Below, in pieces: positions 1 to 39,690 of a stretch of DNA of 39,690 bases. How positions within the stretch are numbered: position 1 is the stretch's first letter; every line of letters starts with the position of its first letter. The stretch is from a virus. Its lineage: Duplodnaviria > Heunggongvirae > Uroviricota > Caudoviricetes. Position numbers and translations under genes: made by a program. The notes below the pieces were generated by a model. The model had not been told where the DNA came from. It searched no databases and was given only the letters and a program-made list of their open reading frames with translations. Where the stretch lies: IMG/VR virus record IMGVR_UViG_2734482571_000007; one strand, written 5' to 3'.

Positions 1-7753: not shown

Positions 7754-8826
7754 GTGATTTCTCCTACCGTCAGCAGCTCACTGTCTCCCGCCTGAACTGA
7801 CGTCAGCGGACTGCGCACTTCAAAATCCTCCAGATTTTTCACCCCTGCCACCGCCCGCCAGAAAGACGACGGCAGAACCAGACCGCCGGGCCGGGATTCG
7901 TTATACAACAGGTCGGTCAGCGCCTGTTTTACGGCCGCCTGATTCTCCGGTGTTTTCGGGATGATCCTGATGCTGAAGGGCACCGGCTTATTGGTCAGTT
8001 TAAACACGGTCACCGTCGGCCCCAGAGGCTGTCCGACAGGCTGGCCGGTCGCCGGATCATCATGACTGCGGATATAATCCGCCACCCGCTGAACATCACC
8101 GTCACCGGGGAAAATATCCGGGTTATTATCCTGAACAAACGTTACCCCCACGCTGCCCGCCTGCGGCCATTCCGGGCGGCACCATGCCCGCGTCACGCCC
8201 GGCACTTCACGCGCCCAGCGTTCAAAATCATACTGCGTGCCGCCGGACGGTGGATTCTGCACCCGGAAAACCAGACGGGAAAGCAGCTCCGGCACGGTTT
8301 CCACATCCGCACCACCGGTGATCCCCGTTCCGGTCACCGTGGCCGTCTGGTTGATCCCCGCCTGCGGTGTGATAAATGTCAGTTTTGTCCCTGCCGGGGC
8401 ATTCCCCGCACGACCGGCACTTTCGGCTTCCACACTGACATTCAGCGTACCGGCCTTACCGGTCAGGGAGGTGGTGATACGGTAAACCACGCCATCACTT
8501 CGCTGGAGAAGCACACCTTCCTTGATCCCCGCATCCGTGGTCAGCATCAGCTGAACCGGCCCGTCCCCCCGAGAGGCAGGCTTACGCATGACGCCCCAGA
8601 ATGCACAGTGTTTCAGCAGTTCGGCTTCATCGGCTTCGGTCGGGATGATCTGACGCGCAATCCAGGCCAGATGCTCATGCTCCTGAGCAGATAACCCTGC
8701 CTGAGCGTAAGCAATGGCATTCAGGGTGGTTTCATTCACACCCGGCTGCGAGCCGGGCAGGCGCTGGCTGATATCCTGCTGTGTCTGCGTGATTAACTGT
8801 GCCAGCGGTAAAGGCTGATAAGGCAT
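7744..8826 (-). CDS. Baseplate J-like protein (Mu gp47-like)
   Basis: 360 aa; position and size in the baseplate cluster. Confidence 0.7.
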   Translation of the reverse strand: MPYQPLPLAQLITQTQQDISQRLPGSQPGVNETTLNAIAYAQAGLSAQEHEHLAWIARQIIPTEADEAELLKHCAFWGVMRKPASRGDGPVQLMLTTDAGIKEGVLLQRSDGVVYRITTSLTGKAGTLNVSVEAESAGRAGNAPAGTKLTFITPQAGINQTATVTGTGITGGADVETVPELLSRLVFRVQNPPSGGTQYDFERWAREVPGVTRAWCRPEWPQAGSVGVTFVQDNNPDIFPGDGDVQRVADYIRSHDDPATGQPVGQPLGPTVTVFKLTNKPVPFSIRIIPKTPENQAAVKQALTDLLYNESRPGGLVLPSSFWRAVAGVKNLEDFEVRSPLTSVQAGDSELLTVGEITWL

Positions 8827-9263
8827 TACTCCCCCTTAAGATCAGCATAAAAAATCATGGGCCTCACTGAACCATCAGGCAGGGTTATGCGCACCGAAAG
8901 CGCCAGCCGCGCGTGTCCCACACGTTCTGCATGACAGACCACGGATGACGCCACGCCATCCTGACTGAGCCAGCCCAGCGCCTCATCCGCGTAAGCACGG
9001 GCACGGCTTATCACCGAGGCCAGCGTTTTTTCCCGGCTGAGAAGCCACAGACGGGAGCCAATGGGGCGCGGGCGAAAACTGTCTCCCCACCATCCCCGGC
9101 GGTCGCGCGTACCGTCAGGGATTTCATCCGATGCCAGCGCCCGGCGGTCAGTAAACAGCGAAATCAGAACGGCCGTCAGCAGACTGTCATCCGTCAGCAA
9201 GTCGGCACCGTTCAGTTGCAGCGAACCGCACCCCTGATCCCATACAATTGCAATATCAGCCAT
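8826..9263 (-). CDS. Baseplate protein (Mu gp46 / P2 gpW-like); start at internal Met MADIAIVWD
   Basis: ATG at 9263 overlaps the stop of the upstream gene (AATGGCTGA); the longer ORF to 9407 would overlap gp45 heavily. Confidence 0.6.
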   Translation of the reverse strand: MADIAIVWDQGCGSLQLNGADLLTDDSLLTAVLISLFTDRRALASDEIPDGTRDRRGWWGDSFRPRPIGSRLWLLSREKTLASVISRARAYADEALGWLSQDGVASSVVCHAERVGHARLALSVRITLPDGSVRPMIFYADLKGE

Positions 9264-9870
9264 TCTCCGGCGCTCCTGTCTTACTGCCTTTGCCGTTATC
9301 CTGATGCACATGGCCGGAATAGGTGATCCCGGCAATAACGGCATCAGACATCGTGAACAGCCCGTCTGATTTACCTGTACCATCAAGCACGAAATTACCC
9401 TTAACATGCAGGTTTTTATCCACCGTCACATTGCCCGTAAAGGTGGCCTCCGGCGTATCCACCCGCATCCCCTCATCGGCGTAAATCTCCAGCATTTTGC
9501 ATGTCACAATAATGCGACCATCCTTTGTTAACCGTATCCGGTGCCCCTCATGGTGATACACCCCCGTATCTCCGGCTGTGAGTCCGGTCGGGCGGCTGCG
9601 CCGGTCTTCCACCACAAGCACCACAGTCTGATCCCGCTGTCCGCCCAGACAGGCAAAAAAGGTTTCCGCACCCGGCAGGGGAACGCTGATCTGCCCGTAC
9701 TGCTGGGGACGCTCCACATCATCAAAGGTTTCGCCGTCCATGCCGGTGAGCTGCACATTCTGCATTTTCAGTTCGTCATGTGTGCCGGTCAGAACGCCCC
9801 GGCCAAACAACAGGCGAATACCGCGCGTTACCGGGGCAATCAGGCGGCTGAACACTTCATCATTCATCAA
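9256..9870 (-). CDS. Baseplate central spike protein (Mu gp45 / P2 gpV-like)
   Basis: 204 aa; position after the hub gene. Confidence 0.65.
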   Translation of the reverse strand: MMNDEVFSRLIAPVTRGIRLLFGRGVLTGTHDELKMQNVQLTGMDGETFDDVERPQQYGQISVPLPGAETFFACLGGQRDQTVVLVVEDRRSRPTGLTAGDTGVYHHEGHRIRLTKDGRIIVTCKMLEIYADEGMRVDTPEATFTGNVTVDKNLHVKGNFVLDGTGKSDGLFTMSDAVIAGITYSGHVHQDNGKGSKTGAPENG

Positions 9871-10984
9871 AGCTGATCCCCTGTTTTTTCATCTGCTGGC
9901 GAATAAAGGCATCAACATCGTCACCGGAACCACCCCGGCCCTTACTGTCCGGCTCTGCCGGAACGATAAAGCCGTCACGCGGTGCCAGTACCAGCCGGGT
10001 GACTTCCCCGTTATGTTCATCAAGTAAAAACTCCACCTGACAGACCAGCAGTTCAGTCTGTTCTATACCGAAACGCAGGGCTGAAACACCGGTCAGCAGA
10101 TTGACATCCCATAACCGGCCATCATCCCGGAACCAGCCACGCACGGTGGCAGAAAACCGTTCTGAACGGGCAATCGCACGGCGCATTTCACGCAGGGCAC
10201 GCTGCCGTGCACCGGTGGTGTCTGTCTGTTGATCGGCGAGGATGATTTTCGACCGGTAGCGGCCGATCTGCTCATCACTGATGACGCCCACAGGTGCTGC
10301 CAGACGGGCGGCGGATTCGCTGTCTCCCCGTTTGCCACCACCGCGCCCGTGTCCCCGGACACGGTATTCGCTGTATCGTCCTCGCCAGTCCGTGTTGTAA
10401 TCGGCATCAAGCAGGTTATCTCCCAGCACCAGTCTGTCCGTCTGCTGGCTTCCTGCCTGGGTGAACACCAGATCGCCGTCAGCATTACTGGTCACCAGCA
10501 CCCCGCGATGCCGGGCAGCACGGGTCAGCGCATCCGCCACGGTTTCTGAGTTTTCCAGCGTAAAAGAGCTGAAGGGGCGTGCAGCCGTGTCGTCGTTAAC
10601 CTGCCAGCGCACGGCTATCCCGAAGGGCGCACATAAATCTGCGGCAATCTGTGCCAGCGTCCGGTTGCGCCACTGGCTGCCGGGATGGATGGCGGCACAG
10701 TCCACCAGGTCGCCGGTTTTATCCCGACCGCTGATGCTGATCTGATGACGGGTTGCACTGATCCGCTGACTGACCTGATCCAGCCAGCCACTGATGACCG
10801 TCTGCCCGTTAATTCTGAGCGTCAGGGACTGACCGGTTCGCAGGGCTGAGGGGATGCGCTCACCGGGCAGCATCAGCCCCAGTTCAAACGACCCGGCCAG
10901 ATGCTCCAGCGAGCGACGGACGCTGACCGTCAGCCAGCCGGAAAAAATACTGCCACCGATATACAGTTCAATCCTGCTGCTCAC
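9860..10984 (-). CDS. Baseplate hub / tail protein P (Mu gp44 / P2 gpD-like)
   Basis: 374 aa; position between N and the spike gene. Confidence 0.7.
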   Translation of the reverse strand: MSSRIELYIGGSIFSGWLTVSVRRSLEHLAGSFELGLMLPGERIPSALRTGQSLTLRINGQTVISGWLDQVSQRISATRHQISISGRDKTGDLVDCAAIHPGSQWRNRTLAQIAADLCAPFGIAVRWQVNDDTAARPFSSFTLENSETVADALTRAARHRGVLVTSNADGDLVFTQAGSQQTDRLVLGDNLLDADYNTDWRGRYSEYRVRGHGRGGGKRGDSESAARLAAPVGVISDEQIGRYRSKIILADQQTDTTGARQRALREMRRAIARSERFSATVRGWFRDDGRLWDVNLLTGVSALRFGIEQTELLVCQVEFLLDEHNGEVTRLVLAPRDGFIVPAEPDSKGRGGSGDDVDAFIRQQMKKQGISFDE

Positions 10985-12326
10985 TGATCACCTCCACGCT
11001 GCGGCCACCCGGAACAAAAACCGGATCGGGGATATTGTTTCTGCGGACAAAATACTGCCAGCGACTGCTGTTGCCGGTGGCACGGTACAGCGTGACCAGT
11101 GCCGGTTCGGTGGTGCGAACCATGACCTGAAAAGCACCGGGAAGATGCACGCTCCGTGTGGTTAAATCTTCTGTCAGCGCAAGCCCTGCATCACGTAATG
11201 CAAGGGCAGTCCCGGTATAGCCCTGTGCGGACAGATCCAGCACCTGTTGTTCCATGGCATCGCTCAAATCCCGGTTGATACGCTGCACATCAGCAGAACT
11301 TTCCAGCCAGGCCAGTCCGCCCGAACGGTCAGTATCCTGAACGTGCGTCGTATTCTGCCGGATGACCTGATCCAGCAGTTTTCCGAGCGTCTGTGCCTGC
11401 GACACCAGGGTTGCACTCTGCATCACGCTCCGCAGCAGACGGATATTTTTCTGTGCCGCAGGCGTCAGGCCAATCAGGCGCTGTGGATCATCCTGTTCGC
11501 TGAGGGTGTAACGCAGGGAGGAAAGTGTGCGGTACAGCTGCGGCATGGCCTGCTCTGCCATGCTGTCACGGTTTGTGGTCAGGCTGCCGGACGGCGTTCC
11601 GGCTTTTCCGGTCAGAGACAGGGAAGGATCGCCGGGCAGCCCGGTCAGCACGGCAAACATTCCGGCCAGCGATTCAGCCATGCGACGGGGCGCATTAATC
11701 AGGGCGGCGGCATTGCCTTTCAGGGCAGTAAAACTGGCCGTAAAGGCACTGATATCCTGCACAATCCCCATCCCCGAAACGGCATTCTCCAGTGCATCAA
11801 TCTTATCGCTGATGGTGTCGGTCATGGCCTGTACATCATGCAGACCGTCTGAAATCACCGTCCAGCCGTCTGAAAGCGTGTTAAACAGCTGATTCATTGC
11901 TGAGCCGCTTTTCTGCTCCAGCGCAGCTGCCGTATCTTCTGCCACCGCAGGGGCGGTATCGTCACTGGCGGGGATCACGTTGATCGTGAACTCAACCGTT
12001 CCCTGCTCGCTGGCGTTATAACGGCTTTCAAAGCTGTTTATCAGCACGTTTAACGTGCCGTAATCCGGGTGCATCAGTTCACCGGCACCGGGTGCACGCA
12101 GCGCATCACGCAGGCGGCTTCGCTGTGTCTGAAGATCGTCTCCGGTCACCAGAACCGTGAATGTGAACTCCGGGAGTTTTGGCCCCAGATCATCCGCACC
12201 GCCGCTTTCACGCAGTGGGTATTCACGGCGCACAATGTTACGTCCGCCCCGTTCCCGCTGCTCCTGATAAACCAGGAACGGTACGCCACGAAAGGAGCCA
12301 CGCCCCGGCGTGTCAGTAGAGGCCAT
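10968..12326 (-). CDS. Mu N-like tail protein (DNA circularisation protein)
   Basis: 452 aa; directly after the tape measure gene. Confidence 0.7.
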   Translation of the reverse strand: MASTDTPGRGSFRGVPFLVYQEQRERGGRNIVRREYPLRESGGADDLGPKLPEFTFTVLVTGDDLQTQRSRLRDALRAPGAGELMHPDYGTLNVLINSFESRYNASEQGTVEFTINVIPASDDTAPAVAEDTAAALEQKSGSAMNQLFNTLSDGWTVISDGLHDVQAMTDTISDKIDALENAVSGMGIVQDISAFTASFTALKGNAAALINAPRRMAESLAGMFAVLTGLPGDPSLSLTGKAGTPSGSLTTNRDSMAEQAMPQLYRTLSSLRYTLSEQDDPQRLIGLTPAAQKNIRLLRSVMQSATLVSQAQTLGKLLDQVIRQNTTHVQDTDRSGGLAWLESSADVQRINRDLSDAMEQQVLDLSAQGYTGTALALRDAGLALTEDLTTRSVHLPGAFQVMVRTTEPALVTLYRATGNSSRWQYFVRRNNIPDPVFVPGGRSVEVISEQQD

Positions 12327-14370
12327 AGTTCCCTCCGTTCCAGACGTTCACATCCAGGCCATGCTGTGCGGTATCATCCACATCAATACTGCGCGCCCGC
12401 CAGCCTTCAGGGGCAACAAGCTCCACCCGTGCGGCGGTTTTCGCGGTGGCCTGTCCGCCGTTTTCGTCACTGCCGCCACGCAGTTTCTGCCAGGCCTGCG
12501 TCAGCCAGCCCCCCAGATAATCACCGAGATAGCTGCCCACCGTGGAACCAATGGCAACCCCGACCGGACCGGCAGCCGCCCCCAGCGCGCCACCGGCGAT
12601 ACTTCCGGCAAGGGAACCCACGGCACCGGCTTTATCGGCTGCACTGGCGCTGCTGTCCAGCAGTACAGGAGCCGCCATGGCACCGGCCCACAGGGCACCA
12701 CCACCCAGCCGACCGGCACCACGGAACAGCCCGGCAAAACGCCCCAGCCCCATGCGGTTTCCGGCCGCCGTTAGCAGACCACCGGCACGGCTCATCATAC
12801 GACCGAAGAAGCCCTGTTTACCGGCACTCTCCGCCAGTTGCTCACCGGCAGTCACGACGGTCGTGACACCCCGTCCACGTCCGGGGCCGCGTTTTTTACG
12901 GCCGCGCACGGTTTTGCCGTCACCGCTGACCACCACATCCCCGCCACCTGAGGCCAGGCCACCCGCAGGCCAATTGGTGACCAGCACGGGCTGAACGGCA
13001 GCCGGATTTACCCCGGTAAGGAAATTCAGGAACCGGCCAGCGCGTCCGGGCTGCGTTCCCGGTACAGTGGTCTGCGGTTTGCGGAAGGGCGACGTCAGCA
13101 CGGAGGTCATCGCCATGCCATAGCGTAAGGGGGTTGCGCCGAGACGTAATGCCCCCGTCCCCGCAAACCTGAGCACCTTCAGCGCACGGGAGGCGAGATA
13201 CATATACATCAGGTACTTTGCGGCGGTCTGCGCACCCTGACCAATGCGATCCAGCGCATCGCCATAACCGGCGTCGCGCAGTGCCTGAAGCGTTTCCCTG
13301 ACTTTCTGAATGACCCGGTAAAAGCCGGTCGCAGCGTCTCTGGCATACTCAAATCCCTGATTCAGGGCTGAGGCCGTCTGTGTGGCCAGCTTATCCTGTA
13401 AGCCGCTTTTCTGTGCCGCATCAGCATAATCCAGAAAGCCTTTCAGGCTCTTTTTCAGGCTGTCAAACGGTCCCTTTGCCATCACCTCGCGGGCAAATCC
13501 GTCCCAGACATCGCCCATCATGGACGTCATTCCCGTCCAGGAATTCATGGCGTTTTTCTGGGCACCTTTTGCCTGTTCGGCCATCACCTGAAATAACAGG
13601 CGAATGCTGTCCGGTCCCAGTTTTCCTTTCTCGCCTTTCTCACGGATGATCTTCTGGTTTACACCCAGCTTATCGGCCAGCAACTGGTAAACGTTAATCC
13701 CGTATCCGGTCAGAATATTGGCGTCCGCTGCCTGGATACTCTGGCGGGCAAACATCTGTTTGAGTTGCAGGGACGCACCCTGTGCATCTGACAGTGACCA
13801 GCCGTGATAGCCGCCCTGATCCTGAAGCATGGTAATAAAGCGACGGGCTTCCCTGTCACTCATACCGAACCCGCGACTGGAGGCGTATTCCTGCATAACC
13901 CCCGCCAGCCCCCAGGTGGTGTCTTTGGCGTTCTGTACCGCCCAGGCTTTCACTGCTTCCGTTTTTGCCGTATCGCCATGATTAATGGCGTTGAGACGCA
14001 GAATATAGTTCTCCATCTCTGCGGCCGGGCGGATAAAGGCTTTATTAAACCCGTAGACCGCAGCCCCTCCCGCCAGCATCCCGTAAAGGTTGCTTATCCG
14101 CCCGATGGTGCCGGTAATGCTGCCCTGAAGGCGGTCAAAATCTGACGTCACCGTGCGGATACTGCCACGAACACCGGCAAGCGTTCGCTGCATACGGGAG
14201 CCGACAAGTTCTGTCTCCTGACCGGCACGACGTGCTGCATTTCCAAGACCACCCAGCCCCGTCCTGCCGGAACGGGAGAATGCCCCCAGCTCCTGTGACC
14301 ACTGGCGGGATTTGGCAGAAATATTGCCGAGTAAATCGACAATCAGGGAGGCTTTCAGGTTTTTTGCCAT
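12313..14370 (-). CDS. Tail tape measure protein
   Basis: 685 aa; Gly/Ala-rich C-terminal repeats; position after the tail chaperone gene. Confidence 0.8.
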   Translation of the reverse strand: MAKNLKASLIVDLLGNISAKSRQWSQELGAFSRSGRTGLGGLGNAARRAGQETELVGSRMQRTLAGVRGSIRTVTSDFDRLQGSITGTIGRISNLYGMLAGGAAVYGFNKAFIRPAAEMENYILRLNAINHGDTAKTEAVKAWAVQNAKDTTWGLAGVMQEYASSRGFGMSDREARRFITMLQDQGGYHGWSLSDAQGASLQLKQMFARQSIQAADANILTGYGINVYQLLADKLGVNQKIIREKGEKGKLGPDSIRLLFQVMAEQAKGAQKNAMNSWTGMTSMMGDVWDGFAREVMAKGPFDSLKKSLKGFLDYADAAQKSGLQDKLATQTASALNQGFEYARDAATGFYRVIQKVRETLQALRDAGYGDALDRIGQGAQTAAKYLMYMYLASRALKVLRFAGTGALRLGATPLRYGMAMTSVLTSPFRKPQTTVPGTQPGRAGRFLNFLTGVNPAAVQPVLVTNWPAGGLASGGGDVVVSGDGKTVRGRKKRGPGRGRGVTTVVTAGEQLAESAGKQGFFGRMMSRAGGLLTAAGNRMGLGRFAGLFRGAGRLGGGALWAGAMAAPVLLDSSASAADKAGAVGSLAGSIAGGALGAAAGPVGVAIGSTVGSYLGDYLGGWLTQAWQKLRGGSDENGGQATAKTAARVELVAPEGWRARSIDVDDTAQHGLDVNVWNGGNYGLY

Positions 14371-14497
14371 GGGTTACTGCTTCGTTCTGAGAATTTTTTC
14401 GGTCTGTCGGCAGTGCCGGTAAAGCTGCGATAAGGGGAGGTTAAGCGCCCACTCCGGGCCGCTTTTTGTCACCATCCCCAGCACAATTGCGGCTTCT

Positions 14498-14974
14498 TCA
14501 ATCTGATCCCGGCACTGCATCTGGTCGCCCCCGTTCAGCGACCAGCTTTCCGGCCATCGCGGAATCAAGCAGGCTTACTGCCGCCATCAGTCGGGAGAGA
14601 TCGCGCTCGCTGAGCTGTCCTATCTGACGCGGAGACAATGGCCCCTCAATCTGGCCGACAGCGGCAATCTGACGGCGCAGCAGCGCAATGCCGCGCAGTG
14701 CCGGTGAGGCCACAAGAACCGGACCGTTTCGGGTTTCCATAAGACGCTCGGCCTCGCTCTCCGCATCAATGCTGTCTTTTGCCGTCAGTTCGCGGAAGGT
14801 GACGCGGTATTCACGGGATTCCCCGAACGGCAGACCGTCGAGCAGATCCACATAGCCGTTCGCCAGTTGTTCAGCCAGCCCGGCGGTGCGGGGATCGCCG
14901 TCTTCAAGTGCATCCCGGATAGCCTCCATCACGGCCTCGTCAGAAACCGCCGTTTTTTTCTTACGTGTGCTCAT
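14498..14974 (-). CDS. Tail assembly chaperone (Mu gp41-like); an overlapping frame continues to 14374
   Basis: Lies between the tail tube and tape measure genes; the overlapping ORF 14374..14568 ends exactly at the tape measure start. Confidence 0.55.
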   Translation of the reverse strand: MSTRKKKTAVSDEAVMEAIRDALEDGDPRTAGLAEQLANGYVDLLDGLPFGESREYRVTFRELTAKDSIDAESEAERLMETRNGPVLVASPALRGIALLRRQIAAVGQIEGPLSPRQIGQLSERDLSRLMAAVSLLDSAMAGKLVAERGRPDAVPGSD

Positions 14975-14988
14975 TACATTTTTCCTGA

Positions 14989-15354
14989 TTACTGGACACG
15001 GGTACTGGTGGCGCTGGCGAACTTCGCGGAGATATCACCACCACCGTCAAGCGAGGCCGGTTCACTGCTCCAGGCCTTCGTCATCATGTGGACTTCACCG
15101 GTATCGGCCACGAACTCAATCGTGACCGCAGTCCAGGTGTTGATTTCATCGGCAGCCGGTGAACCTTCTCCGCCCGCCGGGAATTTACAGTCCAGCGTCG
15201 CCTCACGGGGTTTCTCGCGATAGCCGTAAACTTTCGCGCCTTTCACCACTTCACGCTCAAAGCCGGACGGGGAGAACGTGGCCCCCTCAAGGGTGTCGTA
15301 CTCCTGCCCGTTCACACGGATGGTGGCCGTGCCCTGATACTGTTTTCCGCTCAT
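14989..15354 (-). CDS. Tail tube protein (Mu M-like)
   Basis: 121 aa; immediately after the sheath gene. Confidence 0.75.
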   Translation of the reverse strand: MSGKQYQGTATIRVNGQEYDTLEGATFSPSGFEREVVKGAKVYGYREKPREATLDCKFPAGGEGSPAADEINTWTAVTIEFVADTGEVHMMTKAWSSEPASLDGGGDISAKFASATSTRVQ

Positions 15355-15362
15355 GCCTTACC

Positions 15363-16865
15363 TCACAAAATGAAACGGATCTGCGCGGCCATGAAGCGGA
15401 ACTGGTTAACCAGATCCGGTGTACACATCACATCCAGACGGTTACGGTCTTTTGTGTTGCGCTCCACGAGCAGATTCTTTTTAAAGGTGTCCAGATTTTC
15501 GACCAGTCCCAGATCCACCCATTCTTCCCCCAGCGAAATTAACTGAAGTTTCATGATCTCCGGTGTCACGATATTCTGACCGGCACGAACGGGCGTCCCG
15601 TCATCAGCCAGTTTATGGCGCGGAAAACGCTGCGTGATAAAGGTGCGCAGGGAATAACGCAGATATGACAGGGTGTAGATGGTTTCCACATCCAGATAGC
15701 TGGGATCGATTTCGCCGTATGCATTCTGACGGTACATCGTCACCTGACGTTCAATCTGCACCACATCCGCGGCCGCGACGGTCACCGTGGACATGCCGGT
15801 ATAAAGCAGGCTGTTTCGCTCTTCCCGCGTCAGACGATCCGGTGCTTCAGGTGCCATACGGGCAGGCAGCGCCAGTGTCTGTAATGGTCGGGCCGGATCC
15901 GTTGACAGGGAGGGCGCACAGACCGCACAAATGGAGGCAGCCCAGACATAATCCGGCTCTGGTGCTTTAGGAATAGAAGTGCAGGTAAACAGGAAGTCAT
16001 TACGGGATTCACCAAAACTGGTTGCCGTACCGAAGGTGCCGGTATGCGCCATCCAGACCATACCGTCCGACATTTTTACCGGTCCCCAGCGTTTCAGCAG
16101 TTCATCCGCCAGAATTTTGAGATTTGCCGCATCCTTATAGGGCATGACGATGTAGTTGTACTGACGATTCCCCATCCCTGAGACGCTACGGGTGATATCG
16201 GGGTTTGTTGCCTTCTGTGTTGGCGCGACGAGCTCCAGCGTAAGACCGGCCGGTGTAGTTTCACCGTCATAATAGTTCACCCGTAAATCATGAGCTGAGC
16301 ATTCACCGATAAAGCGGGCGTTAACCCCCATGCTGCCTTTAAGTCCTTCAGCATTATCACCACTGACTTCAGCTGCGATAGCAGTGAATGGCGCATCAGT
16401 GTCAGCGTTAATGACCTTAGCCAGCTCTTCCACAAGCTCTTTACCTTTTTTCCCCTTACTGACGGGCAGGAGGTAACGGCGACCGCCGATGTAAACACTT
16501 AACACCCCGTCTGCCAATGCTGTTCCAATGATATTCATCACGCATGCCCTGGACTGACCTGTTCCAGCCCCCTGTGCAATGGCATATAACTCTGTGTCAG
16601 GGTTAATGGCGATAAATTCCTCTACCATCAGTGCAATCATGGAACCTCGCCCCCAGAGTTCTCTTGCTTGTGAAGCTCGGGTAATACGTACTGGTACATC
16701 AAGCTGACCGCGCCCCTGAATGGTAGTGTCTTTCATTGCAGCCTGACCAAACAACAGTACCGCCTGACGCTGTGGTGGAGTGCCGGTCACGGCCATTGAA
16801 TTATTGATTTCAATCTGTACCAGCGGAATGCGATTGTTATCGCCGATATAATCAAAGTTAATCAT
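15363..16865 (-). CDS. Contractile tail sheath protein (Mu L-like)
   Basis: 500 aa; position in the tail cluster. Confidence 0.85.
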   Translation of the reverse strand: MINFDYIGDNNRIPLVQIEINNSMAVTGTPPQRQAVLLFGQAAMKDTTIQGRGQLDVPVRITRASQARELWGRGSMIALMVEEFIAINPDTELYAIAQGAGTGQSRACVMNIIGTALADGVLSVYIGGRRYLLPVSKGKKGKELVEELAKVINADTDAPFTAIAAEVSGDNAEGLKGSMGVNARFIGECSAHDLRVNYYDGETTPAGLTLELVAPTQKATNPDITRSVSGMGNRQYNYIVMPYKDAANLKILADELLKRWGPVKMSDGMVWMAHTGTFGTATSFGESRNDFLFTCTSIPKAPEPDYVWAASICAVCAPSLSTDPARPLQTLALPARMAPEAPDRLTREERNSLLYTGMSTVTVAAADVVQIERQVTMYRQNAYGEIDPSYLDVETIYTLSYLRYSLRTFITQRFPRHKLADDGTPVRAGQNIVTPEIMKLQLISLGEEWVDLGLVENLDTFKKNLLVERNTKDRNRLDVMCTPDLVNQFRFMAAQIRFIL

Positions 16866-17143
16866 CAGGACGTCCCCTTATCTGATGCTGCGGTTTTTTC
16901 AGCCACCGCCGCAGTTTTTTCTGCTACCGCTCCCGCTGGTTTTGCCGCCGCGCCGGTATTAGCAGTTGTGGCAGCCGGGGCAGGCTCCGCCGTTTTATCC
17001 ACCACAATGACGTCGCCATCATTAAGACGGCGGCACCAGAACGGAGTGAAGGGTTTCTCTTCCCCGTCCTGAGAGAGCGGAGTCATCGTGTCGGGATCGC
17101 GGATCAGGCATCCCGGCGCAGGTTTAATAAAAATGGTTGTCAT
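16865..17143 (-). CDS. Phage protein (Mu gp38-like), Ala-rich C-terminus
   Basis: Position before the sheath gene; overlapping start/stop. Confidence 0.5.
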   Translation of the reverse strand: MTTIFIKPAPGCLIRDPDTMTPLSQDGEEKPFTPFWCRRLNDGDVIVVDKTAEPAPAATTANTGAAAKPAGAVAEKTAAVAEKTAASDKGTS

Positions 17144-17146
17144 CTG

Positions 17147-17710
17147 TTATTCCTCTGACAGTCCGGCGTTTTCACCGGCGGCAGTTGCACCAGGCAGACG
17201 GATGTGTGCCTTAAATTCCGGCGTGCCTTCCGGTTCGGTAAAGGTTTCGTAATGGCGCAGGAAATCATCCAGCGAGCTGATATCCGTCAGCGGGTCGATC
17301 ATTTCCTCGCATGAGAAATACAGGGCGTACATCACGGCACCGCTGCCTGCCTGCGTTTCGGTGTAACCGTTGACCGCCTTTTCAAAGTAAAGCGGTGAGG
17401 TTTTTTCTGCTCTGAAGCCGTCCAGCACGGTAATCAGGCGGGCCACAATCTGATAAAGCCCGGGACGGCTGACCTCACGGCCATTGAGCATGTCGCCGAT
17501 GACGTAGAACACCCAGTGACTGACCAGACGCCCACGGGTACGCCCTTCACCGGCACCCAGCCAGGCAACATAGATAGCCGGGGCGTTAATCAGCATGGTG
17601 CGCAGTACGCTGTCGCTCCAGTCGCCGGGATGTGTGTCAACAGACACCAGTTCATTCCCGAAATACTCACGGATACGGGCGATGTACGCCTGCTCGGTTT
17701 CCGTAATCAT
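17147..17710 (-). CDS. Head-tail joining/neck protein (Mu gp37-like)
   Basis: Position in the neck region; 187 aa. Confidence 0.5.
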   Translation of the reverse strand: MITETEQAYIARIREYFGNELVSVDTHPGDWSDSVLRTMLINAPAIYVAWLGAGEGRTRGRLVSHWVFYVIGDMLNGREVSRPGLYQIVARLITVLDGFRAEKTSPLYFEKAVNGYTETQAGSGAVMYALYFSCEEMIDPLTDISSLDDFLRHYETFTEPEGTPEFKAHIRLPGATAAGENAGLSEE

Positions 17711-18126
17711 ATAAAGCCCTTCTGGTTGCGCCCGAACACCGCCGCATCAGACTGCACCTGCGGTAAATCCCCGGATTCAGGGGCCGCACCGTCTGTATCC
17801 ACGCCGACCGGCACGTTACCGTTCATGACATCTTTCAGCCAGGCCAGCGCCTCACGGTAACGGTCACGCGCCTGATCGGATGCCCGCTGATCGCACAGGT
17901 AATAAAAGGCAATCGTGCAGCAATGCTGAACAAGGACCGCCGGAACCACCGCCAGCGGCAGCGTGTAACGGGAAGACAGATAGCTGTCGATAAGGGCAGA
18001 CGCGTCCGTCAGTGCCCGGTTCAGCTTGCGCGTGTCCGGTTCATCCGAACGGGGCACGGCCAGTAATGGCCTGAGCAAATCCTCGCGGTAACGTGCCCGC
18101 ATATCGGTTTCGGTGGCGTAATTCAT
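17707..18126 (-). CDS. Head completion/neck protein (Mu gp36-like)
   Basis: Position; 139 aa. Confidence 0.5.
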   Translation of the reverse strand: MNYATETDMRARYREDLLRPLLAVPRSDEPDTRKLNRALTDASALIDSYLSSRYTLPLAVVPAVLVQHCCTIAFYYLCDQRASDQARDRYREALAWLKDVMNGNVPVGVDTDGAAPESGDLPQVQSDAAVFGRNQKGFI

Positions 18127-18482
18127 GCGCGCGCCTTTTTCGCCTGTCTGGCGTTATTGCCGGTCTTTTTCCGGGGAGCATCCTGTACGGTTTCGGCTTC
18201 GGCTAAATCTGCACCGGTCTCTGCATGAACCACACCCGCCACGGCTCCCGCATCATCACCAGGCGTCTGTAGTATTCGTACAGTGAGGCATGGCTCCGCT
18301 TCCAGTCGGGCAAGCTGCTCCGGGGTGACGTCAACCTGCTGGCGTCCCCGCATGAACAGGAACCCCGCACGACGAAAATGCGTACGACTGCAACGCACTT
18401 CTGCCAGTACCGTGACAGGACTGTCACCACTGACCTGAAGGCCTGAATCATCTGTTGCTGCCACAGTGTGATGTTCATTCAT
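18123..18482 (-). CDS. Phage protein after the major head gene (Mu gp35-like)
   Basis: Position; GGAGGG ribosome-binding site after a stem-loop. Confidence 0.45.
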   Translation of the reverse strand: MNEHHTVAATDDSGLQVSGDSPVTVLAEVRCSRTHFRRAGFLFMRGRQQVDVTPEQLARLEAEPCLTVRILQTPGDDAGAVAGVVHAETGADLAEAETVQDAPRKKTGNNARQAKKARA

Positions 18483-18497
18483 ATTTGCCCTCCGCAG

Positions 18498-18520
18498 GGG
18501 CCGGGCCGTAAGCCCGGCTC
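18498..18520 (-). other. Stem-loop directly downstream of the major head gene
   Basis: Up to 9-bp GC-rich stem (CCGGGC/GCCCGG core) followed by the next gene's ribosome-binding site; typical attenuator or stabiliser after a capsid gene. Confidence 0.4.
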
Positions 18521-18525
18521 ACCGT

Positions 18526-19473
18526 TTACAGATAATCCGCGACAACCAGCTCCAGCTTGCCCTTCATCTCGTTAGAGACTGTGGCGTTACCGTCTGCGAA
18601 CAGCTCGCGCTCCAGCAGCTGCACCGCCTGTTTTTCCAGCGAGGTGGGGACAACAATATGGGTGGGTTTGATGCCGAGTTTGCGGCCACCGTCAGCCTTA
18701 AAGTCACGCATGGCTGACCAGCCGTGCCACAGCGCATCCAGCGTCAGCGGTGACTGCATCATGTAGGCCATCTGCCAGAAGCCGTAGCCCACATTGCGAC
18801 GGGCGGAAGCACCGAACACAAACTCGTTATCAGTAAACGCACGGCCTTCATCGACTTTTGTCTGGGCAACCAGTTCGGCTTTGCGGCGATCCTGATAAAT
18901 CAGCGGTTTTACCGCGCGGGAGCAGTCAAGCAGATACCAGGCCGGGCCGCTGTAATCCGCCTGTGCACCGACAGAGCCGGTTTTTGCCACAAACATATTG
19001 CTGACCATCTGTGCATCACCGGAGCCATCCACTTTGGGGTAAACAGGGTGTTCGGTATCAAAGAAGTTCTGGCCGTCATAGCAGGCCGCATTCAGACCAT
19101 CACGCAGTGCAGCAAAGACCAGTTCATCCGGTTGTGCCGCAGCGGCACGACCCATTTCCTGGAATAACGGGGAGTAGATGCCGAGATTGTCGTCTTCAAA
19201 GTCATCGCGGCTAATGGCAACGGTGCCTTCAAAGGTTTTGTTCACGATGGCGTAGCCATAGGCTTTCATCTTCTCGATGACGCGGGAGCCGATCCACTCA
19301 CGGAACTGCGGGAACTGCCCCAGCCAGCCGTAGGTGTTGGATTTCGAGGTGGACGGCACGGTCATCGCAATTTTCTGGTACTGCGACGGAGCCATGGACA
19401 TCCCGGCCTGAAAATCAGAACGGTAGCCCGTCATCAGGGCGGTGATCATCGCCGGTGTAATCGGGGTAGGCAT
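18526..19473 (-). CDS. Major head subunit (Mu T-like)
   Basis: 315 aa; follows the I protease/scaffold gene. Confidence 0.8.
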   Translation of the reverse strand: MPTPITPAMITALMTGYRSDFQAGMSMAPSQYQKIAMTVPSTSKSNTYGWLGQFPQFREWIGSRVIEKMKAYGYAIVNKTFEGTVAISRDDFEDDNLGIYSPLFQEMGRAAAAQPDELVFAALRDGLNAACYDGQNFFDTEHPVYPKVDGSGDAQMVSNMFVAKTGSVGAQADYSGPAWYLLDCSRAVKPLIYQDRRKAELVAQTKVDEGRAFTDNEFVFGASARRNVGYGFWQMAYMMQSPLTLDALWHGWSAMRDFKADGGRKLGIKPTHIVVPTSLEKQAVQLLERELFADGNATVSNEMKGKLELVVADYL

Positions 19474-20606
19474 TATTGCATTTCCTCTTTCATTTTCAGG
19501 AACTCGGCTTCGGTTTTACCCAACAGACGTGCGGCGGCGATATCTTCAGCCGACAGCACAGCGGTGGCGGTCTTTTTATCCGGCACGGTTACGGTGTCGG
19601 TCTGAAGAGTGGTCAGAGCCGCAACCGGCTGGCGGGCGTCAAGCTGTGCAGAAAGTGCCGCGACGCCAATCTGTTGTCCGAGTCCTTCCATGTATCCGCG
19701 TTCGCTTTTGAAAATGCGTCCTTCGGACTCGGCCTTATCCAGCAACTGCTCCAGCGTGGTGCTGCCGTGTTGTGCCGACAGCGCGGCATATTCGGTACGC
19801 AGGGCGTTATACGTCTCAACGGGCACATATTTCGTCAGATCAATAGTGCCGCCAGTTGGTGTGCCTTTTGCGGTTTCCAGTTCTGCCGACAGGCTGGCAA
19901 CCTGCGTTTTCAGGGTGTCGTGCGCATCCGCACGGGTTTTGATCCCGGTAAGGGCAGACAGCGCCGCCGTGCCCAGTTCCGGTGTAAATTCGTCACCGTC
20001 AGCCACGGTCAGACCGAGCGCCGTCAGCAACTGGCGTAATTGCTCATTCATGGGGGATTGCTCCTGAGAAGGGGAAACGACATAGAGATCATCAGCACTG
20101 AGTGCCGCGACAGGGTTCATACCCGTAATACCCGGATCATTCGTCAGGGAAGCCATGCGCAACAGGTAGGGTTCCCCGGTGTCAGCGAAATAATGCATAT
20201 ATGCAGACAGATAGGCATATTCACGGTCATCAATATGTTTTTGTGCCTGTGGTGTCCATTCAGGTTTAATGAAAATCCCCTGACCCTCACGCCATTCGAT
20301 GTTTTCCGGCTTAACCCATCCTGCAGCAATAGCCTTGAATCCGTTTTTCTGCGCATTCACGGAGTGATGGTCATAATCAATCAGTAACGGCTGATGCAGG
20401 GCGGAAAGCCCGGCTTTCATCCGGTTACAGGCGGATTCGTTAATCAGCCAGCCTTCAGTCGGTTTTTCCGGGCGACCGTCACGGGCCTTTACCCGACCGG
20501 CTGGCAGTAACTGACACCATCCGTCGCCGGATGCAGTCAGCGAAGCTGAAAGCACGGCTAAACCGGAGGGGCGATTTGCGTCTTTTGGGTGATTTTCTGT
20601 CTTCAT
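19473..20606 (-). CDS. Head maturation protease/scaffold (Mu I-like)
   Basis: 377 aa; Ala/Leu-rich coiled-coil C-terminal half; position. Confidence 0.75.
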   Translation of the reverse strand: MKTENHPKDANRPSGLAVLSASLTASGDGWCQLLPAGRVKARDGRPEKPTEGWLINESACNRMKAGLSALHQPLLIDYDHHSVNAQKNGFKAIAAGWVKPENIEWREGQGIFIKPEWTPQAQKHIDDREYAYLSAYMHYFADTGEPYLLRMASLTNDPGITGMNPVAALSADDLYVVSPSQEQSPMNEQLRQLLTALGLTVADGDEFTPELGTAALSALTGIKTRADAHDTLKTQVASLSAELETAKGTPTGGTIDLTKYVPVETYNALRTEYAALSAQHGSTTLEQLLDKAESEGRIFKSERGYMEGLGQQIGVAALSAQLDARQPVAALTTLQTDTVTVPDKKTATAVLSAEDIAAARLLGKTEAEFLKMKEEMQ

Positions 20607-20783
20607 ACCGGCAGCATAAGCCGGGTATTTTTGGGGCTGGTTTTGCGGGACTTCAGAAAGTGCTGACAGGGGGGGAATGAGAAAGGCGCTTCACGCAGAT
20701 TTTAAAGCCCGTTAAATACAGGTTAGAAAATCACGACACGCGCCTGAAGGGGGTAAGGTAATACGTTTGCATACCTTAAACCA
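20607..20783. promoter_or_regulatory. 177-bp non-coding G-I intergenic region: candidate late promoter and/or central strong gyrase site
   Basis: Largest gap in the otherwise overlapping structural cluster; sits near the prophage midpoint; carries a C7 run on the coding strand about 70 bp before the I start. Confidence 0.35.
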
Positions 20784-21257
20784 TTACGGCGTTTCTGTGG
20801 CCTTTTTAAAGCGTTTTCTGATTTCGTCCATGATCTCCTGTTCTGCCACCTGATCAAAGCCCATATACGGACGTGCGCCAATGGCCGCCGGTCCCGGTGG
20901 CATACCAGGCAGGCCACCCCACTGATGAATGGCTGCATAAGGTTCATTTGATCCAATCAGCGCCCAGGTATCGCCATAATCCGTGGTCAGGCGGCGGGCC
21001 AGATCGCCGTTCAGCGTCAGGATTTTGCCGGGCGTGTATCCCTTACGGGTACGCCACTCACGGTAAGGATCTGACCAGTCATGCCAGCGTTCACCATCCG
21101 GCTCTTTTTCCTGCTCAAACGCCATTTCTGACGATGACAGAAGACTCGCCGCCACACTGCGGGCCAGGTCTTTTCCGCCGCCCACAAACTGAAGCCGGGC
21201 AAACACTCGCTGGAGACGCGTAACGTCAACAACGACAGCTGCATCAATGGATGACAT
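20784..21257 (-). CDS. Virion morphogenesis protein (Mu G-like)
   Basis: 157 aa; position after F. Confidence 0.75.
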   Translation of the reverse strand: MSSIDAAVVVDVTRLQRVFARLQFVGGGKDLARSVAASLLSSSEMAFEQEKEPDGERWHDWSDPYREWRTRKGYTPGKILTLNGDLARRLTTDYGDTWALIGSNEPYAAIHQWGGLPGMPPGPAAIGARPYMGFDQVAEQEIMDEIRKRFKKATETP

Positions 21258-21296
21258 ATTGCCTCCGCATAAAGGATGAATATAAAATAAACAGGC

Positions 21297-21376
21297 GGTC
21301 AGTGTACGCTTAACTGGTAAAGTCGGTGCCTGCCTCCGGGTGGATCATGTATGCGGGTTCGACCCCCGCCACTGAC
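21297..21376 (+). ncRNA. tRNA-like element with degenerate anticodon arm (not a canonical tRNA)
   Basis: Perfect 7-bp acceptor pairing GTCAGTG/CACTGAC, canonical T-arm GCGGG-TTCGACC-CCCGC, plausible D-arm with GG in the loop; no acceptable 5-bp anticodon stem and no encoded CCA. Confidence 0.3.
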
Positions 21377-21378
21377 CG

Positions 21379-22710
21379 TTAATCAATTTGTCCTTCCAGC
21401 ACCTCAAGCATTCCGCCCCGGATATCCGATTTCAGCTTATCCATATTGATAACCCGGTAAGCATTCACAATCACATCCAGTTTGTCGGGCTGACGTTTCA
21501 GACTGTACGGTGCATTAACGGCAATCTGCACACTGCCATCCTGATTTTCCACGATATACATCAGATTGTTGTGCCGTTTGTCCCACAGTACCGCTTTTGG
21601 CCTTGCCAGCATTGCCGGTAAGCGCCCGAAGTCCTCCGGCGTCAGAGCGATGCCGTCATTCTGATGTTTCACACTGTCCGCATGGAGCACATTTTTACCG
21701 CTCATCGCCAGCAGGCGGGCCGGTGGCGTTCCCGTCCGGCTTTCCACTGCCTGCGCAATGCTTTCAGTCATAAAGCCCAGCGTGCGGATATCGTTACCAC
21801 CTCGCCGGGTCTGCATGATGTTTTTTGCCCAGATGCGGAACGCCAGCTGCCGCTCCGGGCTGTTGTTCATCTCCTGAACCACCATTTCCCGTAACGCCGG
21901 GCTTTTCACCTCGATCAGTTTGCGGATCAGCGCCTGGTCTGTGCCGAACGCTGCCGAGCCGGGGTTATATGACCAGCCCACATCCGGTGTCATGGTTCTG
22001 GCGCCATCTGAATATGTGGTCACCGGCATTTCTCTGACTTCTCCGGTCTGTTTATCCACGCCAGCCTCAACATTGCGGGTGGAGAGATGATCCTCACCGG
22101 ATGAAACGGATAACCCCATTGCATCCAGACGGGCCTGAGACAATGGCCGCACACGGCAGCGGCAGTTCCAGCCATTGGGCGGGTAGTGTGTTTTCCAGAA
22201 CGGATCGTCATAGCGGAATACCAGACCGTTAAGGGCGGAATGCGACGGGCGGGTACGGCTGTCCATGACCGCCACATACTGCCAGAACGGATGCGTGTCC
22301 GTGTTGTTCATCATCTGCGTGTAACGCCCGGCATTGTAAGCCACACGGGTGTTCACGTTGTAAATCAGCGCCAGACGACGGGGACTGCCCTGCTGCACTT
22401 CTTCCGCGTTACCGTCGCTGTCCACCACAATCTGCTTTCCCCACCATCCCAGCTTTTGCAGGCGTGGCGTCAGTGTGCGGATAAATTCTTTCTGTGAAAT
22501 CCCCTCATCAATGGCCCGCTGCACTTCGGCCTGTAATGTGGTTACCACATCCAGCCGTGCCGTTTTTGCTGCCGTGAATGAGCGGGCATGAACATCCGCG
22601 TCTGTTTCGAACCAGTTCCAGCTGATATGCGCCCCTTTGGCGCGGAAGTATGCCACCGTCTCTTTTGAGGGAAGCGTGGCGGCATAACCTAAATCAATCC
22701 CCTGAGCCAT
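21379..22710 (-). CDS. Head morphogenesis protein (Mu F-like / SPP1 gp7 family)
   Basis: 443 aa; position after the portal gene. Confidence 0.8.
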   Translation of the reverse strand: MAQGIDLGYAATLPSKETVAYFRAKGAHISWNWFETDADVHARSFTAAKTARLDVVTTLQAEVQRAIDEGISQKEFIRTLTPRLQKLGWWGKQIVVDSDGNAEEVQQGSPRRLALIYNVNTRVAYNAGRYTQMMNNTDTHPFWQYVAVMDSRTRPSHSALNGLVFRYDDPFWKTHYPPNGWNCRCRVRPLSQARLDAMGLSVSSGEDHLSTRNVEAGVDKQTGEVREMPVTTYSDGARTMTPDVGWSYNPGSAAFGTDQALIRKLIEVKSPALREMVVQEMNNSPERQLAFRIWAKNIMQTRRGGNDIRTLGFMTESIAQAVESRTGTPPARLLAMSGKNVLHADSVKHQNDGIALTPEDFGRLPAMLARPKAVLWDKRHNNLMYIVENQDGSVQIAVNAPYSLKRQPDKLDVIVNAYRVINMDKLKSDIRGGMLEVLEGQID

Positions 22711-24283
22711 CCAGCATCCCCTTCATTTCCGCAGCAAACATGGCATCACTGAGCAGCGTCATCAGGCGGGAATCATCCATTTCACGGTAAAGGGCAGGCA
22801 GGTCTGCCAGTGCCTCCGCCAGCCCCCGCGTTCTGATGACATCAATGACCGGCTCCAGCACCGGATCGATGGCCTCCTGTAAGCGGCGGGCAGGCACCGC
22901 GTCCCCCATGTCGTCCAGTTCATCACGCGGCGTGTTTTTCGCTTCCGGCAGTCGGGCTGAAAGCGCCGTCTGTTCTGTCTTTTCCTGTTTTTCCGGTAGC
23001 GTTTCCCTGTCAGGCATGGCCGGTTCATTACTGCTCTGACGGACACGGAATATGGCTTCACCGGGCGTGGGCTGTGGAATACCGGTCTGATCCCGTACCC
23101 AGGGATCAGGAATATCCATCCCCGCACTGAGTTGCATCACCGCACTGGCTATTTTGGTGATATCCCCCGGTTCTTTGGTCTGGAAACAGATACGCGGCAG
23201 GCGACGGATATCAATGGCGTGGGCGGTGTTCAGGGCATACAGCGGATACACCAGATCGCGGTTCAGGGTTGCAGCCAGCTGGCGTAAATCAGAATCCCTG
23301 ATTTCCCGGCGCACCTCGTTATGCACCTCACCCAGCGAGCGCGCGCCTTTGTCTCCGGCTTCTGTGGTCAGCGTGCCGCCGAGTATTGCTTTGGAGATGG
23401 AACGCTCACCCCACGAAATCATGGTTTCAAACGGATCGGCCTGACCGTTCGCTGCCGCCTGAAACTCCAGCGACATCCCGGCCGGGATGATCCCGCCTGT
23501 ACGTCGCCCGATATCCATCACCGCCCGCATCAGGGCACTTTTCTGCTCCGGTGTTGCCCCGGACGGGTATTTCCCGACCTTCATTGGCAGGCCGTACACC
23601 TCCAGAAATTCCGCCAGATCGCGCACGGAATAGTTTTTGAAAATGAACGGCCAGATAAGCGTTCTGACAAGCCCCGTCGCACCACCGTAGCCGGTGCGTG
23701 AACGCGACTGATGCACTATCCAGCCAAAGGGCTGAAACGCCACCCCGGCATGGCTGCCGTCACGCAGCCGCAGTTCGCTCAAATCATCCGGGTTAAGGCA
23801 GAAATGCCCGCTGTCACGCCAGCGGATGGCGCGGATGATGTGCATTTTACCGAGCATCCCGTGCTCAATTTCCATGCAGGAATAGCCCTTCAGGATGGCA
23901 TCCGTGGCGTCAAACAGCATGGCATCAAACCAGTCTGCGGAATGCAGATATTCGTCGAGCATTTCCGCGTCCTTTTTCTCATTCGCGCTGGCGTTCGGTG
24001 GCGGCTCAATACTCCATGGCACCCCCTGAATGGCAAGACGTCGCTTGCCCAGCTCCGCAAAAAGGTGGGTGTCCTTTTCTTCAATATCAGCGGCCAGATC
24101 GGACTGGGCAATCAGATCGCCACGTTCAGCCCCGCGAAGGCACTGCGCCGCCCGGTTCGGGGTGATACCCGAAGCCGGATGTTCAATATAACGGCTGGCA
24201 ATCTGCGGAATATCCAGCGCGGCACTCTGCATCTCCGGGTCAAAGGAGAAAGGTTTTCCGTCAGTATCAATGATGCGTCCCAC
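22694..24283 (-). CDS. Portal protein (Mu gp29-like)
   Basis: 529 aa; directly after the large terminase gene. Confidence 0.8.
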   Translation of the reverse strand: MGRIIDTDGKPFSFDPEMQSAALDIPQIASRYIEHPASGITPNRAAQCLRGAERGDLIAQSDLAADIEEKDTHLFAELGKRRLAIQGVPWSIEPPPNASANEKKDAEMLDEYLHSADWFDAMLFDATDAILKGYSCMEIEHGMLGKMHIIRAIRWRDSGHFCLNPDDLSELRLRDGSHAGVAFQPFGWIVHQSRSRTGYGGATGLVRTLIWPFIFKNYSVRDLAEFLEVYGLPMKVGKYPSGATPEQKSALMRAVMDIGRRTGGIIPAGMSLEFQAAANGQADPFETMISWGERSISKAILGGTLTTEAGDKGARSLGEVHNEVRREIRDSDLRQLAATLNRDLVYPLYALNTAHAIDIRRLPRICFQTKEPGDITKIASAVMQLSAGMDIPDPWVRDQTGIPQPTPGEAIFRVRQSSNEPAMPDRETLPEKQEKTEQTALSARLPEAKNTPRDELDDMGDAVPARRLQEAIDPVLEPVIDVIRTRGLAEALADLPALYREMDDSRLMTLLSDAMFAAEMKGMLDGSGD

Positions 24284-25950
24284 TACCAGCCCCCCCGATC
24301 AAATTCATGATATGCCTCATCGTCATCACGATAACCGCCCTCCATTGCCCGCGACCGCTCCTGTAGCGCCTGACAGGCTGATTCATCCAGGATGAAGCCC
24401 TCCATGTATGACGCCCGGTTTGCCATACAGAGCGCCACGGCAAAATCACCATGGCGGCGGGCGTTCGCAGCCGTTGCGTTCTGGTCCTTCGTGCGCCCCT
24501 TGTCGATTTGCGGGATACCATTCACTACCTTCACATGGCGCAAATCATCAAGCGTGGTCTGATGGCGGGCGACGAGGATATTCTGATCTTCAAACTCGGC
24601 TTTCAGTTTTGGCATCCACTCGCCGTACCACTTCGGCGACAACATCACGCAGTCGATGATGTCCGGGCCAAAGGCCAGCAGTGCGGCCTCTGCCAGATAG
24701 CCGCCGTTACCGGTGGCGTCGAACGCCGCACCGACCAGCGCCGGAACGCGGGTCAGGATGTACATCATCACCTGTTCCTGCTGGGCATACGGCAGGTTGC
24801 GCAGCTCCACGCGAAACACCTCGCGCTTTGCCAGGGATTCGGTGATTTCCAGCAGCACAAAGCAGGACAGGTCACCGGTGCGGGCAAAGTCTTCCCCGAA
24901 GCTGAAGCGGGAACGGGGATTTAATTTCTCTAAAAGCGGTTTTAAATGTTCTTCACACCAGGTTAAAACTTCCGATTCACGCAGCCATGCGGCACGGCTG
25001 ATGAAGTTGTCCGGGGCTTCAAACGTCAGAATCGGGATGTCGCGGATCATCGCCATTTCAATAAGCGCGTGGGGGATATAGGCACCGCCGGATTTTTTCG
25101 GGATACAGCCGTATTCCTCGTCGGCATCCTCACGGGTCGGGGCGTTTTTGTAGAGATCATCACGCCATTTCTGCTCGCTTTCCGGTGACCATTCCTGATC
25201 GGTGACGTAACAGATACGACGGTACAGCCCGTCCGCAATGGCATCATCCAGGGTTATGCGGTGGACGCTGTAATCCTTGCGCCCCTCGCGGGCTTCCTGA
25301 ATGTACTGATTAAACAGATTATCGACGCCGTTATGCGTGGAGATAATACGCACGCGCGCGCCCCACATAGTGAGCGCCATTGCCGCCTTGAGAAGCTCAT
25401 CCAGTGACTCGTGGAACGCGGCTTCATCAATCACCACATCCCCCTGAAGGCCGCGCAGGTTTGACGGACGGGAAGACAATGCCTGAATTTTGAATCCACT
25501 GTTCGGAAAGCGGATCATGTAGGTCAAAATTTCTTCTTTTTTATCCCGATCCCAGAATGTCTGCTCATACACATCAGCATCTGCCAGCTGGTTAAAGGCA
25601 CGGGAGAACAGCGCGCAGGCAGAAATATATTCCAGCGCCATCTCCTGCTTTGATCCCACATAAAACACATTGCGGCCACCACGACGCTTCGGTTTTGCAG
25701 CAGTAATGACGTTACGCCCGGCTTCCGCCCAGGTAAGACCGGTGCGGCGGGATTTCTCCGCGATGCAGACCTGACTTTCATCTGCAAACCAGCGGGCCTG
25801 ATAATCCAGAAACACCGGCATATCACCGGGCAAATCAAGGCTGTCCGGCACATCCACGCCCAGCAGGGCTTTTTCACCTGACAGATCAATTTTGCGGGGA
25901 GGCGTCATTTGCATCAGTGAAGGCGACGTTTCTCTGGCTTTGTTCATCAT
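24283..25950 (-). CDS. Terminase large subunit (Mu gp28-like)
   Basis: 555 aa; position before the portal gene. Confidence 0.85.
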   Translation of the reverse strand: MMNKARETSPSLMQMTPPRKIDLSGEKALLGVDVPDSLDLPGDMPVFLDYQARWFADESQVCIAEKSRRTGLTWAEAGRNVITAAKPKRRGGRNVFYVGSKQEMALEYISACALFSRAFNQLADADVYEQTFWDRDKKEEILTYMIRFPNSGFKIQALSSRPSNLRGLQGDVVIDEAAFHESLDELLKAAMALTMWGARVRIISTHNGVDNLFNQYIQEAREGRKDYSVHRITLDDAIADGLYRRICYVTDQEWSPESEQKWRDDLYKNAPTREDADEEYGCIPKKSGGAYIPHALIEMAMIRDIPILTFEAPDNFISRAAWLRESEVLTWCEEHLKPLLEKLNPRSRFSFGEDFARTGDLSCFVLLEITESLAKREVFRVELRNLPYAQQEQVMMYILTRVPALVGAAFDATGNGGYLAEAALLAFGPDIIDCVMLSPKWYGEWMPKLKAEFEDQNILVARHQTTLDDLRHVKVVNGIPQIDKGRTKDQNATAANARRHGDFAVALCMANRASYMEGFILDESACQALQERSRAMEGGYRDDDEAYHEFDRGGW

Positions 25951-26195
25951 GCTTTACCTGTCAGAATGCTTTTGATTCGGGACTCAAGCTCTTCAGTCAT
26001 CACGTCCACGCCGCTCAACTCATCAGTGGCAGCCTCTGCCAGCAGCGAATGCAGTTGTTCCAGGGATATTTCCCCGGCAATGCTGAGTTCAGTCAACTCA
26101 CGACATACCTTTATGGTTTCAGGAGGTAACTGTGTTGCAAGACTGAATGCTTTCTGATGGGCACTGCTCATCAGTGAGCGGTTATCTGTTGCCAT
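25947..26195 (-). CDS. Small protein (82 aa) sharing a C-terminal 25-aa motif with the adjacent gp27-like protein
   Basis: AGGAGG ribosome-binding site; C-terminus DELSGVDVMTEELESRIKSILTGKA versus DELRGVDGMSEQIEFRIRQMLLGKA in the upstream gene; about 80 percent nucleotide identity over roughly 37 nt. Confidence 0.5.
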   Translation of the reverse strand: MATDNRSLMSSAHQKAFSLATQLPPETIKVCRELTELSIAGEISLEQLHSLLAEAATDELSGVDVMTEELESRIKSILTGKA

Positions 26196-26205
26196 GATTC
26201 ACCTC

Positions 26206-26787
26206 CTACGCCTTACCCAGCAGCATCTGCCTGATACGGAATTCGATCTGCTCGCTCATGCCATCCACGCCGCGCAACTCATCGGTGACCGCATTCGCCA
26301 TCTCTTCAGCAAATGCGGCCCGGATTTCTTTTTCACGCTTAATGCTGCGCTCGGCGGCACTTTCTGCACGCTGTGCCGACAGGAGGATGTCCTTAATAAG
26401 GCGCATATCCACATCGCTGTCGCTGTTCAGGGATTCGGTGGCGGCACGCAGACGGCGGTACATCAGGGCACGGGACATCTCCAGAATCAGTGCCGTGGTT
26501 TCACCGGTCGGCTTATCCCCCAGTTCGGCCATCATGGCTTTTGTCTGCTCGCGTAAATCACGCAGATTACGGGCAATCAGCTCATTACGGGAGGCTTCCC
26601 GGCTGATGGCCGCCGGTGAGAGCTGCTGCTCTTCCGGCAGACCTGCTTCACGGATCAGACGGTTGATTTCCTCGCGGATCTGGACCTGCGTCAGACGTTT
26701 TTCACGCAGCATTTCCAGCAGCGGCTTACGGATGCTGTCGGGGAGCAAATCCACCTTGCGTACACGGCCACGCGCTGGCTTATCCAT
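26206..26787 (-). CDS. Putative terminase small subunit / DNA-binding protein (Mu gp27-like)
   Basis: 193 aa; position upstream of the large terminase; charged helical protein. Confidence 0.5.
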   Translation of the reverse strand: MDKPARGRVRKVDLLPDSIRKPLLEMLREKRLTQVQIREEINRLIREAGLPEEQQLSPAAISREASRNELIARNLRDLREQTKAMMAELGDKPTGETTALILEMSRALMYRRLRAATESLNSDSDVDMRLIKDILLSAQRAESAAERSIKREKEIRAAFAEEMANAVTDELRGVDGMSEQIEFRIRQMLLGKA

Positions 26788-26789
26788 CG

Positions 26790-27080
26790 TTACCCCCTTG
26801 CGCGTGGTTTCTTCACACCCGGAACGGTGGCGCGGCCTTCCGCCACATCCTGACCCCGGCCGGTCAGTTCAGCGATGAAATAACCGTTAACAAGCGTGCG
26901 CTTACGCACCAGTCCCTGCTCGGCAAGCCAGGCAATGTGGGTATGAACGGTGTCGCGGGACACGCGGTGACCGTAATCATCCAGGCAGTCCTGAAGCACG
27001 GATTCGCCCAGTTCGCCGTTGTAATCCGCCAGCGACCGCAGAATGACAAGACGCTGATCTTCAGTAATGAAATCACTCAT
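26790..27080 (-). CDS. Hypothetical protein (96 aa), possible winged-helix
   Basis: ORF in the operon between the lysis and terminase genes. Confidence 0.45.
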   Translation of the reverse strand: MSDFITEDQRLVILRSLADYNGELGESVLQDCLDDYGHRVSRDTVHTHIAWLAEQGLVRKRTLVNGYFIAELTGRGQDVAEGRATVPGVKKPRARG

Positions 27081-27384
27081 TGTGTTTTTTCCTTACAGCC
27101 TGCTCCAGCAGCAGTTCGTTCTGATGGGAGACGGATTTCAGGGTGGCATTGGTGGCCTTAAGCTCACCGCGCAGGGTGGTGATTTCGATATTGAGTCTGT
27201 TCACCTCCTGCTGCGTGGGCAGGCCGGAAATCCGGCTCTCCACCCGCTCAACCCGGTCGGAGAGTTTTTCAAAGGCCTCGCGGGGGACAAAGGTTTTGCG
27301 CATCAGCGCCATGAAGATCCCCCCGGCTGTGGCCGTTGCCGACAGGATCGGCACGACATAATCTTTAACGATGCTGACCCACAT
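27073..27384 (-). CDS. Membrane protein with N-terminal transmembrane helix and C-terminal coiled coil (lysis-associated, Mu gp25-like position)
   Basis: GGAGG ribosome-binding site; hydrophobic VVPILSATATAGGIFMALM segment. Confidence 0.5.
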   Translation of the reverse strand: MWVSIVKDYVVPILSATATAGGIFMALMRKTFVPREAFEKLSDRVERVESRISGLPTQQEVNRLNIEITTLRGELKATNATLKSVSHQNELLLEQAVRKKHNE

Positions 27385-27592
27385 GACCGGCCTCCATGAT
27401 GTTCTGGCAGTTCACACAACGGATGGCATCCGGCACGGCAACCAGACGGGCAGCCGGAATGTCACCCCCGCAGTCCGCGCATACACGCCTGCCCGGTGTC
27501 TCCGCCACCCGGCGCTTACGTGTCAGCCGGTCACAAAGGGCGCGTTCTGTTGCACGCTCCATGACTGCCTGAGCACAATCTGAATCATCCAT
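27365..27592 (-). CDS. TraR/DksA-family C4 zinc-finger protein (start at internal Met MDDSDC)
   Basis: CADCGG...RCVNCQ four-cysteine motif; AAGGAAAAAGG ribosome-binding site. Confidence 0.65.
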   Translation of the reverse strand: MDDSDCAQAVMERATERALCDRLTRKRRVAETPGRRVCADCGGDIPAARLVAVPDAIRCVNCQNIMEAGHVGQHR

Positions 27593-27602
27593 ACCTTTTT
27601 CC

Positions 27603-27974
27603 TTACTTCGTCTTTCCTGCCGGAACAGCAGTCGTTCCGGCCATATCAGTAAATTCATGCTGTCGCTGTGTCTCCAGACGGCGGATGCTGGCCTTGTCCA
27701 CGTTGCAGTTTTTAATCACCGCCAGCAGTTGCAGGTTGTAAGTGACCGATGCACCAAACGTGAACGGCTGCGGCGCGGGAGGGACCAGGCAGTCAGCCAG
27801 CCATTCAGCGGGGATCGGCACCGGCTTCACCGGCACGTATTTCACAGACGGCCCGCCGCACCCGGTCAGCCACATCATCAGGCACAGGCACAGCGGCAGC
27901 AGGCACCGTTGCCAGTGACCGGCGGACAATGCTCTGCTGTTCCTCGCTGTGCTGCATGTTCTGCTGTTTTTCAT
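27603..27974 (-). CDS. o-spanin-like outer-membrane lipoprotein (Rz1-like); start uncertain
   Basis: Lipobox-like LTGC followed by a Pro-rich segment; frame overlaps the i-spanin gene in the classic Rz/Rz1 way. Confidence 0.5.
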   Translation of the reverse strand: MKNSRTCSTARNSRALSAGHWQRCLLPLCLCLMMWLTGCGGPSVKYVPVKPVPIPAEWLADCLVPPAPQPFTFGASVTYNLQLLAVIKNCNVDKASIRRLETQRQHEFTDMAGTTAVPAGKTK

Positions 27975-28155
27975 TCGTGGCCGCCTTGCTGATTTGTGAA
28001 ATGAGTTGCAGGGTGCGTTGCTGGTTTGCCAGCACCAGACGGGCTTCGTCCCGTTCACGCACAAGCACATGATTATTGTCCTCAAGGCGCTGCGTCTTCT
28101 GGTGCATTCCCCATACCACGGCAGCCAGCACGCTCATCACCCCCAGCGCCGCCAT
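27805..28155 (-). CDS. i-spanin-like inner-membrane protein (Rz-like); start at internal Met MAALGVMSVLAAVVWG
   Basis: N-terminal transmembrane helix then coiled coil; GGAGG before the internal ATG; the longer ORF to 28326 overlaps the endolysin gene. Confidence 0.55.
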   Translation of the reverse strand: MAALGVMSVLAAVVWGMHQKTQRLEDNNHVLVRERDEARLVLANQQRTLQLISQISKAATNEKQQNMQHSEEQQSIVRRSLATVPAAAVPVPDDVADRVRRAVCEIRAGEAGADPR

Positions 28156-28267
28156 ACAGCCTCCGGCAATCAGGGCCGGTAAGGGATTGTTCACCGCAGA
28201 CACAGCACACCCCGCAGCAGCACAACGGCACACAGCAGCGCAATCATGAGCGGTCGCCAGAAGCGGT

Positions 28268-28768
28268 TCAGACTTTCGGCAAATCGTAACGACATAACCA
28301 TTCATCCGCCGAACGGCGGGCCTCAAGACCGGGGAGTTTTACCCCCTTTGAATAAATCCAGCGGATATACTGCTTACAGGACGCGGGCATCTGCCCGGCA
28401 TTGATAAGGCGCAGGAGCGTGGAGTTGCGAAAGTTCGTTTCACCGGCCCAGAAAATCCAGGAGGCCAGCGCCACCGTCTGACCACGGGTAAGCGGCACCT
28501 GAACATGACGATCGATAGCCGCAAAGGCCCATTTCATGTCCTTTTCCAGCAGCTCCAGACACTCTTCATCAGTTTTTGTCATCCCCGGTTTCACATCCGG
28601 GCCGGTATGGCCGTAACAGATGGTGGGGGTGCCGGTGGGATCAATGTACGTGGTGTTTTCTTTCCCTTCCCAGTAGCCGGTGTAGTGCGTGGCAATGGTG
28701 AACGTCCCGGCTCCGGCCAGAACAAGGGCAATCAGCTTTTTACGCAGGGGTGCGGGGAGTTTTGGCAT
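28268..28768 (-). CDS. Endolysin, lysozyme-like, with N-terminal signal-anchor-release (SAR) domain
   Basis: N-terminal weakly hydrophobic LIALVLAGAGTFTIA segment; lysozyme-like core resembling the SAR endolysin of phage P1. Confidence 0.8.
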   Translation of the reverse strand: MPKLPAPLRKKLIALVLAGAGTFTIATHYTGYWEGKENTTYIDPTGTPTICYGHTGPDVKPGMTKTDEECLELLEKDMKWAFAAIDRHVQVPLTRGQTVALASWIFWAGETNFRNSTLLRLINAGQMPASCKQYIRWIYSKGVKLPGLEARRSADEWLCRYDLPKV

Positions 28769-28839
28769 TGTTACGCTGTCTCATGGTGTTCTCTGAGTCA
28801 GCGTAACCGTGAGGAAAAGGGGGCAGGATTTGCGGAATA

Positions 28840-29262
28840 TCAGAAAAGCCGTGGCTGCGTGCGTTCCTGATGCAGGCGACGCTGGTTGCGGATAACGGAG
28901 TAAATCTGCGTCTCTGACATCTGGTAGTGGCGGCGCAGGGTTTCAATTTTTTCGCCCTGGCTCCAGCGGGAAAAAATTTCATTATTGCGCAGTTCGGTGA
29001 AAAGGGATTCACCGACCGGGAGATAATAACCACGCCCGCCCATGTACCCGGCCTGTGCGGCTGCAACCTTACGGGCAAGCATTCCCGCCTGAGCAGGTTC
29101 AATCCCCTGACGGTGCAGTTCAGCACTGATCACATCAACCAGGTCCCGCAGCGTGCCGGGCCAGTTCTTTTTCAGCTCATCATCAGGAATATCATCCAGA
29201 CGGTCAATCAGCGCGTGCAGCTGTTCGCTGTCACCAAACATGCTCATCTGTGTTTCAGCCAT
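28840..29262 (-). CDS. Mor/C-family transcriptional activator (only family member found)
   Basis: C-terminal region GGRGYYLPVGESL...QMSETQIYSVIRNQRR matches the Mor/C C-terminal helix-turn-helix pattern; lies just upstream of the lysis genes. Confidence 0.75.
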   Translation of the reverse strand: MAETQMSMFGDSEQLHALIDRLDDIPDDELKKNWPGTLRDLVDVISAELHRQGIEPAQAGMLARKVAAAQAGYMGGRGYYLPVGESLFTELRNNEIFSRWSQGEKIETLRRHYQMSETQIYSVIRNQRRLHQERTQPRLF

Positions 29263-29332
29263 ACCCGCCTCCGGTCATCATTACACAGGGCAAGTTTAAA
29301 ATAAAAATCCCGCGCTGTGGCGGGATTTGGGG

Positions 29333-29845
29333 TTAACGGGGGAATGATTTTTCATACAGCCTGCAAACACGCTCATAACTCATCACTGCACGTTCCGACA
29401 TATCCAGGGCTGCCAGCATTTTGCGGCGGTGCCAGCGTTTGAGACGCTCCAGCACATCAGAGGCCAGCGCGGGTTGTTGCTCCAGCCACTGCCAGTTAGC
29501 CACACCTTCGCCGTCGTTCTGCGCGGCCGTCTGCGATTTCACCCAGCGGTTAAGGGCCGTTTCCCCGCCATCAGAGATAAATCCCTGCCGGTGCATCACT
29601 TTCCAGATGGCGCGAATTTTGGCGGTCACCGTACCCGGTTTTAAGGCCCGGTTAACCGGCTTCTGACGCACTTTAAAACCGCGTTTTTTGAAAACATCCA
29701 GCACGCGGGATAACTCACCGGGTGACATATCACGGCAACTGGATTTGCCGGTGGCTGCCAGCAGCGCGGATGTATAGGTATCATGGTCAAGCTGTAGATC
29801 GCGTTTTGCGACATGTATTAAGGTAATCAGGGAAGCGCGATTCAT
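29333..29845 (-). CDS. GemA-like regulatory protein (Mu gp16 family)
   Basis: N-terminal LITLIHVAKRDLQLDHDTYTSALLAATGKSSCRDMSPGEL pattern; position immediately before Mor/C. Confidence 0.55.
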   Translation of the reverse strand: MNRASLITLIHVAKRDLQLDHDTYTSALLAATGKSSCRDMSPGELSRVLDVFKKRGFKVRQKPVNRALKPGTVTAKIRAIWKVMHRQGFISDGGETALNRWVKSQTAAQNDGEGVANWQWLEQQPALASDVLERLKRWHRRKMLAALDMSERAVMSYERVCRLYEKSFPR

Positions 29846-29857
29846 TATCGTGGCTCC

Positions 29858-29877
29858 ATAAAAAATGGGCGGTGTTA
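29858..29877 (-). terminator. Hairpin GGCGGTG-N6-CACCGCC followed on the minus strand by CAUUUUUUAU, immediately upstream of gemA
   Basis: Perfect 7-bp stem and a U-tract on the early-operon strand, about 8.95 kb from the prophage left end. Confidence 0.45.
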
Positions 29878-29915
29878 CCGCACCGCCATGTCAATTAACA
29901 TAAAAGGAAAAATCT

Positions 29916-30155
29916 ATGTCAGATATAAAAAATGCACTTGATGTTGCCGCATTCACAATGGCTGGAAATCTTATGGTAACCCTGTTCGATAAGGGGCTGA
30001 TTTCCCGTGAGGAGGCAATACATATTATCAATCTCGCTCAAAAAAACTCTACCCCGGAAAATGCAGAAGATATCCAGGATGGCTCATATATTAATACCGA
30101 CTGGCATTTCGACAATCTCCGGGCCTGTATGGGGATTACCGCTGAAAAAGATTAA
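29916..30155 (+). CDS. Hypothetical protein (79 aa) on the opposite strand to the early operon, in an AT-rich island
   Basis: AAGGA ribosome-binding site; low GC relative to neighbours; 3' end overlaps the convergent gene by 20 nt. Could be a non-coding gap instead. Confidence 0.4.
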   Translation: MSDIKNALDVAAFTMAGNLMVTLFDKGLISREEAIHIINLAQKNSTPENAEDIQDGSYINTDWHFDNLRACMGITAEKD

Positions 30156-30423
30156 AAATTTTTGCATAATGTTCAGATGTAAGAATTGCTGAACCATCAA
30201 CACCGAGCCTACGGCGAACGTATTCCTCGCGGGCTATTTTATTATCCAGAGATACAGCATCCTTAATCAGGTTAATCTCCCGCTCCATTATCAAAAGGGC
30301 TTCTCTGGCTGCAAGATTTTCTTTTATCGCATATTCGATAATGTCCCGCATACGTTCAAGCATGCCGATTTTAGCCAGTTCTTCGTCGATAGATTTAGGC
30401 GCAAATTTGATTTCTTTTTCCAT
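30136..30423 (-). CDS. Hypothetical early protein (95 aa from MEKEIKF), AT-rich
   Basis: GAGGA ribosome-binding site; ATG lies 1 nt after the stop of the upstream zinc-ribbon gene (translational coupling). Confidence 0.5.
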   Translation of the reverse strand: MEKEIKFAPKSIDEELAKIGMLERMRDIIEYAIKENLAAREALLIMEREINLIKDAVSLDNKIAREEYVRRRLGVDGSAILTSEHYAKIFNLFQR

Positions 30424-30424
30424 A

Positions 30425-30568
30425 TTATTCATCCTCACAATTTATACATGCAGTGTCGTCGCCCATATCGCAGTGGTTACATTTTATCTCACCACAATGT
30501 GGGCACTCTTTCAGATACTCCGGGTCCTCATTTCCACAGGTGGGACATTCAACAATTTGCTCATCCAT
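30425..30568 (-). CDS. Small zinc-ribbon protein (47 aa, four CxxC pairs); not in the supplied ORF track
   Basis: MDEQIVECPTCGNEDPEYLKECPHCGEIKCNHCDMGDDTACINCEDE read from the minus strand. Confidence 0.5.
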   Translation of the reverse strand: MDEQIVECPTCGNEDPEYLKECPHCGEIKCNHCDMGDDTACINCEDE

Positions 30569-30893
30569 TATGTATCCCCTGTAATTCCGGCAAGGCCGAA
30601 AGATGGCACCAGTGCGTCACCTGTCCGTCCTCATCTTCAAGGCAGGCTCCGGTTTCTTCATCAATAAAAAAGCCTTCATACCCCATATGGCCGATGCGCA
30701 GTTCCTGTTGGTCACCATACTGAACAATCAGCACGACAGCCTCCATATCAGGCGGAAATGCGTCATCCAGTGAATGCCAGGGATAACCGCGCAAATCCCC
30801 GAAATAAACGCCGGTCAGCGTTCCGCCACAGAGCGGCATTCCGGCGGCACACACAAGAGGTTCATCTGATTCAACAAATAAGGTCGTTATCAT
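30561..30893 (-). CDS. Hypothetical early protein (110 aa), acidic
   Basis: ORF in the early operon with overlapping start/stop. Confidence 0.45.
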   Translation of the reverse strand: MITTLFVESDEPLVCAAGMPLCGGTLTGVYFGDLRGYPWHSLDDAFPPDMEAVVLIVQYGDQQELRIGHMGYEGFFIDEETGACLEDEDGQVTHWCHLSALPELQGIHNG

Positions 30894-31441
30894 GGCGTTA
30901 ACTCCCGTAATACAGCGTCCTCGGCAGTCCGGCGACGGTAATAAACTGCGTGAGCAGAATGTTCAGATATTCCAAACTTTTCGCCAATTTCCCGGAATGA
31001 CAGACGGCGTGGGTAATCGGAATCACGCAGCTCACGTATAAGACGTACATCATCATCAGATATGCGCGTGCCGGGGCGTAACTCTCCGCACTTTGTTAAT
31101 CCAGCACCAATCATTCCTGCCCGACATCTGACAGAATCTTTATTACGTCCGAGATATTCTCCCATTTGCTGGCAGGTCATTGTTCTGGCATTTTTTCGAA
31201 TAAACTTATCTTCATCAGGTGTAAATCTTGGGTGTTTATATTTCAGTAACTCCGGGTATGAACTGCGCAATACACCAGTCCGGTTATATACAGCCCAGAC
31301 AGTTCTTTTTATTCTGGCAGCAATATCCTTAACCGGGGTGGATGAATAAAGCGCAATCAGCAGCGCATCTTCTTCAGGTGTCCACGGACGGACATGAGCG
31401 GGGGCGCGACCTTTTAGTCCCATGGGTTGTAATTTCATCAT
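30890..31441 (-). CDS. Early protein with three internal ~45-aa repeats reminiscent of Myb/SANT helix-turn-helix
   Basis: Repeats begin WTPEEDALL, FTPDEDKFI and ISDDDVRLI, each followed by a basic helix. Confidence 0.5.
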   Translation of the reverse strand: MMKLQPMGLKGRAPAHVRPWTPEEDALLIALYSSTPVKDIAARIKRTVWAVYNRTGVLRSSYPELLKYKHPRFTPDEDKFIRKNARTMTCQQMGEYLGRNKDSVRCRAGMIGAGLTKCGELRPGTRISDDDVRLIRELRDSDYPRRLSFREIGEKFGISEHSAHAVYYRRRTAEDAVLRELTP

Positions 31442-31444
31442 GCA

Positions 31445-31960
31445 TCACCCCCTGACTCGCTTTTCAGCAGCATAAAACTCATCAGACAGTATTTCGGTCA
31501 TTTTCTGTTTTGCGGGTTTTACGCCGCACTGAAGGTAAATCACATCGTCAACGCAGAACCACTTCACAGGGCCAAACAGGATTGCCGAGAAATCAATACC
31601 CAACCAGAACAACAGCGCATCGGTTCTGGCATACGTGACGGGCGAATATTCACGCCACAGACTGTTCAGTTCATCAGAGGCAACACGCAGGGTTTTAGGG
31701 ATACGTGATGTGCGCGGTGTGCAGCTCCAGCCATTCGACGCAGTCGGTTTTCGCCATAAGTCGCGATGAAAAGGATATTTGTCCTCCGTAAAACGCAGTC
31801 CCTTAAAGTAAAATCCACTGATACCGGATACAAATACCGACCGGCACGCAACATTCAGCACGGCCTCAAGGCGTTTTGCCTCATCCTTAACTTTCTGGCA
31901 GTCCTGCTGGTATTTTTGCCACGCAGCCAGCGCGGAAGGGTTTGATGTTTTAAAGAACAT
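31445..31960 (-). CDS. Hypothetical early protein (171 aa)
   Basis: ORF in the early operon. Confidence 0.45.
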   Translation of the reverse strand: MFFKTSNPSALAAWQKYQQDCQKVKDEAKRLEAVLNVACRSVFVSGISGFYFKGLRFTEDKYPFHRDLWRKPTASNGWSCTPRTSRIPKTLRVASDELNSLWREYSPVTYARTDALLFWLGIDFSAILFGPVKWFCVDDVIYLQCGVKPAKQKMTEILSDEFYAAEKRVRG

Positions 31961-32493
31961 TACGCCACCTCCGCAGATATCCCGGCAGGCGCTGCTGTCC
32001 GGTCAACAATCAGGTAGCGCAGAACATGTTCAGTGATATTCCAGCCGCTTAAACCGCAGATAATGACGCCCAGGCGTATGTCGATATACGCCATCACAAA
32101 CTGGGGCACGCCTTCTTTCATGGCCTGCTCATCAACTTCAGCCACCACATAAACGGTTTCACAGGTCAGAACGCCCTGAGCAAATTCCCACGCCATCGAC
32201 GGAATATCATGCCCCTCAATCCATGGCAGGGATTTTCTGAAGCCGCACCACTGAACATCATCAGCCGCAGATTCCTGGCTGCATTTGCGACGAACCGGCT
32301 GCACCGGGCGGGGACGCGGAATATCATAAAAACCGTTACATTCCGTCAGCACGCCTGCATCAACCGCATCACGCAGAAAATAAACCATGGAGGATGGCGG
32401 CATATTCATTTTTTCAGCCAGTACACCGCAGGTCAGGCGGCCATAAATACACAGCCAGTTTTTAACCCCTTCAAGCACTTTTGCATCAATCAT
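31960..32493 (-). CDS. Hypothetical early protein (177 aa), possible N-terminal winged helix
   Basis: ORF in the early operon. Confidence 0.45.
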   Translation of the reverse strand: MIDAKVLEGVKNWLCIYGRLTCGVLAEKMNMPPSSMVYFLRDAVDAGVLTECNGFYDIPRPRPVQPVRRKCSQESAADDVQWCGFRKSLPWIEGHDIPSMAWEFAQGVLTCETVYVVAEVDEQAMKEGVPQFVMAYIDIRLGVIICGLSGWNITEHVLRYLIVDRTAAPAGISAEVA

Positions 32494-32638
32494 GATTTAT
32501 TTCCCCACCACATTATTAATGACGATATAAACGTATTTCATATTTCTTAACCCTTATTTTCTGTTTTCAGGCGCAAGCAGTCCCCTGACGCGAGCGCCAT
32601 AATTAAAATGAAGTGATATTTAATTGATTAATGCGGTG

Positions 32639-33169
32639 TTATTTATTCAGTCCGGCGTCCTGTTCAAAAGGCTCGACATAAAAACTTTCAGCGCCTTTAT
32701 TCACCTTGATACCGGCAATGCCTTTCACAGCATCCGGCTCCGCCAGGACGGCTTCCTTGTTCACTTCCTCTTTCGTGCGGATGAAACGCTCAAGCCCCAT
32801 ACGGCGCAGCATTTCAATCACACCTTCCACATCACGGCTGACGCTGCATGATGGCGTTCCCAGCCGCCATGACACCGTTCCGGTGGTCAGATTGGCTGTT
32901 TTGGTTTTGCCGCCGTTCGTCAGCTCATCACGGTTGGTTTTGCACCAGTCCTGAATCCCTTTAAAAAGCACTTTGATTTGCTTTTTAAGATTTTCAATCT
33001 GCGGCGTATAACGGGCGGTGATTTCTGCCACTTCGTCATTCATCGCCGTTTCCAGGCGCAGCGCCTCTCGCTGAATATCTCCCAGGGTGCGGATATCACG
33101 GCTGACTTCTTCCCGGGTCTGCGGTGCCGCCTCGGCTGCGGCCTTTAATTTTGTAACGCGTTTAGCCAT
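32639..33169 (-). CDS. gam: Gam-like host-nuclease inhibitor (Mu Gam family)
   Basis: 176 aa; motifs LGDIQREALRLETAMNDEVAEIT, WCKTNRDELTNGGKTKTANL and ERFIRTKEEVNKEA match Mu Gam as recalled. Confidence 0.85.
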   Translation of the reverse strand: MAKRVTKLKAAAEAAPQTREEVSRDIRTLGDIQREALRLETAMNDEVAEITARYTPQIENLKKQIKVLFKGIQDWCKTNRDELTNGGKTKTANLTTGTVSWRLGTPSCSVSRDVEGVIEMLRRMGLERFIRTKEEVNKEAVLAEPDAVKGIAGIKVNKGAESFYVEPFEQDAGLNK

Positions 33170-33180
33170 TTTGTTTTTCC

Positions 33181-33474
33181 TTATTGCAGTGTGCCTGATG
33201 CTTTATGCACGCGGTGGCGTTTAATGATGGCATCCGCTCCAAAAGACTGTGCAGATGCCTGAAATTCCGCTGAGAGAAACTGAATAATTGCAGGACTGTG
33301 ATACTGGAGAATACTTGCATAAACGTCACAGAGTGACGTCGGCCTGTTATCCGTATCACGTTCTGTTTTCACATCCACTCCAATCTTTTCATGCACTTCA
33401 ACACAGTCATTGCCTGCCAACTTTTCGTCATGCGAAACATGATTAAATTCAAAAATAACGCGTACTTTGCTCAT
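33181..33474 (-). CDS. Small early protein, tandem paralogue A (starts MSKVRVIFEF)
   Basis: N-terminus parallels the adjacent ORF 33479..33751 (MSKVVRIIFEY). Confidence 0.5.
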   Translation of the reverse strand: MSKVRVIFEFNHVSHDEKLAGNDCVEVHEKIGVDVKTERDTDNRPTSLCDVYASILQYHSPAIIQFLSAEFQASAQSFGADAIIKRHRVHKASGTLQ

Positions 33475-33478
33475 GGAA

Positions 33479-33751
33479 TTACCCCTGTTGATTAAATTCA
33501 TTACCGTTAATAACCCCGGAAGCCATGCCTCTGTCTTTCATGAATGCACTGGCTTTCATTGCCACAAACTCTGCGAAGTTTCTGCTTTCTGCCAGCATAA
33601 CCACCCCAAAAATCATGGCGGGTCCATTATCTTTCTTCTTTATTCCGGTTGAACGTATATCCAGACTTACCCCTCTGTGCGTGCTGCCATCAGAGTTTTT
33701 GCAGATAACATCTTCCTTGTATTCGAAAATAATGCGTACGACTTTACTCAT
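33479..33751 (-). CDS. Small early protein, tandem paralogue B (starts MSKVVRIIFEY)
   Basis: See paralogue A. Confidence 0.5.
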   Translation of the reverse strand: MSKVVRIIFEYKEDVICKNSDGSTHRGVSLDIRSTGIKKKDNGPAMIFGVVMLAESRNFAEFVAMKASAFMKDRGMASGVINGNEFNQQG

Positions 33752-34029
33752 CCTCTGGTCCTCGTTCTGTTTGGATAACTGACCCGGCGTCTAACCTCAC
33801 GGCAGAACCGAATCATGGCATTAAAGGCTTCTTCCTCCGTCACCGCTTCCGGTATCCCCGGAACCAGTAACTGCTCCTGTTCATCACGTCCATGACGCGC
33901 CATAACCTCAATCACATGCCGTACCGTGGCAGGCTTTCCGGCAACTATCGGCAATGCACCTTCCGGCAGGACGTAACCAAACTCAATAAGACCACTCGAC
34001 CACGCCCATGCAATGAGATTTTTTTTCAC
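33748..34029 (-). CDS. Hypothetical early protein (93 aa)
   Basis: ORF in the early operon. Confidence 0.4.
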   Translation of the reverse strand: MKKNLIAWAWSSGLIEFGYVLPEGALPIVAGKPATVRHVIEVMARHGRDEQEQLLVPGIPEAVTEEEAFNAMIRFCREVRRRVSYPNRTRTRG

Positions 34030-34030
34030 C

Positions 34031-34297
34031 TCACACCTCCCAGTAAACCGTGCAGCCGCTGATGCGGGTGGCCTTCACACGGCGGCGCAGGCCGTTGGTC
34101 TGTATGGTGATTTCAATTTCACCGGTTCCCTGCACGTTGCCTACCGGCGGCGTGGTTTTCAGTGCAAAACGTTGCGGATAGCGCTTACTGCGTTCCAGTA
34201 CCGCACCGGCAAGTTCGGTCAGACGGCGCGCGCTGTTCAGGGAGTCGAATAAATTCATTTTGTTACCGCAGGATTGCATATTCATATAACACCTCAT
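34031..34297 (-). CDS. Hypothetical early protein (88 aa or shorter)
   Basis: ORF in the early operon. Confidence 0.4.
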   Translation of the reverse strand: MRCYMNMQSCGNKMNLFDSLNSARRLTELAGAVLERSKRYPQRFALKTTPPVGNVQGTGEIEITIQTNGLRRRVKATRISGCTVYWEV

Positions 34298-34525
34298 TTA
34301 GCTGACTTGTTTCGCACCAACAGAACGGCATATTCCGCTGTAAACTTCTGTCGCACCTTCGCGATCAAGTCCGGCAGATATCACCATTCGTGTGCGGTCA
34401 TTAAATTCAAAAAGTAAATCGCCACATTCTTTATTTTCGGCCAGTGAAATCACCTTCACGTTATCGAAATTAACCAGGTAAAAGCGTCCGTAAATATCAG
34501 GAATATTAAATACCGCCATAATCAC
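34298..34525 (-). CDS. Small early protein at the Kil position (75 aa, directly after B)
   Basis: Position and size match Mu kil; no sequence recognition. Confidence 0.4.
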   Translation of the reverse strand: MIMAVFNIPDIYGRFYLVNFDNVKVISLAENKECGDLLFEFNDRTRMVISAGLDREGATEVYSGICRSVGAKQVS

Positions 34526-35463
34526 ACCTGTGAGAGTAATTCAGGGTTGGTATAAACCTCTTTAAAGGCCGCATTAATATGTTTTTCTGTCAGCGCCGCG
34601 CCTTCACCGCTGGCGGTGAGCCACGCCTGGTTAAGCGTATGTGTCAGAACGCGTAACGCTCCCGGCTTTTCAGCGATAGCCTGCATGACGGCCAGCTCGG
34701 CCTCACCACTGATCCCCCACGCCATGGCAATGGCCAGCACATCCGCCTTTTTGGCCTTGCGAAGTTGTTTTGTACGGGCAAGACGGCTGAACAGGCGCGA
34801 TAAATCATCAAAGGCGCGGCGTCCACCTTTAAACAATCCGCGCGGGTTACCAATAAGCACCATCCCGATCCCCGTGGCGTCCTGAATTGCCCGGAGTTGC
34901 TCCAGACCGTCAATACCAAGATGATCCGCCTCATCCACAATCACCAGTCCACGCGTTCCCATCAGGCGACGGCGGATGGCGCGGGATAATGCCCCTTTGT
35001 TCGCGCGGGTGTAATCAATCCCCAGCGCATCGGCCAGCTCCAGCAGACACTCCGTGACGCTGGAGTGCGCGGGTGACAGGGTGATCATCCAGGTGTTTGG
35101 TTGCTCCTGGCAGTAATTACGGGCAGTGGCCGTTTTACCCACACCCGGTACGCCCACAATAACGTTAATACAGCCCATCAGGCGAACCGCCTGAAACAGT
35201 GCGCGCAGCTCCTGGACTGTCTGAGTTTCCACAAACTGCGGCGGTTCCGGCAGTGCGCTTTGTTTATTCCAGTTCTCATACCAGGAGCGCAGGGAAGCAG
35301 CCACAGCAGCGTTATCGCCTTTATATTTTCCCTTACGGAAAGCCGATAATGTGCCGTCGGAAATTCCCGCCTCTCTGGCGATGGCATACTGCGTCAGTAC
35401 GCCGCCATCAATAAGTTCATCAATGGTCTTGATTACATCGTTAATATCGGTCATATTATTCAC
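34522..35463 (-). CDS. B: MuB-like ATP-dependent target-DNA activator
   Basis: 313 aa; Walker A GVPGVGKT; directly after the transposase. Confidence 0.85.
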   Translation of the reverse strand: MNNMTDINDVIKTIDELIDGGVLTQYAIAREAGISDGTLSAFRKGKYKGDNAAVAASLRSWYENWNKQSALPEPPQFVETQTVQELRALFQAVRLMGCINVIVGVPGVGKTATARNYCQEQPNTWMITLSPAHSSVTECLLELADALGIDYTRANKGALSRAIRRRLMGTRGLVIVDEADHLGIDGLEQLRAIQDATGIGMVLIGNPRGLFKGGRRAFDDLSRLFSRLARTKQLRKAKKADVLAIAMAWGISGEAELAVMQAIAEKPGALRVLTHTLNQAWLTASGEGAALTEKHINAAFKEVYTNPELLSQV

Positions 35464-35536
35464 CTCGCTTGAGACAGCATTCTCCGAGACTGAAACCTCA
35501 AATAACCTGAGTCACCCCTCGGGTTATTTTTTTATT

Positions 35537-37624
35537 TCAGGCCAGCGGATCACTTTCTTTTAATTTCGCTTCGAGCAGTTGCAATCCCCGCTGGAAATTA
35601 CGCTCGTATTCTTCATCAGGTTCATCGTCAGCGACCGGTTGCTGAACGGTCACCGTATTACCCACAGGGCGGTATATGTTTTCCAGCCAGGGCTCCTGCG
35701 GCTTGTGCTCCAGCACGTTGACAACCTCATCCTCGGCATCACGGATTTTTTCCTCTGCGCGTTTACGCATGCCTTTAAGGCGCTGCTGCTGTTTGTAGTA
35801 TTCCGCGCTGACAGGGAAGGCTTCGCGTTTATTGCCGTCCCATACCGCCTCGCAAATCACGCTGCCATCCGGGCGGCGCACGGTAATTCGTTCGGCATCA
35901 TGAATGTCATAGCTGATAAGTACCTTACGGCCATGCTCGTCACGCAGCTCGGGCGCGTAGTAAATATTATTCAGCCAGCGTATTTCACAGCGTCTTACAG
36001 GGCGCTCCACCATCGGCCGGAACATATCCCGCAGTTCAACATCGGACAGCCATTCAATTTCCGTGTCCTCTTCCGCCAGGCGTTTTTTTCTGAACTCCGC
36101 CGGGCTGTAATGTTTACCGTTCGGCTTCATGGGTAATTCATCGTGCGGCCGGTTGTTGTACCACTCAACACCGTCACGAATGGCATCAATCAGTTCAGAC
36201 CAGGACGGTAAATCACGCATCGCTGACTGCTGCCGGGCGTTCAGCCGTTTGCCCTGTTGCAGGGCACTGAATGCCGAGCGTAAATCGCGGTTGGTTTTAC
36301 GTAACGTCTCGCGATCTGCTCCTTTCCCGAAATAGGTGCGGTATTTACGGGCTATGCGCATCGGTAATGTGCGGTTAAGCCGTTCGATAATGCCCCGTCC
36401 CTGCGGATTACCGGCAATCCCTGTCGGGTGATTAATCCCCAGTCGTGGCAGTATCCCCACAATCTCCTTATCCAGGACGTCGGCGGTTTCCCCGGAGCCA
36501 TTATCCGAGTAATACAGAAACGGTTTGCCATGATGGCGAATACCGTGCTGTATGGCACCGGCTACGGCGAAAACATTTTCAGCCAGGTCAAGGCTCCAGC
36601 CCACCACAAAGCGCGTGCCACCGTCGATAACAAAGGTCACTTCCGGTGCGAATGGCCGCCCGTGAACCGGGTGCGCGCATTTCAGCTTCATGCCGTGACC
36701 GTCACCAATCCAGACATAATTCACCGGCATTCTGGACCAGTCGCGGCGCGTGAATCCCTCAAGCTGACGGTATTCACTGCCAGTTACCCGGCCTTTTTGT
36801 TTCACCACTTCCGGCAGTTTCTTCATTGCGCGGCGAATGGTGTCATAAGAGGGCATGATATCGAGCATATAAGGCTCATCAGCGTGCCGGTGCTGCCATT
36901 CAGCAACAAAATCCTCGTAAGCCTCGGTCATTGGTCGGCCGTTTGACTGGCGATACTGCGCCAGAAATTCGGGCAGCCAGTTAATATCTTCGGCTTTTAT
37001 TTCCTGGCGTTTACCCGGTGCCAGTAAAAGCAGGCGTTCAGCGGCGTTCTGTGCCTTGTTAAAGGCCGCAATCCAGCGTTTCAGCGTGATTTCACTCAAC
37101 GCGCGGCTGTTTCCCTTTTTGGCGTTCGCCGTCTCAACCATTGCCACAATGCGCTCGTCCAGTTGTGATCGTGCCAGGCTGTTAACGAGGAACCGGATAG
37201 CTTTAGCGCAGCTGAAACCGGGTTGTTGCGTGAATTTCAGCACCTCACTGACGATCGCAATGCGTGCGTCTGCCACCTGGCGCTGGTTTTCAGTCAGGGC
37301 ATTGAGGCGTTCGACCATCAGTTGTGGTGATCCGCGATATGCCTCCACCGCATCAACCACGGCAGACGAGCGTCTGGCCTTTGTCACCACCGGAGCCGGT
37401 GATTCATCGGCTTTTTGCGTCATCAGTTGCAGGGCATAACGTTCGCGTAATGCCTGCTGTGTCACTTCAGGTAAACAGTCAATGCTGTATTCAAAACCTT
37501 TAGCGCCTTTCTTGCGGCGTCTGCTGGTTTCGCTGGTTGCATACTTCCTGATTGAATAGCGAACGCCTTGCTCCGTTCCCGGCATCCCCGGTAATCCAAC
37601 CAGTTCTTTAACTGAAGCAAACAT
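35537..37624 (-). CDS. A: MuA-like DDE transposase
   Basis: 695 aa; N-terminus (LPGMP...GVRYSIRK) parallels MuA; position between ner and B. Confidence 0.9.
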   Translation of the reverse strand: MFASVKELVGLPGMPGTEQGVRYSIRKYATSETSRRRKKGAKGFEYSIDCLPEVTQQALRERYALQLMTQKADESPAPVVTKARRSSAVVDAVEAYRGSPQLMVERLNALTENQRQVADARIAIVSEVLKFTQQPGFSCAKAIRFLVNSLARSQLDERIVAMVETANAKKGNSRALSEITLKRWIAAFNKAQNAAERLLLLAPGKRQEIKAEDINWLPEFLAQYRQSNGRPMTEAYEDFVAEWQHRHADEPYMLDIMPSYDTIRRAMKKLPEVVKQKGRVTGSEYRQLEGFTRRDWSRMPVNYVWIGDGHGMKLKCAHPVHGRPFAPEVTFVIDGGTRFVVGWSLDLAENVFAVAGAIQHGIRHHGKPFLYYSDNGSGETADVLDKEIVGILPRLGINHPTGIAGNPQGRGIIERLNRTLPMRIARKYRTYFGKGADRETLRKTNRDLRSAFSALQQGKRLNARQQSAMRDLPSWSELIDAIRDGVEWYNNRPHDELPMKPNGKHYSPAEFRKKRLAEEDTEIEWLSDVELRDMFRPMVERPVRRCEIRWLNNIYYAPELRDEHGRKVLISYDIHDAERITVRRPDGSVICEAVWDGNKREAFPVSAEYYKQQQRLKGMRKRAEEKIRDAEDEVVNVLEHKPQEPWLENIYRPVGNTVTVQQPVADDEPDEEYERNFQRGLQLLEAKLKESDPLA

Positions 37625-37626
37625 AA

Positions 37627-37857
37627 TTACGCGACCTTACGAATGTAGCGGCTGGGCCAAATCTCCTCGGGCGGCACCCCCAGGCATTCCGCGATAATCC
37701 CCTCATACTTGGGAACATGGCGGTATACCGCGTTGTACAGATTGTTCTGACCCACGCCAGCTTTACGGGCCAGCGCCCTCATGCTTCCTTCTCTGGCTCT
37801 GACTTCCCCCAAAATTCTTTGAGGATGCCAATCAGGCTTAACTTCATTTCTCGCCAT
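37627..37857 (-). CDS. ner: Ner-like DNA-binding regulator
   Basis: 76 aa; DWHPQRI and IWPSRY motifs of the Ner/Nlp family; first gene of the early operon. Confidence 0.85.
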   Translation of the reverse strand: MARNEVKPDWHPQRILGEVRAREGSMRALARKAGVGQNNLYNAVYRHVPKYEGIIAECLGVPPEEIWPSRYIRKVA

Positions 37858-38042
37858 GATTCATCTATCCTAAAAAGTTACGAAATTTGATAACTAAACT
37901 TAGTTATCAAGTTTGATATAAGTATTGATCCACTTCTGCTTCATGTAAAGCAAAAAAAACATCTTTCTTTTGTCTATTGTGGATCAATGGTTGCTGACAA
38001 CACTAAAAGTTAATAATTTCAAATTGATAGGAAGAAAAGAAA
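37858..38042. promoter_or_regulatory. Divergent operator/promoter region between ner and c
   Basis: Perfect palindrome TTGATAACT-N6-AGTTATCAA (37887-37910); 10-bp inverted repeat ATTGATCCAC / GTGGATCAAT (37925-37934, 37979-37988), each holding a GATC; several TTGATA motifs. Confidence 0.55.
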
Positions 38043-38588
38043 ATGAACAAGCAAACAACAACATCTCTTTCTTTTCCTGGTGGTAGAAAAGAAAGCATTG
38101 CTGAGCGTCTGAAAAGGCTGATTGGCTCCCGCAGCGTCAGAGCTGCAGCAAGAGATTGGGGGCTTTCATTTTCAACACTAAACAATTATCTGTCTCGTGG
38201 CACTGAGCCATCCTTAAGTGTCGCCCTTCAGATTGCGTCTATCGAAGGAGTAAGTGTTGAGTGGCTATGTGGATTCAGTGATGCATCACAAGTGAATCGG
38301 TGTGAGATCAAGGAAAATCAAGATGAAAGCAAGAAGATAATTATGACGATTATCAGCGCACTTGATGAAAAAGACTTAGAGCAGCTATCGAAAAATTTGG
38401 TTCTGAATGGAGCCAAGTACTTAGCTCGGTTGTTAGAGCCTGAAAATCAAGATCTAATCCGCTTAGAAGGAAGGAAAAGAATAGCTGCATTACAGCTTGA
38501 AGGTATGTCTGACGAACGCGTCAGAGAGATTTTGGAAGAAACTGAGAGAAGTCGCAAATCTAACGCGGTAGAACCAAAAGCGGGTTAA
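38043..38588 (+). CDS. c: Mu c-like repressor
   Basis: 181 aa; divergent from ner-A-B as in Mu; helix-turn-helix-like N-terminus; own ribosome-binding site. Confidence 0.7.
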   Translation: MNKQTTTSLSFPGGRKESIAERLKRLIGSRSVRAAARDWGLSFSTLNNYLSRGTEPSLSVALQIASIEGVSVEWLCGFSDASQVNRCEIKENQDESKKIIMTIISALDEKDLEQLSKNLVLNGAKYLARLLEPENQDLIRLEGRKRIAALQLEGMSDERVREILEETERSRKSNAVEPKAG

Positions 38589-38608
38589 TAGCATTAGCCC
38601 GCATTTTG
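38580..38608 (+). terminator. Rho-independent terminator overlapping the c stop codon
   Basis: 7-bp stem GCGGGTT/AGCCCGC (one G-U pair), 9-nt loop, then ATTTTG. Confidence 0.5.
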
Positions 38609-38654
38609 CACTATATCGAGTATTTCGCATTGTTTGGAACGCCTTAAAAGACTA

Positions 38655-38824
38655 AAACCACAGTATCAAATGAGTTGCCGATTTTATAATAAATGACTAA
38701 TTATTGCACAATCGGTATCAAATAGACCTTATCCGCACATCTAGCCATCACCTGTTTTATTTCAGTATCTTACAGGTGATTTCACCTCCTTTCACTAAAC
38801 CCCTTGTCGGTATCAAATGATTCA
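38655..38824. repeat. Prophage left-end transposase-binding repeats (three copies of the GGTATCAAAT core at 38661-38670, 38711-38722, 38807-38820)
   Basis: Inverted copies of the repeat at 212-295; inward-reading consensus GAWTYWTTTGATACCGA at both extremes. Confidence 0.6.
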
Positions 38825-39145
38825 CCTGGTTATATGTCGCCAGTCGATACCTTCCAGCAGCATCGCCAGCTGCGCCTGTGTAAGGAACACTTTGCCATCA
38901 CGGGCTGACGGCCAGGCGAAGCGCCCACGCTCCAGCCGTTTGGTCAGGAGGCACAGTCCGTCACTGGTGGACCACAGCAGTTTAACCTGACTGCCGCTGC
39001 GGCCCCGGAAAATGAAAACATGGCCGGACATGGGATCGTCTTTCAGCGCCGTCTGTACTTTCGCAGCCAGGCCGTTGAAGCCATTTCTCATATCGGTGAT
39101 ACCGGCAACCAGCCAAATTTTGATCCCGGAAGGTAACGGGATCAT
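38822..39145 (-). CDS. tnpB: IS66-family TnpB (Orf2)
   Basis: IWLVAGITDMRNGFNGLAAKVQ...FIFRGRSGSQVKLLW...GLCLLTKRLERGRFAWP matches the IS66 Orf2 pattern. Confidence 0.85.
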   Translation of the reverse strand: MIPLPSGIKIWLVAGITDMRNGFNGLAAKVQTALKDDPMSGHVFIFRGRSGSQVKLLWSTSDGLCLLTKRLERGRFAWPSARDGKVFLTQAQLAMLLEGIDWRHITR

Positions 39146-39543
39146 CGCTTCAGTTCCTGTATCAGCAGAGTCAGGAGCTTTTCGCTGACATTGCCATTGA
39201 AGCGGAGCGTCCCGTGCCGGAACGTTACCTCACAGCTGATACTGAGGGTTTTCGGGTCCTCTGCGAGCGATTCTGGCTGTTCGGCAGCTGCATCGAGAGT
39301 CACAGGAAGTAGCTGGGGGCTCTCTGAAGAAGGTAATAGCAGCTTTCCCTCGCGCCATTGTTGTCGCCATTTGAACAACAGATTGGCGTTAATGCCATTT
39401 TCAAGAGCAAGTTTTGAGATGGATATCCCGGGTTCACAGGAGGCAGCAACGAGCTGCTGTTTAAATTCGGGAGGATAATTAGGGCAGCCTTTTCGCCTGC
39501 CGGGAGTCACATTTTTCTGCATATCTGACACTTTGGTTCCCAC
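39142..39543 (-). CDS. tnpA: IS66-family TnpA (Orf1)
   Basis: GISISKLALENGINANLLFKWRQQW motif; overlaps the tnpB start. Confidence 0.8.
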   Translation of the reverse strand: MGTKVSDMQKNVTPGRRKGCPNYPPEFKQQLVAASCEPGISISKLALENGINANLLFKWRQQWREGKLLLPSSESPQLLPVTLDAAAEQPESLAEDPKTLSISCEVTFRHGTLRFNGNVSEKLLTLLIQELKR

Positions 39544-39607
39544 TACTTATTTGGTGGACACCACTTTGTCTAATTCGTCAGATTCTGACCAGACGGTTCA
39601 GGCTGCT

Positions 39608-39690
39608 GGTGATGCTGCCAACTTACTGATTTAGTGTATGATGGTGTTTTTGAGGTGCTCCAGTGGCTTCTGTTTCTATCAGCTGTCCCT
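39608..39690 (+). mobile_element. insA: IS1 left end (terminal inverted repeat GGTGATGCTGCCAACTTACTGAT; insA GTG start at 39663), continues past the window
   Basis: Sequence matches the IS1 left terminus and the start of insA (MASVSISCP) as recalled. Confidence 0.8.

Follow-up and report, generated by a model that had tools for sequence, protein, structure and literature searches.

What a tRNA-shaped sequence is doing in the head-gene cluster of a Mu-like prophage, and whether it is a working gene or the remnant of one, is the question raised by the short gap between the genes G and F described here. The window, i.e., the whole stretch of 39,690 nucleotides that was analysed, is a complete Mu-like prophage in reverse orientation, in which Pfam models recognise Mom, Gin, tail genes, protease I, G, F, portal, GemA, and the repressor, and whose large open reading frames (ORFs) at the early end appear transposase-like in size and position. 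None of the genes checked in the window (Mom, Gin, tail fibre and assembly protein, GemA, repressor, protease I, portal, F, and G) codes for a tRNA-related partner protein; an IS66-family element at the right edge of the window was also checked for a tRNA-related protein, and none was found. According to the ORF list and the sequence, the G-F gap spans exactly positions 21258-21378 (121 bp). An earlier note, made from the letters alone, had placed in this 121-bp gap an element on the strand opposite the phage genes, and had considered that it might be a tRNA in decay, an RNA structure resembling a tRNA, or a relic of recombination. The arrangement holds, as both G and F are minus-strand ORFs and the tRNA-like RNA is read from the plus strand, antisense to these two late head genes. 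The features of the locus are, in order of position:

20784-21257, minus strand: gene G (virion morphogenesis / tail completion), from the ORF list and Pfam PF05069 (E=1.2e-33)
21259-21264, plus strand: -35-like hexamer TTGCCT, from the promoter scan; TTGCC(T/C) or TTGAAC, with a spacing of 17-18 nt, in most relatives
21283-21288, plus strand: -10 hexamer TAAAAT, from the promoter scan
21296-21378, plus strand: tRNA-like RNA bounded by a 9-bp terminal stem, from the Rfam tRNA model (31.0 bits), the family model (92 bits), the PGAP annotation, and covariation
21296-21304, plus strand: 5' strand of the acceptor-like stem, 9 bp with 21370-21378
21308-21323, plus strand: D arm GCUU-AACUGGUA-AAGU with G18 G19, from the sequence and a block conserved in 39 sequences
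21326-21348, plus strand: substitute for the anticodon arm, 23 nt, from folds
21353-21369, plus strand: T arm GCGGG-UUCGACC-CCCGC, from the sequence, with a conserved core and a covarying stem
21370-21378, plus strand: 3' strand of the acceptor-like stem, with no CCA after it, from the sequence
21379-22710, minus strand: gene F (MuF head morphogenesis protein), from the ORF list and Pfam PF04233 (E=4.8e-30) and PF18819

The RNA is closed by a terminal stem whose core is the acceptor pairing GUCAGUG/CACUGAC (21298-21304 with 21370-21376), lengthened to 9 bp by G21297:C21377 and C21296:G21378; the strands of the full stem are CGGUCAGUG and CACUGACCG. The earlier note was right about the perfect pairing and short in its count of seven to eight pairs. 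U8 and A9 come next, followed by one extra C before the D stem, and the D arm carries, as G18 G19, the GG that had been noticed in a D-arm-like stem-loop; similarly, the canonical T arm with a TTCGA loop reported there is found at 21353-21369. Between the two arms, folds of the window element give no 5-bp stem with a 7-nt loop. Its place is taken by a hairpin of two helices, consisting of a proximal 3-bp helix (GUG/CAU), an internal loop, and a distal 5-bp helix (CUGCC/GGUGG) capped by the tetraloop UCCG (21335-21338), and the linker GUAU connects this hairpin to the T arm. The lack of an anticodon stem, stated previously, is thus real, and so is the lack of an encoded CCA, which is absent because the stop codon of F (TTA on the plus strand) directly abuts the 3' end of the stem. 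The fold of the single sequence is only modestly better than those of shuffled sequences (z = -1.71).

Models built for tRNAs perceive this RNA to different extents. ARAGORN reports neither a tRNA nor a tmRNA in the window, and the default whole-window Rfam scan returns nothing at this locus or elsewhere. A permissive Rfam scan of 251 nt (21200-21450) aligns the tRNA model RF00005 to 21298-21377 on the plus strand with 31.0 bits (E=6.7e-05), so that the gathering score of 29 is exceeded in the permissive scan only, and places 24 nt in the anticodon region where the model has 18. The earlier note had suggested an Infernal/Rfam search, and had held that the lack of any covariance-model match would speak against a tRNA-like element; this above-threshold match is what the search gave. 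The relatives described below reach 35-37 bits with the same model, and the family model (R1) scores the window copy at 92 bits and finds no other copy in the window; the structure is far beyond chance expectation. Moreover, RefSeq (PGAP) labels the same 80 nt as 'tRNA-OTHER' in identical prophages, a match is carried by 230 of 5426 complete E. coli genomes, in many of which 'tRNA-OTHER' is annotated, and one copy in a satellite (L005b) is annotated by PGAP as 'tRNA-Tyr'. Full-text searches found no description of the element in the literature. When the RNA is compared with a decoding tRNA feature by feature, the D and T arms and the nucleotides of the tertiary core are all present and invariant or nearly so in 39 sequences. 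Conversely, the anticodon arm (5-bp stem, 7-nt loop, U33, and anticodon) is missing, and instead of a 7-bp acceptor with an unpaired discriminator and a 3' CCA, position 73 is paired and CCA is not encoded.

Relatives were collected through pattern scans of viral, genome, and metagenome collections and through the covariance model R1, and more than 45 distinct ones were recovered. A further 57 matches to the D-arm pattern alone were discarded as chance occurrences in coding DNA, devoid of a T arm and of any tRNA or model match, and the outgroup matches L041 (tRNA-Asn), L095 (tRNA-Val), L016, L043, and L046 turned out to be ordinary tRNAs or unrelated sequences with no F-G context. The covariation analysis was performed on 39 distinct sequences, with 500 shuffles and slid partner columns as controls. 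Standard pairs occupy 92.7% of the pair cells against 75.8% in the shuffles, and double-change cells number 125 against 33.8, with none of the 500 shuffles matching the observed values, while sliding the partner columns lowers the pairing to 33-56%. A MAFFT alignment analysed with RNAalifold, which is independent of the model, gives the same acceptor and T stems. The terminal stem extends beyond the tRNA standard throughout the family: its eighth pair is standard in all 39 sequences (GC 18, AU 12, GU 4, UA 4, UG 1), its ninth holds in 32, and positions 73-74 covary with -1 and -2 even inside the stop codon of F in relatives. G-U cells outnumber A-C cells by 28 to 3, and therefore the plus strand is the one that folds.

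The tertiary core of a tRNA is preserved with the same consistency in these 39 sequences. U8, A14, A15:U48, G18 G19, and U54 U55 C56 are invariant or nearly so, T-loop position 57 is a purine, A58 is kept in 37 of the 39, and the T stem covaries from CG to UA and from GC to AU. The best-conserved block, itself invariant or nearly so, is that of the D arm (GUAC.CUUAA..GGUAAAG), whose stem shows two independent compensatory changes, one in L005b (UA to CG) and one in the second copy of the metagenomic fragment L151. RNAalifold proposes an alternative pairing of the D region (UAC/GUA), and its columns never vary; the two compensatory changes favour the tRNA-type D stem. Pair 3:70 is C:G or U:A, and the base at position 73 varies. 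At a shorter evolutionary distance, among near-identical E. coli prophages, the 83-nt element has one variable site, where two purines alternate at position 57 of the T loop, and the 98-nt flank has nine, a difference that points to purifying selection on the element.

The part of the RNA that departs from a tRNA does so in an orderly way. A 7-nt anticodon loop is present in none of the 39 family members, and the arm found in its stead is 22-51 nt long across them; in each it comprises a short covarying proximal helix, an asymmetric internal loop, and a G-C-rich distal helix. Its cap is a UNCG tetraloop in 14 of the 39 and a GNRA tetraloop in 2 (e.g., UUCG, UCCG, and GCAA), and close relatives have UUCG where the window copy has UCCG. 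These comparisons show that the anticodon arm was replaced rather than left to decay, and that this tRNA-like RNA is unable to read codons, because a variable and structurally inert hairpin stands in for the decoding arm. The UNCG and GNRA caps also make an antisense role of the arm loop unlikely, and the longest complementary match in trans within the window is 11 nt, compared with 10-13 nt in shuffles. Two other readings of the arm were considered and set aside. Specifically, its UGCCUCCG is the exact complement of the ribosome-binding site of G, which could point to an anti-Shine-Dalgarno function, but this complementarity is not conserved, since in L010 and L023 the loop contains UUCG and the ribosome-binding site differs; the loop of the window arm is better explained as a UNCG tetraloop. 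A tmRNA-like mini-ORF (ATG at 21347, 11 codons to TAA) is out of frame and open-ended in subfamily B.

The gene appears to have a promoter of its own. A sigma-70 promoter, TTGCCT-N18-TAAAAT, is predicted at 21259-21288, with its -35 region overlapping the start codon of G (CAT on the plus strand, 21255-21257) and the Shine-Dalgarno sequence of this gene (CCTCC on the plus strand, 21262-21266), i.e., its ribosome-binding site. In 24 of 32 relatives a -10 element that matches at five or more of its six positions ends 7-12 nt upstream of the 8-bp stem, a -35 element matching at four of six positions lies at a spacing of 17-18 nt, and the -10 hexamer varies by lineage (TAAAAT, TATACT, TATAAT) and yet is kept. 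From the -10 hexamer, transcription is predicted to begin near 21294-21296, on the first paired base of the stem or 1-3 nt before it. Transcription would then be independent of the C-dependent late promoters, which points to expression in the lysogen. The promoter and terminator scan found no terminator after the tRNA-like gene, and since none is present, the 3' end must arise by processing. The promoter had not been noticed in the earlier note.

The genomic distribution indicates how old and how mobile the element is. In full-length prophages it lies between a G homologue (about 155 aa, PF05069) and an F homologue (about 450 aa, PF04233), on the strand opposite to them, and this placement is shared by the prophages of E. 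coli, Alishewanella, and an uncultured gammaproteobacterium found in cattle. Versions only 73-77% identical occupy the same gap, and the F proteins of the carriers are 43-75% identical to that of the window. In one metagenomic phage fragment (L151), an additional copy flanks G on its other side. The comparison of this gap in related Mu-like phages, also suggested in the earlier note, has a divided outcome: the element is kept in the carrier prophages and missing from D108 and Mu, whose F is 58% identical to that of the window and yet overlaps G, with neither gap nor element, and a search with the family model, filters off, has no match in six other Mu-like phages, among them D3112, B3, BcepMu, KP12, and the Ralstonia phage YO098_1. 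Among 50,697 deposited phage genomes there are only two carriers, both Stx phages with an inserted Mu-like prophage. In E. coli, carriers amount to about 4% of the complete genomes, with many Shiga-toxin producers among them; the element is unstudied for lack of a cultured representative. Because it is absent from Mu and D108, it is accessory, and it combines a promoter of its own, as predicted, with absence from relatives that have the same flanking genes, the two marks of a moron. Sequence comparison thus presents it as an old resident of one clade of Mu-like prophages that the Mu life cycle can do without.

Copies also occur outside full-length prophages, in two kinds of smaller elements. 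The first is an integrase-type Mor island, roughly 8 kb long and carried by 14-15 of 5426 E. coli genomes, which codes for an integrase, Ash, Icd-like proteins, a RepA helicase, SSB, PerC, and Mor, and which ends in a tandem array of two to three copies of the element, 16-22 nt apart. A promoter is found before the first copy only, and the others must therefore be released by processing, as they have none of their own. The copies of an array share one acceptor sequence and differ in their arms, and they belong to both E. coli subfamilies: each array holds one subfamily-A copy and one or two subfamily-B copies, like the two E. coli helper types. One of them, L005b, shares 84.9% identity with the window element across 71 nt. 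RefSeq misses one array copy and calls another 'tRNA-Tyr', a label that arises because the palindromic arm happens to contain GUA. Beyond the array of this satellite, non-coding DNA extends for about 300 nt up to a host gene. The second kind is a mini-Mu-like element with a repressor, an rve transposase, a MuB-like ATPase, a candidate defence gene identified by PADLOC, Mor, and a Mu-type major head protein; the tRNA-like gene occurs in it once, some 300 nt in from the right end, and is followed by a cargo gene that varies. In one such mini-Mu (L070) the copy lies 215 nt upstream of a same-strand cargo gene (DUF2971/PDC-S31), and in another (L105) an unrelated ORF is found there. Satellite copies are co-oriented with the satellite genes. 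Taken from sequence, this distribution suggests a module that moves among Mu-related elements and is kept in streamlined ones that have no F and G.

Several known RNAs resemble the element in part. With canonical tRNA (RF00005) it shares the arms of the cloverleaf and the tertiary nucleotides of the elbow and core, and it differs from it in the stem of 8-9 bp with position 73 paired, in the absence of the anticodon loop and of CCA, in the extra nucleotide between A9 and the D stem, and in being a phage gene with its own predicted promoter at the base of the stem. The absence of CCA has precedents, as some phage tRNAs, e.g., some of those of T4, do not encode it. The CI RNA of P4 and the C4 antisense RNA of P1 and P7 (RF01695) are immunity RNAs of satellites and phages with an acceptor-like stem and are matured by RNase P. 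Like them, the element is a small RNA closed by a terminal stem and encoded in temperate elements, some of which are satellites with genes for Ash and Icd-like proteins. Unlike them, it has loops that are often closed tetraloops and no complementary target in trans; real D and T arms are absent from C4 and CI, and RF01695 has no match at E up to 10 in 21200-21450 and none at the gathering threshold in the window. The stable RNAs of T4 known as species 1 and 2 (RNA C and D) are tRNA-associated, non-decoding, and located in the tRNA operon of a lytic phage, and have no known function. The element resembles them as a phage-encoded RNA that does not decode, and is set apart, by description, as a solitary antisense gene in a head-gene cluster.

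Two bacterial tRNA mimics are also comparable. A published account describes the Y RNA YrlA as having a tRNA-like module that tethers Rsr/Ro60 (10.1101/312249). Like YrlA, the element lacks an anticodon and imitates the elbow of a tRNA through D- and T-like arms. Its ends, unlike those of YrlA, form the acceptor stem, which covaries freely and has no conserved bulges. The Ro-binding stem of YrlA is built from the 5' and 3' ends of the RNA, and it is the acceptor-like arm that is closed there. No Y-RNA family of Rfam matches in the window or, permissively, in 21200-21450, and neither rsr nor rtcB is among the neighbouring genes checked. The tRNA-like domain of tmRNA is likewise a mimic that departs from canonical tRNA, and its T arm closely resembles that of the element. 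The element has neither G3:U70 nor a conserved tag ORF, and its D stem is intact; Ranquet et al., in 2001, reportedly found that the tRNA function of tmRNA affects the repression of the Mu prophage. What is already known of the element is that annotation pipelines see it as 'tRNA-OTHER'. To our knowledge, no description exists of its properties as a family, of the conservation of its site and promoter, of an anticodon arm lost in a way that looks engineered, or of the satellite arrays.

It is highly probable that the element is a functional structured RNA gene, the one of the three options of the earlier note that is supported by the covariation, the invariant core, the kept site, and the kept promoter. 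Its distribution is best explained by an accessory module, or moron, of one clade of Mu-like prophages and of satellites with the Mor activator. The fuller statement, according to which the gene is functional, is transcribed independently, and yields a non-decoding, tRNA-like small RNA that acts as a mimic of the tRNA body, stands at about even chances, and mimicry as the mechanism is put forward tentatively, a little below that mark. According to this mechanism, the RNA would be constitutively expressed in the lysogen, and the tRNA-processing machinery of the host would stabilise it and cut the copies out of the tandem arrays. It may then occupy or titrate a protein able to recognise the elbow and the acceptor helix of tRNAs, while the long terminal stem and the absent CCA would bar it from aminoacylation and translation; it does not seem built for aminoacylation, since CCA is absent, position 73 is paired, G3:U70 is lacking, and base 73 is variable. 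The most plausible setting would be a conflict between phage and host or between helper and satellite, which is the most economical guess for an accessory gene that runs antisense to core genes, has its own predicted promoter, and recurs in satellites. Against mimicry, a stem of 8-9 bp with paired 3' nucleotides and no CCA is a poor imitation for enzymes that need a free NCCA. Moreover, the differing arms in the satellite arrays hint that specificity resides in the arm, which a generic tRNA-body decoy leaves unexplained. An extended reading, possible though rather doubtful, takes up this point and proposes a new family of anticodon-less tRNA mimics in Mu-like phages and their satellites, whose body engages a tRNA-binding protein, whose arm gives specificity, and whose arrays are collections of specificities in a helper-satellite or phage-defence conflict.

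The main rival is antisense control of the F-G mRNA, which is unlikely and nevertheless accounts for much of the local architecture. The RNA or a longer unterminated transcript headed by it, pairing with the late F-G mRNA, or else the collision of its promoter with late transcription, would damp leaky or premature expression of late genes in cis, the tRNA fold would be only a stable and processable 5' module, and the satellite copies would act in trans on the late mRNA of the helper. The element is indeed perfectly complementary to that mRNA, its -35 lies over the ribosome-binding site and start codon of G, no terminator precedes antisense F, and the arrays combine A and B copies that match the two E. 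coli helper types, with L005b retaining its 84.9% identity over 71 nt. However, antisense pairing needs no invariant tRNA tertiary nucleotides (G18 G19 with U55 C56, A15:U48), the G-U pairs and compensatory changes show that the fold itself is selected, no F-G mRNA to be opposed exists in the satellites or the mini-Mu element, and other complementary targets in the window are at chance level (11 nt against 10-13 nt). An improbable alternative is a processing or stability module: the fold would recruit RNase P, RNase E, or RNase Z to set the ends and the stability of a co-transcribed downstream RNA, e.g., the cargo gene in satellites or the antisense RNA in phages, without being itself the effector. 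The position of the L070 copy before its variable cargo gene, the absent terminator, and the cleavage that tandem copies need are in line with it, but in full-length phages the plus strand downstream of the element holds antisense F only, with no ORF consistent across loci, and the integrase-type array is followed by non-coding DNA and a host gene.

The explanations that deny the plus-strand RNA a function, or give it a conventional one, fare worse. Neutral evolution of a decayed tRNA gene or of a recombination relic, the other two options of the earlier note, is very improbable: the missing anticodon loop and CCA, the failure of ARAGORN and of default Rfam to see the element, and the fact that Mu does without it would be expected of decay, but the site is kept beside F proteins only 43-75% identical and in hosts of different orders, with compensatory substitutions and a promoter, one variable site faces nine in the flanks, and the replaced arm is a conserved two-helix hairpin with stable tetraloops instead of debris. 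No better founded is a functional structure on the minus strand, namely a cloverleaf-like processing or insulating element of the late mRNA between F and G. This mRNA must contain the element, and the complement folds at -26.7 kcal/mol, but this fold is no better than those of shuffles (z = -1.0), the 28 G-U against 3 A-C cells and the T-loop and D-loop motifs are correct on the plus strand only, and the satellite copies are oriented with the genes around them. Hardly credible at all is a genuine decoding tRNA with an aberrant anticodon loop. PGAP does call L005b a tRNA-Tyr, but its 'anticodon' lies inside a perfect 16-nt palindrome, CAGCCUGUACAGGCUG, which forms a hairpin with a 4-nt loop, and no member has a 7-nt loop or an encoded CCA, while the acceptor stem is of 8-9 bp.

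Phage tRNAs are currently read either as helpers in codon usage or as replacements for tRNAs cut by defence nucleases, and a conserved tRNA-shaped RNA that is unable to decode fits neither of these readings. Moreover, the element marks two kinds of apparent Mu-type satellites, one integrase-based and the other transposable. If the RNA is a decoy or bears specificity, it would add an RNA-only player to the conflict between phage and host or between helper and satellite, and a function would be given to features that are now labelled 'tRNA-OTHER' or mislabelled 'tRNA-Tyr'.

Relatives of the tRNA-like element are carried by integrative and transposable elements, by metagenomic fragments and by an Alishewanella locus, and a viral contig has a further tRNA-like sequence, as follows:

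NZ_AP045176.1 744484-752667 (L005 / L047; further loci L142, L143 and L144): island of ~8 kb ending in a tRNA-like array
L070 1-14830 (also L105): mini-Mu-like transposable element
L151 120-199 and 754-835: two tRNA-like copies in a metagenomic fragment
L156 1203-1283 and 1541-1625: two tRNA-like copies in a second metagenomic fragment
L042 4457-7145: tRNA-like family member and neighbouring CRISPR array, Alishewanella aestuarii B11
L083 1516-1589: 74-nt tRNA-like sequence in a 112-kb viral contig

The ~8 kb island, which 14-15 of the 5426 E. coli genomes contain at tRNA-Ile (ileX) or at another insertion site, codes for an integrase, HTH, Ash and Icd-like proteins, DUF4222, a RepA helicase, SSB, PerC, and the Mu-type activator Mor, and has the appearance of a Mu-like phage satellite. 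At its end, GTGAAA iteron-like repeats lead into an array of two to three tRNA-like genes. The mini-Mu-like element also encodes Mor, together with a CI-type repressor, an rve transposase, an AAA_22/TniB-like ATPase, a PADLOC PDC-S06 protein (786 aa), and the Mu-type major head protein gpT, and its right end contains repeats similar to MuA-binding sites. Its tRNA-like gene adjoins a variable cargo slot, occupied in L070 by DUF2971/PDC-S31, and the element is possibly a transposable satellite with defence cargo.

The F protein of the window (21379-22710, minus strand) has a MuF_C domain (PF18819) at its C-terminal end, and the MuF proteins of other phages can carry C-terminal toxin domains, with immunity genes downstream. 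The tRNA-like RNA as the immunity partner of F is nevertheless unsupported: the RNA-bearing satellites lack F, and the F protein of Mu is of similar length, yet Mu lacks the RNA.

RefSeq recognizes the family unevenly. In the island array, one tRNA-like copy is missed and another is named 'tRNA-Tyr'. The allele of E. coli O157:H7 Wll001 (L139) and other O157 genomes differs from that of the window in one T-loop purine (UUCAACC), and in these genomes the 'tRNA-OTHER' label is absent; the annotation of the element is therefore inconsistent among near-identical prophages.

Each of two metagenomic fragments contains a pair of tRNA-like copies. Those of L151 lie on either side of a G-like gene, thus placing the second, whose D stem is compensated, in the G-I gap (I being the protease gene). 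Those of L156 are separated by a 71-aa ORF, and the promoter is duplicated, so that each copy has one. In the window, G and I are separated by a 177-bp non-coding gap (20607-20783); the corresponding interval contains the strong gyrase site in Mu and the anti-CRISPR locus in Pseudomonas Mu-like phages. IS66-family orf1 and orf2 (PF01527, PF05717) occupy the window's right edge (38822-39543), just outside the repressor end of the prophage.

The Alishewanella member has no prophage head cluster around it. It is located ~130 nt outside a type I-F-like CRISPR array (42 repeats), on the trailer side, and a genuine tRNA precedes it by ~730 nt. The sequence upstream of this member has kept a resemblance to the A. 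jeotgali prophage's F-G gap, so that a remnant is probable. Lastly, the L083 sequence has a very short anticodon region and neighbours genuine tRNA-Lys and tRNA-Arg genes; therefore, anticodon-less tRNA-like sequences may also occur in unrelated phages.

Follow-up and report, generated by a model that had tools for sequence, protein, structure and literature searches.

The window analysed here, a 39,690-nt stretch of phage DNA, carries two adjacent genes 5' of the large terminase gene whose products, of 193 and 82 amino acids, end in the same peptide. The question is what the shorter protein, designated ORF82, is and how it came to bear the tail of its neighbor. In an earlier note on this DNA, the shared peptide was taken as a sign of a common docking motif, for example in two alternative small-subunit-like partners of the large terminase, or of a partial duplication. 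The features of the junction, all on the minus strand, are as follows:

26206..26787, minus strand: gp27, Mu-type small terminase subunit, 193 aa (PF11985, phrog_426, synteny with Mu gene 27)
26206..26301, minus strand: tail copy A, the last 31 codons of gp27 and the TAG stop, MANAVTDELRGVDGMSEQIEFRIRQMLLGKA
26199..26206, minus strand: Shine-Dalgarno-like sequence GGAGGTGA, 3 nt 5' of the ORF82 ATG
25947..26195, minus strand: ORF82, 82 aa, probable chimeric accessory ORF, member of phrog_30922
26031..26195, minus strand: orfX-type N-terminal domain of ORF82, codons 1–55, with the motif S-A-H-x-K-A-F and three predicted helices
25947..26042, minus strand: tail copy B, the last 31 codons of ORF82 and the TGA stop, LAEAATDELSGVDVMTEELESRIKSILTGKA
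24283..25947, minus strand: gp28, large terminase (TerL), matching phrog_2 and syntenic with Mu gp28
25888..26250, minus strand: variable block (indel hot spot), from a three-haplotype alignment

The genes are tightly packed. The first base of the GGAGGTGA box is the G that ends the TAG stop of gp27, and the TGA stop of ORF82 overlaps the ATG of TerL by one base (TGATG). A second in-frame ATG is possible for TerL at 25950. The variable block begins ~15 codons before the end of gp27, includes ORF82, and runs ~20 codons into TerL. In the alignment of the window with a cassette-less haplotype and with the E. coli-type contig L016, the block differed among all three, and the flanks were 91–100% identical.

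The identity of the two terminase genes was clear. The gp27 protein matched the full profile of PF11985 Phage_Mu_Gp27 (positions 1–173 of 173; E 3e-33, 116 bits) and phrog_426 'terminase small subunit' (E 2e-54), and the syntenic gene 27 of Mu is annotated as terminase small subunit. TerL matched phrog_2 'terminase large subunit' (E 5e-43). The tail of gp27 is conserved across enterobacterial gp27 proteins. In the AF2 model of gp27, which is of low confidence (pLDDT 56), a long helix comes to its end in the tail and is followed by a break at residues 172–178 and a terminal helix at 179–189. A search for a solved structural relative of gp27 found none. Distant gp27 relatives had a similar helix-loop-helix end with a diverged sequence, whatever type of TerL accompanied it, and no clear signal emerged among them that tail type and TerL type vary together.

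Pairwise alignment of the proteins and genes confirmed the reported similarity. BLASTP of gp27 against ORF82 yielded a single significant alignment, gapless, between gp27 residues 163–193 and ORF82 residues 52–82 (18/31 identical, 24/31 positive, E 3e-10). In an independent profile check, gp27 residues 162–193 matched positions 51–82 of phrog_30922 (E 6e-8). At the DNA level, the last 31 codons and the stop were identical at 63 of 96 nt (z = 8.7 relative to all other 96-nt registers of the window, the runner-up being 46/96). The best 37-nt stretch had 30 identities (81%), as the earlier note had estimated at about 80 percent. The repeat was established by alignment; an automated repeat search missed it, the seeds being too short. 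In the tail of ORF82, the terminal helix keeps its hydrophobic face (L, I, I, L), and the ending G-K-A is kept as well. It carries the replacements R172S, G176V, and S178T at three residues that are invariant across 11 aligned enterobacterial gp27 sequences.

Beyond the tail, no similarity between ORF82 and gp27 was detected by BLASTP, and hhalign of the N-domain family of ORF82 against gp27 gave a probability of 0.2%. Partial duplication thus holds for the tail, since the 3' end of ORF82 repeats the final ~31 codons of gp27 in diverged form, but not for the rest of the ORF, which is unrelated. Derivation of the whole ORF82 from the final ~82 codons of gp27, with an N-terminal part diverged beyond recognition, would fit the position directly 3' of gp27, the common ending, and a weak DNA similarity that may reach a few bases 5' of the tail past a 5-nt indel, but we rejected it as highly improbable on the tail-only BLASTP match and the hhalign result, and also because homologues of ORF82 residues 1–55 are separate small genes rather than gp27 fragments and the tail resembles a foreign gp27 allele more closely than the gp27 next to it.

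ORF82 is already catalogued as a member of phrog_30922, a family of unknown function (E 6.9e-52; residues 2–82 against profile positions 2–82 of 82), and is annotated as a hypothetical protein in RefSeq E. coli genomes. It did not match PF11985 even at E values up to 1 (gathering score 28 bits), and it lacks the N-terminal helix-turn-helix-like region and the long central helices of gp27. The AF2 model of ORF82 (mean pLDDT 70) has helices at residues 5–22, 25–39, and 45–58, a disordered linker at 59–65, and a helix at 68–79 in the tail.

Residues 1–55 belong to a tiny family of 55–84-aa proteins, defined in the present analysis and termed orfX, which by sequence comparison is unrelated to gp27. 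They are homologous to a 69-aa protein of Salmonella (BLASTP, E 3e-8) and 54% identical to P0138, a tail-less 67-aa protein of L016. A search of 1.84 billion representative proteins returned 17 matches at E up to 0.001. The top 11 were short proteins and the weakest six were partial matches to longer proteins; full-length matches to the orfX profile were all 55–84-aa proteins of the orfX type. Salmonella, the Yersinia phage Tongde type, and L016 all have homologues of the ORF82 N-domain at the same site. In Mu-like prophages of E. coli, Salmonella, and Yersinia, orfX is always the first gene of a variable accessory cassette, with a start codon 7–10 nt past the gp27 stop and 5' of TerL (seen in the window, L013, L016, L019, Tongde, and IMG/VR loci). 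The gp27-like tail was missing from every sampled orfX member except ORF82. When ORFs of 20 insert-bearing junctions were scored for likeness to the tail, the ORF82 type scored 102 and all others 30 or less. The fusion seems to have arisen once and does not look like a recurring design. These results argue against two alternative small-subunit-like partners, since ORF82 resembles gp27 solely in the tail, its N-terminal 55 residues form a separate family, and the sampled members of that family at the same position do not carry the tail.

The earlier note had held that absence of the 82-aa ORF from relatives would count against its reading, and absence proved to be the prevailing state. ORF82 was present in 25 of 5,426 complete E. 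coli genomes, and ~205 of the ~230 E. coli genomes with this prophage region had an uninterrupted junction without it. It was also absent from Mu, D108, and SfMu and from most Salmonella relatives. At least seven junction architectures were distinguished, one indel state being a 32-nt deletion remnant, and a dip in GC content was observed across the orfX part. ORF82 thus behaves as an accessory ORF whose presence varies among close relatives while the flanks are conserved. The promoter and terminator of its own that mark a moron in the classical lambdoid definition were not found: no sigma-70-like promoter was detected on either strand between 25700 and 27200, and there was no convincing minus-strand terminator 3' of ORF82. 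The gene appears to be read within the late operon. No RNA element was detected at the duplicated junctions (fold z-scores 0.9, -0.5, and 0.6). We conclude that the gp27/TerL junction is an accessory-gene hot spot in enterobacterial Mu-like prophages.

We consider it probable that ORF82 is a recombination chimera formed in this hot spot between gp27 and gp28, and that its tail is mainly a tolerated by-product. The 5' ~165 nt would represent an orfX gene, the first gene of a variable cassette, and the 3' ~80–95 nt a second, diverged gp27 end that would have retained its native stop/start overlap with TerL. The first parent would be an L016-type phage with a cassette, its gp27 tail ending in IEFRIRQMLLGKA and followed by the ribosome-binding site, orfX, and further cassette genes. 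L016 shares with the window the gp27 tail variant and the ribosome-binding site, and is ~80–85% identical to it over the first ~90–110 nt of orfX, the similarity fading afterwards. The second parent would be a cassette-less phage with a gp27 tail ending in LESRIKGILLGKA and overlapping TerL. The gp27 tail nearest to that of ORF82 was indeed found in cassette-less E. coli prophages (75/96 nt, vs. 63/96 for the gp27 tail of the window itself). With the 5' end of TerL included, the best match of the ORF82 tail was the gp27/TerL junction of cassette-less prophages (95/126 nt), and both have the TGATG overlap, which points to an in-frame chimera that restored the native junction. The crossover would have occurred within an in-register Ala-x-Ala microhomology, GCG CAC GCT in orfX and GCG AAC GCG in gp27; the right-hand part of the cassette would have been lost, leaving orfX to read in frame into the foreign gp27 tail. 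A near-identical donor tail was not found among the gp27 sequences, the nearest being 78% identical with dS of about 0.6, and the exact parents and crossover point are therefore inferred. The gp27 tail of the cassette-less haplotype looks hybrid as a protein sequence and was for that reason first considered a recent recombinant of the two tails of the window; this was rejected at 16–31% nucleotide divergence from both, and the direction of events therefore rests on insert-free outgroups.

In the predicted product of such a crossover, a flexible linker joins a three-helix orfX domain to a C-terminal helix that is short, amphipathic, and of the small-terminase type. The ORF82 start is preceded by a strong Shine-Dalgarno sequence, and the ORF82 stop forms TGATG with the TerL start, just as the gp27 stop does in cassette-less phages; therefore, the native translational coupling and the initiation region of TerL were preserved. 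Every ORF82 allele has the same Shine-Dalgarno box at the same spacing, as do the tail-less L016 and the deletion remnants L025 and L030. The tail would stay open because the reading frame must reach the coupled stop. In our reading, some affinity for TerL may remain in the tail, and ORF82 would not be a designed second docking partner.

ORF82 is under weak constraint. Its pN/pS was 0.43, vs. 0.01–0.06 for gp27 and gp26 at the same loci (0.01–0.05 for gp27), and was indistinguishable from neutrality at realistic transition/transversion ratios (p 0.07–0.17). Several observations count against a mere by-product: the eight distinct ORF82 alleles sampled were all intact at 82 aa, the terminal helix has kept its hydrophobic face and the G-K-A ending, and dN/dS of the tail was below 1 (0.31 relative to the nearest gp27 tail, 0.38 among alleles), so some amino-acid-level selection on the tail is possible. 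The gene was retained while gp27 of the same lineage reached a pS of 0.13 with hardly any amino-acid change, and thus ORF82 is old and at least harmless.

The intact alleles and the dN/dS of the tail also fit a functional mimic, in which the ORF82 tail is a docking peptide on TerL and ORF82 acts as a competitor or regulator of gp27-TerL assembly or as an adaptor bringing the orfX domain to the motor; we regard this as possible but rather unlikely. The small terminases of lambda (gpNu1) and P22 (gp3) have TerL-binding C-terminal moieties, and in P22 TerS residues 140–162 bind TerL residues 1–58 (PMC9611059). By analogy, the gp27 tail, a conserved element of its family, is likely a TerL-binding element, and a common docking motif is plausible. 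In both the gp27 and ORF82 tails, a short helix is predicted to follow a flexible linker, an arrangement similar to the flexible C-terminal segment that lies beyond the oligomerization core of gpNu1 and gp3, and the placement and coupling of ORF82 fit co-production with TerS and TerL. However, there is no sequence homology to gpNu1 or gp3, and in ORF82 the segment is borne by a non-terminase protein. The uniqueness of the fusion, the lack of ORF82 in most relatives, the replacement of three gp27-invariant residues, and the weak overall constraint also stand against a mimic. The stronger proposal, that ORF82 is a phage-encoded tail mimic that tunes or gates assembly of the Mu-type terminase or tethers an orfX function to the motor, and that orfX cassettes are unrecognized packaging-associated factors, seems somewhat less likely still.

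It is improbable that ORF82 is a non-functional open frame left by recombination, either untranslated or serving only as a ribosome 'bridge' to TerL. The near-neutral pN/pS would agree with this, as would the weak codon-position bias of substitutions in the orfX part and the GTG start of many alleles. Antisense frames are open too, with an antisense ORF of 135–162 aa over orfX in some cassettes. For ORF82 and the other cassette proteins, Pfam, NCBIfam, and PADLOC gave no hint of function and PHROGs only unannotated families, and Foldseek against the PDB gave nothing below E 3.8. On the other hand, the forward frame was open in all diverged orfX homologues examined (30–54% identical, three genera), the strong Shine-Dalgarno sequence has conserved spacing, and the three-helix fold was modeled with moderate confidence.

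As a probable chimera in a hot spot, ORF82 has a counterpart in the 'morons' of Mu-like Pseudomonas phages, accessory ORFs of 34–100 codons in regions of genomic plasticity (Cazares et al., 2014, PMC4378225). Those morons vary in presence between close relatives, lie at fixed positions between core genes, are often of lower GC content, and are mostly without known function, and some of them benefit the phage, e.g., anti-CRISPR genes (PMC4378225). The gp27/TerL junction shows the same behavior: presence or absence, conserved flanks, and a GC dip. The differences are that the Pseudomonas morons occupy other positions, whereas the insertions described here lie between enterobacterial Mu-like terminase genes, and that one variant here has acquired a copied core-gene terminus by in-frame fusion. 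Compared with gp27 (DUF3486) itself, ORF82 has the last ~31 residues, including the E-x-R-I-x-x-x-L-x-G-K-A helix, and the stop overlapping the TerL start, but not the N-terminal helix-turn-helix region, the long central helices, or the Pfam match. Small proteins that use terminase subunit interfaces to change packaging are also encoded by satellites, which act against the helper phage. SaPI TerS homologues and Ppi are satellite-encoded packaging hijackers. Rpp of the PICIs, likewise satellite-encoded, binds TerS and hijacks packaging (Fillol-Salom et al., 2019, PMC6739421). Unlike these, ORF82 belongs to the terminase operon of the phage itself, with no sign of interference.

These data document the junction of the small and large terminase genes as an accessory-gene hot spot headed by the uncharacterized orfX family. 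ORF82 would be a clean case in which recombination at a hot spot gave an in-frame chimera with a putative interaction peptide of a core protein while the translational coupling of an essential gene was kept. To our knowledge, no structure of the interface between a Mu-type small terminase and TerL exists; if the tail is the TerL-binding element, ORF82 would be a natural 'tail-only' reagent for mapping it. Otherwise, ORF82 is ordinary phage mosaicism with one mildly interesting twist.

The prophage in the window is Mu-like and lies in reverse orientation, with about 90% identity to Mu-like prophages in Stx phages and E. coli chromosomes (1.4 kb compared; 88–89% of the query covered). The late genes near ORF82, an 82-aa ORF located between the Mu-type small terminase gp27 (193 aa) and the large terminase TerL (gp28), are all on the minus strand, in the following order:

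28268–28768, minus strand, endolysin
between endolysin and gp25, minus strand, TraR/DksA zinc-finger protein
27073–27384, minus strand, gp25 (DUF2730)
26790–27080, minus strand, gp26 (winged HTH)
26206–26787, minus strand, gp27 small terminase (PF11985, E 3e-33; phrog_426 'terminase small subunit')
25947–26195, minus strand, ORF82
24283–25947, minus strand, gp28 large terminase (phrog_2)

A 291-aa gp26–gp27 fusion (P0013, one Logan contig) was called in one assembly; a frameshift or a misassembly at the gp26/gp27 gap of 2 nt is the probable cause.

Pairwise alignment confirmed the claim of the earlier note that gp27 and ORF82 end in a common C-terminal tail. In BLASTP, gp27 residues 163–193 and ORF82 residues 52–82 were the sole aligned region (18/31 identical, E 3e-10), and the gp27 tail matched phrog_30922, a profile from ORF82-type proteins (E 6e-8). 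The last 31 codons plus stop were identical at 63/96 nt (z = 8.7 vs. all other window registers; runner-up 46), with 7/7/17 mismatches at codon positions 1/2/3. The best 37-nt stretch (30/37) agrees with the approximately 80% DNA identity noted earlier. On all features but the tail, ORF82 falls outside the gp27 family.

For its N-terminal two-thirds, ORF82 belongs to a distinct gene family, designated orfX, of small proteins resembling ORF82 residues 1–55 and encoded by the first gene of cassettes following gp27. Profile–profile comparison of orfX with gp27 revealed no relation (probability 0.2%). In a Salmonella prophage with 86% identical gp27, a gene for a 69-aa protein begins 10 nt past the gp27 stop; the protein matches ORF82 residues 4–45 (E 3e-8) and lacks a gp27-like tail. 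Yersinia phage Tongde encodes a 58-aa relative of the ORF82 N-domain at the equivalent position. Only a handful of 55–84-aa proteins emerged as convincing matches when 5.8 billion proteins were searched by profile and 1.84 billion cluster representatives were scanned exhaustively with HMMER; all were in post-gp27 cassette contexts where checked. The six weakest HMMER matches were partial, to longer proteins. P0138 (67 aa, ending in ...QLQTLVAHAQSSRRGKT), encoded by the tail-less orfX locus L016, had 54% identity to ORF82 residues 1–55. L016 carries the gp27 tail variant of the window and an identical GGAGGTGAATC-ATG junction; identity to the window is ~80–85% across the first ~90–110 nt of orfX and fades beyond, followed by 119 nt of unrelated sequence and then TerL. 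Many ORF82 alleles (L005, L006, L021, L023, L027–L029) start with GTG instead of ATG after the same GGAGGTGAATC box. GC content dips to 0.47 across the orfX-derived part (window 26050–26199), with 0.55–0.64 in gp27, as would fit accessory DNA gained by horizontal transfer.

Enterobacterial Mu-like prophages have an indel hot spot at the gp27/TerL junction. Among 80 IMG/VR loci plus others, at least seven architectures were found (loci L012–L100), with gaps from −14 to 633 nt.

Gap between gp27 stop and TerL start, and its content
−14 to 7 nt, no insert
32 nt, deletion remnant with mini-ORF MATDWFSYE*
201 nt, orfX-type insert
258 nt, ORF82
267–274 nt, other inserts (orfX-type ORF at 267; no orfX-type ORF found at 274)
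333 nt, L016 type
433 nt, larger cassette
589–633 nt, orfX and further small genes, forward and antisense

In a three-haplotype alignment, flanks 91–100% identical enclosed a variable block (window 25888–26250) reaching from about the last 15 gp27 codons through about codon 20 of TerL. The first ~20 TerL residues (window 25885–25947 and relatives) were hypervariable among haplotypes (MNKARETSPSLMQMTPP, MNNAEELSPLLTNTVST, or MSKRTGEEKIKPDTGLIKLSPP), and TerL was 98–100% conserved from PRKIDL onward; the corresponding region in P22 is the TerS-binding site (PMC9611059). Cassette deletion remnants were observed at L025 (3583–3614) and L030 (near 2475–2510), where an IEFRIRQ-tailed gp27 precedes the same RBS and the first four orfX codons, which directly abut an L016-type TerL upstream region; the nine-codon mini-ORF results. 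Larger cassettes contain antisense ORFs of 61–75 aa (MKEKLTIDQK...) or 135–162 aa (MSPKAIKLLE...), the long one overlapping orfX on the opposite strand. In Yersinia phage Tongde-type cassettes, orfX comes with a second forward gene of 65–67 aa (MKMA(D)EKTK...) matching phrog_21398 (unknown function). The positions of these genes are:

L050 3636–4124, minus strand, antisense ORF
L059 3636–4124, minus strand, antisense ORF
L013 3929–4147, minus strand, antisense ORF
L019 2854–3048, minus strand, antisense ORF
L019 2682–2879, forward cassette gene, phrog_21398 match
L002 1770–1970, forward cassette gene, phrog_21398 match

The antisense ORFs had no match in Pfam or PADLOC. Substitutions between L050 and L059 (8/17/10 on forward codon positions) hint that the constraint there lies on the antisense frame.

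Fusion of orfX to the tail is a one-off: the own-locus gp27 tail scored 102 against ORF82 and at most 30 against all other insert ORFs. The ORF82 tail was closest to the gp27 tail of cassette-less E. coli prophages, in which gp27 is joined directly to TerL (75/96 nt vs. 63/96 for the adjacent gp27; 95/126 nt with the TerL start included). The joint is in register on an Ala-x-Ala microhomology (orfX GTT GCG CAC GCT, gp27 ATG GCG AAC GCG, ORF82 CTG GCA GAG GCT). An illegitimate or microhomology-mediated crossover between unsampled cassette-bearing and cassette-less phages would account for this; the nearest sampled gp27 tail is 78% identical (dS ~0.6).

The two genes that the earlier note describes as neighbours occur together in only part of the relatives, and ORF82 is an optional gene. 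In Mu, D108, SfMu, and the closest phage-database relatives, gp27 is directly joined to gp28 without ORF82. The prophage region was present in 231 of 5,426 complete E. coli genomes, only 25 of which carried ORF82-specific DNA (29 copies). ORF82-negative E. coli genomes have a TGATG overlap of gp27 stop and TerL start, the exact equivalent of the ORF82 stop/TerL start in the window. A single identical gp27 protein (WP_000360580) occurred in the five ORF82-positive genomes fetched; that of three ORF82-negative RefSeq genomes fetched (WP_000360581) differed in the last 13 residues (IEFRIRQMLLGKA vs. LESRIKGILLGKA, respectively) and one N-terminal substitution.

Across six ORF82-positive loci of equal synonymous divergence (pS 0.13), pN/pS was 0.01 for gp27, 0.06 for gp26, and 0.43 for ORF82 (N-domain 0.45, tail 0.38). 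The 27 nonsynonymous and 17 synonymous variable sites of ORF82 were not significantly below neutral expectation (kappa 2–5, p 0.07–0.17). Tail dN/dS was 0.31 between ORF82 and the nearest gp27 tail vs. 0.08–0.17 among genuine gp27 tails. ORF82 retains the terminal helix residues and G-K-A, with changes (R172S, G176V, S178T) at residues invariant in 11 aligned enterobacterial gp27 sequences. All eight distinct alleles were intact at 82 aa, several with a GTG start. ORF82 is thus an old and tolerated ORF under weak constraint.

The AF2 model of ORF82 (11-sequence alignment, pLDDT 70) contained helices 5–22, 25–39, and 45–58, disorder at 59–65, and a helix at 68–79; that of gp27 (pLDDT 56, low confidence) was all-helical with a break at 172–178 and a terminal helix at 179–189. 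In both proteins, the shared segment is predicted as a helix end, a loop, and a short amphipathic helix. Searches by fold and by sequence found no relative whose structure or function is known. The sequence itself shows that, through the fusion, TerL is again preceded by a native gp27-type end, an SD-poor region with the TGATG overlap, and a strong SD (GGAGGTGA) precedes ORF82. Ribosomes on ORF82 would therefore terminate at the TerL start codon, as gp27 ribosomes do in cassette-less phages. The best explanation is that ORF82 is probably a tolerated recombination chimera preserving TerL coupling. We consider it rather unlikely that ORF82 is a functional mimic docking to TerL, a reading drawn from analogy: small terminases of lambda and P22 bind TerL by a flexible C-terminal moiety, with P22 residues 140–162 binding TerL 1–58 (PMC9611059). 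By this analogy, the gp27 tail is the likely TerL-binding element, in which case some affinity for TerL may persist in ORF82.

ORF82 is already catalogued (phrog_30922, RefSeq hypothetical proteins); a limited literature search not aimed at either subject found no description of its chimeric nature or of the orfX hot spot. What is seen here corresponds to the accessory ORFs described for Pseudomonas Mu-like phages in their regions of genomic plasticity (PMC4378225), and the ORF82 chimera and the orfX hot spot are instances of ordinary phage mosaicism.

Follow-up and report, generated by a model that had tools for sequence, protein, structure and literature searches.

The AT-rich block ahead of gemA in a Mu-like Escherichia coli prophage: a counterpart of the Mu gp13-gp14-gp15 segment, with a conserved stem-loop

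Introduction

An AT-rich island that lies within a phage early operon and holds a gene on the opposite strand raises two questions: whether it is acquired cargo or part of the phage's own layout, and whether the hairpin at its edge marks the end of early transcription. The window analysed here, i.e. the whole stretch of 39,690 nt (IMG/VR record IMGVR_UViG_2734482571_000007), carries a Mu-like E. coli prophage with its early operon on the - strand. A compositional island that carries a reverse-strand gene is easily read as a moron or an anti-defence locus, and the initial annotation had proposed a horizontally acquired anti-defence or exclusion module, or the boundary between early and middle transcription. 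Small reverse-strand genes with exclusion activity occur in a Pseudomonas Mu-like phage (PMC9936078). Besides these, and references to the gem-operon papers of Paolozzi and Ghelardini, literature searches on gemA/gemB, Mup15 and Mu RNA-seq yielded nothing relevant. That Mu gp15 lies on the reverse strand and overlaps gp14 is already known from its RefSeq annotation.

Results

Composition and limits of the block

Positions 29846-30440 have a GC content of 0.410, against 0.537 for the whole window and a mean of 0.549 (sd 0.049, z -2.9) for the prophage part. Windowed GC therefore bears out the markedly lower GC that had been noted for about 0.6 kb. Within the early region 0.8% of 595-nt windows are equally low, and the block is the lowest-GC stretch of the prophage apart from the repressor region (window starts 37724-38314). 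The same block dips in Mu (0.465, vs 0.553 for gemA), in D108, L046, L048 and L052, and in the alternative modules found at this place; across the family this genome position is characteristically AT-rich.

The left end of the prophage was placed by its flanking IS66 homology. Similarity to IS66-family tnpA/tnpB begins at ~38835, which agrees with the earlier estimate that the hairpin lies about 8.95 kb from that end; a query with Mu end sequences gave no match in the prophage.

In blastn comparisons with variant prophages the homology is lost at 29864/29818 and regained at 30578/30555, and the segment between is replaced in close E. coli relatives by unrelated blocks that are equally AT-rich. 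One replacement cassette, found in near-identical prophages, carries a DUF2513 gene that is likewise reverse-oriented. Several alternative, equally AT-rich modules recombine into the slot that separates the 110-aa gene from gemA, this block being one of them, and the slot, 5′ of gemA, is a recombination hot spot. Although swapped in close E. coli relatives, the layout of the block is the same in Mu, D108 and distant lineages. Nucleotide identity is ~72% with both Mu 7528-7875 and D108; the order gp14-like (-), gp15-like (+), a gap of ~70 nt and gemA (-) recurs in distant lineages, and the layout is seen in L041-L053. The earlier interpretation is borne out in part: the block is compositionally distinct and close relatives exchange it whole, but it is not foreign, since it holds homologs of Mu gp13, gp14 and gp15 and shares its GC dip with the family. 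At its gemA end lies an invariant core (Table 1), the flanks of which differ by 3.5-12% from the same four relatives.

Table 1. Features of the block and its surroundings, in window coordinates.
Feature	Position	Strand	Basis or remark
Canonical intrinsic terminator 3′ of gemA, 9-bp stem then UUAUUUU	29305..29328	-	Terminator scans; resembles the Mu terminator/Pm arrangement
gemA	29333..29845	-	Pfam GemA, E 1.8e-28
Invariant core: gemA 5′ end, intergenic region and ORF79 5′ end	29785..29935	.	0 differences to L041, L042, L005, L044
Divergent 70-nt intergenic region gemA/ORF79, with both ribosome-binding sites and the hairpin	29846..29915	.	Sequence
U6 tract after the stem (CA-UUUUUU-AU)	29860..29865	-	Sequence
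Mosaic module, exchanged whole among close E. coli Mu-like prophages	29865..30577	.	blastn breakpoints vs L003, L011, L004, L006
Stem-loop GGCGGUG-cgguaa-CACCGCC in early-strand RNA, ~10 nt 5′ of the gemA Shine-Dalgarno	29868..29887	-	Folding and conservation
ORF79, gp15-family gene, divergent from gemA, convergent with the gp14-like gene	29916..30155	+	Profile match and synteny
A7 run inside ORF79	30040..30046	+	Natural -1 alleles arise here
95-aa early gene, Mu gp14 homolog	30136..30423	-	BLASTP and phrog_6075
47-aa zinc-ribbon protein, Mu gp13 homolog	30425..30568	-	BLASTP and phrog_5584

The genes of the block and their Mu counterparts

The 47-aa protein, whose translation contains four CxxC motifs (CPTC, CPHC, CNHC and CINC), is 88% identical to Mu gp13 over 41 aa (BLASTP, E 2e-27) and matches phrog_5584. 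Its Pfam zinc-ribbon matches are weak, all below the gathering threshold, and the gene is without PGAP annotation in an identical E. coli record. The 95-aa protein is 49% identical to Mu gp14 over 94 aa (BLASTP, E 1e-30) and matches phrog_6075 (E 5.4e-44); its AlphaFold2 model is helical (pLDDT 87), and a fold search with this model gave no informative match. Going by homology, the two proteins belong to the Mu gp13 and gp14 families. A single nucleotide separates the zinc-ribbon stop codon from the ATG of the 95-aa frame, in agreement with the early-strand gene that had been described beside the zinc-ribbon gene.

The opposite-strand gene of 79 aa (ORF79), first listed as a possibility, was recovered with its 20-nt 3′ overlap with the 95-aa frame (30136-30155). 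It has AAGGA 7 nt 5′ of its ATG, is annotated by PGAP as WP_001280088.1 and matches phrog_32893 (E 1.3e-45); AlphaFold2 models it as a small helical protein of four helices (pLDDT 80). Homology searches with both convergent proteins, proposed as a check in the initial annotation, returned a gp14 homolog (BLASTP) and a gp15-family member (hhalign). Pairwise BLASTP gave no significant match between ORF79 and Mu gp15 (NP_050619), and the family profiles A1 and A6 matched Mu gp15 over residues 1-55 with an hhalign probability of 92-93% (E 3e-7 to 5.5e-7). An unannotated reverse ORF of 119 aa in D108 was matched at 94.6% probability by hhalign and at E 2e-6 by BLASTP; together with an ORF of L057 it bridges ORF79 and Mu gp15. 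The D108 ORF shares the ORF79 core, extends 30 aa beyond it at the N-terminus, and has a C-terminal region loosely like that of ORF79, lacking the W and H of the motif WH[LF]DNL. On profile comparison and synteny, which carry the link between ORF79 and Mu gp15, the three proteins form one small family, members of which are always arranged tail-to-tail with gp14. A relation of this family to DUF2513 (winged helix) was rejected (hhalign probability 0.3%).

The dN/dS of ORF79 (0.23-0.39) indicates purifying selection, like that on the neighbouring genes. Natural -1 alleles at the A7 run and a +2 allele nearby lead to frameshifted products of 91-92 aa. The WH[LF]DNL motif at the C-terminus is kept in homologs of 31-49% identity, and this conservation shows the 79-aa frame to be the one under selection.

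In consensus scans neither ORF79 nor gemA could be given a credible sigma-70 promoter; promoter-like sites were no more numerous than in shuffled controls, and the sole + strand match upstream of ORF79 (29755-29784) is disrupted by substitutions in relatives. Terminator scans found no + strand terminator 3′ of ORF79. The promoter and terminator of its own by which a moron is recognised were thus not seen around ORF79. PADLOC returned 0 families for ORF79, the gp14-like and gp13-like proteins, orf110, the D108 ORF, Mu gp15 and the DUF2513 protein, its sole match (E 0.068) being a 102-aa variant-B protein. Pfam, PDB sequence and fold searches likewise gave no support for anti-defence or exclusion, and the module of that kind that had been suggested found no backing in any of these searches.

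Gene order and orientations are the same as in Mu gp13-gp14-gp15/gemA (NC_000929 Mup13-Mup16, 7471-8784; AF083977), where Mup15 lies on the reverse strand at 7896-8162 and overlaps gp14 by 62 nt, compared with 20 nt here. D108 (GQ357916, 7431-8833) has the gp13 and gp14 homologs, the same intergenic hairpin, and near-identical sequence around the ribosome-binding site of the reverse gene. By these homologies the "island" is this prophage's version of the Mu gp13-gp14-gp15 early block, a largely ordinary and already annotated arrangement.

A stem-loop 5′ of gemA

The gemA Shine-Dalgarno sequence GGAG lies at 29854-29857 and its ATG at 29843-29845. The perfect 7-bp hairpin followed by six U residues, described in the initial annotation just upstream, does exist; the interval given for it, 29858-29877, is about 10 nt off and covers only the T-run and the 3′ arm. 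We defined an intrinsic terminator as a GC-rich stem of at least 5 bp with a loop of 3-8 nt, followed by at least 5 U in 8 nt. The hairpin, with seven pairs (six G-C), a 6-nt loop and the tail CAUUUUUUAU, fits this description, and its attenuator-like look on the early strand is supported by these sequence features. Terminator-like matches numbered 4 in 2.8 kb, vs 2.7 +/- 1.8 expected by chance; we regard this one as more than chance because other phages have it conserved at this position. When folded, the 70-nt region gave the hairpin plus weak local stems and no alternative antiterminator/terminator structures of the trp-leader type. No Rfam family fell on the hairpin; a Trp_leader match at 29300-29371 (21.5 bits vs a gathering score of 41) belongs to the terminator that follows gemA. 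We also considered an anti-Shine-Dalgarno model, in which the complement of the ORF79 Shine-Dalgarno masks that of gemA in read-through RNA, and rejected it: in partition-function folding of 9 intergenic regions the gemA Shine-Dalgarno was no less accessible than with shuffled upstream sequence.

The hairpin occurs at the same position in Mu (8193-8212), D108, L003, L046, L048, L050, L051, L052 and L057. In an alignment of 11 sequences 96.6% of cells are paired, as opposed to 31-70% in controls with slid partner columns, and two of the eight pairs have changed on both sides (U-A to C-G and G-C to C-G), with eight G.U pairs besides. The covariation is modest, the observed score being reached by 15 of 500 shuffles. 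In diverged versions the early-strand fold is the more stable one by 3-5 kcal/mol; the window-type hairpin is slightly more stable on the opposite strand (-15.1 vs -13.2 kcal/mol on the early strand). The distance from the hairpin to the gemA Shine-Dalgarno is 7-10 nt in all versions, across a pyrimidine/U-rich spacer, and the intergenic region measures 64-75 nt wherever the divergent neighbour is gemA. The first 8 nt after the stem hold 3-7 U among the homologous hairpins. Where gemA is translationally coupled to its upstream gene the hairpin is absent; wider sampling of gemA in genome contigs showed that at most distant loci a same-strand gene precedes gemA with no gap between them, and added one hairpin, that of L057. 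The opposite-strand gene is missing in L011, and there the stop codon of the upstream gene directly precedes the hairpin and UGUUUUUAC, a terminator-like placement. In the early-strand RNA the hairpin forms a conserved stem-loop.

Like intrinsic terminators and attenuators of E. coli, the window hairpin combines a GC-rich 7-bp stem, a 6-nt loop and U6 within 2 nt of the stem, lies in untranslated RNA between genes and folds at about -13 kcal/mol. Unlike them, it precedes by ~10 nt the ribosome-binding site of a gene that needs to be expressed, its U-tract is not conserved among homologous hairpins, and no antiterminator alternative was found. In Mu the gap to gemA is likewise 69-70 nt, with a GGCGGUG...CACCGCC hairpin 8-10 nt before the Shine-Dalgarno; the window version has a 6-nt loop and a true U6, whereas that of Mu is followed by CCCUUUCC, with 3 U in 8 nt. 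At this place record AF083977 has a promoter label and no TransTermHP call.

The terminator after gemA

In a scan of 13 kb (26000-38900, which spans the early region) the two best terminator-like sites on the - strand both flank gemA, and the one after gemA is the stronger. In Mu, gemA overlaps mor; in the window it is followed by this strong terminator and a single C-like activator. Mu t9.2 with the Mor-dependent Pm (9163-9233) is like the window hairpin in having, on the early strand, a GC-rich dyad with a T-run behind it. The two are not positionally homologous, and the window hairpin is not the Mu early terminator, because its Mu counterpart sits about 1 kb earlier, at 8193-8212; the window element that resembles t9.2/Pm is the one after gemA. 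The earlier suggestion of an early/middle boundary at the hairpin is contradicted by these positions and by the stronger terminator at 29305-29328, which from its sequence is more likely to be the end of the early operon.

Discussion

We consider it probable, on balance, that the block is the phage's gp13-gp14-gp15 segment, with the hairpin serving as a partial intrinsic terminator before gemA. An attenuator role on early transcripts is the most likely reading of the sequence. Transcripts from the early promoter (Pe) would cross ~290 nt of untranslated RNA antisense to ORF79 and then terminate in part at the hairpin, which would lower and delay the expression of gemA and of the downstream C-like late activator. 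Efficient termination would cost the lytic cascade its activator, so that only partial termination fits the biology of the phage. The strength of attenuation would be set by the U-tract, strong here with U6 and weak in Mu. Termination may not be the conserved function, however, because the Mu tract is U-poor and carries no TransTermHP call. ORF79 would be transcribed from its own promoter inside the invariant core, against early transcription. Because of this opposition it would probably be expressed mainly when Pe is repressed, i.e. in the lysogen.

Possible, though on the unlikely side, is that gemA has a separate transcript and that the hairpin belongs to its promoter or 5′ leader, corresponding to the Mu 'semi-early' gem promoter. 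Transcription would then start just upstream of or at the stem, the GC-rich stem-loop would shield gemA mRNA from 5′-end-dependent decay, and termination would be incidental. Consistent with this, Mu record AF083977 labels 8151-8217, an interval that matches the 70-nt intergenic region here and includes the Mu hairpin, as 'Semi-early promoter, PMID 9454718'. The fixed spacing of 7-10 nt between hairpin and Shine-Dalgarno, the AT-rich stretch 5′ of the stem in all versions, and the invariant 150-nt core, compatible with overlapping promoters, point the same way, and CTGACA-N17-GTTAAT, read from the window sequence, would put the start at the base of the stem. The candidate -10 elements, however, are weak, differ among phages and did not pass the consensus scan, and a U-rich tract, needless for a 5′ stabiliser, is present in most versions.

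With its perfect 7+7 palindrome at the centre of the 70-nt control region between divergent genes, and 150 invariant nucleotides around it, the repeat might also suggest a DNA operator for a dimeric phage or host regulator of divergent ORF79 and gemA promoters, a reading that we hold to be very unlikely. In Mu a GC-rich dyad at the t9.2 terminator does lie within the annotated Mor-activated middle promoter, and we take that dyad to be the Mor-binding site itself. Several hairpin versions, however, preserve their pairing only by means of G.U, which breaks a DNA palindrome; L052, L003 and L055 have altered half-sites that still pair, and the loop varies from 4 to 6 nt. In the geometry of Mor/C-type activators the dyad is centred near -42. 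Here its centre is ~32 nt from the gemA ATG and ~39 nt from that of ORF79, and such a geometry would make the start fall within the coding sequences or at their edge.

Also very unlikely is the reading from which the question arose, a horizontally acquired moron with ORF79 as its anti-defence or exclusion gene and the hairpin as the early/middle boundary: low GC, replacement by other cassettes in near-identical prophages (one with the reverse-oriented DUF2513 gene), an orientation of ORF79 that would allow expression in the lysogen and the reverse-strand exclusion genes of the Pseudomonas Mu-like phage (PMC9936078) speak for it, but Mu has homologs of all three genes, ordered and oriented alike, the PADLOC, Pfam and fold searches gave no match, ORF79 has no + strand terminator 3′ of it, the homologous Mu hairpin lies 1 kb upstream of the early terminator, and the stronger terminator follows gemA.

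If the hairpin is a partial terminator, as we favour, a stem conserved with compensatory changes beside a U-tract that varies suggests tunable attenuation before gemA and the late activator. A more far-reaching proposal, which we regard as unlikely, is that Mu-type phages may have an undescribed conserved switch built from three elements: the tail-to-tail genes gp14 and gp15, the divergent control region with its 150 invariant nucleotides, and the hairpin. A promoter pair independent of the repressor would then express gp15, and weakly gemA, in the lysogen. After induction, Pe transcription would collide with and silence gp15, leaving a long sense/antisense RNA, and the hairpin would meter read-through to gemA and the late activator, timing the lytic cascade. 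Proteins of the gp15 family, and the DUF2513 proteins found in their place, would be lysogen-expressed factors, e.g. for exclusion or host modulation.

Current understanding is not overturned by these results, the value of which is mainly corrective: the block evolves fast but belongs to the core of the Mu family layout. For Mu specialists they are of use in pointing to the gp15 family, to a conserved stem-loop within the annotated semi-early promoter of Mu, and to a recombining slot before gemA.

Identity and composition of the block upstream of gemA

A Mu-like transposable prophage of E. coli lies in the window, its early operon encoded on the minus strand; four complete E. coli chromosomes match the 1.6 kb surrounding the finding at 100% identity. 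Read from right to left, the PGAP annotation gives Gam, several hypothetical proteins, a SANT/Myb protein, a 110-aa protein, a gap at the zinc-ribbon gene, a 95-aa protein, a 79-aa protein on the opposite strand (ORF79), a 'gp16 family' protein (GemA), a Mor-family activator and lysozyme. PGAP leaves the zinc-ribbon gene unannotated in the record of E. coli HH35, which is 100% identical; metagenome gene callers do predict it.

GC content is 0.410 in 29846-30440 and averages 0.549 ± 0.049 in the prophage, a z-score of -2.9; only 0.8% of equal-size windows of the early region are this low. Both the low-GC block and the gene layout described in the initial annotation, in which the 95-aa gene is coupled to the zinc ribbon and overlapped by ORF79, were confirmed.

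Features of the block and of the region downstream of gemA (window coordinates)
Feature	Position	Strand	Remarks
Zinc-ribbon gene	30425-30568	-	47 aa; four CxxC motifs; Mu gp13 homolog
95-aa gene	30136-30423	-	Start 1 nt past zinc-ribbon stop
ORF79	29916-30155	+	79 aa; good ribosome-binding site; 20-nt 3' overlap with 95-aa gene
A7 run in ORF79	30040-30046	+	Natural frameshift site; several database alleles -1 here or +2 nearby
Hairpin	29868-29887	-	GGCGGUG-cgguaa-CACCGCC
U-tract	29860-29865	-	CA-UUUUUU directly after stem
gemA Shine-Dalgarno	29854-29857		3' of hairpin
gemA ATG	29843-29845		3' of hairpin
Terminator 3' of gemA	29305-29328	-	AAAUCCCGC-caca-GCGGGAUUU plus UUAUUUU; canonical, stronger than hairpin
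Activator gene	28840-29262	-	140 aa; closer to Mu C; lysozyme gene directly next

Judged by sequence, the block is the gp13-gp14-gp15 module of Mu. Positions 30203-30550 show ~72% nucleotide identity to Mu 7528-7875, and likewise to D108; at the protein level, the zinc-ribbon product shares 88% identity with Mu gp13 and matches phrog_5584, and the 95-aa product shares 49% with Mu gp14 and matches phrog_6075. Mup15 (gp15) lies on the reverse strand of Mu in RefSeq NC_000929 (7896-8162), sharing 62 nt with the 3' end of gp14 and separated from gemA by 70 nt, whereas the later re-annotation AF083977 has an early-strand 'Mu_54' in place of this gene.

In Mu, D108 and three related prophages (L046, L048 and L052) the module also falls below gemA, by 5-13 GC points, and the alternative blocks found at this position in close E. 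coli prophages (variants B and C) are just as AT-rich (GC 0.42-0.43). Low GC is thus a property of the genome position, not of recent import, and the suggestion of a horizontally acquired island is not supported, given the Mu homologs and a GC dip common to relatives. Nor was there any sign of the proposed anti-defence or exclusion function: for the module proteins Pfam gave nothing above gathering thresholds, PADLOC no match and PDB-sequence searches no convincing match, and the AlphaFold2 models, which are small helical proteins, gave no informative fold match.

ORF79 belongs to the gp15 family

ORF79 gave a full-length match to phrog_32893. A word-indexed search recovered close relatives only, and an exhaustive HMMER search recovered seven more family representatives (37-49% identity). 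Common to all of these are FD.AAF.LAGNLL..L..KG.IS..EA in the N-terminal half and, at the C-terminus, a WH[LF]DNL motif, which is absent from the 91-92-aa database 'variants', these being frameshifts; besides the A7 run, a 2-nt insertion near it constitutes a second frameshift type. Against Mu gp15 the family profile gave an alignment starting at residue 1, with probability 92-93% and E 3e-7 to 5.5e-7; against a 119-aa reverse-strand ORF of D108 the probability was 94.6% (BLASTP E 2e-6). Since ORF79 and Mu gp15 gave no significant pairwise BLASTP match, the assignment of ORF79 to the gp15 family draws on profile comparison and synteny. The D108 ORF (GQ357916; L008 986-1345, plus strand), homologous to both ORF79 and Mu gp15, is unannotated between gemA and gene 14.

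All lineages recovered have a gp15-like gene that converges on a gp14-like gene and overlaps it, and its distance to gemA is 64-75 nt wherever gemA is the divergent neighbour. Purifying selection on ORF79 (dN/dS 0.23-0.39) is comparable to that on its neighbours (gp14-like 0.18-0.29; gemA 0.12-0.42). Four relatives with flanks 3.5-12% different show zero differences in a 150-nt core, 29785-29935. Transcription of ORF79 probably begins inside this core and runs against early transcription, in which case expression would fall mainly in the lysogen; no promoter for it could be placed with confidence.

A conserved hairpin precedes gemA

A hairpin followed by U6 is present upstream of gemA as first noted, about 10 nt from the position originally assigned. 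It lies ~8.95 kb from the prophage left end, in agreement with the initial annotation, as the flank switches to IS66-family tnpA/tnpB at about 38835. These genes adjoin the left end (about 38835-39690, with IS1 from about 39605), and the prophage accordingly sits within an IS66-type element.

This stem-loop occupies the same position in Mu (8193-8212), D108, L046/L099, L048, L050, L051, L052, L057 and the variant-B prophages, always 7-10 nt upstream of the gemA Shine-Dalgarno. In L055 and L054 a terminator-like hairpin stands before the divergent gene, there not gemA. No hairpin was found where the upstream same-strand gene is coupled to gemA, or in an Edwardsiella prophage with a DUF2513-like reverse gene. 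In L011, which is without the DUF2513 gene of variant B, the hairpin plus UGUUUUUAC comes after the stop codon of the upstream gene, placed as ordinary terminators are.

In an 11-sequence alignment, 96.6% of cells were paired vs 31-70% when the partner columns were slid. Both partners had changed in two of the eight pairs (U-A to C-G in three sequences, G-C to C-G in one), and eight G.U pairs were present. For the more divergent hairpins, folding on the early strand is favoured over the opposite strand by 3-5 kcal/mol, an advantage that the window-type hairpin does not have. The tract 3' of the stem is pyrimidine-rich throughout, with U at 3/8 positions in Mu and 6-7/8 in the window, L048 and L051.

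A scan of 13 kb spanning the early region (26000-38900) returned the two hairpins flanking gemA as the best minus-strand terminator-like sites. On the strand opposing the early operon, a terminator-like site with a 12-bp stem followed by TTTTTATTT lies at 35500-35529 (plus).

The hairpin was considered as the counterpart of the Mu early terminator and rejected, and the proposed early/middle boundary falls with it: AF083977 places the terminator and Mor-dependent middle promoter at 9163-9233, away from the Mu hairpin, whose region it labels 'semi-early promoter'. It is the terminator past gemA and the CCCTGTGTAATGATGACC after it, within 29263-29332 (minus strand), whose layout resembles the overlapping t9.2 terminator and Mor-dependent middle promoter Pm of Mu. 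The activator beyond it is 40% identical to Mu C vs 28% to Mor and directly precedes the lysozyme gene, so the phage seems to rely on one C-like activator.

The attenuator part of the earlier proposal remains plausible. Most likely, we infer, the hairpin is a partial intrinsic terminator, or attenuator, acting on read-through RNA from the early promoter Pe. This reading is favoured by the terminator-like anatomy, canonical in this phage, by its place where ~290 nt of untranslated RNA antisense to ORF79 come to an end, by selection on pairing that includes G.U pairs, and by the lack of a hairpin where the untranslated gap is missing. Termination would have to be partial, as gemA and the late activator lie downstream. 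The main rival, in which a separate gem transcript begins with the stem, is supported by the semi-early promoter annotated around the Mu hairpin and with reported constitutive gem expression. A DNA operator is less likely, given the G.U pairs and the half-sites that change among versions.

Mosaic exchange upstream of gemA

From comparison with relatives, the module is NEVERTHELESS mosaic. Its flanks are 93-97% identical to close E. coli prophages, with homology lost at 29864 or 29818 and returning at 30578 or 30555. Variant B of the slot holds two unrelated early-strand genes and a reverse-strand DUF2513 gene, also convergent and overlapping; variant C holds one 103-aa gene translationally coupled to gemA. 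Composition and breakpoints thus uphold a distinct, exchangeable module, although, with Mu homologs, not a foreign one. Of 5426 genomes, 232 contain all or part of the 1.6-kb region, and only 13 of these 232 E. coli genomes have the window's version over at least 80% of the query.

The reverse-strand slot beside gemA is filled by DUF2513-type proteins in variant E. coli prophages (L003 1111-1521, plus) and, without the GC hairpin, upstream of gemA in the Edwardsiella prophage (L056). Downstream of gemA, some related prophages carry an opposite-strand gene at the usual Mor/C-like position (L004 83-505, 140 aa; L006 159-500, 113 aa; L045 467-889, 140 aa; all plus). The activator module may have been inverted or replaced there.

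This arrangement already figures in the annotation of Mu, and the additions made here are modest: the gp15 family is unified, the hairpin before gemA is conserved, and the slot is a mosaic hot spot.

Follow-up and report, generated by a model that had tools for sequence, protein, structure and literature searches.

The D5 protein of bacteriophage T5 (T5.118, YP_006946.1) is a DNA-binding protein that takes part in early shut-off as well as in late transcription (McCorquodale et al. 1979, J Virol 29:322, as reported in PMC12630848), and the T5 record annotates it as a DNA-binding protein that is required for replication and late transcription. Within its family, binding to double-stranded DNA and a requirement in these processes are known for T5 D5 only. 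Its gene belongs to the replication module, and the phage is virulent. A second described relative, gp9 of the transposable phage Mu (E8, NP_050613.1), has 99 aa in two units and lies in the semi-essential early region. At the level of the fold two further groups are of interest. Eukaryotic Myb R2R3 and SANT domains (PF00249, PF13921) are tandem three-helix repeats of about 52 aa in which helix 1 starts with W-[ST]-x-E-E-D, and the core of a Myb/SANT domain is formed by three regularly spaced tryptophans (or aromatics). SANT-type domains can bind proteins instead of DNA. The GcrA protein of Caulobacter consists of one DNA-binding domain and a C-terminal domain that interacts with sigma-70.

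The protein that we compare with these systems has 183 aa (21 kDa, pI 9.9, net charge about +12) and is encoded on the minus strand at 30890..31441, with a TGA stop at 30890-30892, in the IMG/VR record IMGVR_UViG_2734482571_000007 (39,690 nucleotides, in the following “the window”). Nearly all of the window is taken up by a single Mu-like prophage, whose genes are on the minus strand. We think it fairly probable that the protein is an accessory early protein of this prophage which binds double-stranded DNA via three tandem helix-turn-helix modules, units 1 and 2 being of the Myb/SANT type and unit 3 being diverged, in a D5-like arrangement.

The gene is located after Pe/ner-A-B-gam-gp11-gp12 and before gp13-gp14-gemA-mor, all on one strand. 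A promoter-like site (Pe) lies 5′ of the ner-like gene, and from there to the gene no convincing terminator was found: the sole minus-strand hairpin in this part is weak and lies in B (34832-34808, 3 G-C pairs), and the next ones on this strand (29887-29868 and 29328-29305) are both downstream. The gene therefore belongs to the early operon of the Mu-like prophage, in agreement with the sequence-only reading that had called the product an early protein, and the open reading frame is a genuine one. A Shine-Dalgarno-like AGGGGG, read directly from the minus strand at 31448..31453, is placed 6 nt 5′ of the ATG and immediately 5′ of the TGA stop (31445-31447) of the upstream gp12-like gene. At its other end the stop codon overlaps the start of the next gene as ATGA, by which the downstream 110-aa open reading frame (phrog_6925; 30561..30893, minus strand) is translationally coupled to it.

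A 100% identical and annotated copy of the gene is present in E. coli strain 600029. There the order is an HTH protein at the position of Mu ner, transposase A, B, several small open reading frames, Gam, two hypothetical proteins, the 183-aa protein, further small open reading frames, gp16/GemA, Mor and lysozyme. At the DNA level 200 of 5426 complete E. coli genomes carry the gene. Rfam families gave no match over the whole window, and PADLOC defence-system models gave none at E≤0.1 for the protein and four of its neighbours. The GC content of the gene is 47%, that of the window 54%; as a sign of foreign origin the low value is uninformative, because values between 40% and 53% are found throughout the early accessory region.

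If the region is compared to Mu itself, amino-acid identity to the Mu counterpart is 57% for gam, 68% for gp11 and 55% for gp12 upstream, and 88% for gp13, 49% for gp14 and 46% for gemA downstream. The 183-aa protein and the 110-aa open reading frame have no Mu counterpart and thus form an extra block between gp12 and gp13. While D5 is annotated as required, the present gene is absent from Mu, and it is therefore unlikely to be essential there; we take it to be dispensable, like the rest of the semi-essential early region of Mu. Among 51 related IMG/VR loci that were compared, 42 are Mu-like (L004-L045), and in all of these for which upstream sequence is present the gene follows gp12. The 110-aa open reading frame comes after it in most, not all, Mu-like loci and is missing from P2-like loci. 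The flank annotation of one locus (L001) was not carried over to the window, as there are 1163 mismatches between the two outside the gene.

The protein could also be explained in a different way, namely that it is not a regulator and represents a free-standing DNA-targeting module that remained from, or acts together with, a homing nuclease or another enzyme, with the 110-aa protein as candidate partner. The absence of both ATGA-coupled genes from Mu as one block is consistent with this, as are PHROG and tblastn matches of the Myb-like pair that lie within genes for HNH endonucleases and methylases in other phages, and a weak Pfam HNH_repeat match in the homologue from Shae_phiSM, a P2-like Citrobacter phage. 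We regard such a function as very unlikely, however, since profile searches with the 110-aa protein gave no nuclease or other domain match, several Mu-like and all P2-like loci keep the 183-aa protein without it, and purifying selection acts on the 183-aa protein along its entire length.

The reading as an early protein with three helix-turn-helix modules is based in part on the internal organization of the protein. The motifs WTPEEDALL, FTPDEDKFI and ISDDDVRLI, which had been noticed before as unit starts, are all present in the 183-aa open reading frame and begin at residues 20, 73 and 127. The repeat period is therefore 53-54 aa, and the proposed unit length of ~45 aa has to be corrected; the proposed number of three units is kept. 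In the single sequence the repeat signal is marginal, with p=0.014 for units 1 and 2, 0.026 for units 2 and 3, and 0.24 for units 1 and 3 (local alignment against 2000 shuffles). For a comparison at the profile level, unit profiles were cut from an alignment of 20 homologues and aligned by hhalign, with 100 column shuffles each. Units 1 and 2 reached a score of 60.6 (P=2e-13; shuffles 9.1±2.2, maximum 18.8), units 1 and 3 a score of 17.6 (shuffles 9.8±1.9, maximum 16.6), and units 2 and 3 a score of 20.0 (shuffles 9.7±2.0, maximum 15.8). Judged by these profiles the homology between units 1 and 2 is clear, and the internal repeat that the sequence-only reading had suggested is highly significant for them. 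Unit 3 appears weakly related to both; its matches to them are weak, yet above every shuffle and in the same helix-turn-helix register.

A structural aspect arises from an AlphaFold2 model calculated on the same 20-homologue alignment. The model is all-helical and predicts three consecutive three-helix bundles (pLDDT 80.7), as was to be expected if all units contain a helix-turn-helix. Predicted helices comprise residues 22-32, 37-43 and 48-59 in unit 1, residues 75-84, 90-97 and 101-110 in unit 2, and residues 129-140, 149-156 and 160-169 in unit 3, with an extra C-terminal helix at 173-181. The pTM of 0.46 is low because the interdomain orientation is undefined, and for the same reason it was to be expected that a Foldseek search with the whole model gave nothing significant (best E=0.08).

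The domain borders on the minus strand can be given as follows. The N-terminal tail, residues 1-16 (MMKLQPMGLKGRAPAH; 31394..31441), is predicted to be disordered (pLDDT <50). Unit 1 comprises residues 17-67 (31241..31393) and is, according to AlphaFold2, hhalign and the alignment to c-Myb R2, a bundle of the Myb/SANT/GcrA-DBD type with an invariant W20. Unit 2, residues 68-121 (31079..31240), is predicted by AlphaFold2 and the alignment to c-Myb R3 to be a second Myb-like bundle, and contains the linker K117-x-G119. Unit 3, residues 122-183 (30893..31078), could be described as a helix-turn-helix of the sigma-70 region-4/AsnC type together with the helix 173-181. The earlier statement that each motif is followed by a basic helix applies to units 1 and 2, in which helix 3 has a net charge of +2; in unit 3 the basic residues, RRR at 168-170, occupy the end of this helix and the position just past it.

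For units 1 and 2 the proposed similarity to Myb/SANT repeats is in agreement with a search of the family profile against the PDB, in which c-Myb R2R3 was found at E=2e-6, collinear over both units (profile positions 18-108 against chain residues 60-150). Their tandem spacing is that of c-Myb R2R3, and they possess the Myb/SANT form of an approximately 50-aa three-helix bundle with helices 2 and 3 as helix-turn-helix. The W-[ST]-x-E-E-D beginning of helix 1 is shared as well. The similarity does not extend to unit 3, in which a Myb repeat is undetectable. It is also incomplete with regard to the tryptophans that are typical of the eukaryotic domains: only the first, the invariant W20, is kept, with F73 in unit 2 and I127 in unit 3, and in the alignment to c-Myb the places of the second and third tryptophan hold aliphatic residues or, in helix 3, a Tyr. 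The protein itself stays below the Pfam gathering scores, with 19.7 against 24.4 bits for PF00249 and 16.5 against 22.9 bits for PF13921, whereas among its relatives P0024 reaches 34.5 bits and P0018 26.0 bits, both above the cut-off of the Myb_DNA-binding family, which matches 11 of the 20 family members at E<1e-3. A profile search, as had been proposed for the Myb/SANT assignment, is thus positive for the family and below the cut-off for the individual protein.

Unit 3 has other relatives. Its sequence matches are Sigma70_r4 (13 of 20 members, best E=9.5e-8), the HTH_AsnC-type family (10 of 20) and HTH_10, and its fold matches are mostly sigma region 4. In sequence and model it looks more similar to a helix-turn-helix of sigma-70 region 4 or of the AsnC type than to units 1 and 2. 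From the sequence and fold matches we therefore propose a domain organization of two Myb/SANT/GcrA-type repeats and one diverged sigma-region-4/AsnC-type helix-turn-helix, with the three-helix architecture as the common feature.

The matches to Sigma70_r4 might indicate that unit 3 mimics sigma region 4, docking on the polymerase or competing with region 4 of sigma-70 while units 1 and 2 anchor the protein to DNA. This would redirect host and early transcription, as is said of D5 in T5, and the involvement of D5 in early shut-off and late transcription would fit such a role. A further hint is that D5 exceeds the gathering score of Sigma70_r4_2 (28.6 against 25.7 bits), and that the most conserved surface of the family is formed by helices 1 and 2 of unit 3 and not by its recognition helix. 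On the other hand a helix-turn-helix similar to region 4 is a generic fold, common to LuxR, AsnC and transposase DNA-binding domains, and the match of the protein's own unit 3 to Sigma70_r4 amounts to 12.2 bits only (TIGR02937: 12.3 bits against a cut-off of 42.9), so that we hold this mimicry to be rather improbable. With respect to membership in the sigma-70 family no region 2 was found in the protein, next to the weak region-4-like match in unit 3.

The HTH_AsnC-type matches bear on the naming of the family, as other alleles and relatives are labelled “AsnC family protein” in RefSeq and UniRef. In the present protein the Pfam match covers residues 130-164 with 18.8 bits, below the gathering score of 27. 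A regulator of the AsnC/Lrp family would carry a C-terminal alpha/beta ligand-binding domain, which is absent; no effector-domain family occurs among the Pfam matches, the protein is all-helical, and its residues 1-121 are taken up by two Myb-like units. The missing effector domain refutes the assignment, the resemblance being limited to the helix-turn-helix, and we see next to no chance that the protein is a regulator of this type. For many alleles the label is misleading and can be corrected.

The assignment to two Myb-like units and a diverged third one is also found in the comparison with D5. The protein belongs to PHROG 323, “transcriptional regulator, D5-like” (5.3e-53), which also includes T5 D5 (1.2e-71), Mu gp9 (5.2e-29) and the protein of Shae_phiSM (2.8e-33), the latter named “DNA binding protein”. 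By hhalign the family aligns with D5 at a probability of 97.3% (E=2.6e-11) over 163 columns, all three units being collinear, and residues 71-252 of D5 correspond to residues 17-183. Both are early genes, and D5 also shows unit starts PWTPE... and FTPDE... followed by a third unit similar to sigma region 4. The alignment with Mu gp9 (probability 98.3%, E=1.8e-14) covers units 2 and 3, unit 2 corresponding to the first unit of gp9. On the basis of these profile comparisons the protein is homologous to T5 D5, Mu gp9 and early proteins of P2-like phages.

There are differences to both systems that should be kept in mind. T5 D5 is longer (255 aa), extends about 70 residues further at the N-terminus, and has neither the conserved N-terminal tail nor the K-x-G linker found in the Mu-like and P2-like proteins. 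It belongs to a virulent phage, the present protein to a temperate Mu-like prophage, and their homology is remote and found at the profile level only, tblastn at 1e-5 making no link between them. The role of D5 need not transfer to a protein that is such a remote homologue, since D5 has the N-terminal extension and acts in a lytic phage without Mor or C. Mu gp9 differs in its number of units and also in its position, being encoded upstream of gam, whereas the gene described here lies between gp12 and gp13; the gp9 slot of the window is occupied by an unrelated protein of phrog_2230.

The sequence-only reading had regarded such a protein as uncommon in phage early regions. This cannot be upheld. 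PHROG 323 contains T5 D5, homologues of which occur in 903 phage records, as well as Mu gp9, and an identical protein is already present in RefSeq as “SANT/Myb-like DNA-binding domain-containing protein” (WP_000977059.1). With its Myb-like label in the databases and its place in the T5 D5 family, the protein is an ordinary representative of a family that is known and has been annotated before, and little changes if our main reading is right. It does mean that relatives of the classic T5 D5 exist in temperate phages, both Mu-like and P2-like, and these could serve as genetically easy systems for the family. In the literature searched for Myb-like proteins in Mu-like phages and prophages and for the semi-essential early region of Mu, nothing relevant was found and no experimental work on this protein or on Mu gp9; a text search of the DRT4 paper found no mention of D5.

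That the protein binds DNA, as had been suggested before, appears to be the natural reading of its basic pI and of its homology to D5. The protein would probably bind as a monomer, which is the most likely mode because no oligomerization domain is visible, and the third helix of each unit would be placed in a successive major groove. Modelled on c-Myb R2R3 and on the bipartite domains of Tc3 and Pax, the three third helices could read a long asymmetric site. Tc3 transposase (1u78), Sulfolobus Cbp1 (2lvs) and the Myb array of SNAPc4 (7xur) can be regarded as architectural analogues, their whole-chain similarity being non-significant (E≥0.08). By analogy with D5 the protein may modulate phage or host transcription, replication, or both, early in lytic growth.

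The distribution of conserved positions adds to this picture. The lowest variability is seen in the first two helices of unit 3, where conservation within the family is highest, in the linker, whose K117 and G119 do not vary among 24 distant homologues, and in the N-terminal tail with its predicted disorder. The tail is conserved in the Mu-like and P2-like homologues (column entropy 0.86 in the 20-homologue alignment), with M2, L4, P6, G11, P14, A15 and H16 being near-invariant. A metal site formed by the tail and a K-C-G linker was considered and rejected, as Cys13 is Ala here and position 118 is C, Y, F, L or T among the homologues. The highest entropy is found in helix 3, the presumed recognition helix, in all three units. 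As helix 3 is the most variable element of each unit, it is suggested that different alleles may recognize different sequences, and the variable recognition helices could provide the means for allele-specific DNA targets. Variable third helices could equally mean that helix 3 is unconstrained.

Two allele classes, with ~99% and ~73% amino-acid identity, were found in backbones that share 91-98% identity. Between the classes dN/dS is about 0.25 (0.23-0.28), and dS of the gene is 0.6-0.7 compared to 0.1-0.27 in the flanking genes, that is about 3 times higher. The combination of raised dS and low dN/dS indicates mosaic allele replacement under purifying selection and not diversifying or positive selection. 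Two layouts of the gam-gp11 region are found, and both occur with both alleles, so that any linkage of allele to site is broken by the mosaicism.

Caulobacter GcrA leads to a further aspect, as its DNA-binding domain (PDB 5yiu) is the nearest solved fold to units 1 and 2. Different from GcrA the protein has three units of a DNA-binding type, and instead of a C-terminal sigma-70-interacting domain one helix (173-181) after unit 3. The fold match could mean that the protein reads the N6-adenine methylation state of DNA, or that it controls a DNA-modification gene of the phage, and the genomic context of relatives contains some hints in this direction. In P2-like prophages (six IMG/VR loci; Salmonella and other contigs) the homologue lies in the early operon 5′ of replication gene A, and at each locus examined it follows a D12 Dam-type methyltransferase at a distance of 0-2 genes, in some cases overlapping it or coupled to it. 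Downstream of it there is a C5 methylase at one locus and a PAPS-reductase-like gene at another. In mycobacteriophage Bombitas the Myb-like pair occurs inside a DNA methyltransferase open reading frame, and the Mu-like phage of the window itself carries mom and com. Against such a function, no methylase is found near the gene in 42 of 42 Mu-like loci, nor near the homologue in the P2-like phage Shae_phiSM, which is a counter-example to the P2-like arrangement, and neither Pfam GcrA (PF07750) nor the GcrA PDB chain gave a sequence match at E≤10. As the P2-like loci are mutually related, the adjacency to Dam may be inherited synteny in one accessory-gene slot. We therefore flag the recurrent DNA methyltransferase neighbourhood and consider a methylation-linked, GcrA-like function unlikely.

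A wider hypothesis, to which we give little credence, is that D5-like proteins with three helix-turn-helix modules are early factors of several phage lineages which couple the DNA methylation state or RNA polymerase to the exit from early transcription. If this were true, one family would span virulent T5-like as well as temperate Mu-like and P2-like phages, and the coupling to the polymerase would go via the third unit with its similarity to sigma region 4. In that case the position next to Dam in P2-like prophages, the similarity to the GcrA fold and the hypervariability of the recognition helices would be signs of a programmable reader module, and the repeat found in bacteria and phages would be a candidate for a prokaryotic relative of the Myb/SANT domain of eukaryotes.

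The distribution of the repeat itself is not limited to phages. A scan of genome contigs with the 20-homologue alignment gave no confirmed locus, and the taxonomic survey thus covers Enterobacterales. In an exhaustive HMM search with the same alignment 11,611 cluster representatives were found at E≤1e-3. While the context of the present protein is prokaryotic and viral, in contrast to that of the eukaryotic Myb proteins, its Myb-like unit is abundant in bacteria, in arrays of up to about 11 repeats: the matches include bacterial proteins of ~300 to 1,600 aa with up to 11 profile-matched stretches, and one multi-repeat protein from Propionibacteriaceae is itself named SANT/Myb-like.

Within the early accessory region the D5-like family has changed slots, because in Mu the D5-like gene gp9 with its two units (locus L002, 5482-5781) lies just upstream of gam, whereas in this prophage the three-unit D5-like gene is placed after gp12. 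The slot of Mu gp9 is filled here by an unrelated phrog_2230 protein (window 33181-33501, minus strand). The P2-like prophages L046-L051, L058-L060 and L062 have an early-operon order in common, which runs from an ASCH-like gene over a small ORF, a D12 Dam-type methyltransferase and either DUF4406 or a 109-aa ORF to the D5-like triple helix-turn-helix gene, followed by an optional gene (Ash, C5-methylase or PAPS-reductase-like) and replication gene A.

The N-terminal peptide of the 183-aa D5-like protein (residues 1-16; window 31394-31441, minus strand) follows the pattern M-x-L-x-P-M-G-x-x-G-x-x-P-A-H and is kept in Mu-like as well as P2-like homologues, yet disorder is predicted for it. This conserved peptide is missing from both T5 D5 and Mu gp9. 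It could serve for docking, or as an arm that reaches into the minor groove.

The Myb-like units also occur in other proteins. Gene 109 of Mycobacterium phage Bombitas (L056 1504-2931), annotated as a DNA methyltransferase, contains a tandem Myb-like pair at approximately residues 166-265 that is homologous to units 1 and 2 of the D5-like protein, and in phages related to Bombitas the same match lies under genes annotated as HNH endonuclease. The bacterial proteins P0028 (623 aa), P0030 (797 aa, from a Propionibacteriaceae MAG), P0040 and P0081 consist almost wholly of tandem copies of the same unit as in the D5-like family, 'WTxEEDxxL...LGRTxxAVxxRxxxLGL'; in these four sequences the family profile aligned to between 3 and 9 distinct segments of each protein. 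Matches of this bacterial type number in the thousands in the exhaustive HMM search with the family alignment.

The D5-like gene is ATGA-coupled to the gene of a 110-aa phrog_6925 protein (window 30561-30893, minus strand), which follows it in most, not all, Mu-like loci and in no P2-like locus. Neither Pfam nor PADLOC gave a match for the 110-aa protein, and Mu has a counterpart neither of it nor of the three-unit protein. The 47-aa gp13-like protein (window 30425-30568, minus strand) is 88% identical to Mu gp13 and probably forms a double zinc ribbon, since its sequence holds four CxxC pairs; Pfam reports a weak Zn_ribbon_LapB match. A 79-aa phrog_32893 ORF (window 29916-30155, plus strand) runs antisense to the early operon and shares sequence with the gp14-like gene at the latter's 3' end. 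Its position and orientation are those of Mu gp15; tblastn against Mu found no similarity at the gp15 position. On the coding (minus) strand two GC-rich hairpins, each with a T-run after it, one just before gemA (window 29887-29868) and one between gemA and mor (window 29328-29305), look like intrinsic terminators and could act as partial terminators within the early transcript.

At the right end of the prophage com (Pfam Zn_ribbon_Com, 1.3e-12) overlaps mom (Pfam Mom, 1.6e-77) within window 330-1266 on the minus strand, an arrangement shared with Mu. In the ORF list, Mom carries a long N-terminal extension of about 95 aa ahead of the Mom domain.

Follow-up and report, generated by a model that had tools for sequence, protein, structure and literature searches.

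Two small tandem early-operon genes of a Mu-like Escherichia coli prophage are probable distant relatives of Mu gnarl2

Two small genes between kil and gam

The window, that is, the whole stretch of 39,690 nucleotides that was analysed, is a Mu-like E. coli prophage in which homologues of MuB, Kil, Gam, gp11 and gp12 are arranged in the same order as in Mu. The early operon is encoded on the minus strand, in the order ner, transposase A, MuB, a 75-aa ORF, Kil, a 93-aa ORF, the two small genes described here (P1 and P2), Gam, and the homologues of gp11 and gp12. Three of these genes, ner (37627-37857, minus strand), transposase A (35537-37624, minus strand) and the 75-aa ORF (34298-34525, minus strand), were taken from the list of ORFs. 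The MuB-type AAA+ transposition protein (34522..35463, minus strand) was recognized by the Pfam families Phage-MuB_C and AAA_22, and the Kil homologue of 88 aa (34031..34297, minus strand) matched phrog_2679 with E = 8e-46 and Mu Kil by BLASTP with E = 1e-4. The 93-aa gene upstream of P1 (33748..34029, minus strand), whose presence varies among related prophages, belongs to phrog_1518, which is labelled 'host nuclease inhibitor'. Directly downstream of P2 lies the Gam host-nuclease inhibitor (32639..33169, minus strand), which is 57% identical to Mu Gam and matched the Pfam family Phage_Mu_Gam with E = 5.5e-42.

An earlier note on this DNA had described two adjacent genes for proteins of about 90 aa that both begin with MSKV(V)R(V/I)IFE(F/Y), and both the genes and their shared start were borne out. 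P1 and P2 are adjacent ORFs on the same (minus) strand between kil and gam. P1 (33479-33751) encodes 90 aa, starts with MSKVVRIIFEYKED and belongs to PHROG 4107, and its PGAP protein is WP_000049428.1. P2 (33181-33474) encodes 97 aa, starts with MSKVRVIFEFNHV and belongs to PHROG 2230, and its PGAP protein is WP_000049310.1. Both genes were read from the ORFs and their translations. In the RefSeq/PGAP annotation of the 100%-identical genome NZ_AP022815, the same two CDSs were found with the same ends, and both are named 'hypothetical protein'. The start of P2 was taken as the ATG at 33474, which has an AGGGG Shine-Dalgarno sequence about 7 nt upstream, whereas a longer ORF starting from 33501 has no such sequence.

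The two genes are tightly packed in the operon. The stop codon of the upstream gene and the start codon of P1 share an ATGA overlap (33748..33751, minus strand; read directly from the sequence), which points to translational coupling at the P1 start. The P2 Shine-Dalgarno sequence (33482..33486, minus strand), also read directly and conserved in the alignment of alleles, is located within the last codons of P1, and the spacing between the P1 stop and the P2 ATG is only 4 nt. A 12-nt stretch near the 3' end of P1, TGAATTTAATCA, recurs in frame as a direct repeat at codons 8-11 of P2. Its first copy (33489..33500, minus strand) covers the C-terminal codons N-E-F-N-Q of P1, and its second copy (33440..33451, minus strand) covers the codons F-E-F-N-H of P2 in the same reading frame. 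This 12-mer occurs exactly twice in the window, while 0.00 occurrences were expected. No promoter-like or terminator-like site was found on the coding strand within 32500-34700, and the P1/P2 region had no match in Rfam.

The selection acting on the two genes was compared with that on their neighbors. The pN/pS was 0.36 for P1 and 0.40 for P2, compared with 0.13 for the 93-aa gene and 0.07 for both gam and B, and pS reached up to 0.15 in this comparison. Since the values of P1 and P2 are below 1 and about 5-fold above those of gam or B, both genes are under net purifying selection, less strongly than their neighbors. P1 and P2 are genuine early-operon genes and are coupled in translation. By a manual count of charged residues, the net charge is about +3 for P1 and about -2 for P2. 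The idea that they are DNA mimics was rejected, because a strongly acidic signature is lacking in both.

The locus was found in 232 of 5426 complete E. coli genomes, among them many O157:H7, O26 and O103 strains. Of these 232, 226 contain 80% or more of the 701-nt query. The tandem P1-P2 pair was retained in 38 of 40 related loci, also in the most divergent one. One locus (L035) contains only a P2-type gene and has neither P1 nor the 93-aa gene. Many of the database variants of P1 and P2 are frameshifted, truncated or fused, which shows that many lysogens can dispense with the genes.

A near-invariant N-terminal motif

The shared start of the two proteins was examined in the window and across the family. 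The motif of P1, MSKVVRIIFEY, is encoded by codons 1-11 (33719..33751, minus strand) and consists of invariant alignment columns. That of P2, MSKVRVIFEF, is encoded by codons 1-10 (33445..33474, minus strand), as seen in the alignment. Each motif forms the left edge of a variable cassette, which is described below. Between the two motifs, 9 of 11 residues are identical and 2 are conservative replacements, with one 1-residue gap. When the ORFs of the window with at least 60 aa were compared at their N-termini, P1 and P2 were the top pair out of 15,931, with a score of 36 against 26 at the 99.9th percentile. In the six-frame translation of the window, the pattern K[IV]..[IVL][IVL][FI]E[FYIL] was found only at the P1 and P2 sites.

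The family of related sequences comprises 158 unique full-length members, which single linkage at 50% identity groups into 7 deep classes. Every one of these 158 members carries the N-terminal motif, and therefore the match between P1 and P2 is not due to chance. Its near-invariant family form is M-[AS]-K-V-(x)-[IV]-I-[FI]-E-[FYIL], which is carried by P1, P2 and all other members, all of them 85-97 aa in size. The members also share a layout, in which the N-terminal strand leads into a second strand, then a 'GP' turn, and finally a helical region whose length is conserved. A peptide with this Met-Ala or Met-Ser start should lose its Met.

Synonymous differences were found within the motif (GTC/GTA/GTT, ATT/ATC, TTC/TTT and GAA/GAG), which indicates that the peptide rather than a nucleic-acid element is conserved. 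The idea that the conserved 5' end acts at the RNA or DNA level found no support, given these differences and the negative results with Rfam and with promoters and terminators on the same strand.

Relationship of P2 to the Mu gp7 slot

P2 matched phrog_2230 with E = 1.8e-38 and P1 matched phrog_4107 with E = 1.7e-54. Both PHROGs are labelled 'unknown function'. Mu gp7, also called E6, matched phrog_2230 weakly (E = 0.009). To place the two genes among their relatives, 103 loci around gam homologues were fetched and the ORFs upstream of gam were read. In Mu, D108-like and other enterobacterial Mu-type phages, one gene of 85-89 aa was located between kil/gp6 and gp8/gam, always starting with MAKVI[IF]E[IFL]. 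This slot was occupied in Mu and in the loci L002, L004, L068, L090 and L093. A profile search with the slot sequences returned 90 clusters, all of them hypothetical, from Escherichia, Salmonella, Yersinia, Cronobacter, Kluyvera, Citrobacter and Shigella. No motif-bearing ORF was found upstream of gam in the Pasteurellaceae, Orbaceae and Pseudomonas loci (L003-L024). The P2 family of 85-97 aa was seen only in Mu-like phages of Enterobacterales.

P2 matched the 89-aa alleles of the Mu slot by BLASTP with E = 2e-10 and 35% identity over 83 aa. In hhalign, P2 matched the F-class with 97% probability (E = 1e-10), and the match persisted after removal of the N-terminus (95%, E = 6e-8). Mu gp7 matched the F-class over all 87 columns (93.6%, E = 2e-7) and the combined F+P2 profile with 94.3%. 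With its N-terminus removed, the match of gp7 to F+P2 became marginal, with 4 of 149 permutations reaching the score. The direct hhalign comparison of the P2 family with the gp7 family was not significant (E = 0.03-0.09). The link from P2 to gp7 is therefore transitive, since P2 matches the 89-aa slot alleles and those alleles match gp7. By these comparisons, P2 clearly belongs with the occupants of the Mu gp7/E6 slot, and the homology of P1 and P2 to gp7 itself is best described as distant and transitive.

Searches outside the family yielded no functional assignment. Word-indexed searches covering 5.8 billion proteins found close relatives of P1 and of P2, of which the named ones were nearly all from E. 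coli and none had an assigned protein name. Neither protein had a match in Pfam, NCBIfam or PADLOC, and among the PDB sequences no match was found at E < 0.1.

Relationship of P1 to P2

The earlier note had taken P1 and P2 for tandem duplicates that diverge after the shared start, with similarity beyond the first 10 residues as the test. Full-length BLASTP of P1 against P2 gave 22% identity over 76 aa with E = 6e-4. The duplication fared differently in pairwise and in family-wide comparisons. Strictly pairwise, it came close to being refuted, because the P1 and P2 profiles no longer matched significantly in hhalign once the N-terminal 11-12 residues were removed (E = 0.25-0.35). Likewise, the trimmed P1 gave E = 0.1 against a smaller P2 superfamily profile, and 29 of 200 permutations reached the observed score. 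An exhaustive HMMER search with the P1 profile against 1.84e9 representatives returned only P1's own family and repeat-protein artefacts. These artefacts were matches in long repeat proteins (LRR repeats, Ig-like repeats and one repeat protein of 2963 aa) and were discarded.

With a larger family profile, the result was positive. This profile combined the F-class, P2 and Mu gp7 in 114 unique sequences, and P1 matched it with 92.3% probability (E = 5e-7) over 75 collinear columns. The body of P1 without the N-terminal motif still matched it with E = 0.0014 and a score of 20.5, while the null had a mean of 9.98 ± 1.99 and a maximum of 16.4, so that none of 149 permutations reached the observed score; this column-permutation null ignores local compositional structure and is perhaps somewhat liberal. 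The alignment of the P1 body was in register. Equal spacing was kept for the second strand (GVSLDIRS against ig.sV), for the GP turn and for the Gly at the end of the helical region. The family-averaged hydropathy of P1 and P2 correlated with r = 0.37 at the expected register, the top of 51 shifts, compared with 0.34 for the control of P2 against the F-class.

Since the trimmed P1 body matched the whole-family profile in register and no permutation reached its score, the tandem paralogy of P1 and P2 is supported. These profile matches, weak but significant, support P1 as a very diverged full-length member of the gp7/Gnarl2 family. The possibility that P1 is a frameshifted copy of P2 was rejected, because the family HMM matched the annotated frames only and blastn found just the 5' motif and the 12-mer. 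The AlphaFold2 models, made from shallow first alignments, had a pLDDT of 48 for P1 and 57 for P2. As these models were poor, the predicted strand-strand-helix-helix architecture is suggested weakly. The low-confidence P2 model retrieved nothing from BFVD by Foldseek at E ≤ 0.001.

Exchange of gene bodies between near-identical phages

The alleles of the slot were compared between phages with nearly identical flanks. In Mu, L090 and L093, the neighboring proteins Kil, gp6, gp8, gp9 and Gam are 94-100% identical, whereas the slot proteins belong to different classes and are either less than 40% identical or unalignable pairwise. The DNA identity among these three runs through ...ACAAAATGGCAAAAGTAATYWTTGA, is lost past about codon 9, and returns exactly at the gp8 ribosome-binding site.

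The same was observed at both positions in the lineage of the window. In L105, P1 is 57% identical and P2 is 93% identical to the proteins of the window. The DNA identity to P1 is kept through about codon 12 and is followed by the 57%-identical protein body. Conversely, in L044 P2 is 58% identical and P1 about 85% identical. The DNA identity to P2 is kept through about codon 10, gives way to the 58%-identical body, and is restored from the P2 stop and the gam ribosome-binding site onward. Thus, at both the P1 and the P2 position, identity breaks right after the conserved 5' codons and the divergent part extends as far as the start region of the following gene, while the flanks of the swapped bodies stay about 99% identical. 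Gene bodies have moved as cassettes among phages that are otherwise nearly identical, at the P1 position independently of the P2 position, with the first 9-12 codons as the left boundary.

Proposed function of P1 and P2

The occupant of the slot in Mu has been studied. Mu gp7, i.e., E6/Mup07 or orf63, was named gnarl2 by Silas et al. (Nat Commun 2025, PMC12373910; preprint 10.1101/2023.04.06.535777), who screened accessory genes. Its protein NP_050611.1 (NC_000929, 4784..5047) is the same CDS that we used as Mu gp7. It had been chosen independently as a hypervariable accessory gene for a counter-defence screen, and it was among the accessory genes that were conditionally lethal in some hosts (preprint 10.1101/2023.04.06.535777). 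Expression of gnarl2 alone in ECOR1 and ECOR22, but not in ECOR3, shifted the O-antigen bands downward and increased T5 infection by 10^5-10^6-fold, with n = 1 for the LPS gel (PMC12373910). Transposon mutants in O-antigen genes phenocopied the effect (PMC12373910). Affinity purification-mass spectrometry (AP-MS) of Gnarl2 gave no clear pattern (PMC12373910). The authors judged the Gnarl proteins too small to be enzymes and proposed that they act on host O-antigen enzymes (PMC12373910). Our literature search found no follow-up paper on Gnarl2.

Of the known proteins, Gnarl2 is the nearest to P1 and P2, and they resemble it in several respects. They occupy the kil-gam slot of the early operon in the same type of phage, and their sizes of 90 and 97 aa are close to its 87 aa. 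The N-terminal motif of Gnarl2, MAKVIIEI, corresponds to MSKV(V)R(V/I)IFE(F/Y), and profile comparison places the three proteins in the same superfamily. On the other hand, Gnarl2 is only about 21% identical to P2 and has no detectable pairwise similarity to P1. Mu carries one copy, whereas this prophage has two in tandem. The O-antigen phenotype was demonstrated only for the Mu allele, in ECOR1 and ECOR22 and not in ECOR3.

We propose, at about an even balance of confidence, that P1 and P2 are very diverged tandem Gnarl2-like proteins that modify the host envelope, namely the O-antigen, with different specificities. Our confidence is limited by the distance of the homology and by a possible change of target. 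According to this proposal, P1 and P2 would, like Gnarl2, be non-enzymatic cytoplasmic binders made early in lytic growth, and would interfere with a step of the biosynthesis or modification of host envelope polysaccharide (O-antigen/LPS) in the infected or induced cell. The conserved N-terminal hairpin could serve as a structural scaffold and possibly as a dimer interface, and the variable loops and helices would set which host variant is recognized. Two diverged copies could then widen the range of host O-antigen types or targets that the phage handles. The diversity at the gp7 slot would be naturally explained, since Gnarl2 acts in a host-specific manner and the O-antigen gene clusters of E. 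coli are very diverse. With bodies that diverge this fast, the target may well have changed, and the O-antigen phenotype may not transfer to P1 and P2.

Alternative explanations

The earlier note had suggested host takeover or anti-defence, and in its classical form this reading makes P1 and P2 proteins against strain-specific intracellular immune systems, such as nucleases or abortive infection, with their hypervariability resulting from an arms race with those systems. The hypervariable slot of the early operon adjoins Gam, a host nuclease inhibitor, and the PHROG labelled in the same way, the pN/pS of the genes is elevated and their bodies are swapped as cassettes. Moreover, the conditional lethality of gnarl2 in some hosts is typical of proteins that are sensed by abortive-infection systems. 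However, the effect of Gnarl2 was uncorrelated with the hosts' defence repertoires and was phenocopied by O-antigen or capsule transposon mutants (PMC12373910), and P1 and P2 had no match in PADLOC, Pfam, NCBIfam or the solved structures. We therefore consider the classical form unlikely. The suggestion of the earlier note holds only in a broad sense, as the relative Mu gp7 came from a counter-defence screen, but that relative acts on the O-antigen surface barrier and not on an intracellular defence system.

A second alternative is that P1 and P2 serve the early programme of the phage itself, i.e., transposition/replication, the activity of MuB, Gam or Kil, or early expression, and that their variability is neutral drift. 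This would fit the translational coupling inside the B-kil-gam block, the retention of the pair in nearly all related loci, and the invariant N-terminus, as expected for contact with a conserved partner. Nevertheless, slot alleles that are less than 40% identical among Mu relatives with flanks of 94-100% identity are hard to square with a conserved partner for the whole protein. The locus that lacks P1 and the common frameshifted variants also argue against it, as does the host phenotype that Gnarl2 produces without any other phage gene. This role appears improbable to us.

Equally doubtful is a chimeric origin of P1, in which a duplicated gp7-type 5' end (an RBS-proximal leader) would have been joined to an unrelated or de novo body, with the N-terminal peptide acting as a leader, a tag or a recombination linker. 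Such an origin agrees with the loss of similarity after N-terminal trimming in the pairwise and small-profile comparisons, with the orphan status of P1 among 1.84e9 proteins, with the break of allele DNA identity right after the motif, and with the in-frame 12-nt repeat between the P1 3' end and P2 codons 8-11. It is opposed by the larger family profile, which detects the P1 body in register with none of 149 permutations reaching the score, by the agreeing hydropathy register, and by the GP turn and terminal Gly aligned at equal spacing. The synonymous differences in the motif further indicate selection on the peptide and not on the DNA, and there is no out-of-frame homology to P2.

A related idea draws on the T4 head, where the capsid targeting leader ends in I-x-E, as does the motif of P1 and P2. 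By analogy, the near-invariant N-terminal peptide (7-10 residues, ending in I-[FI]-E) might be a shared leader that is read by one conserved partner (a protease, a chaperone or the capsid), and the gp7 slot or slots might be a plug-in site at which payloads are swapped by recombination at the leader. If this were true, interchangeable effector payloads would be found at the gp7 slots of Mu-like phages, and this prophage would carry two of them. We regard it as very improbable. The internal proteins IPI, IPII and IPIII of T4 are diverse small proteins with polymorphic loci that have only an N-terminal segment of about 10 residues in common (PMC3012670). Unlike in P1 and P2, that N-terminus is a cleaved packaging signal of virion proteins that are injected with the DNA. 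A short conserved start on otherwise very different small proteins is also seen in the family of P1 and P2. Their gene position speaks against a virion role, as both genes belong to the early operon and no promoter was found on their strand. Moreover, their N-terminus is a predicted core beta-strand of a hairpin, and their bodies are still weakly homologous.

It is hardly credible that P1, P2 or both are remnants without function or arose through misannotation, because the many truncated, frameshifted and fused variants in the databases and the negative searches of the family collections (Pfam, NCBIfam) are outweighed by the pN/pS of 0.36-0.40 at a pS of up to 0.15, frames counted intact in 226 of the 232 locus-bearing genomes, a proper Shine-Dalgarno sequence and start coupling, and a motif conserved over 158 unique sequences in 7 deep classes.

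Comparison with other small phage proteins

The preferred reading, in which P1 and P2 are Gnarl2-like modifiers of the host envelope, was compared with other known small phage proteins. Gnarl1 and Gnarl3 cause O-antigen band shifts and make the cell accessible to T5 with no phage glycosyltransferase involved, and Gnarl3 binds GalU (PMC12373910). Like P1 and P2, they are small stand-alone phage proteins (40-90 aa), and they serve as a model for a small binder that alters LPS. They differ from P1 and P2 in being from lytic phages, and a sequence relationship was neither claimed nor found. Another precedent for a small phage peptide that blocks a step of O-antigen assembly is Iap of Pseudomonas phage D3, a small inhibitor of the host O-antigen polymerase (cited in PMC12373910). 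In contrast to the role proposed here, Iap is a product of the lysogen and acts in concert with two seroconversion enzymes of the phage, and it has no sequence relationship to P1 or P2.

The Aqs1/Tip family of the Pseudomonas transposable phages DMS3 and D3112 consists of small proteins that bind regulators and, in the host envelope machinery, PilB, and that combine a conserved core with unrelated variable modules (PMC11656802). P1 and P2 share with them the small size, the origin in transposable (Mu-like) phages and the arrangement of a conserved core with variable modules. The two groups are non-homologous, however; the Aqs1/Tip proteins have a helical bundle fold, are found in another host, and target the type IV pilus motor and LasR.

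Significance

P1 and P2 are two new members of the already known Gnarl2-type proteins and not a new kind of system. The type of prophage that carries them is common in pathogenic E. coli, including Shiga-toxigenic strains, where both genes are annotated only as hypothetical. To the published work on Gnarl2, our analysis adds at least 7 deep classes with an invariant N-terminal strand, the exchange of gene bodies as cassettes, with its boundaries, between otherwise identical phages, and a lineage that keeps two diverged copies. The natural alleles form a ready specificity panel for finding the host target of Gnarl2. Serotyping is based on the O-antigen, which is also the chief barrier that other phages meet at the cell surface, and the link to Gnarl2 gives P1 and P2 a testable function as small phage proteins that may alter this antigen.

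A direct repeat shared by P1 and P2

The two tandem genes, P1 (33479-33751, minus strand, 90 aa) and P2 (33181-33474, minus strand, 97 aa), share an exact 12-nt direct repeat, TGAATTTAATCA, which occurs only twice in the whole window against 0.00 expected. One copy lies at the 3' end of P1 (33489-33500, minus strand) in the codons N-E-F-N-Q, and the other covers codons 8-11 of P2 (33440-33451, minus strand), F-E-F-N-H. The reading frame of both copies is identical, and an in-frame P1-P2 fusion is the product expected if they recombined. At locus L105, of the window lineage, the most divergent P1 homologue has the exact terminus ...DEFN*, and GAG replaces GAA in both copies of the repeat. The repeat may be a scar from the origin of the tandem pair, or it may be evidence of gene conversion.

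In a related prophage, L035 (IMG/VR UViG_2654587996_000001, 3554-4200), Kil is directly followed by a P2-type gene with 60% identity to P2 of the window and then by gam, and both P1 and the 93-aa gene found upstream of P1 in the window are absent. This arrangement either preserves an ancestral single copy or arose when the DNA between the repeated 5' ends was deleted.

Gene order and junctions between MuB and gam

The B-to-gam gene order in the window is unlike that of Mu, without homologues of gp6, gp8 and gp9. The gene directly after MuB (34298-34525, minus strand, 75 aa) belongs to phrog_3375, of unknown function. It is not Kil; the Kil homologue is the following gene (34031-34297, minus strand, 88 aa, phrog_2679). 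The 93-aa gene (33748-34029, minus strand) matched phrog_1518, 'host nuclease inhibitor', with E = 4e-43, and searches of Pfam and NCBIfam gave no match for it. Since this gene is missing in about 7 of 40 related loci and a 49%-identical homologue is placed between the gp7-type gene and gam in L002, another enterobacterial prophage, it is a second variable accessory gene of the block.

Relative to Mu (L001), the junction sequences appear swapped in the window lineage. The P2-stop/gam-start junction CAATAAGGAAAAACAAAATGGCTAAA (window 33151-33176) is identical at 23 of 26 positions to the gp6-stop/gp7-start junction of Mu (L001 4767-4792), and the 16-mer AAACAAAATGGCWAAA occurs once each in the window and Mu. 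The P1/P2 junction, TTAATTAACAGGAGC in L105 (4256-4270), matches the gp9/gam junction of Mu (L001 5775-5789). These matches could reflect strong translation-initiation regions in common, or scars left by recombination where genes begin with codons for M-A/S-K.

Stx phage records and damaged variants

Matches in the phage collection (H1-H6) were limited to two Stx-converting phage records, LC727881.1 and LC727895.1, whose annotation marks the Mu-like element as inserted ('region of the inserted Bacteriophage Mu-like phage'). In both, the Stx prophage is the insertion target of a transposable phage.

Many natural variants of P1 and P2 are damaged (database proteins P0030, P0052, P0061, P0063, P0029, P0034 and P0039). 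In P0030, the loss of the DNA between two 'FG' codon pairs has fused P1 residues 1-49 to P2 residues 80-97. Among the P2 variants, several carry frameshifts into one common alternative frame; truncation affects several P1 variants. These damaged variants suggest frequent decay of P1 and P2 in resident prophages.
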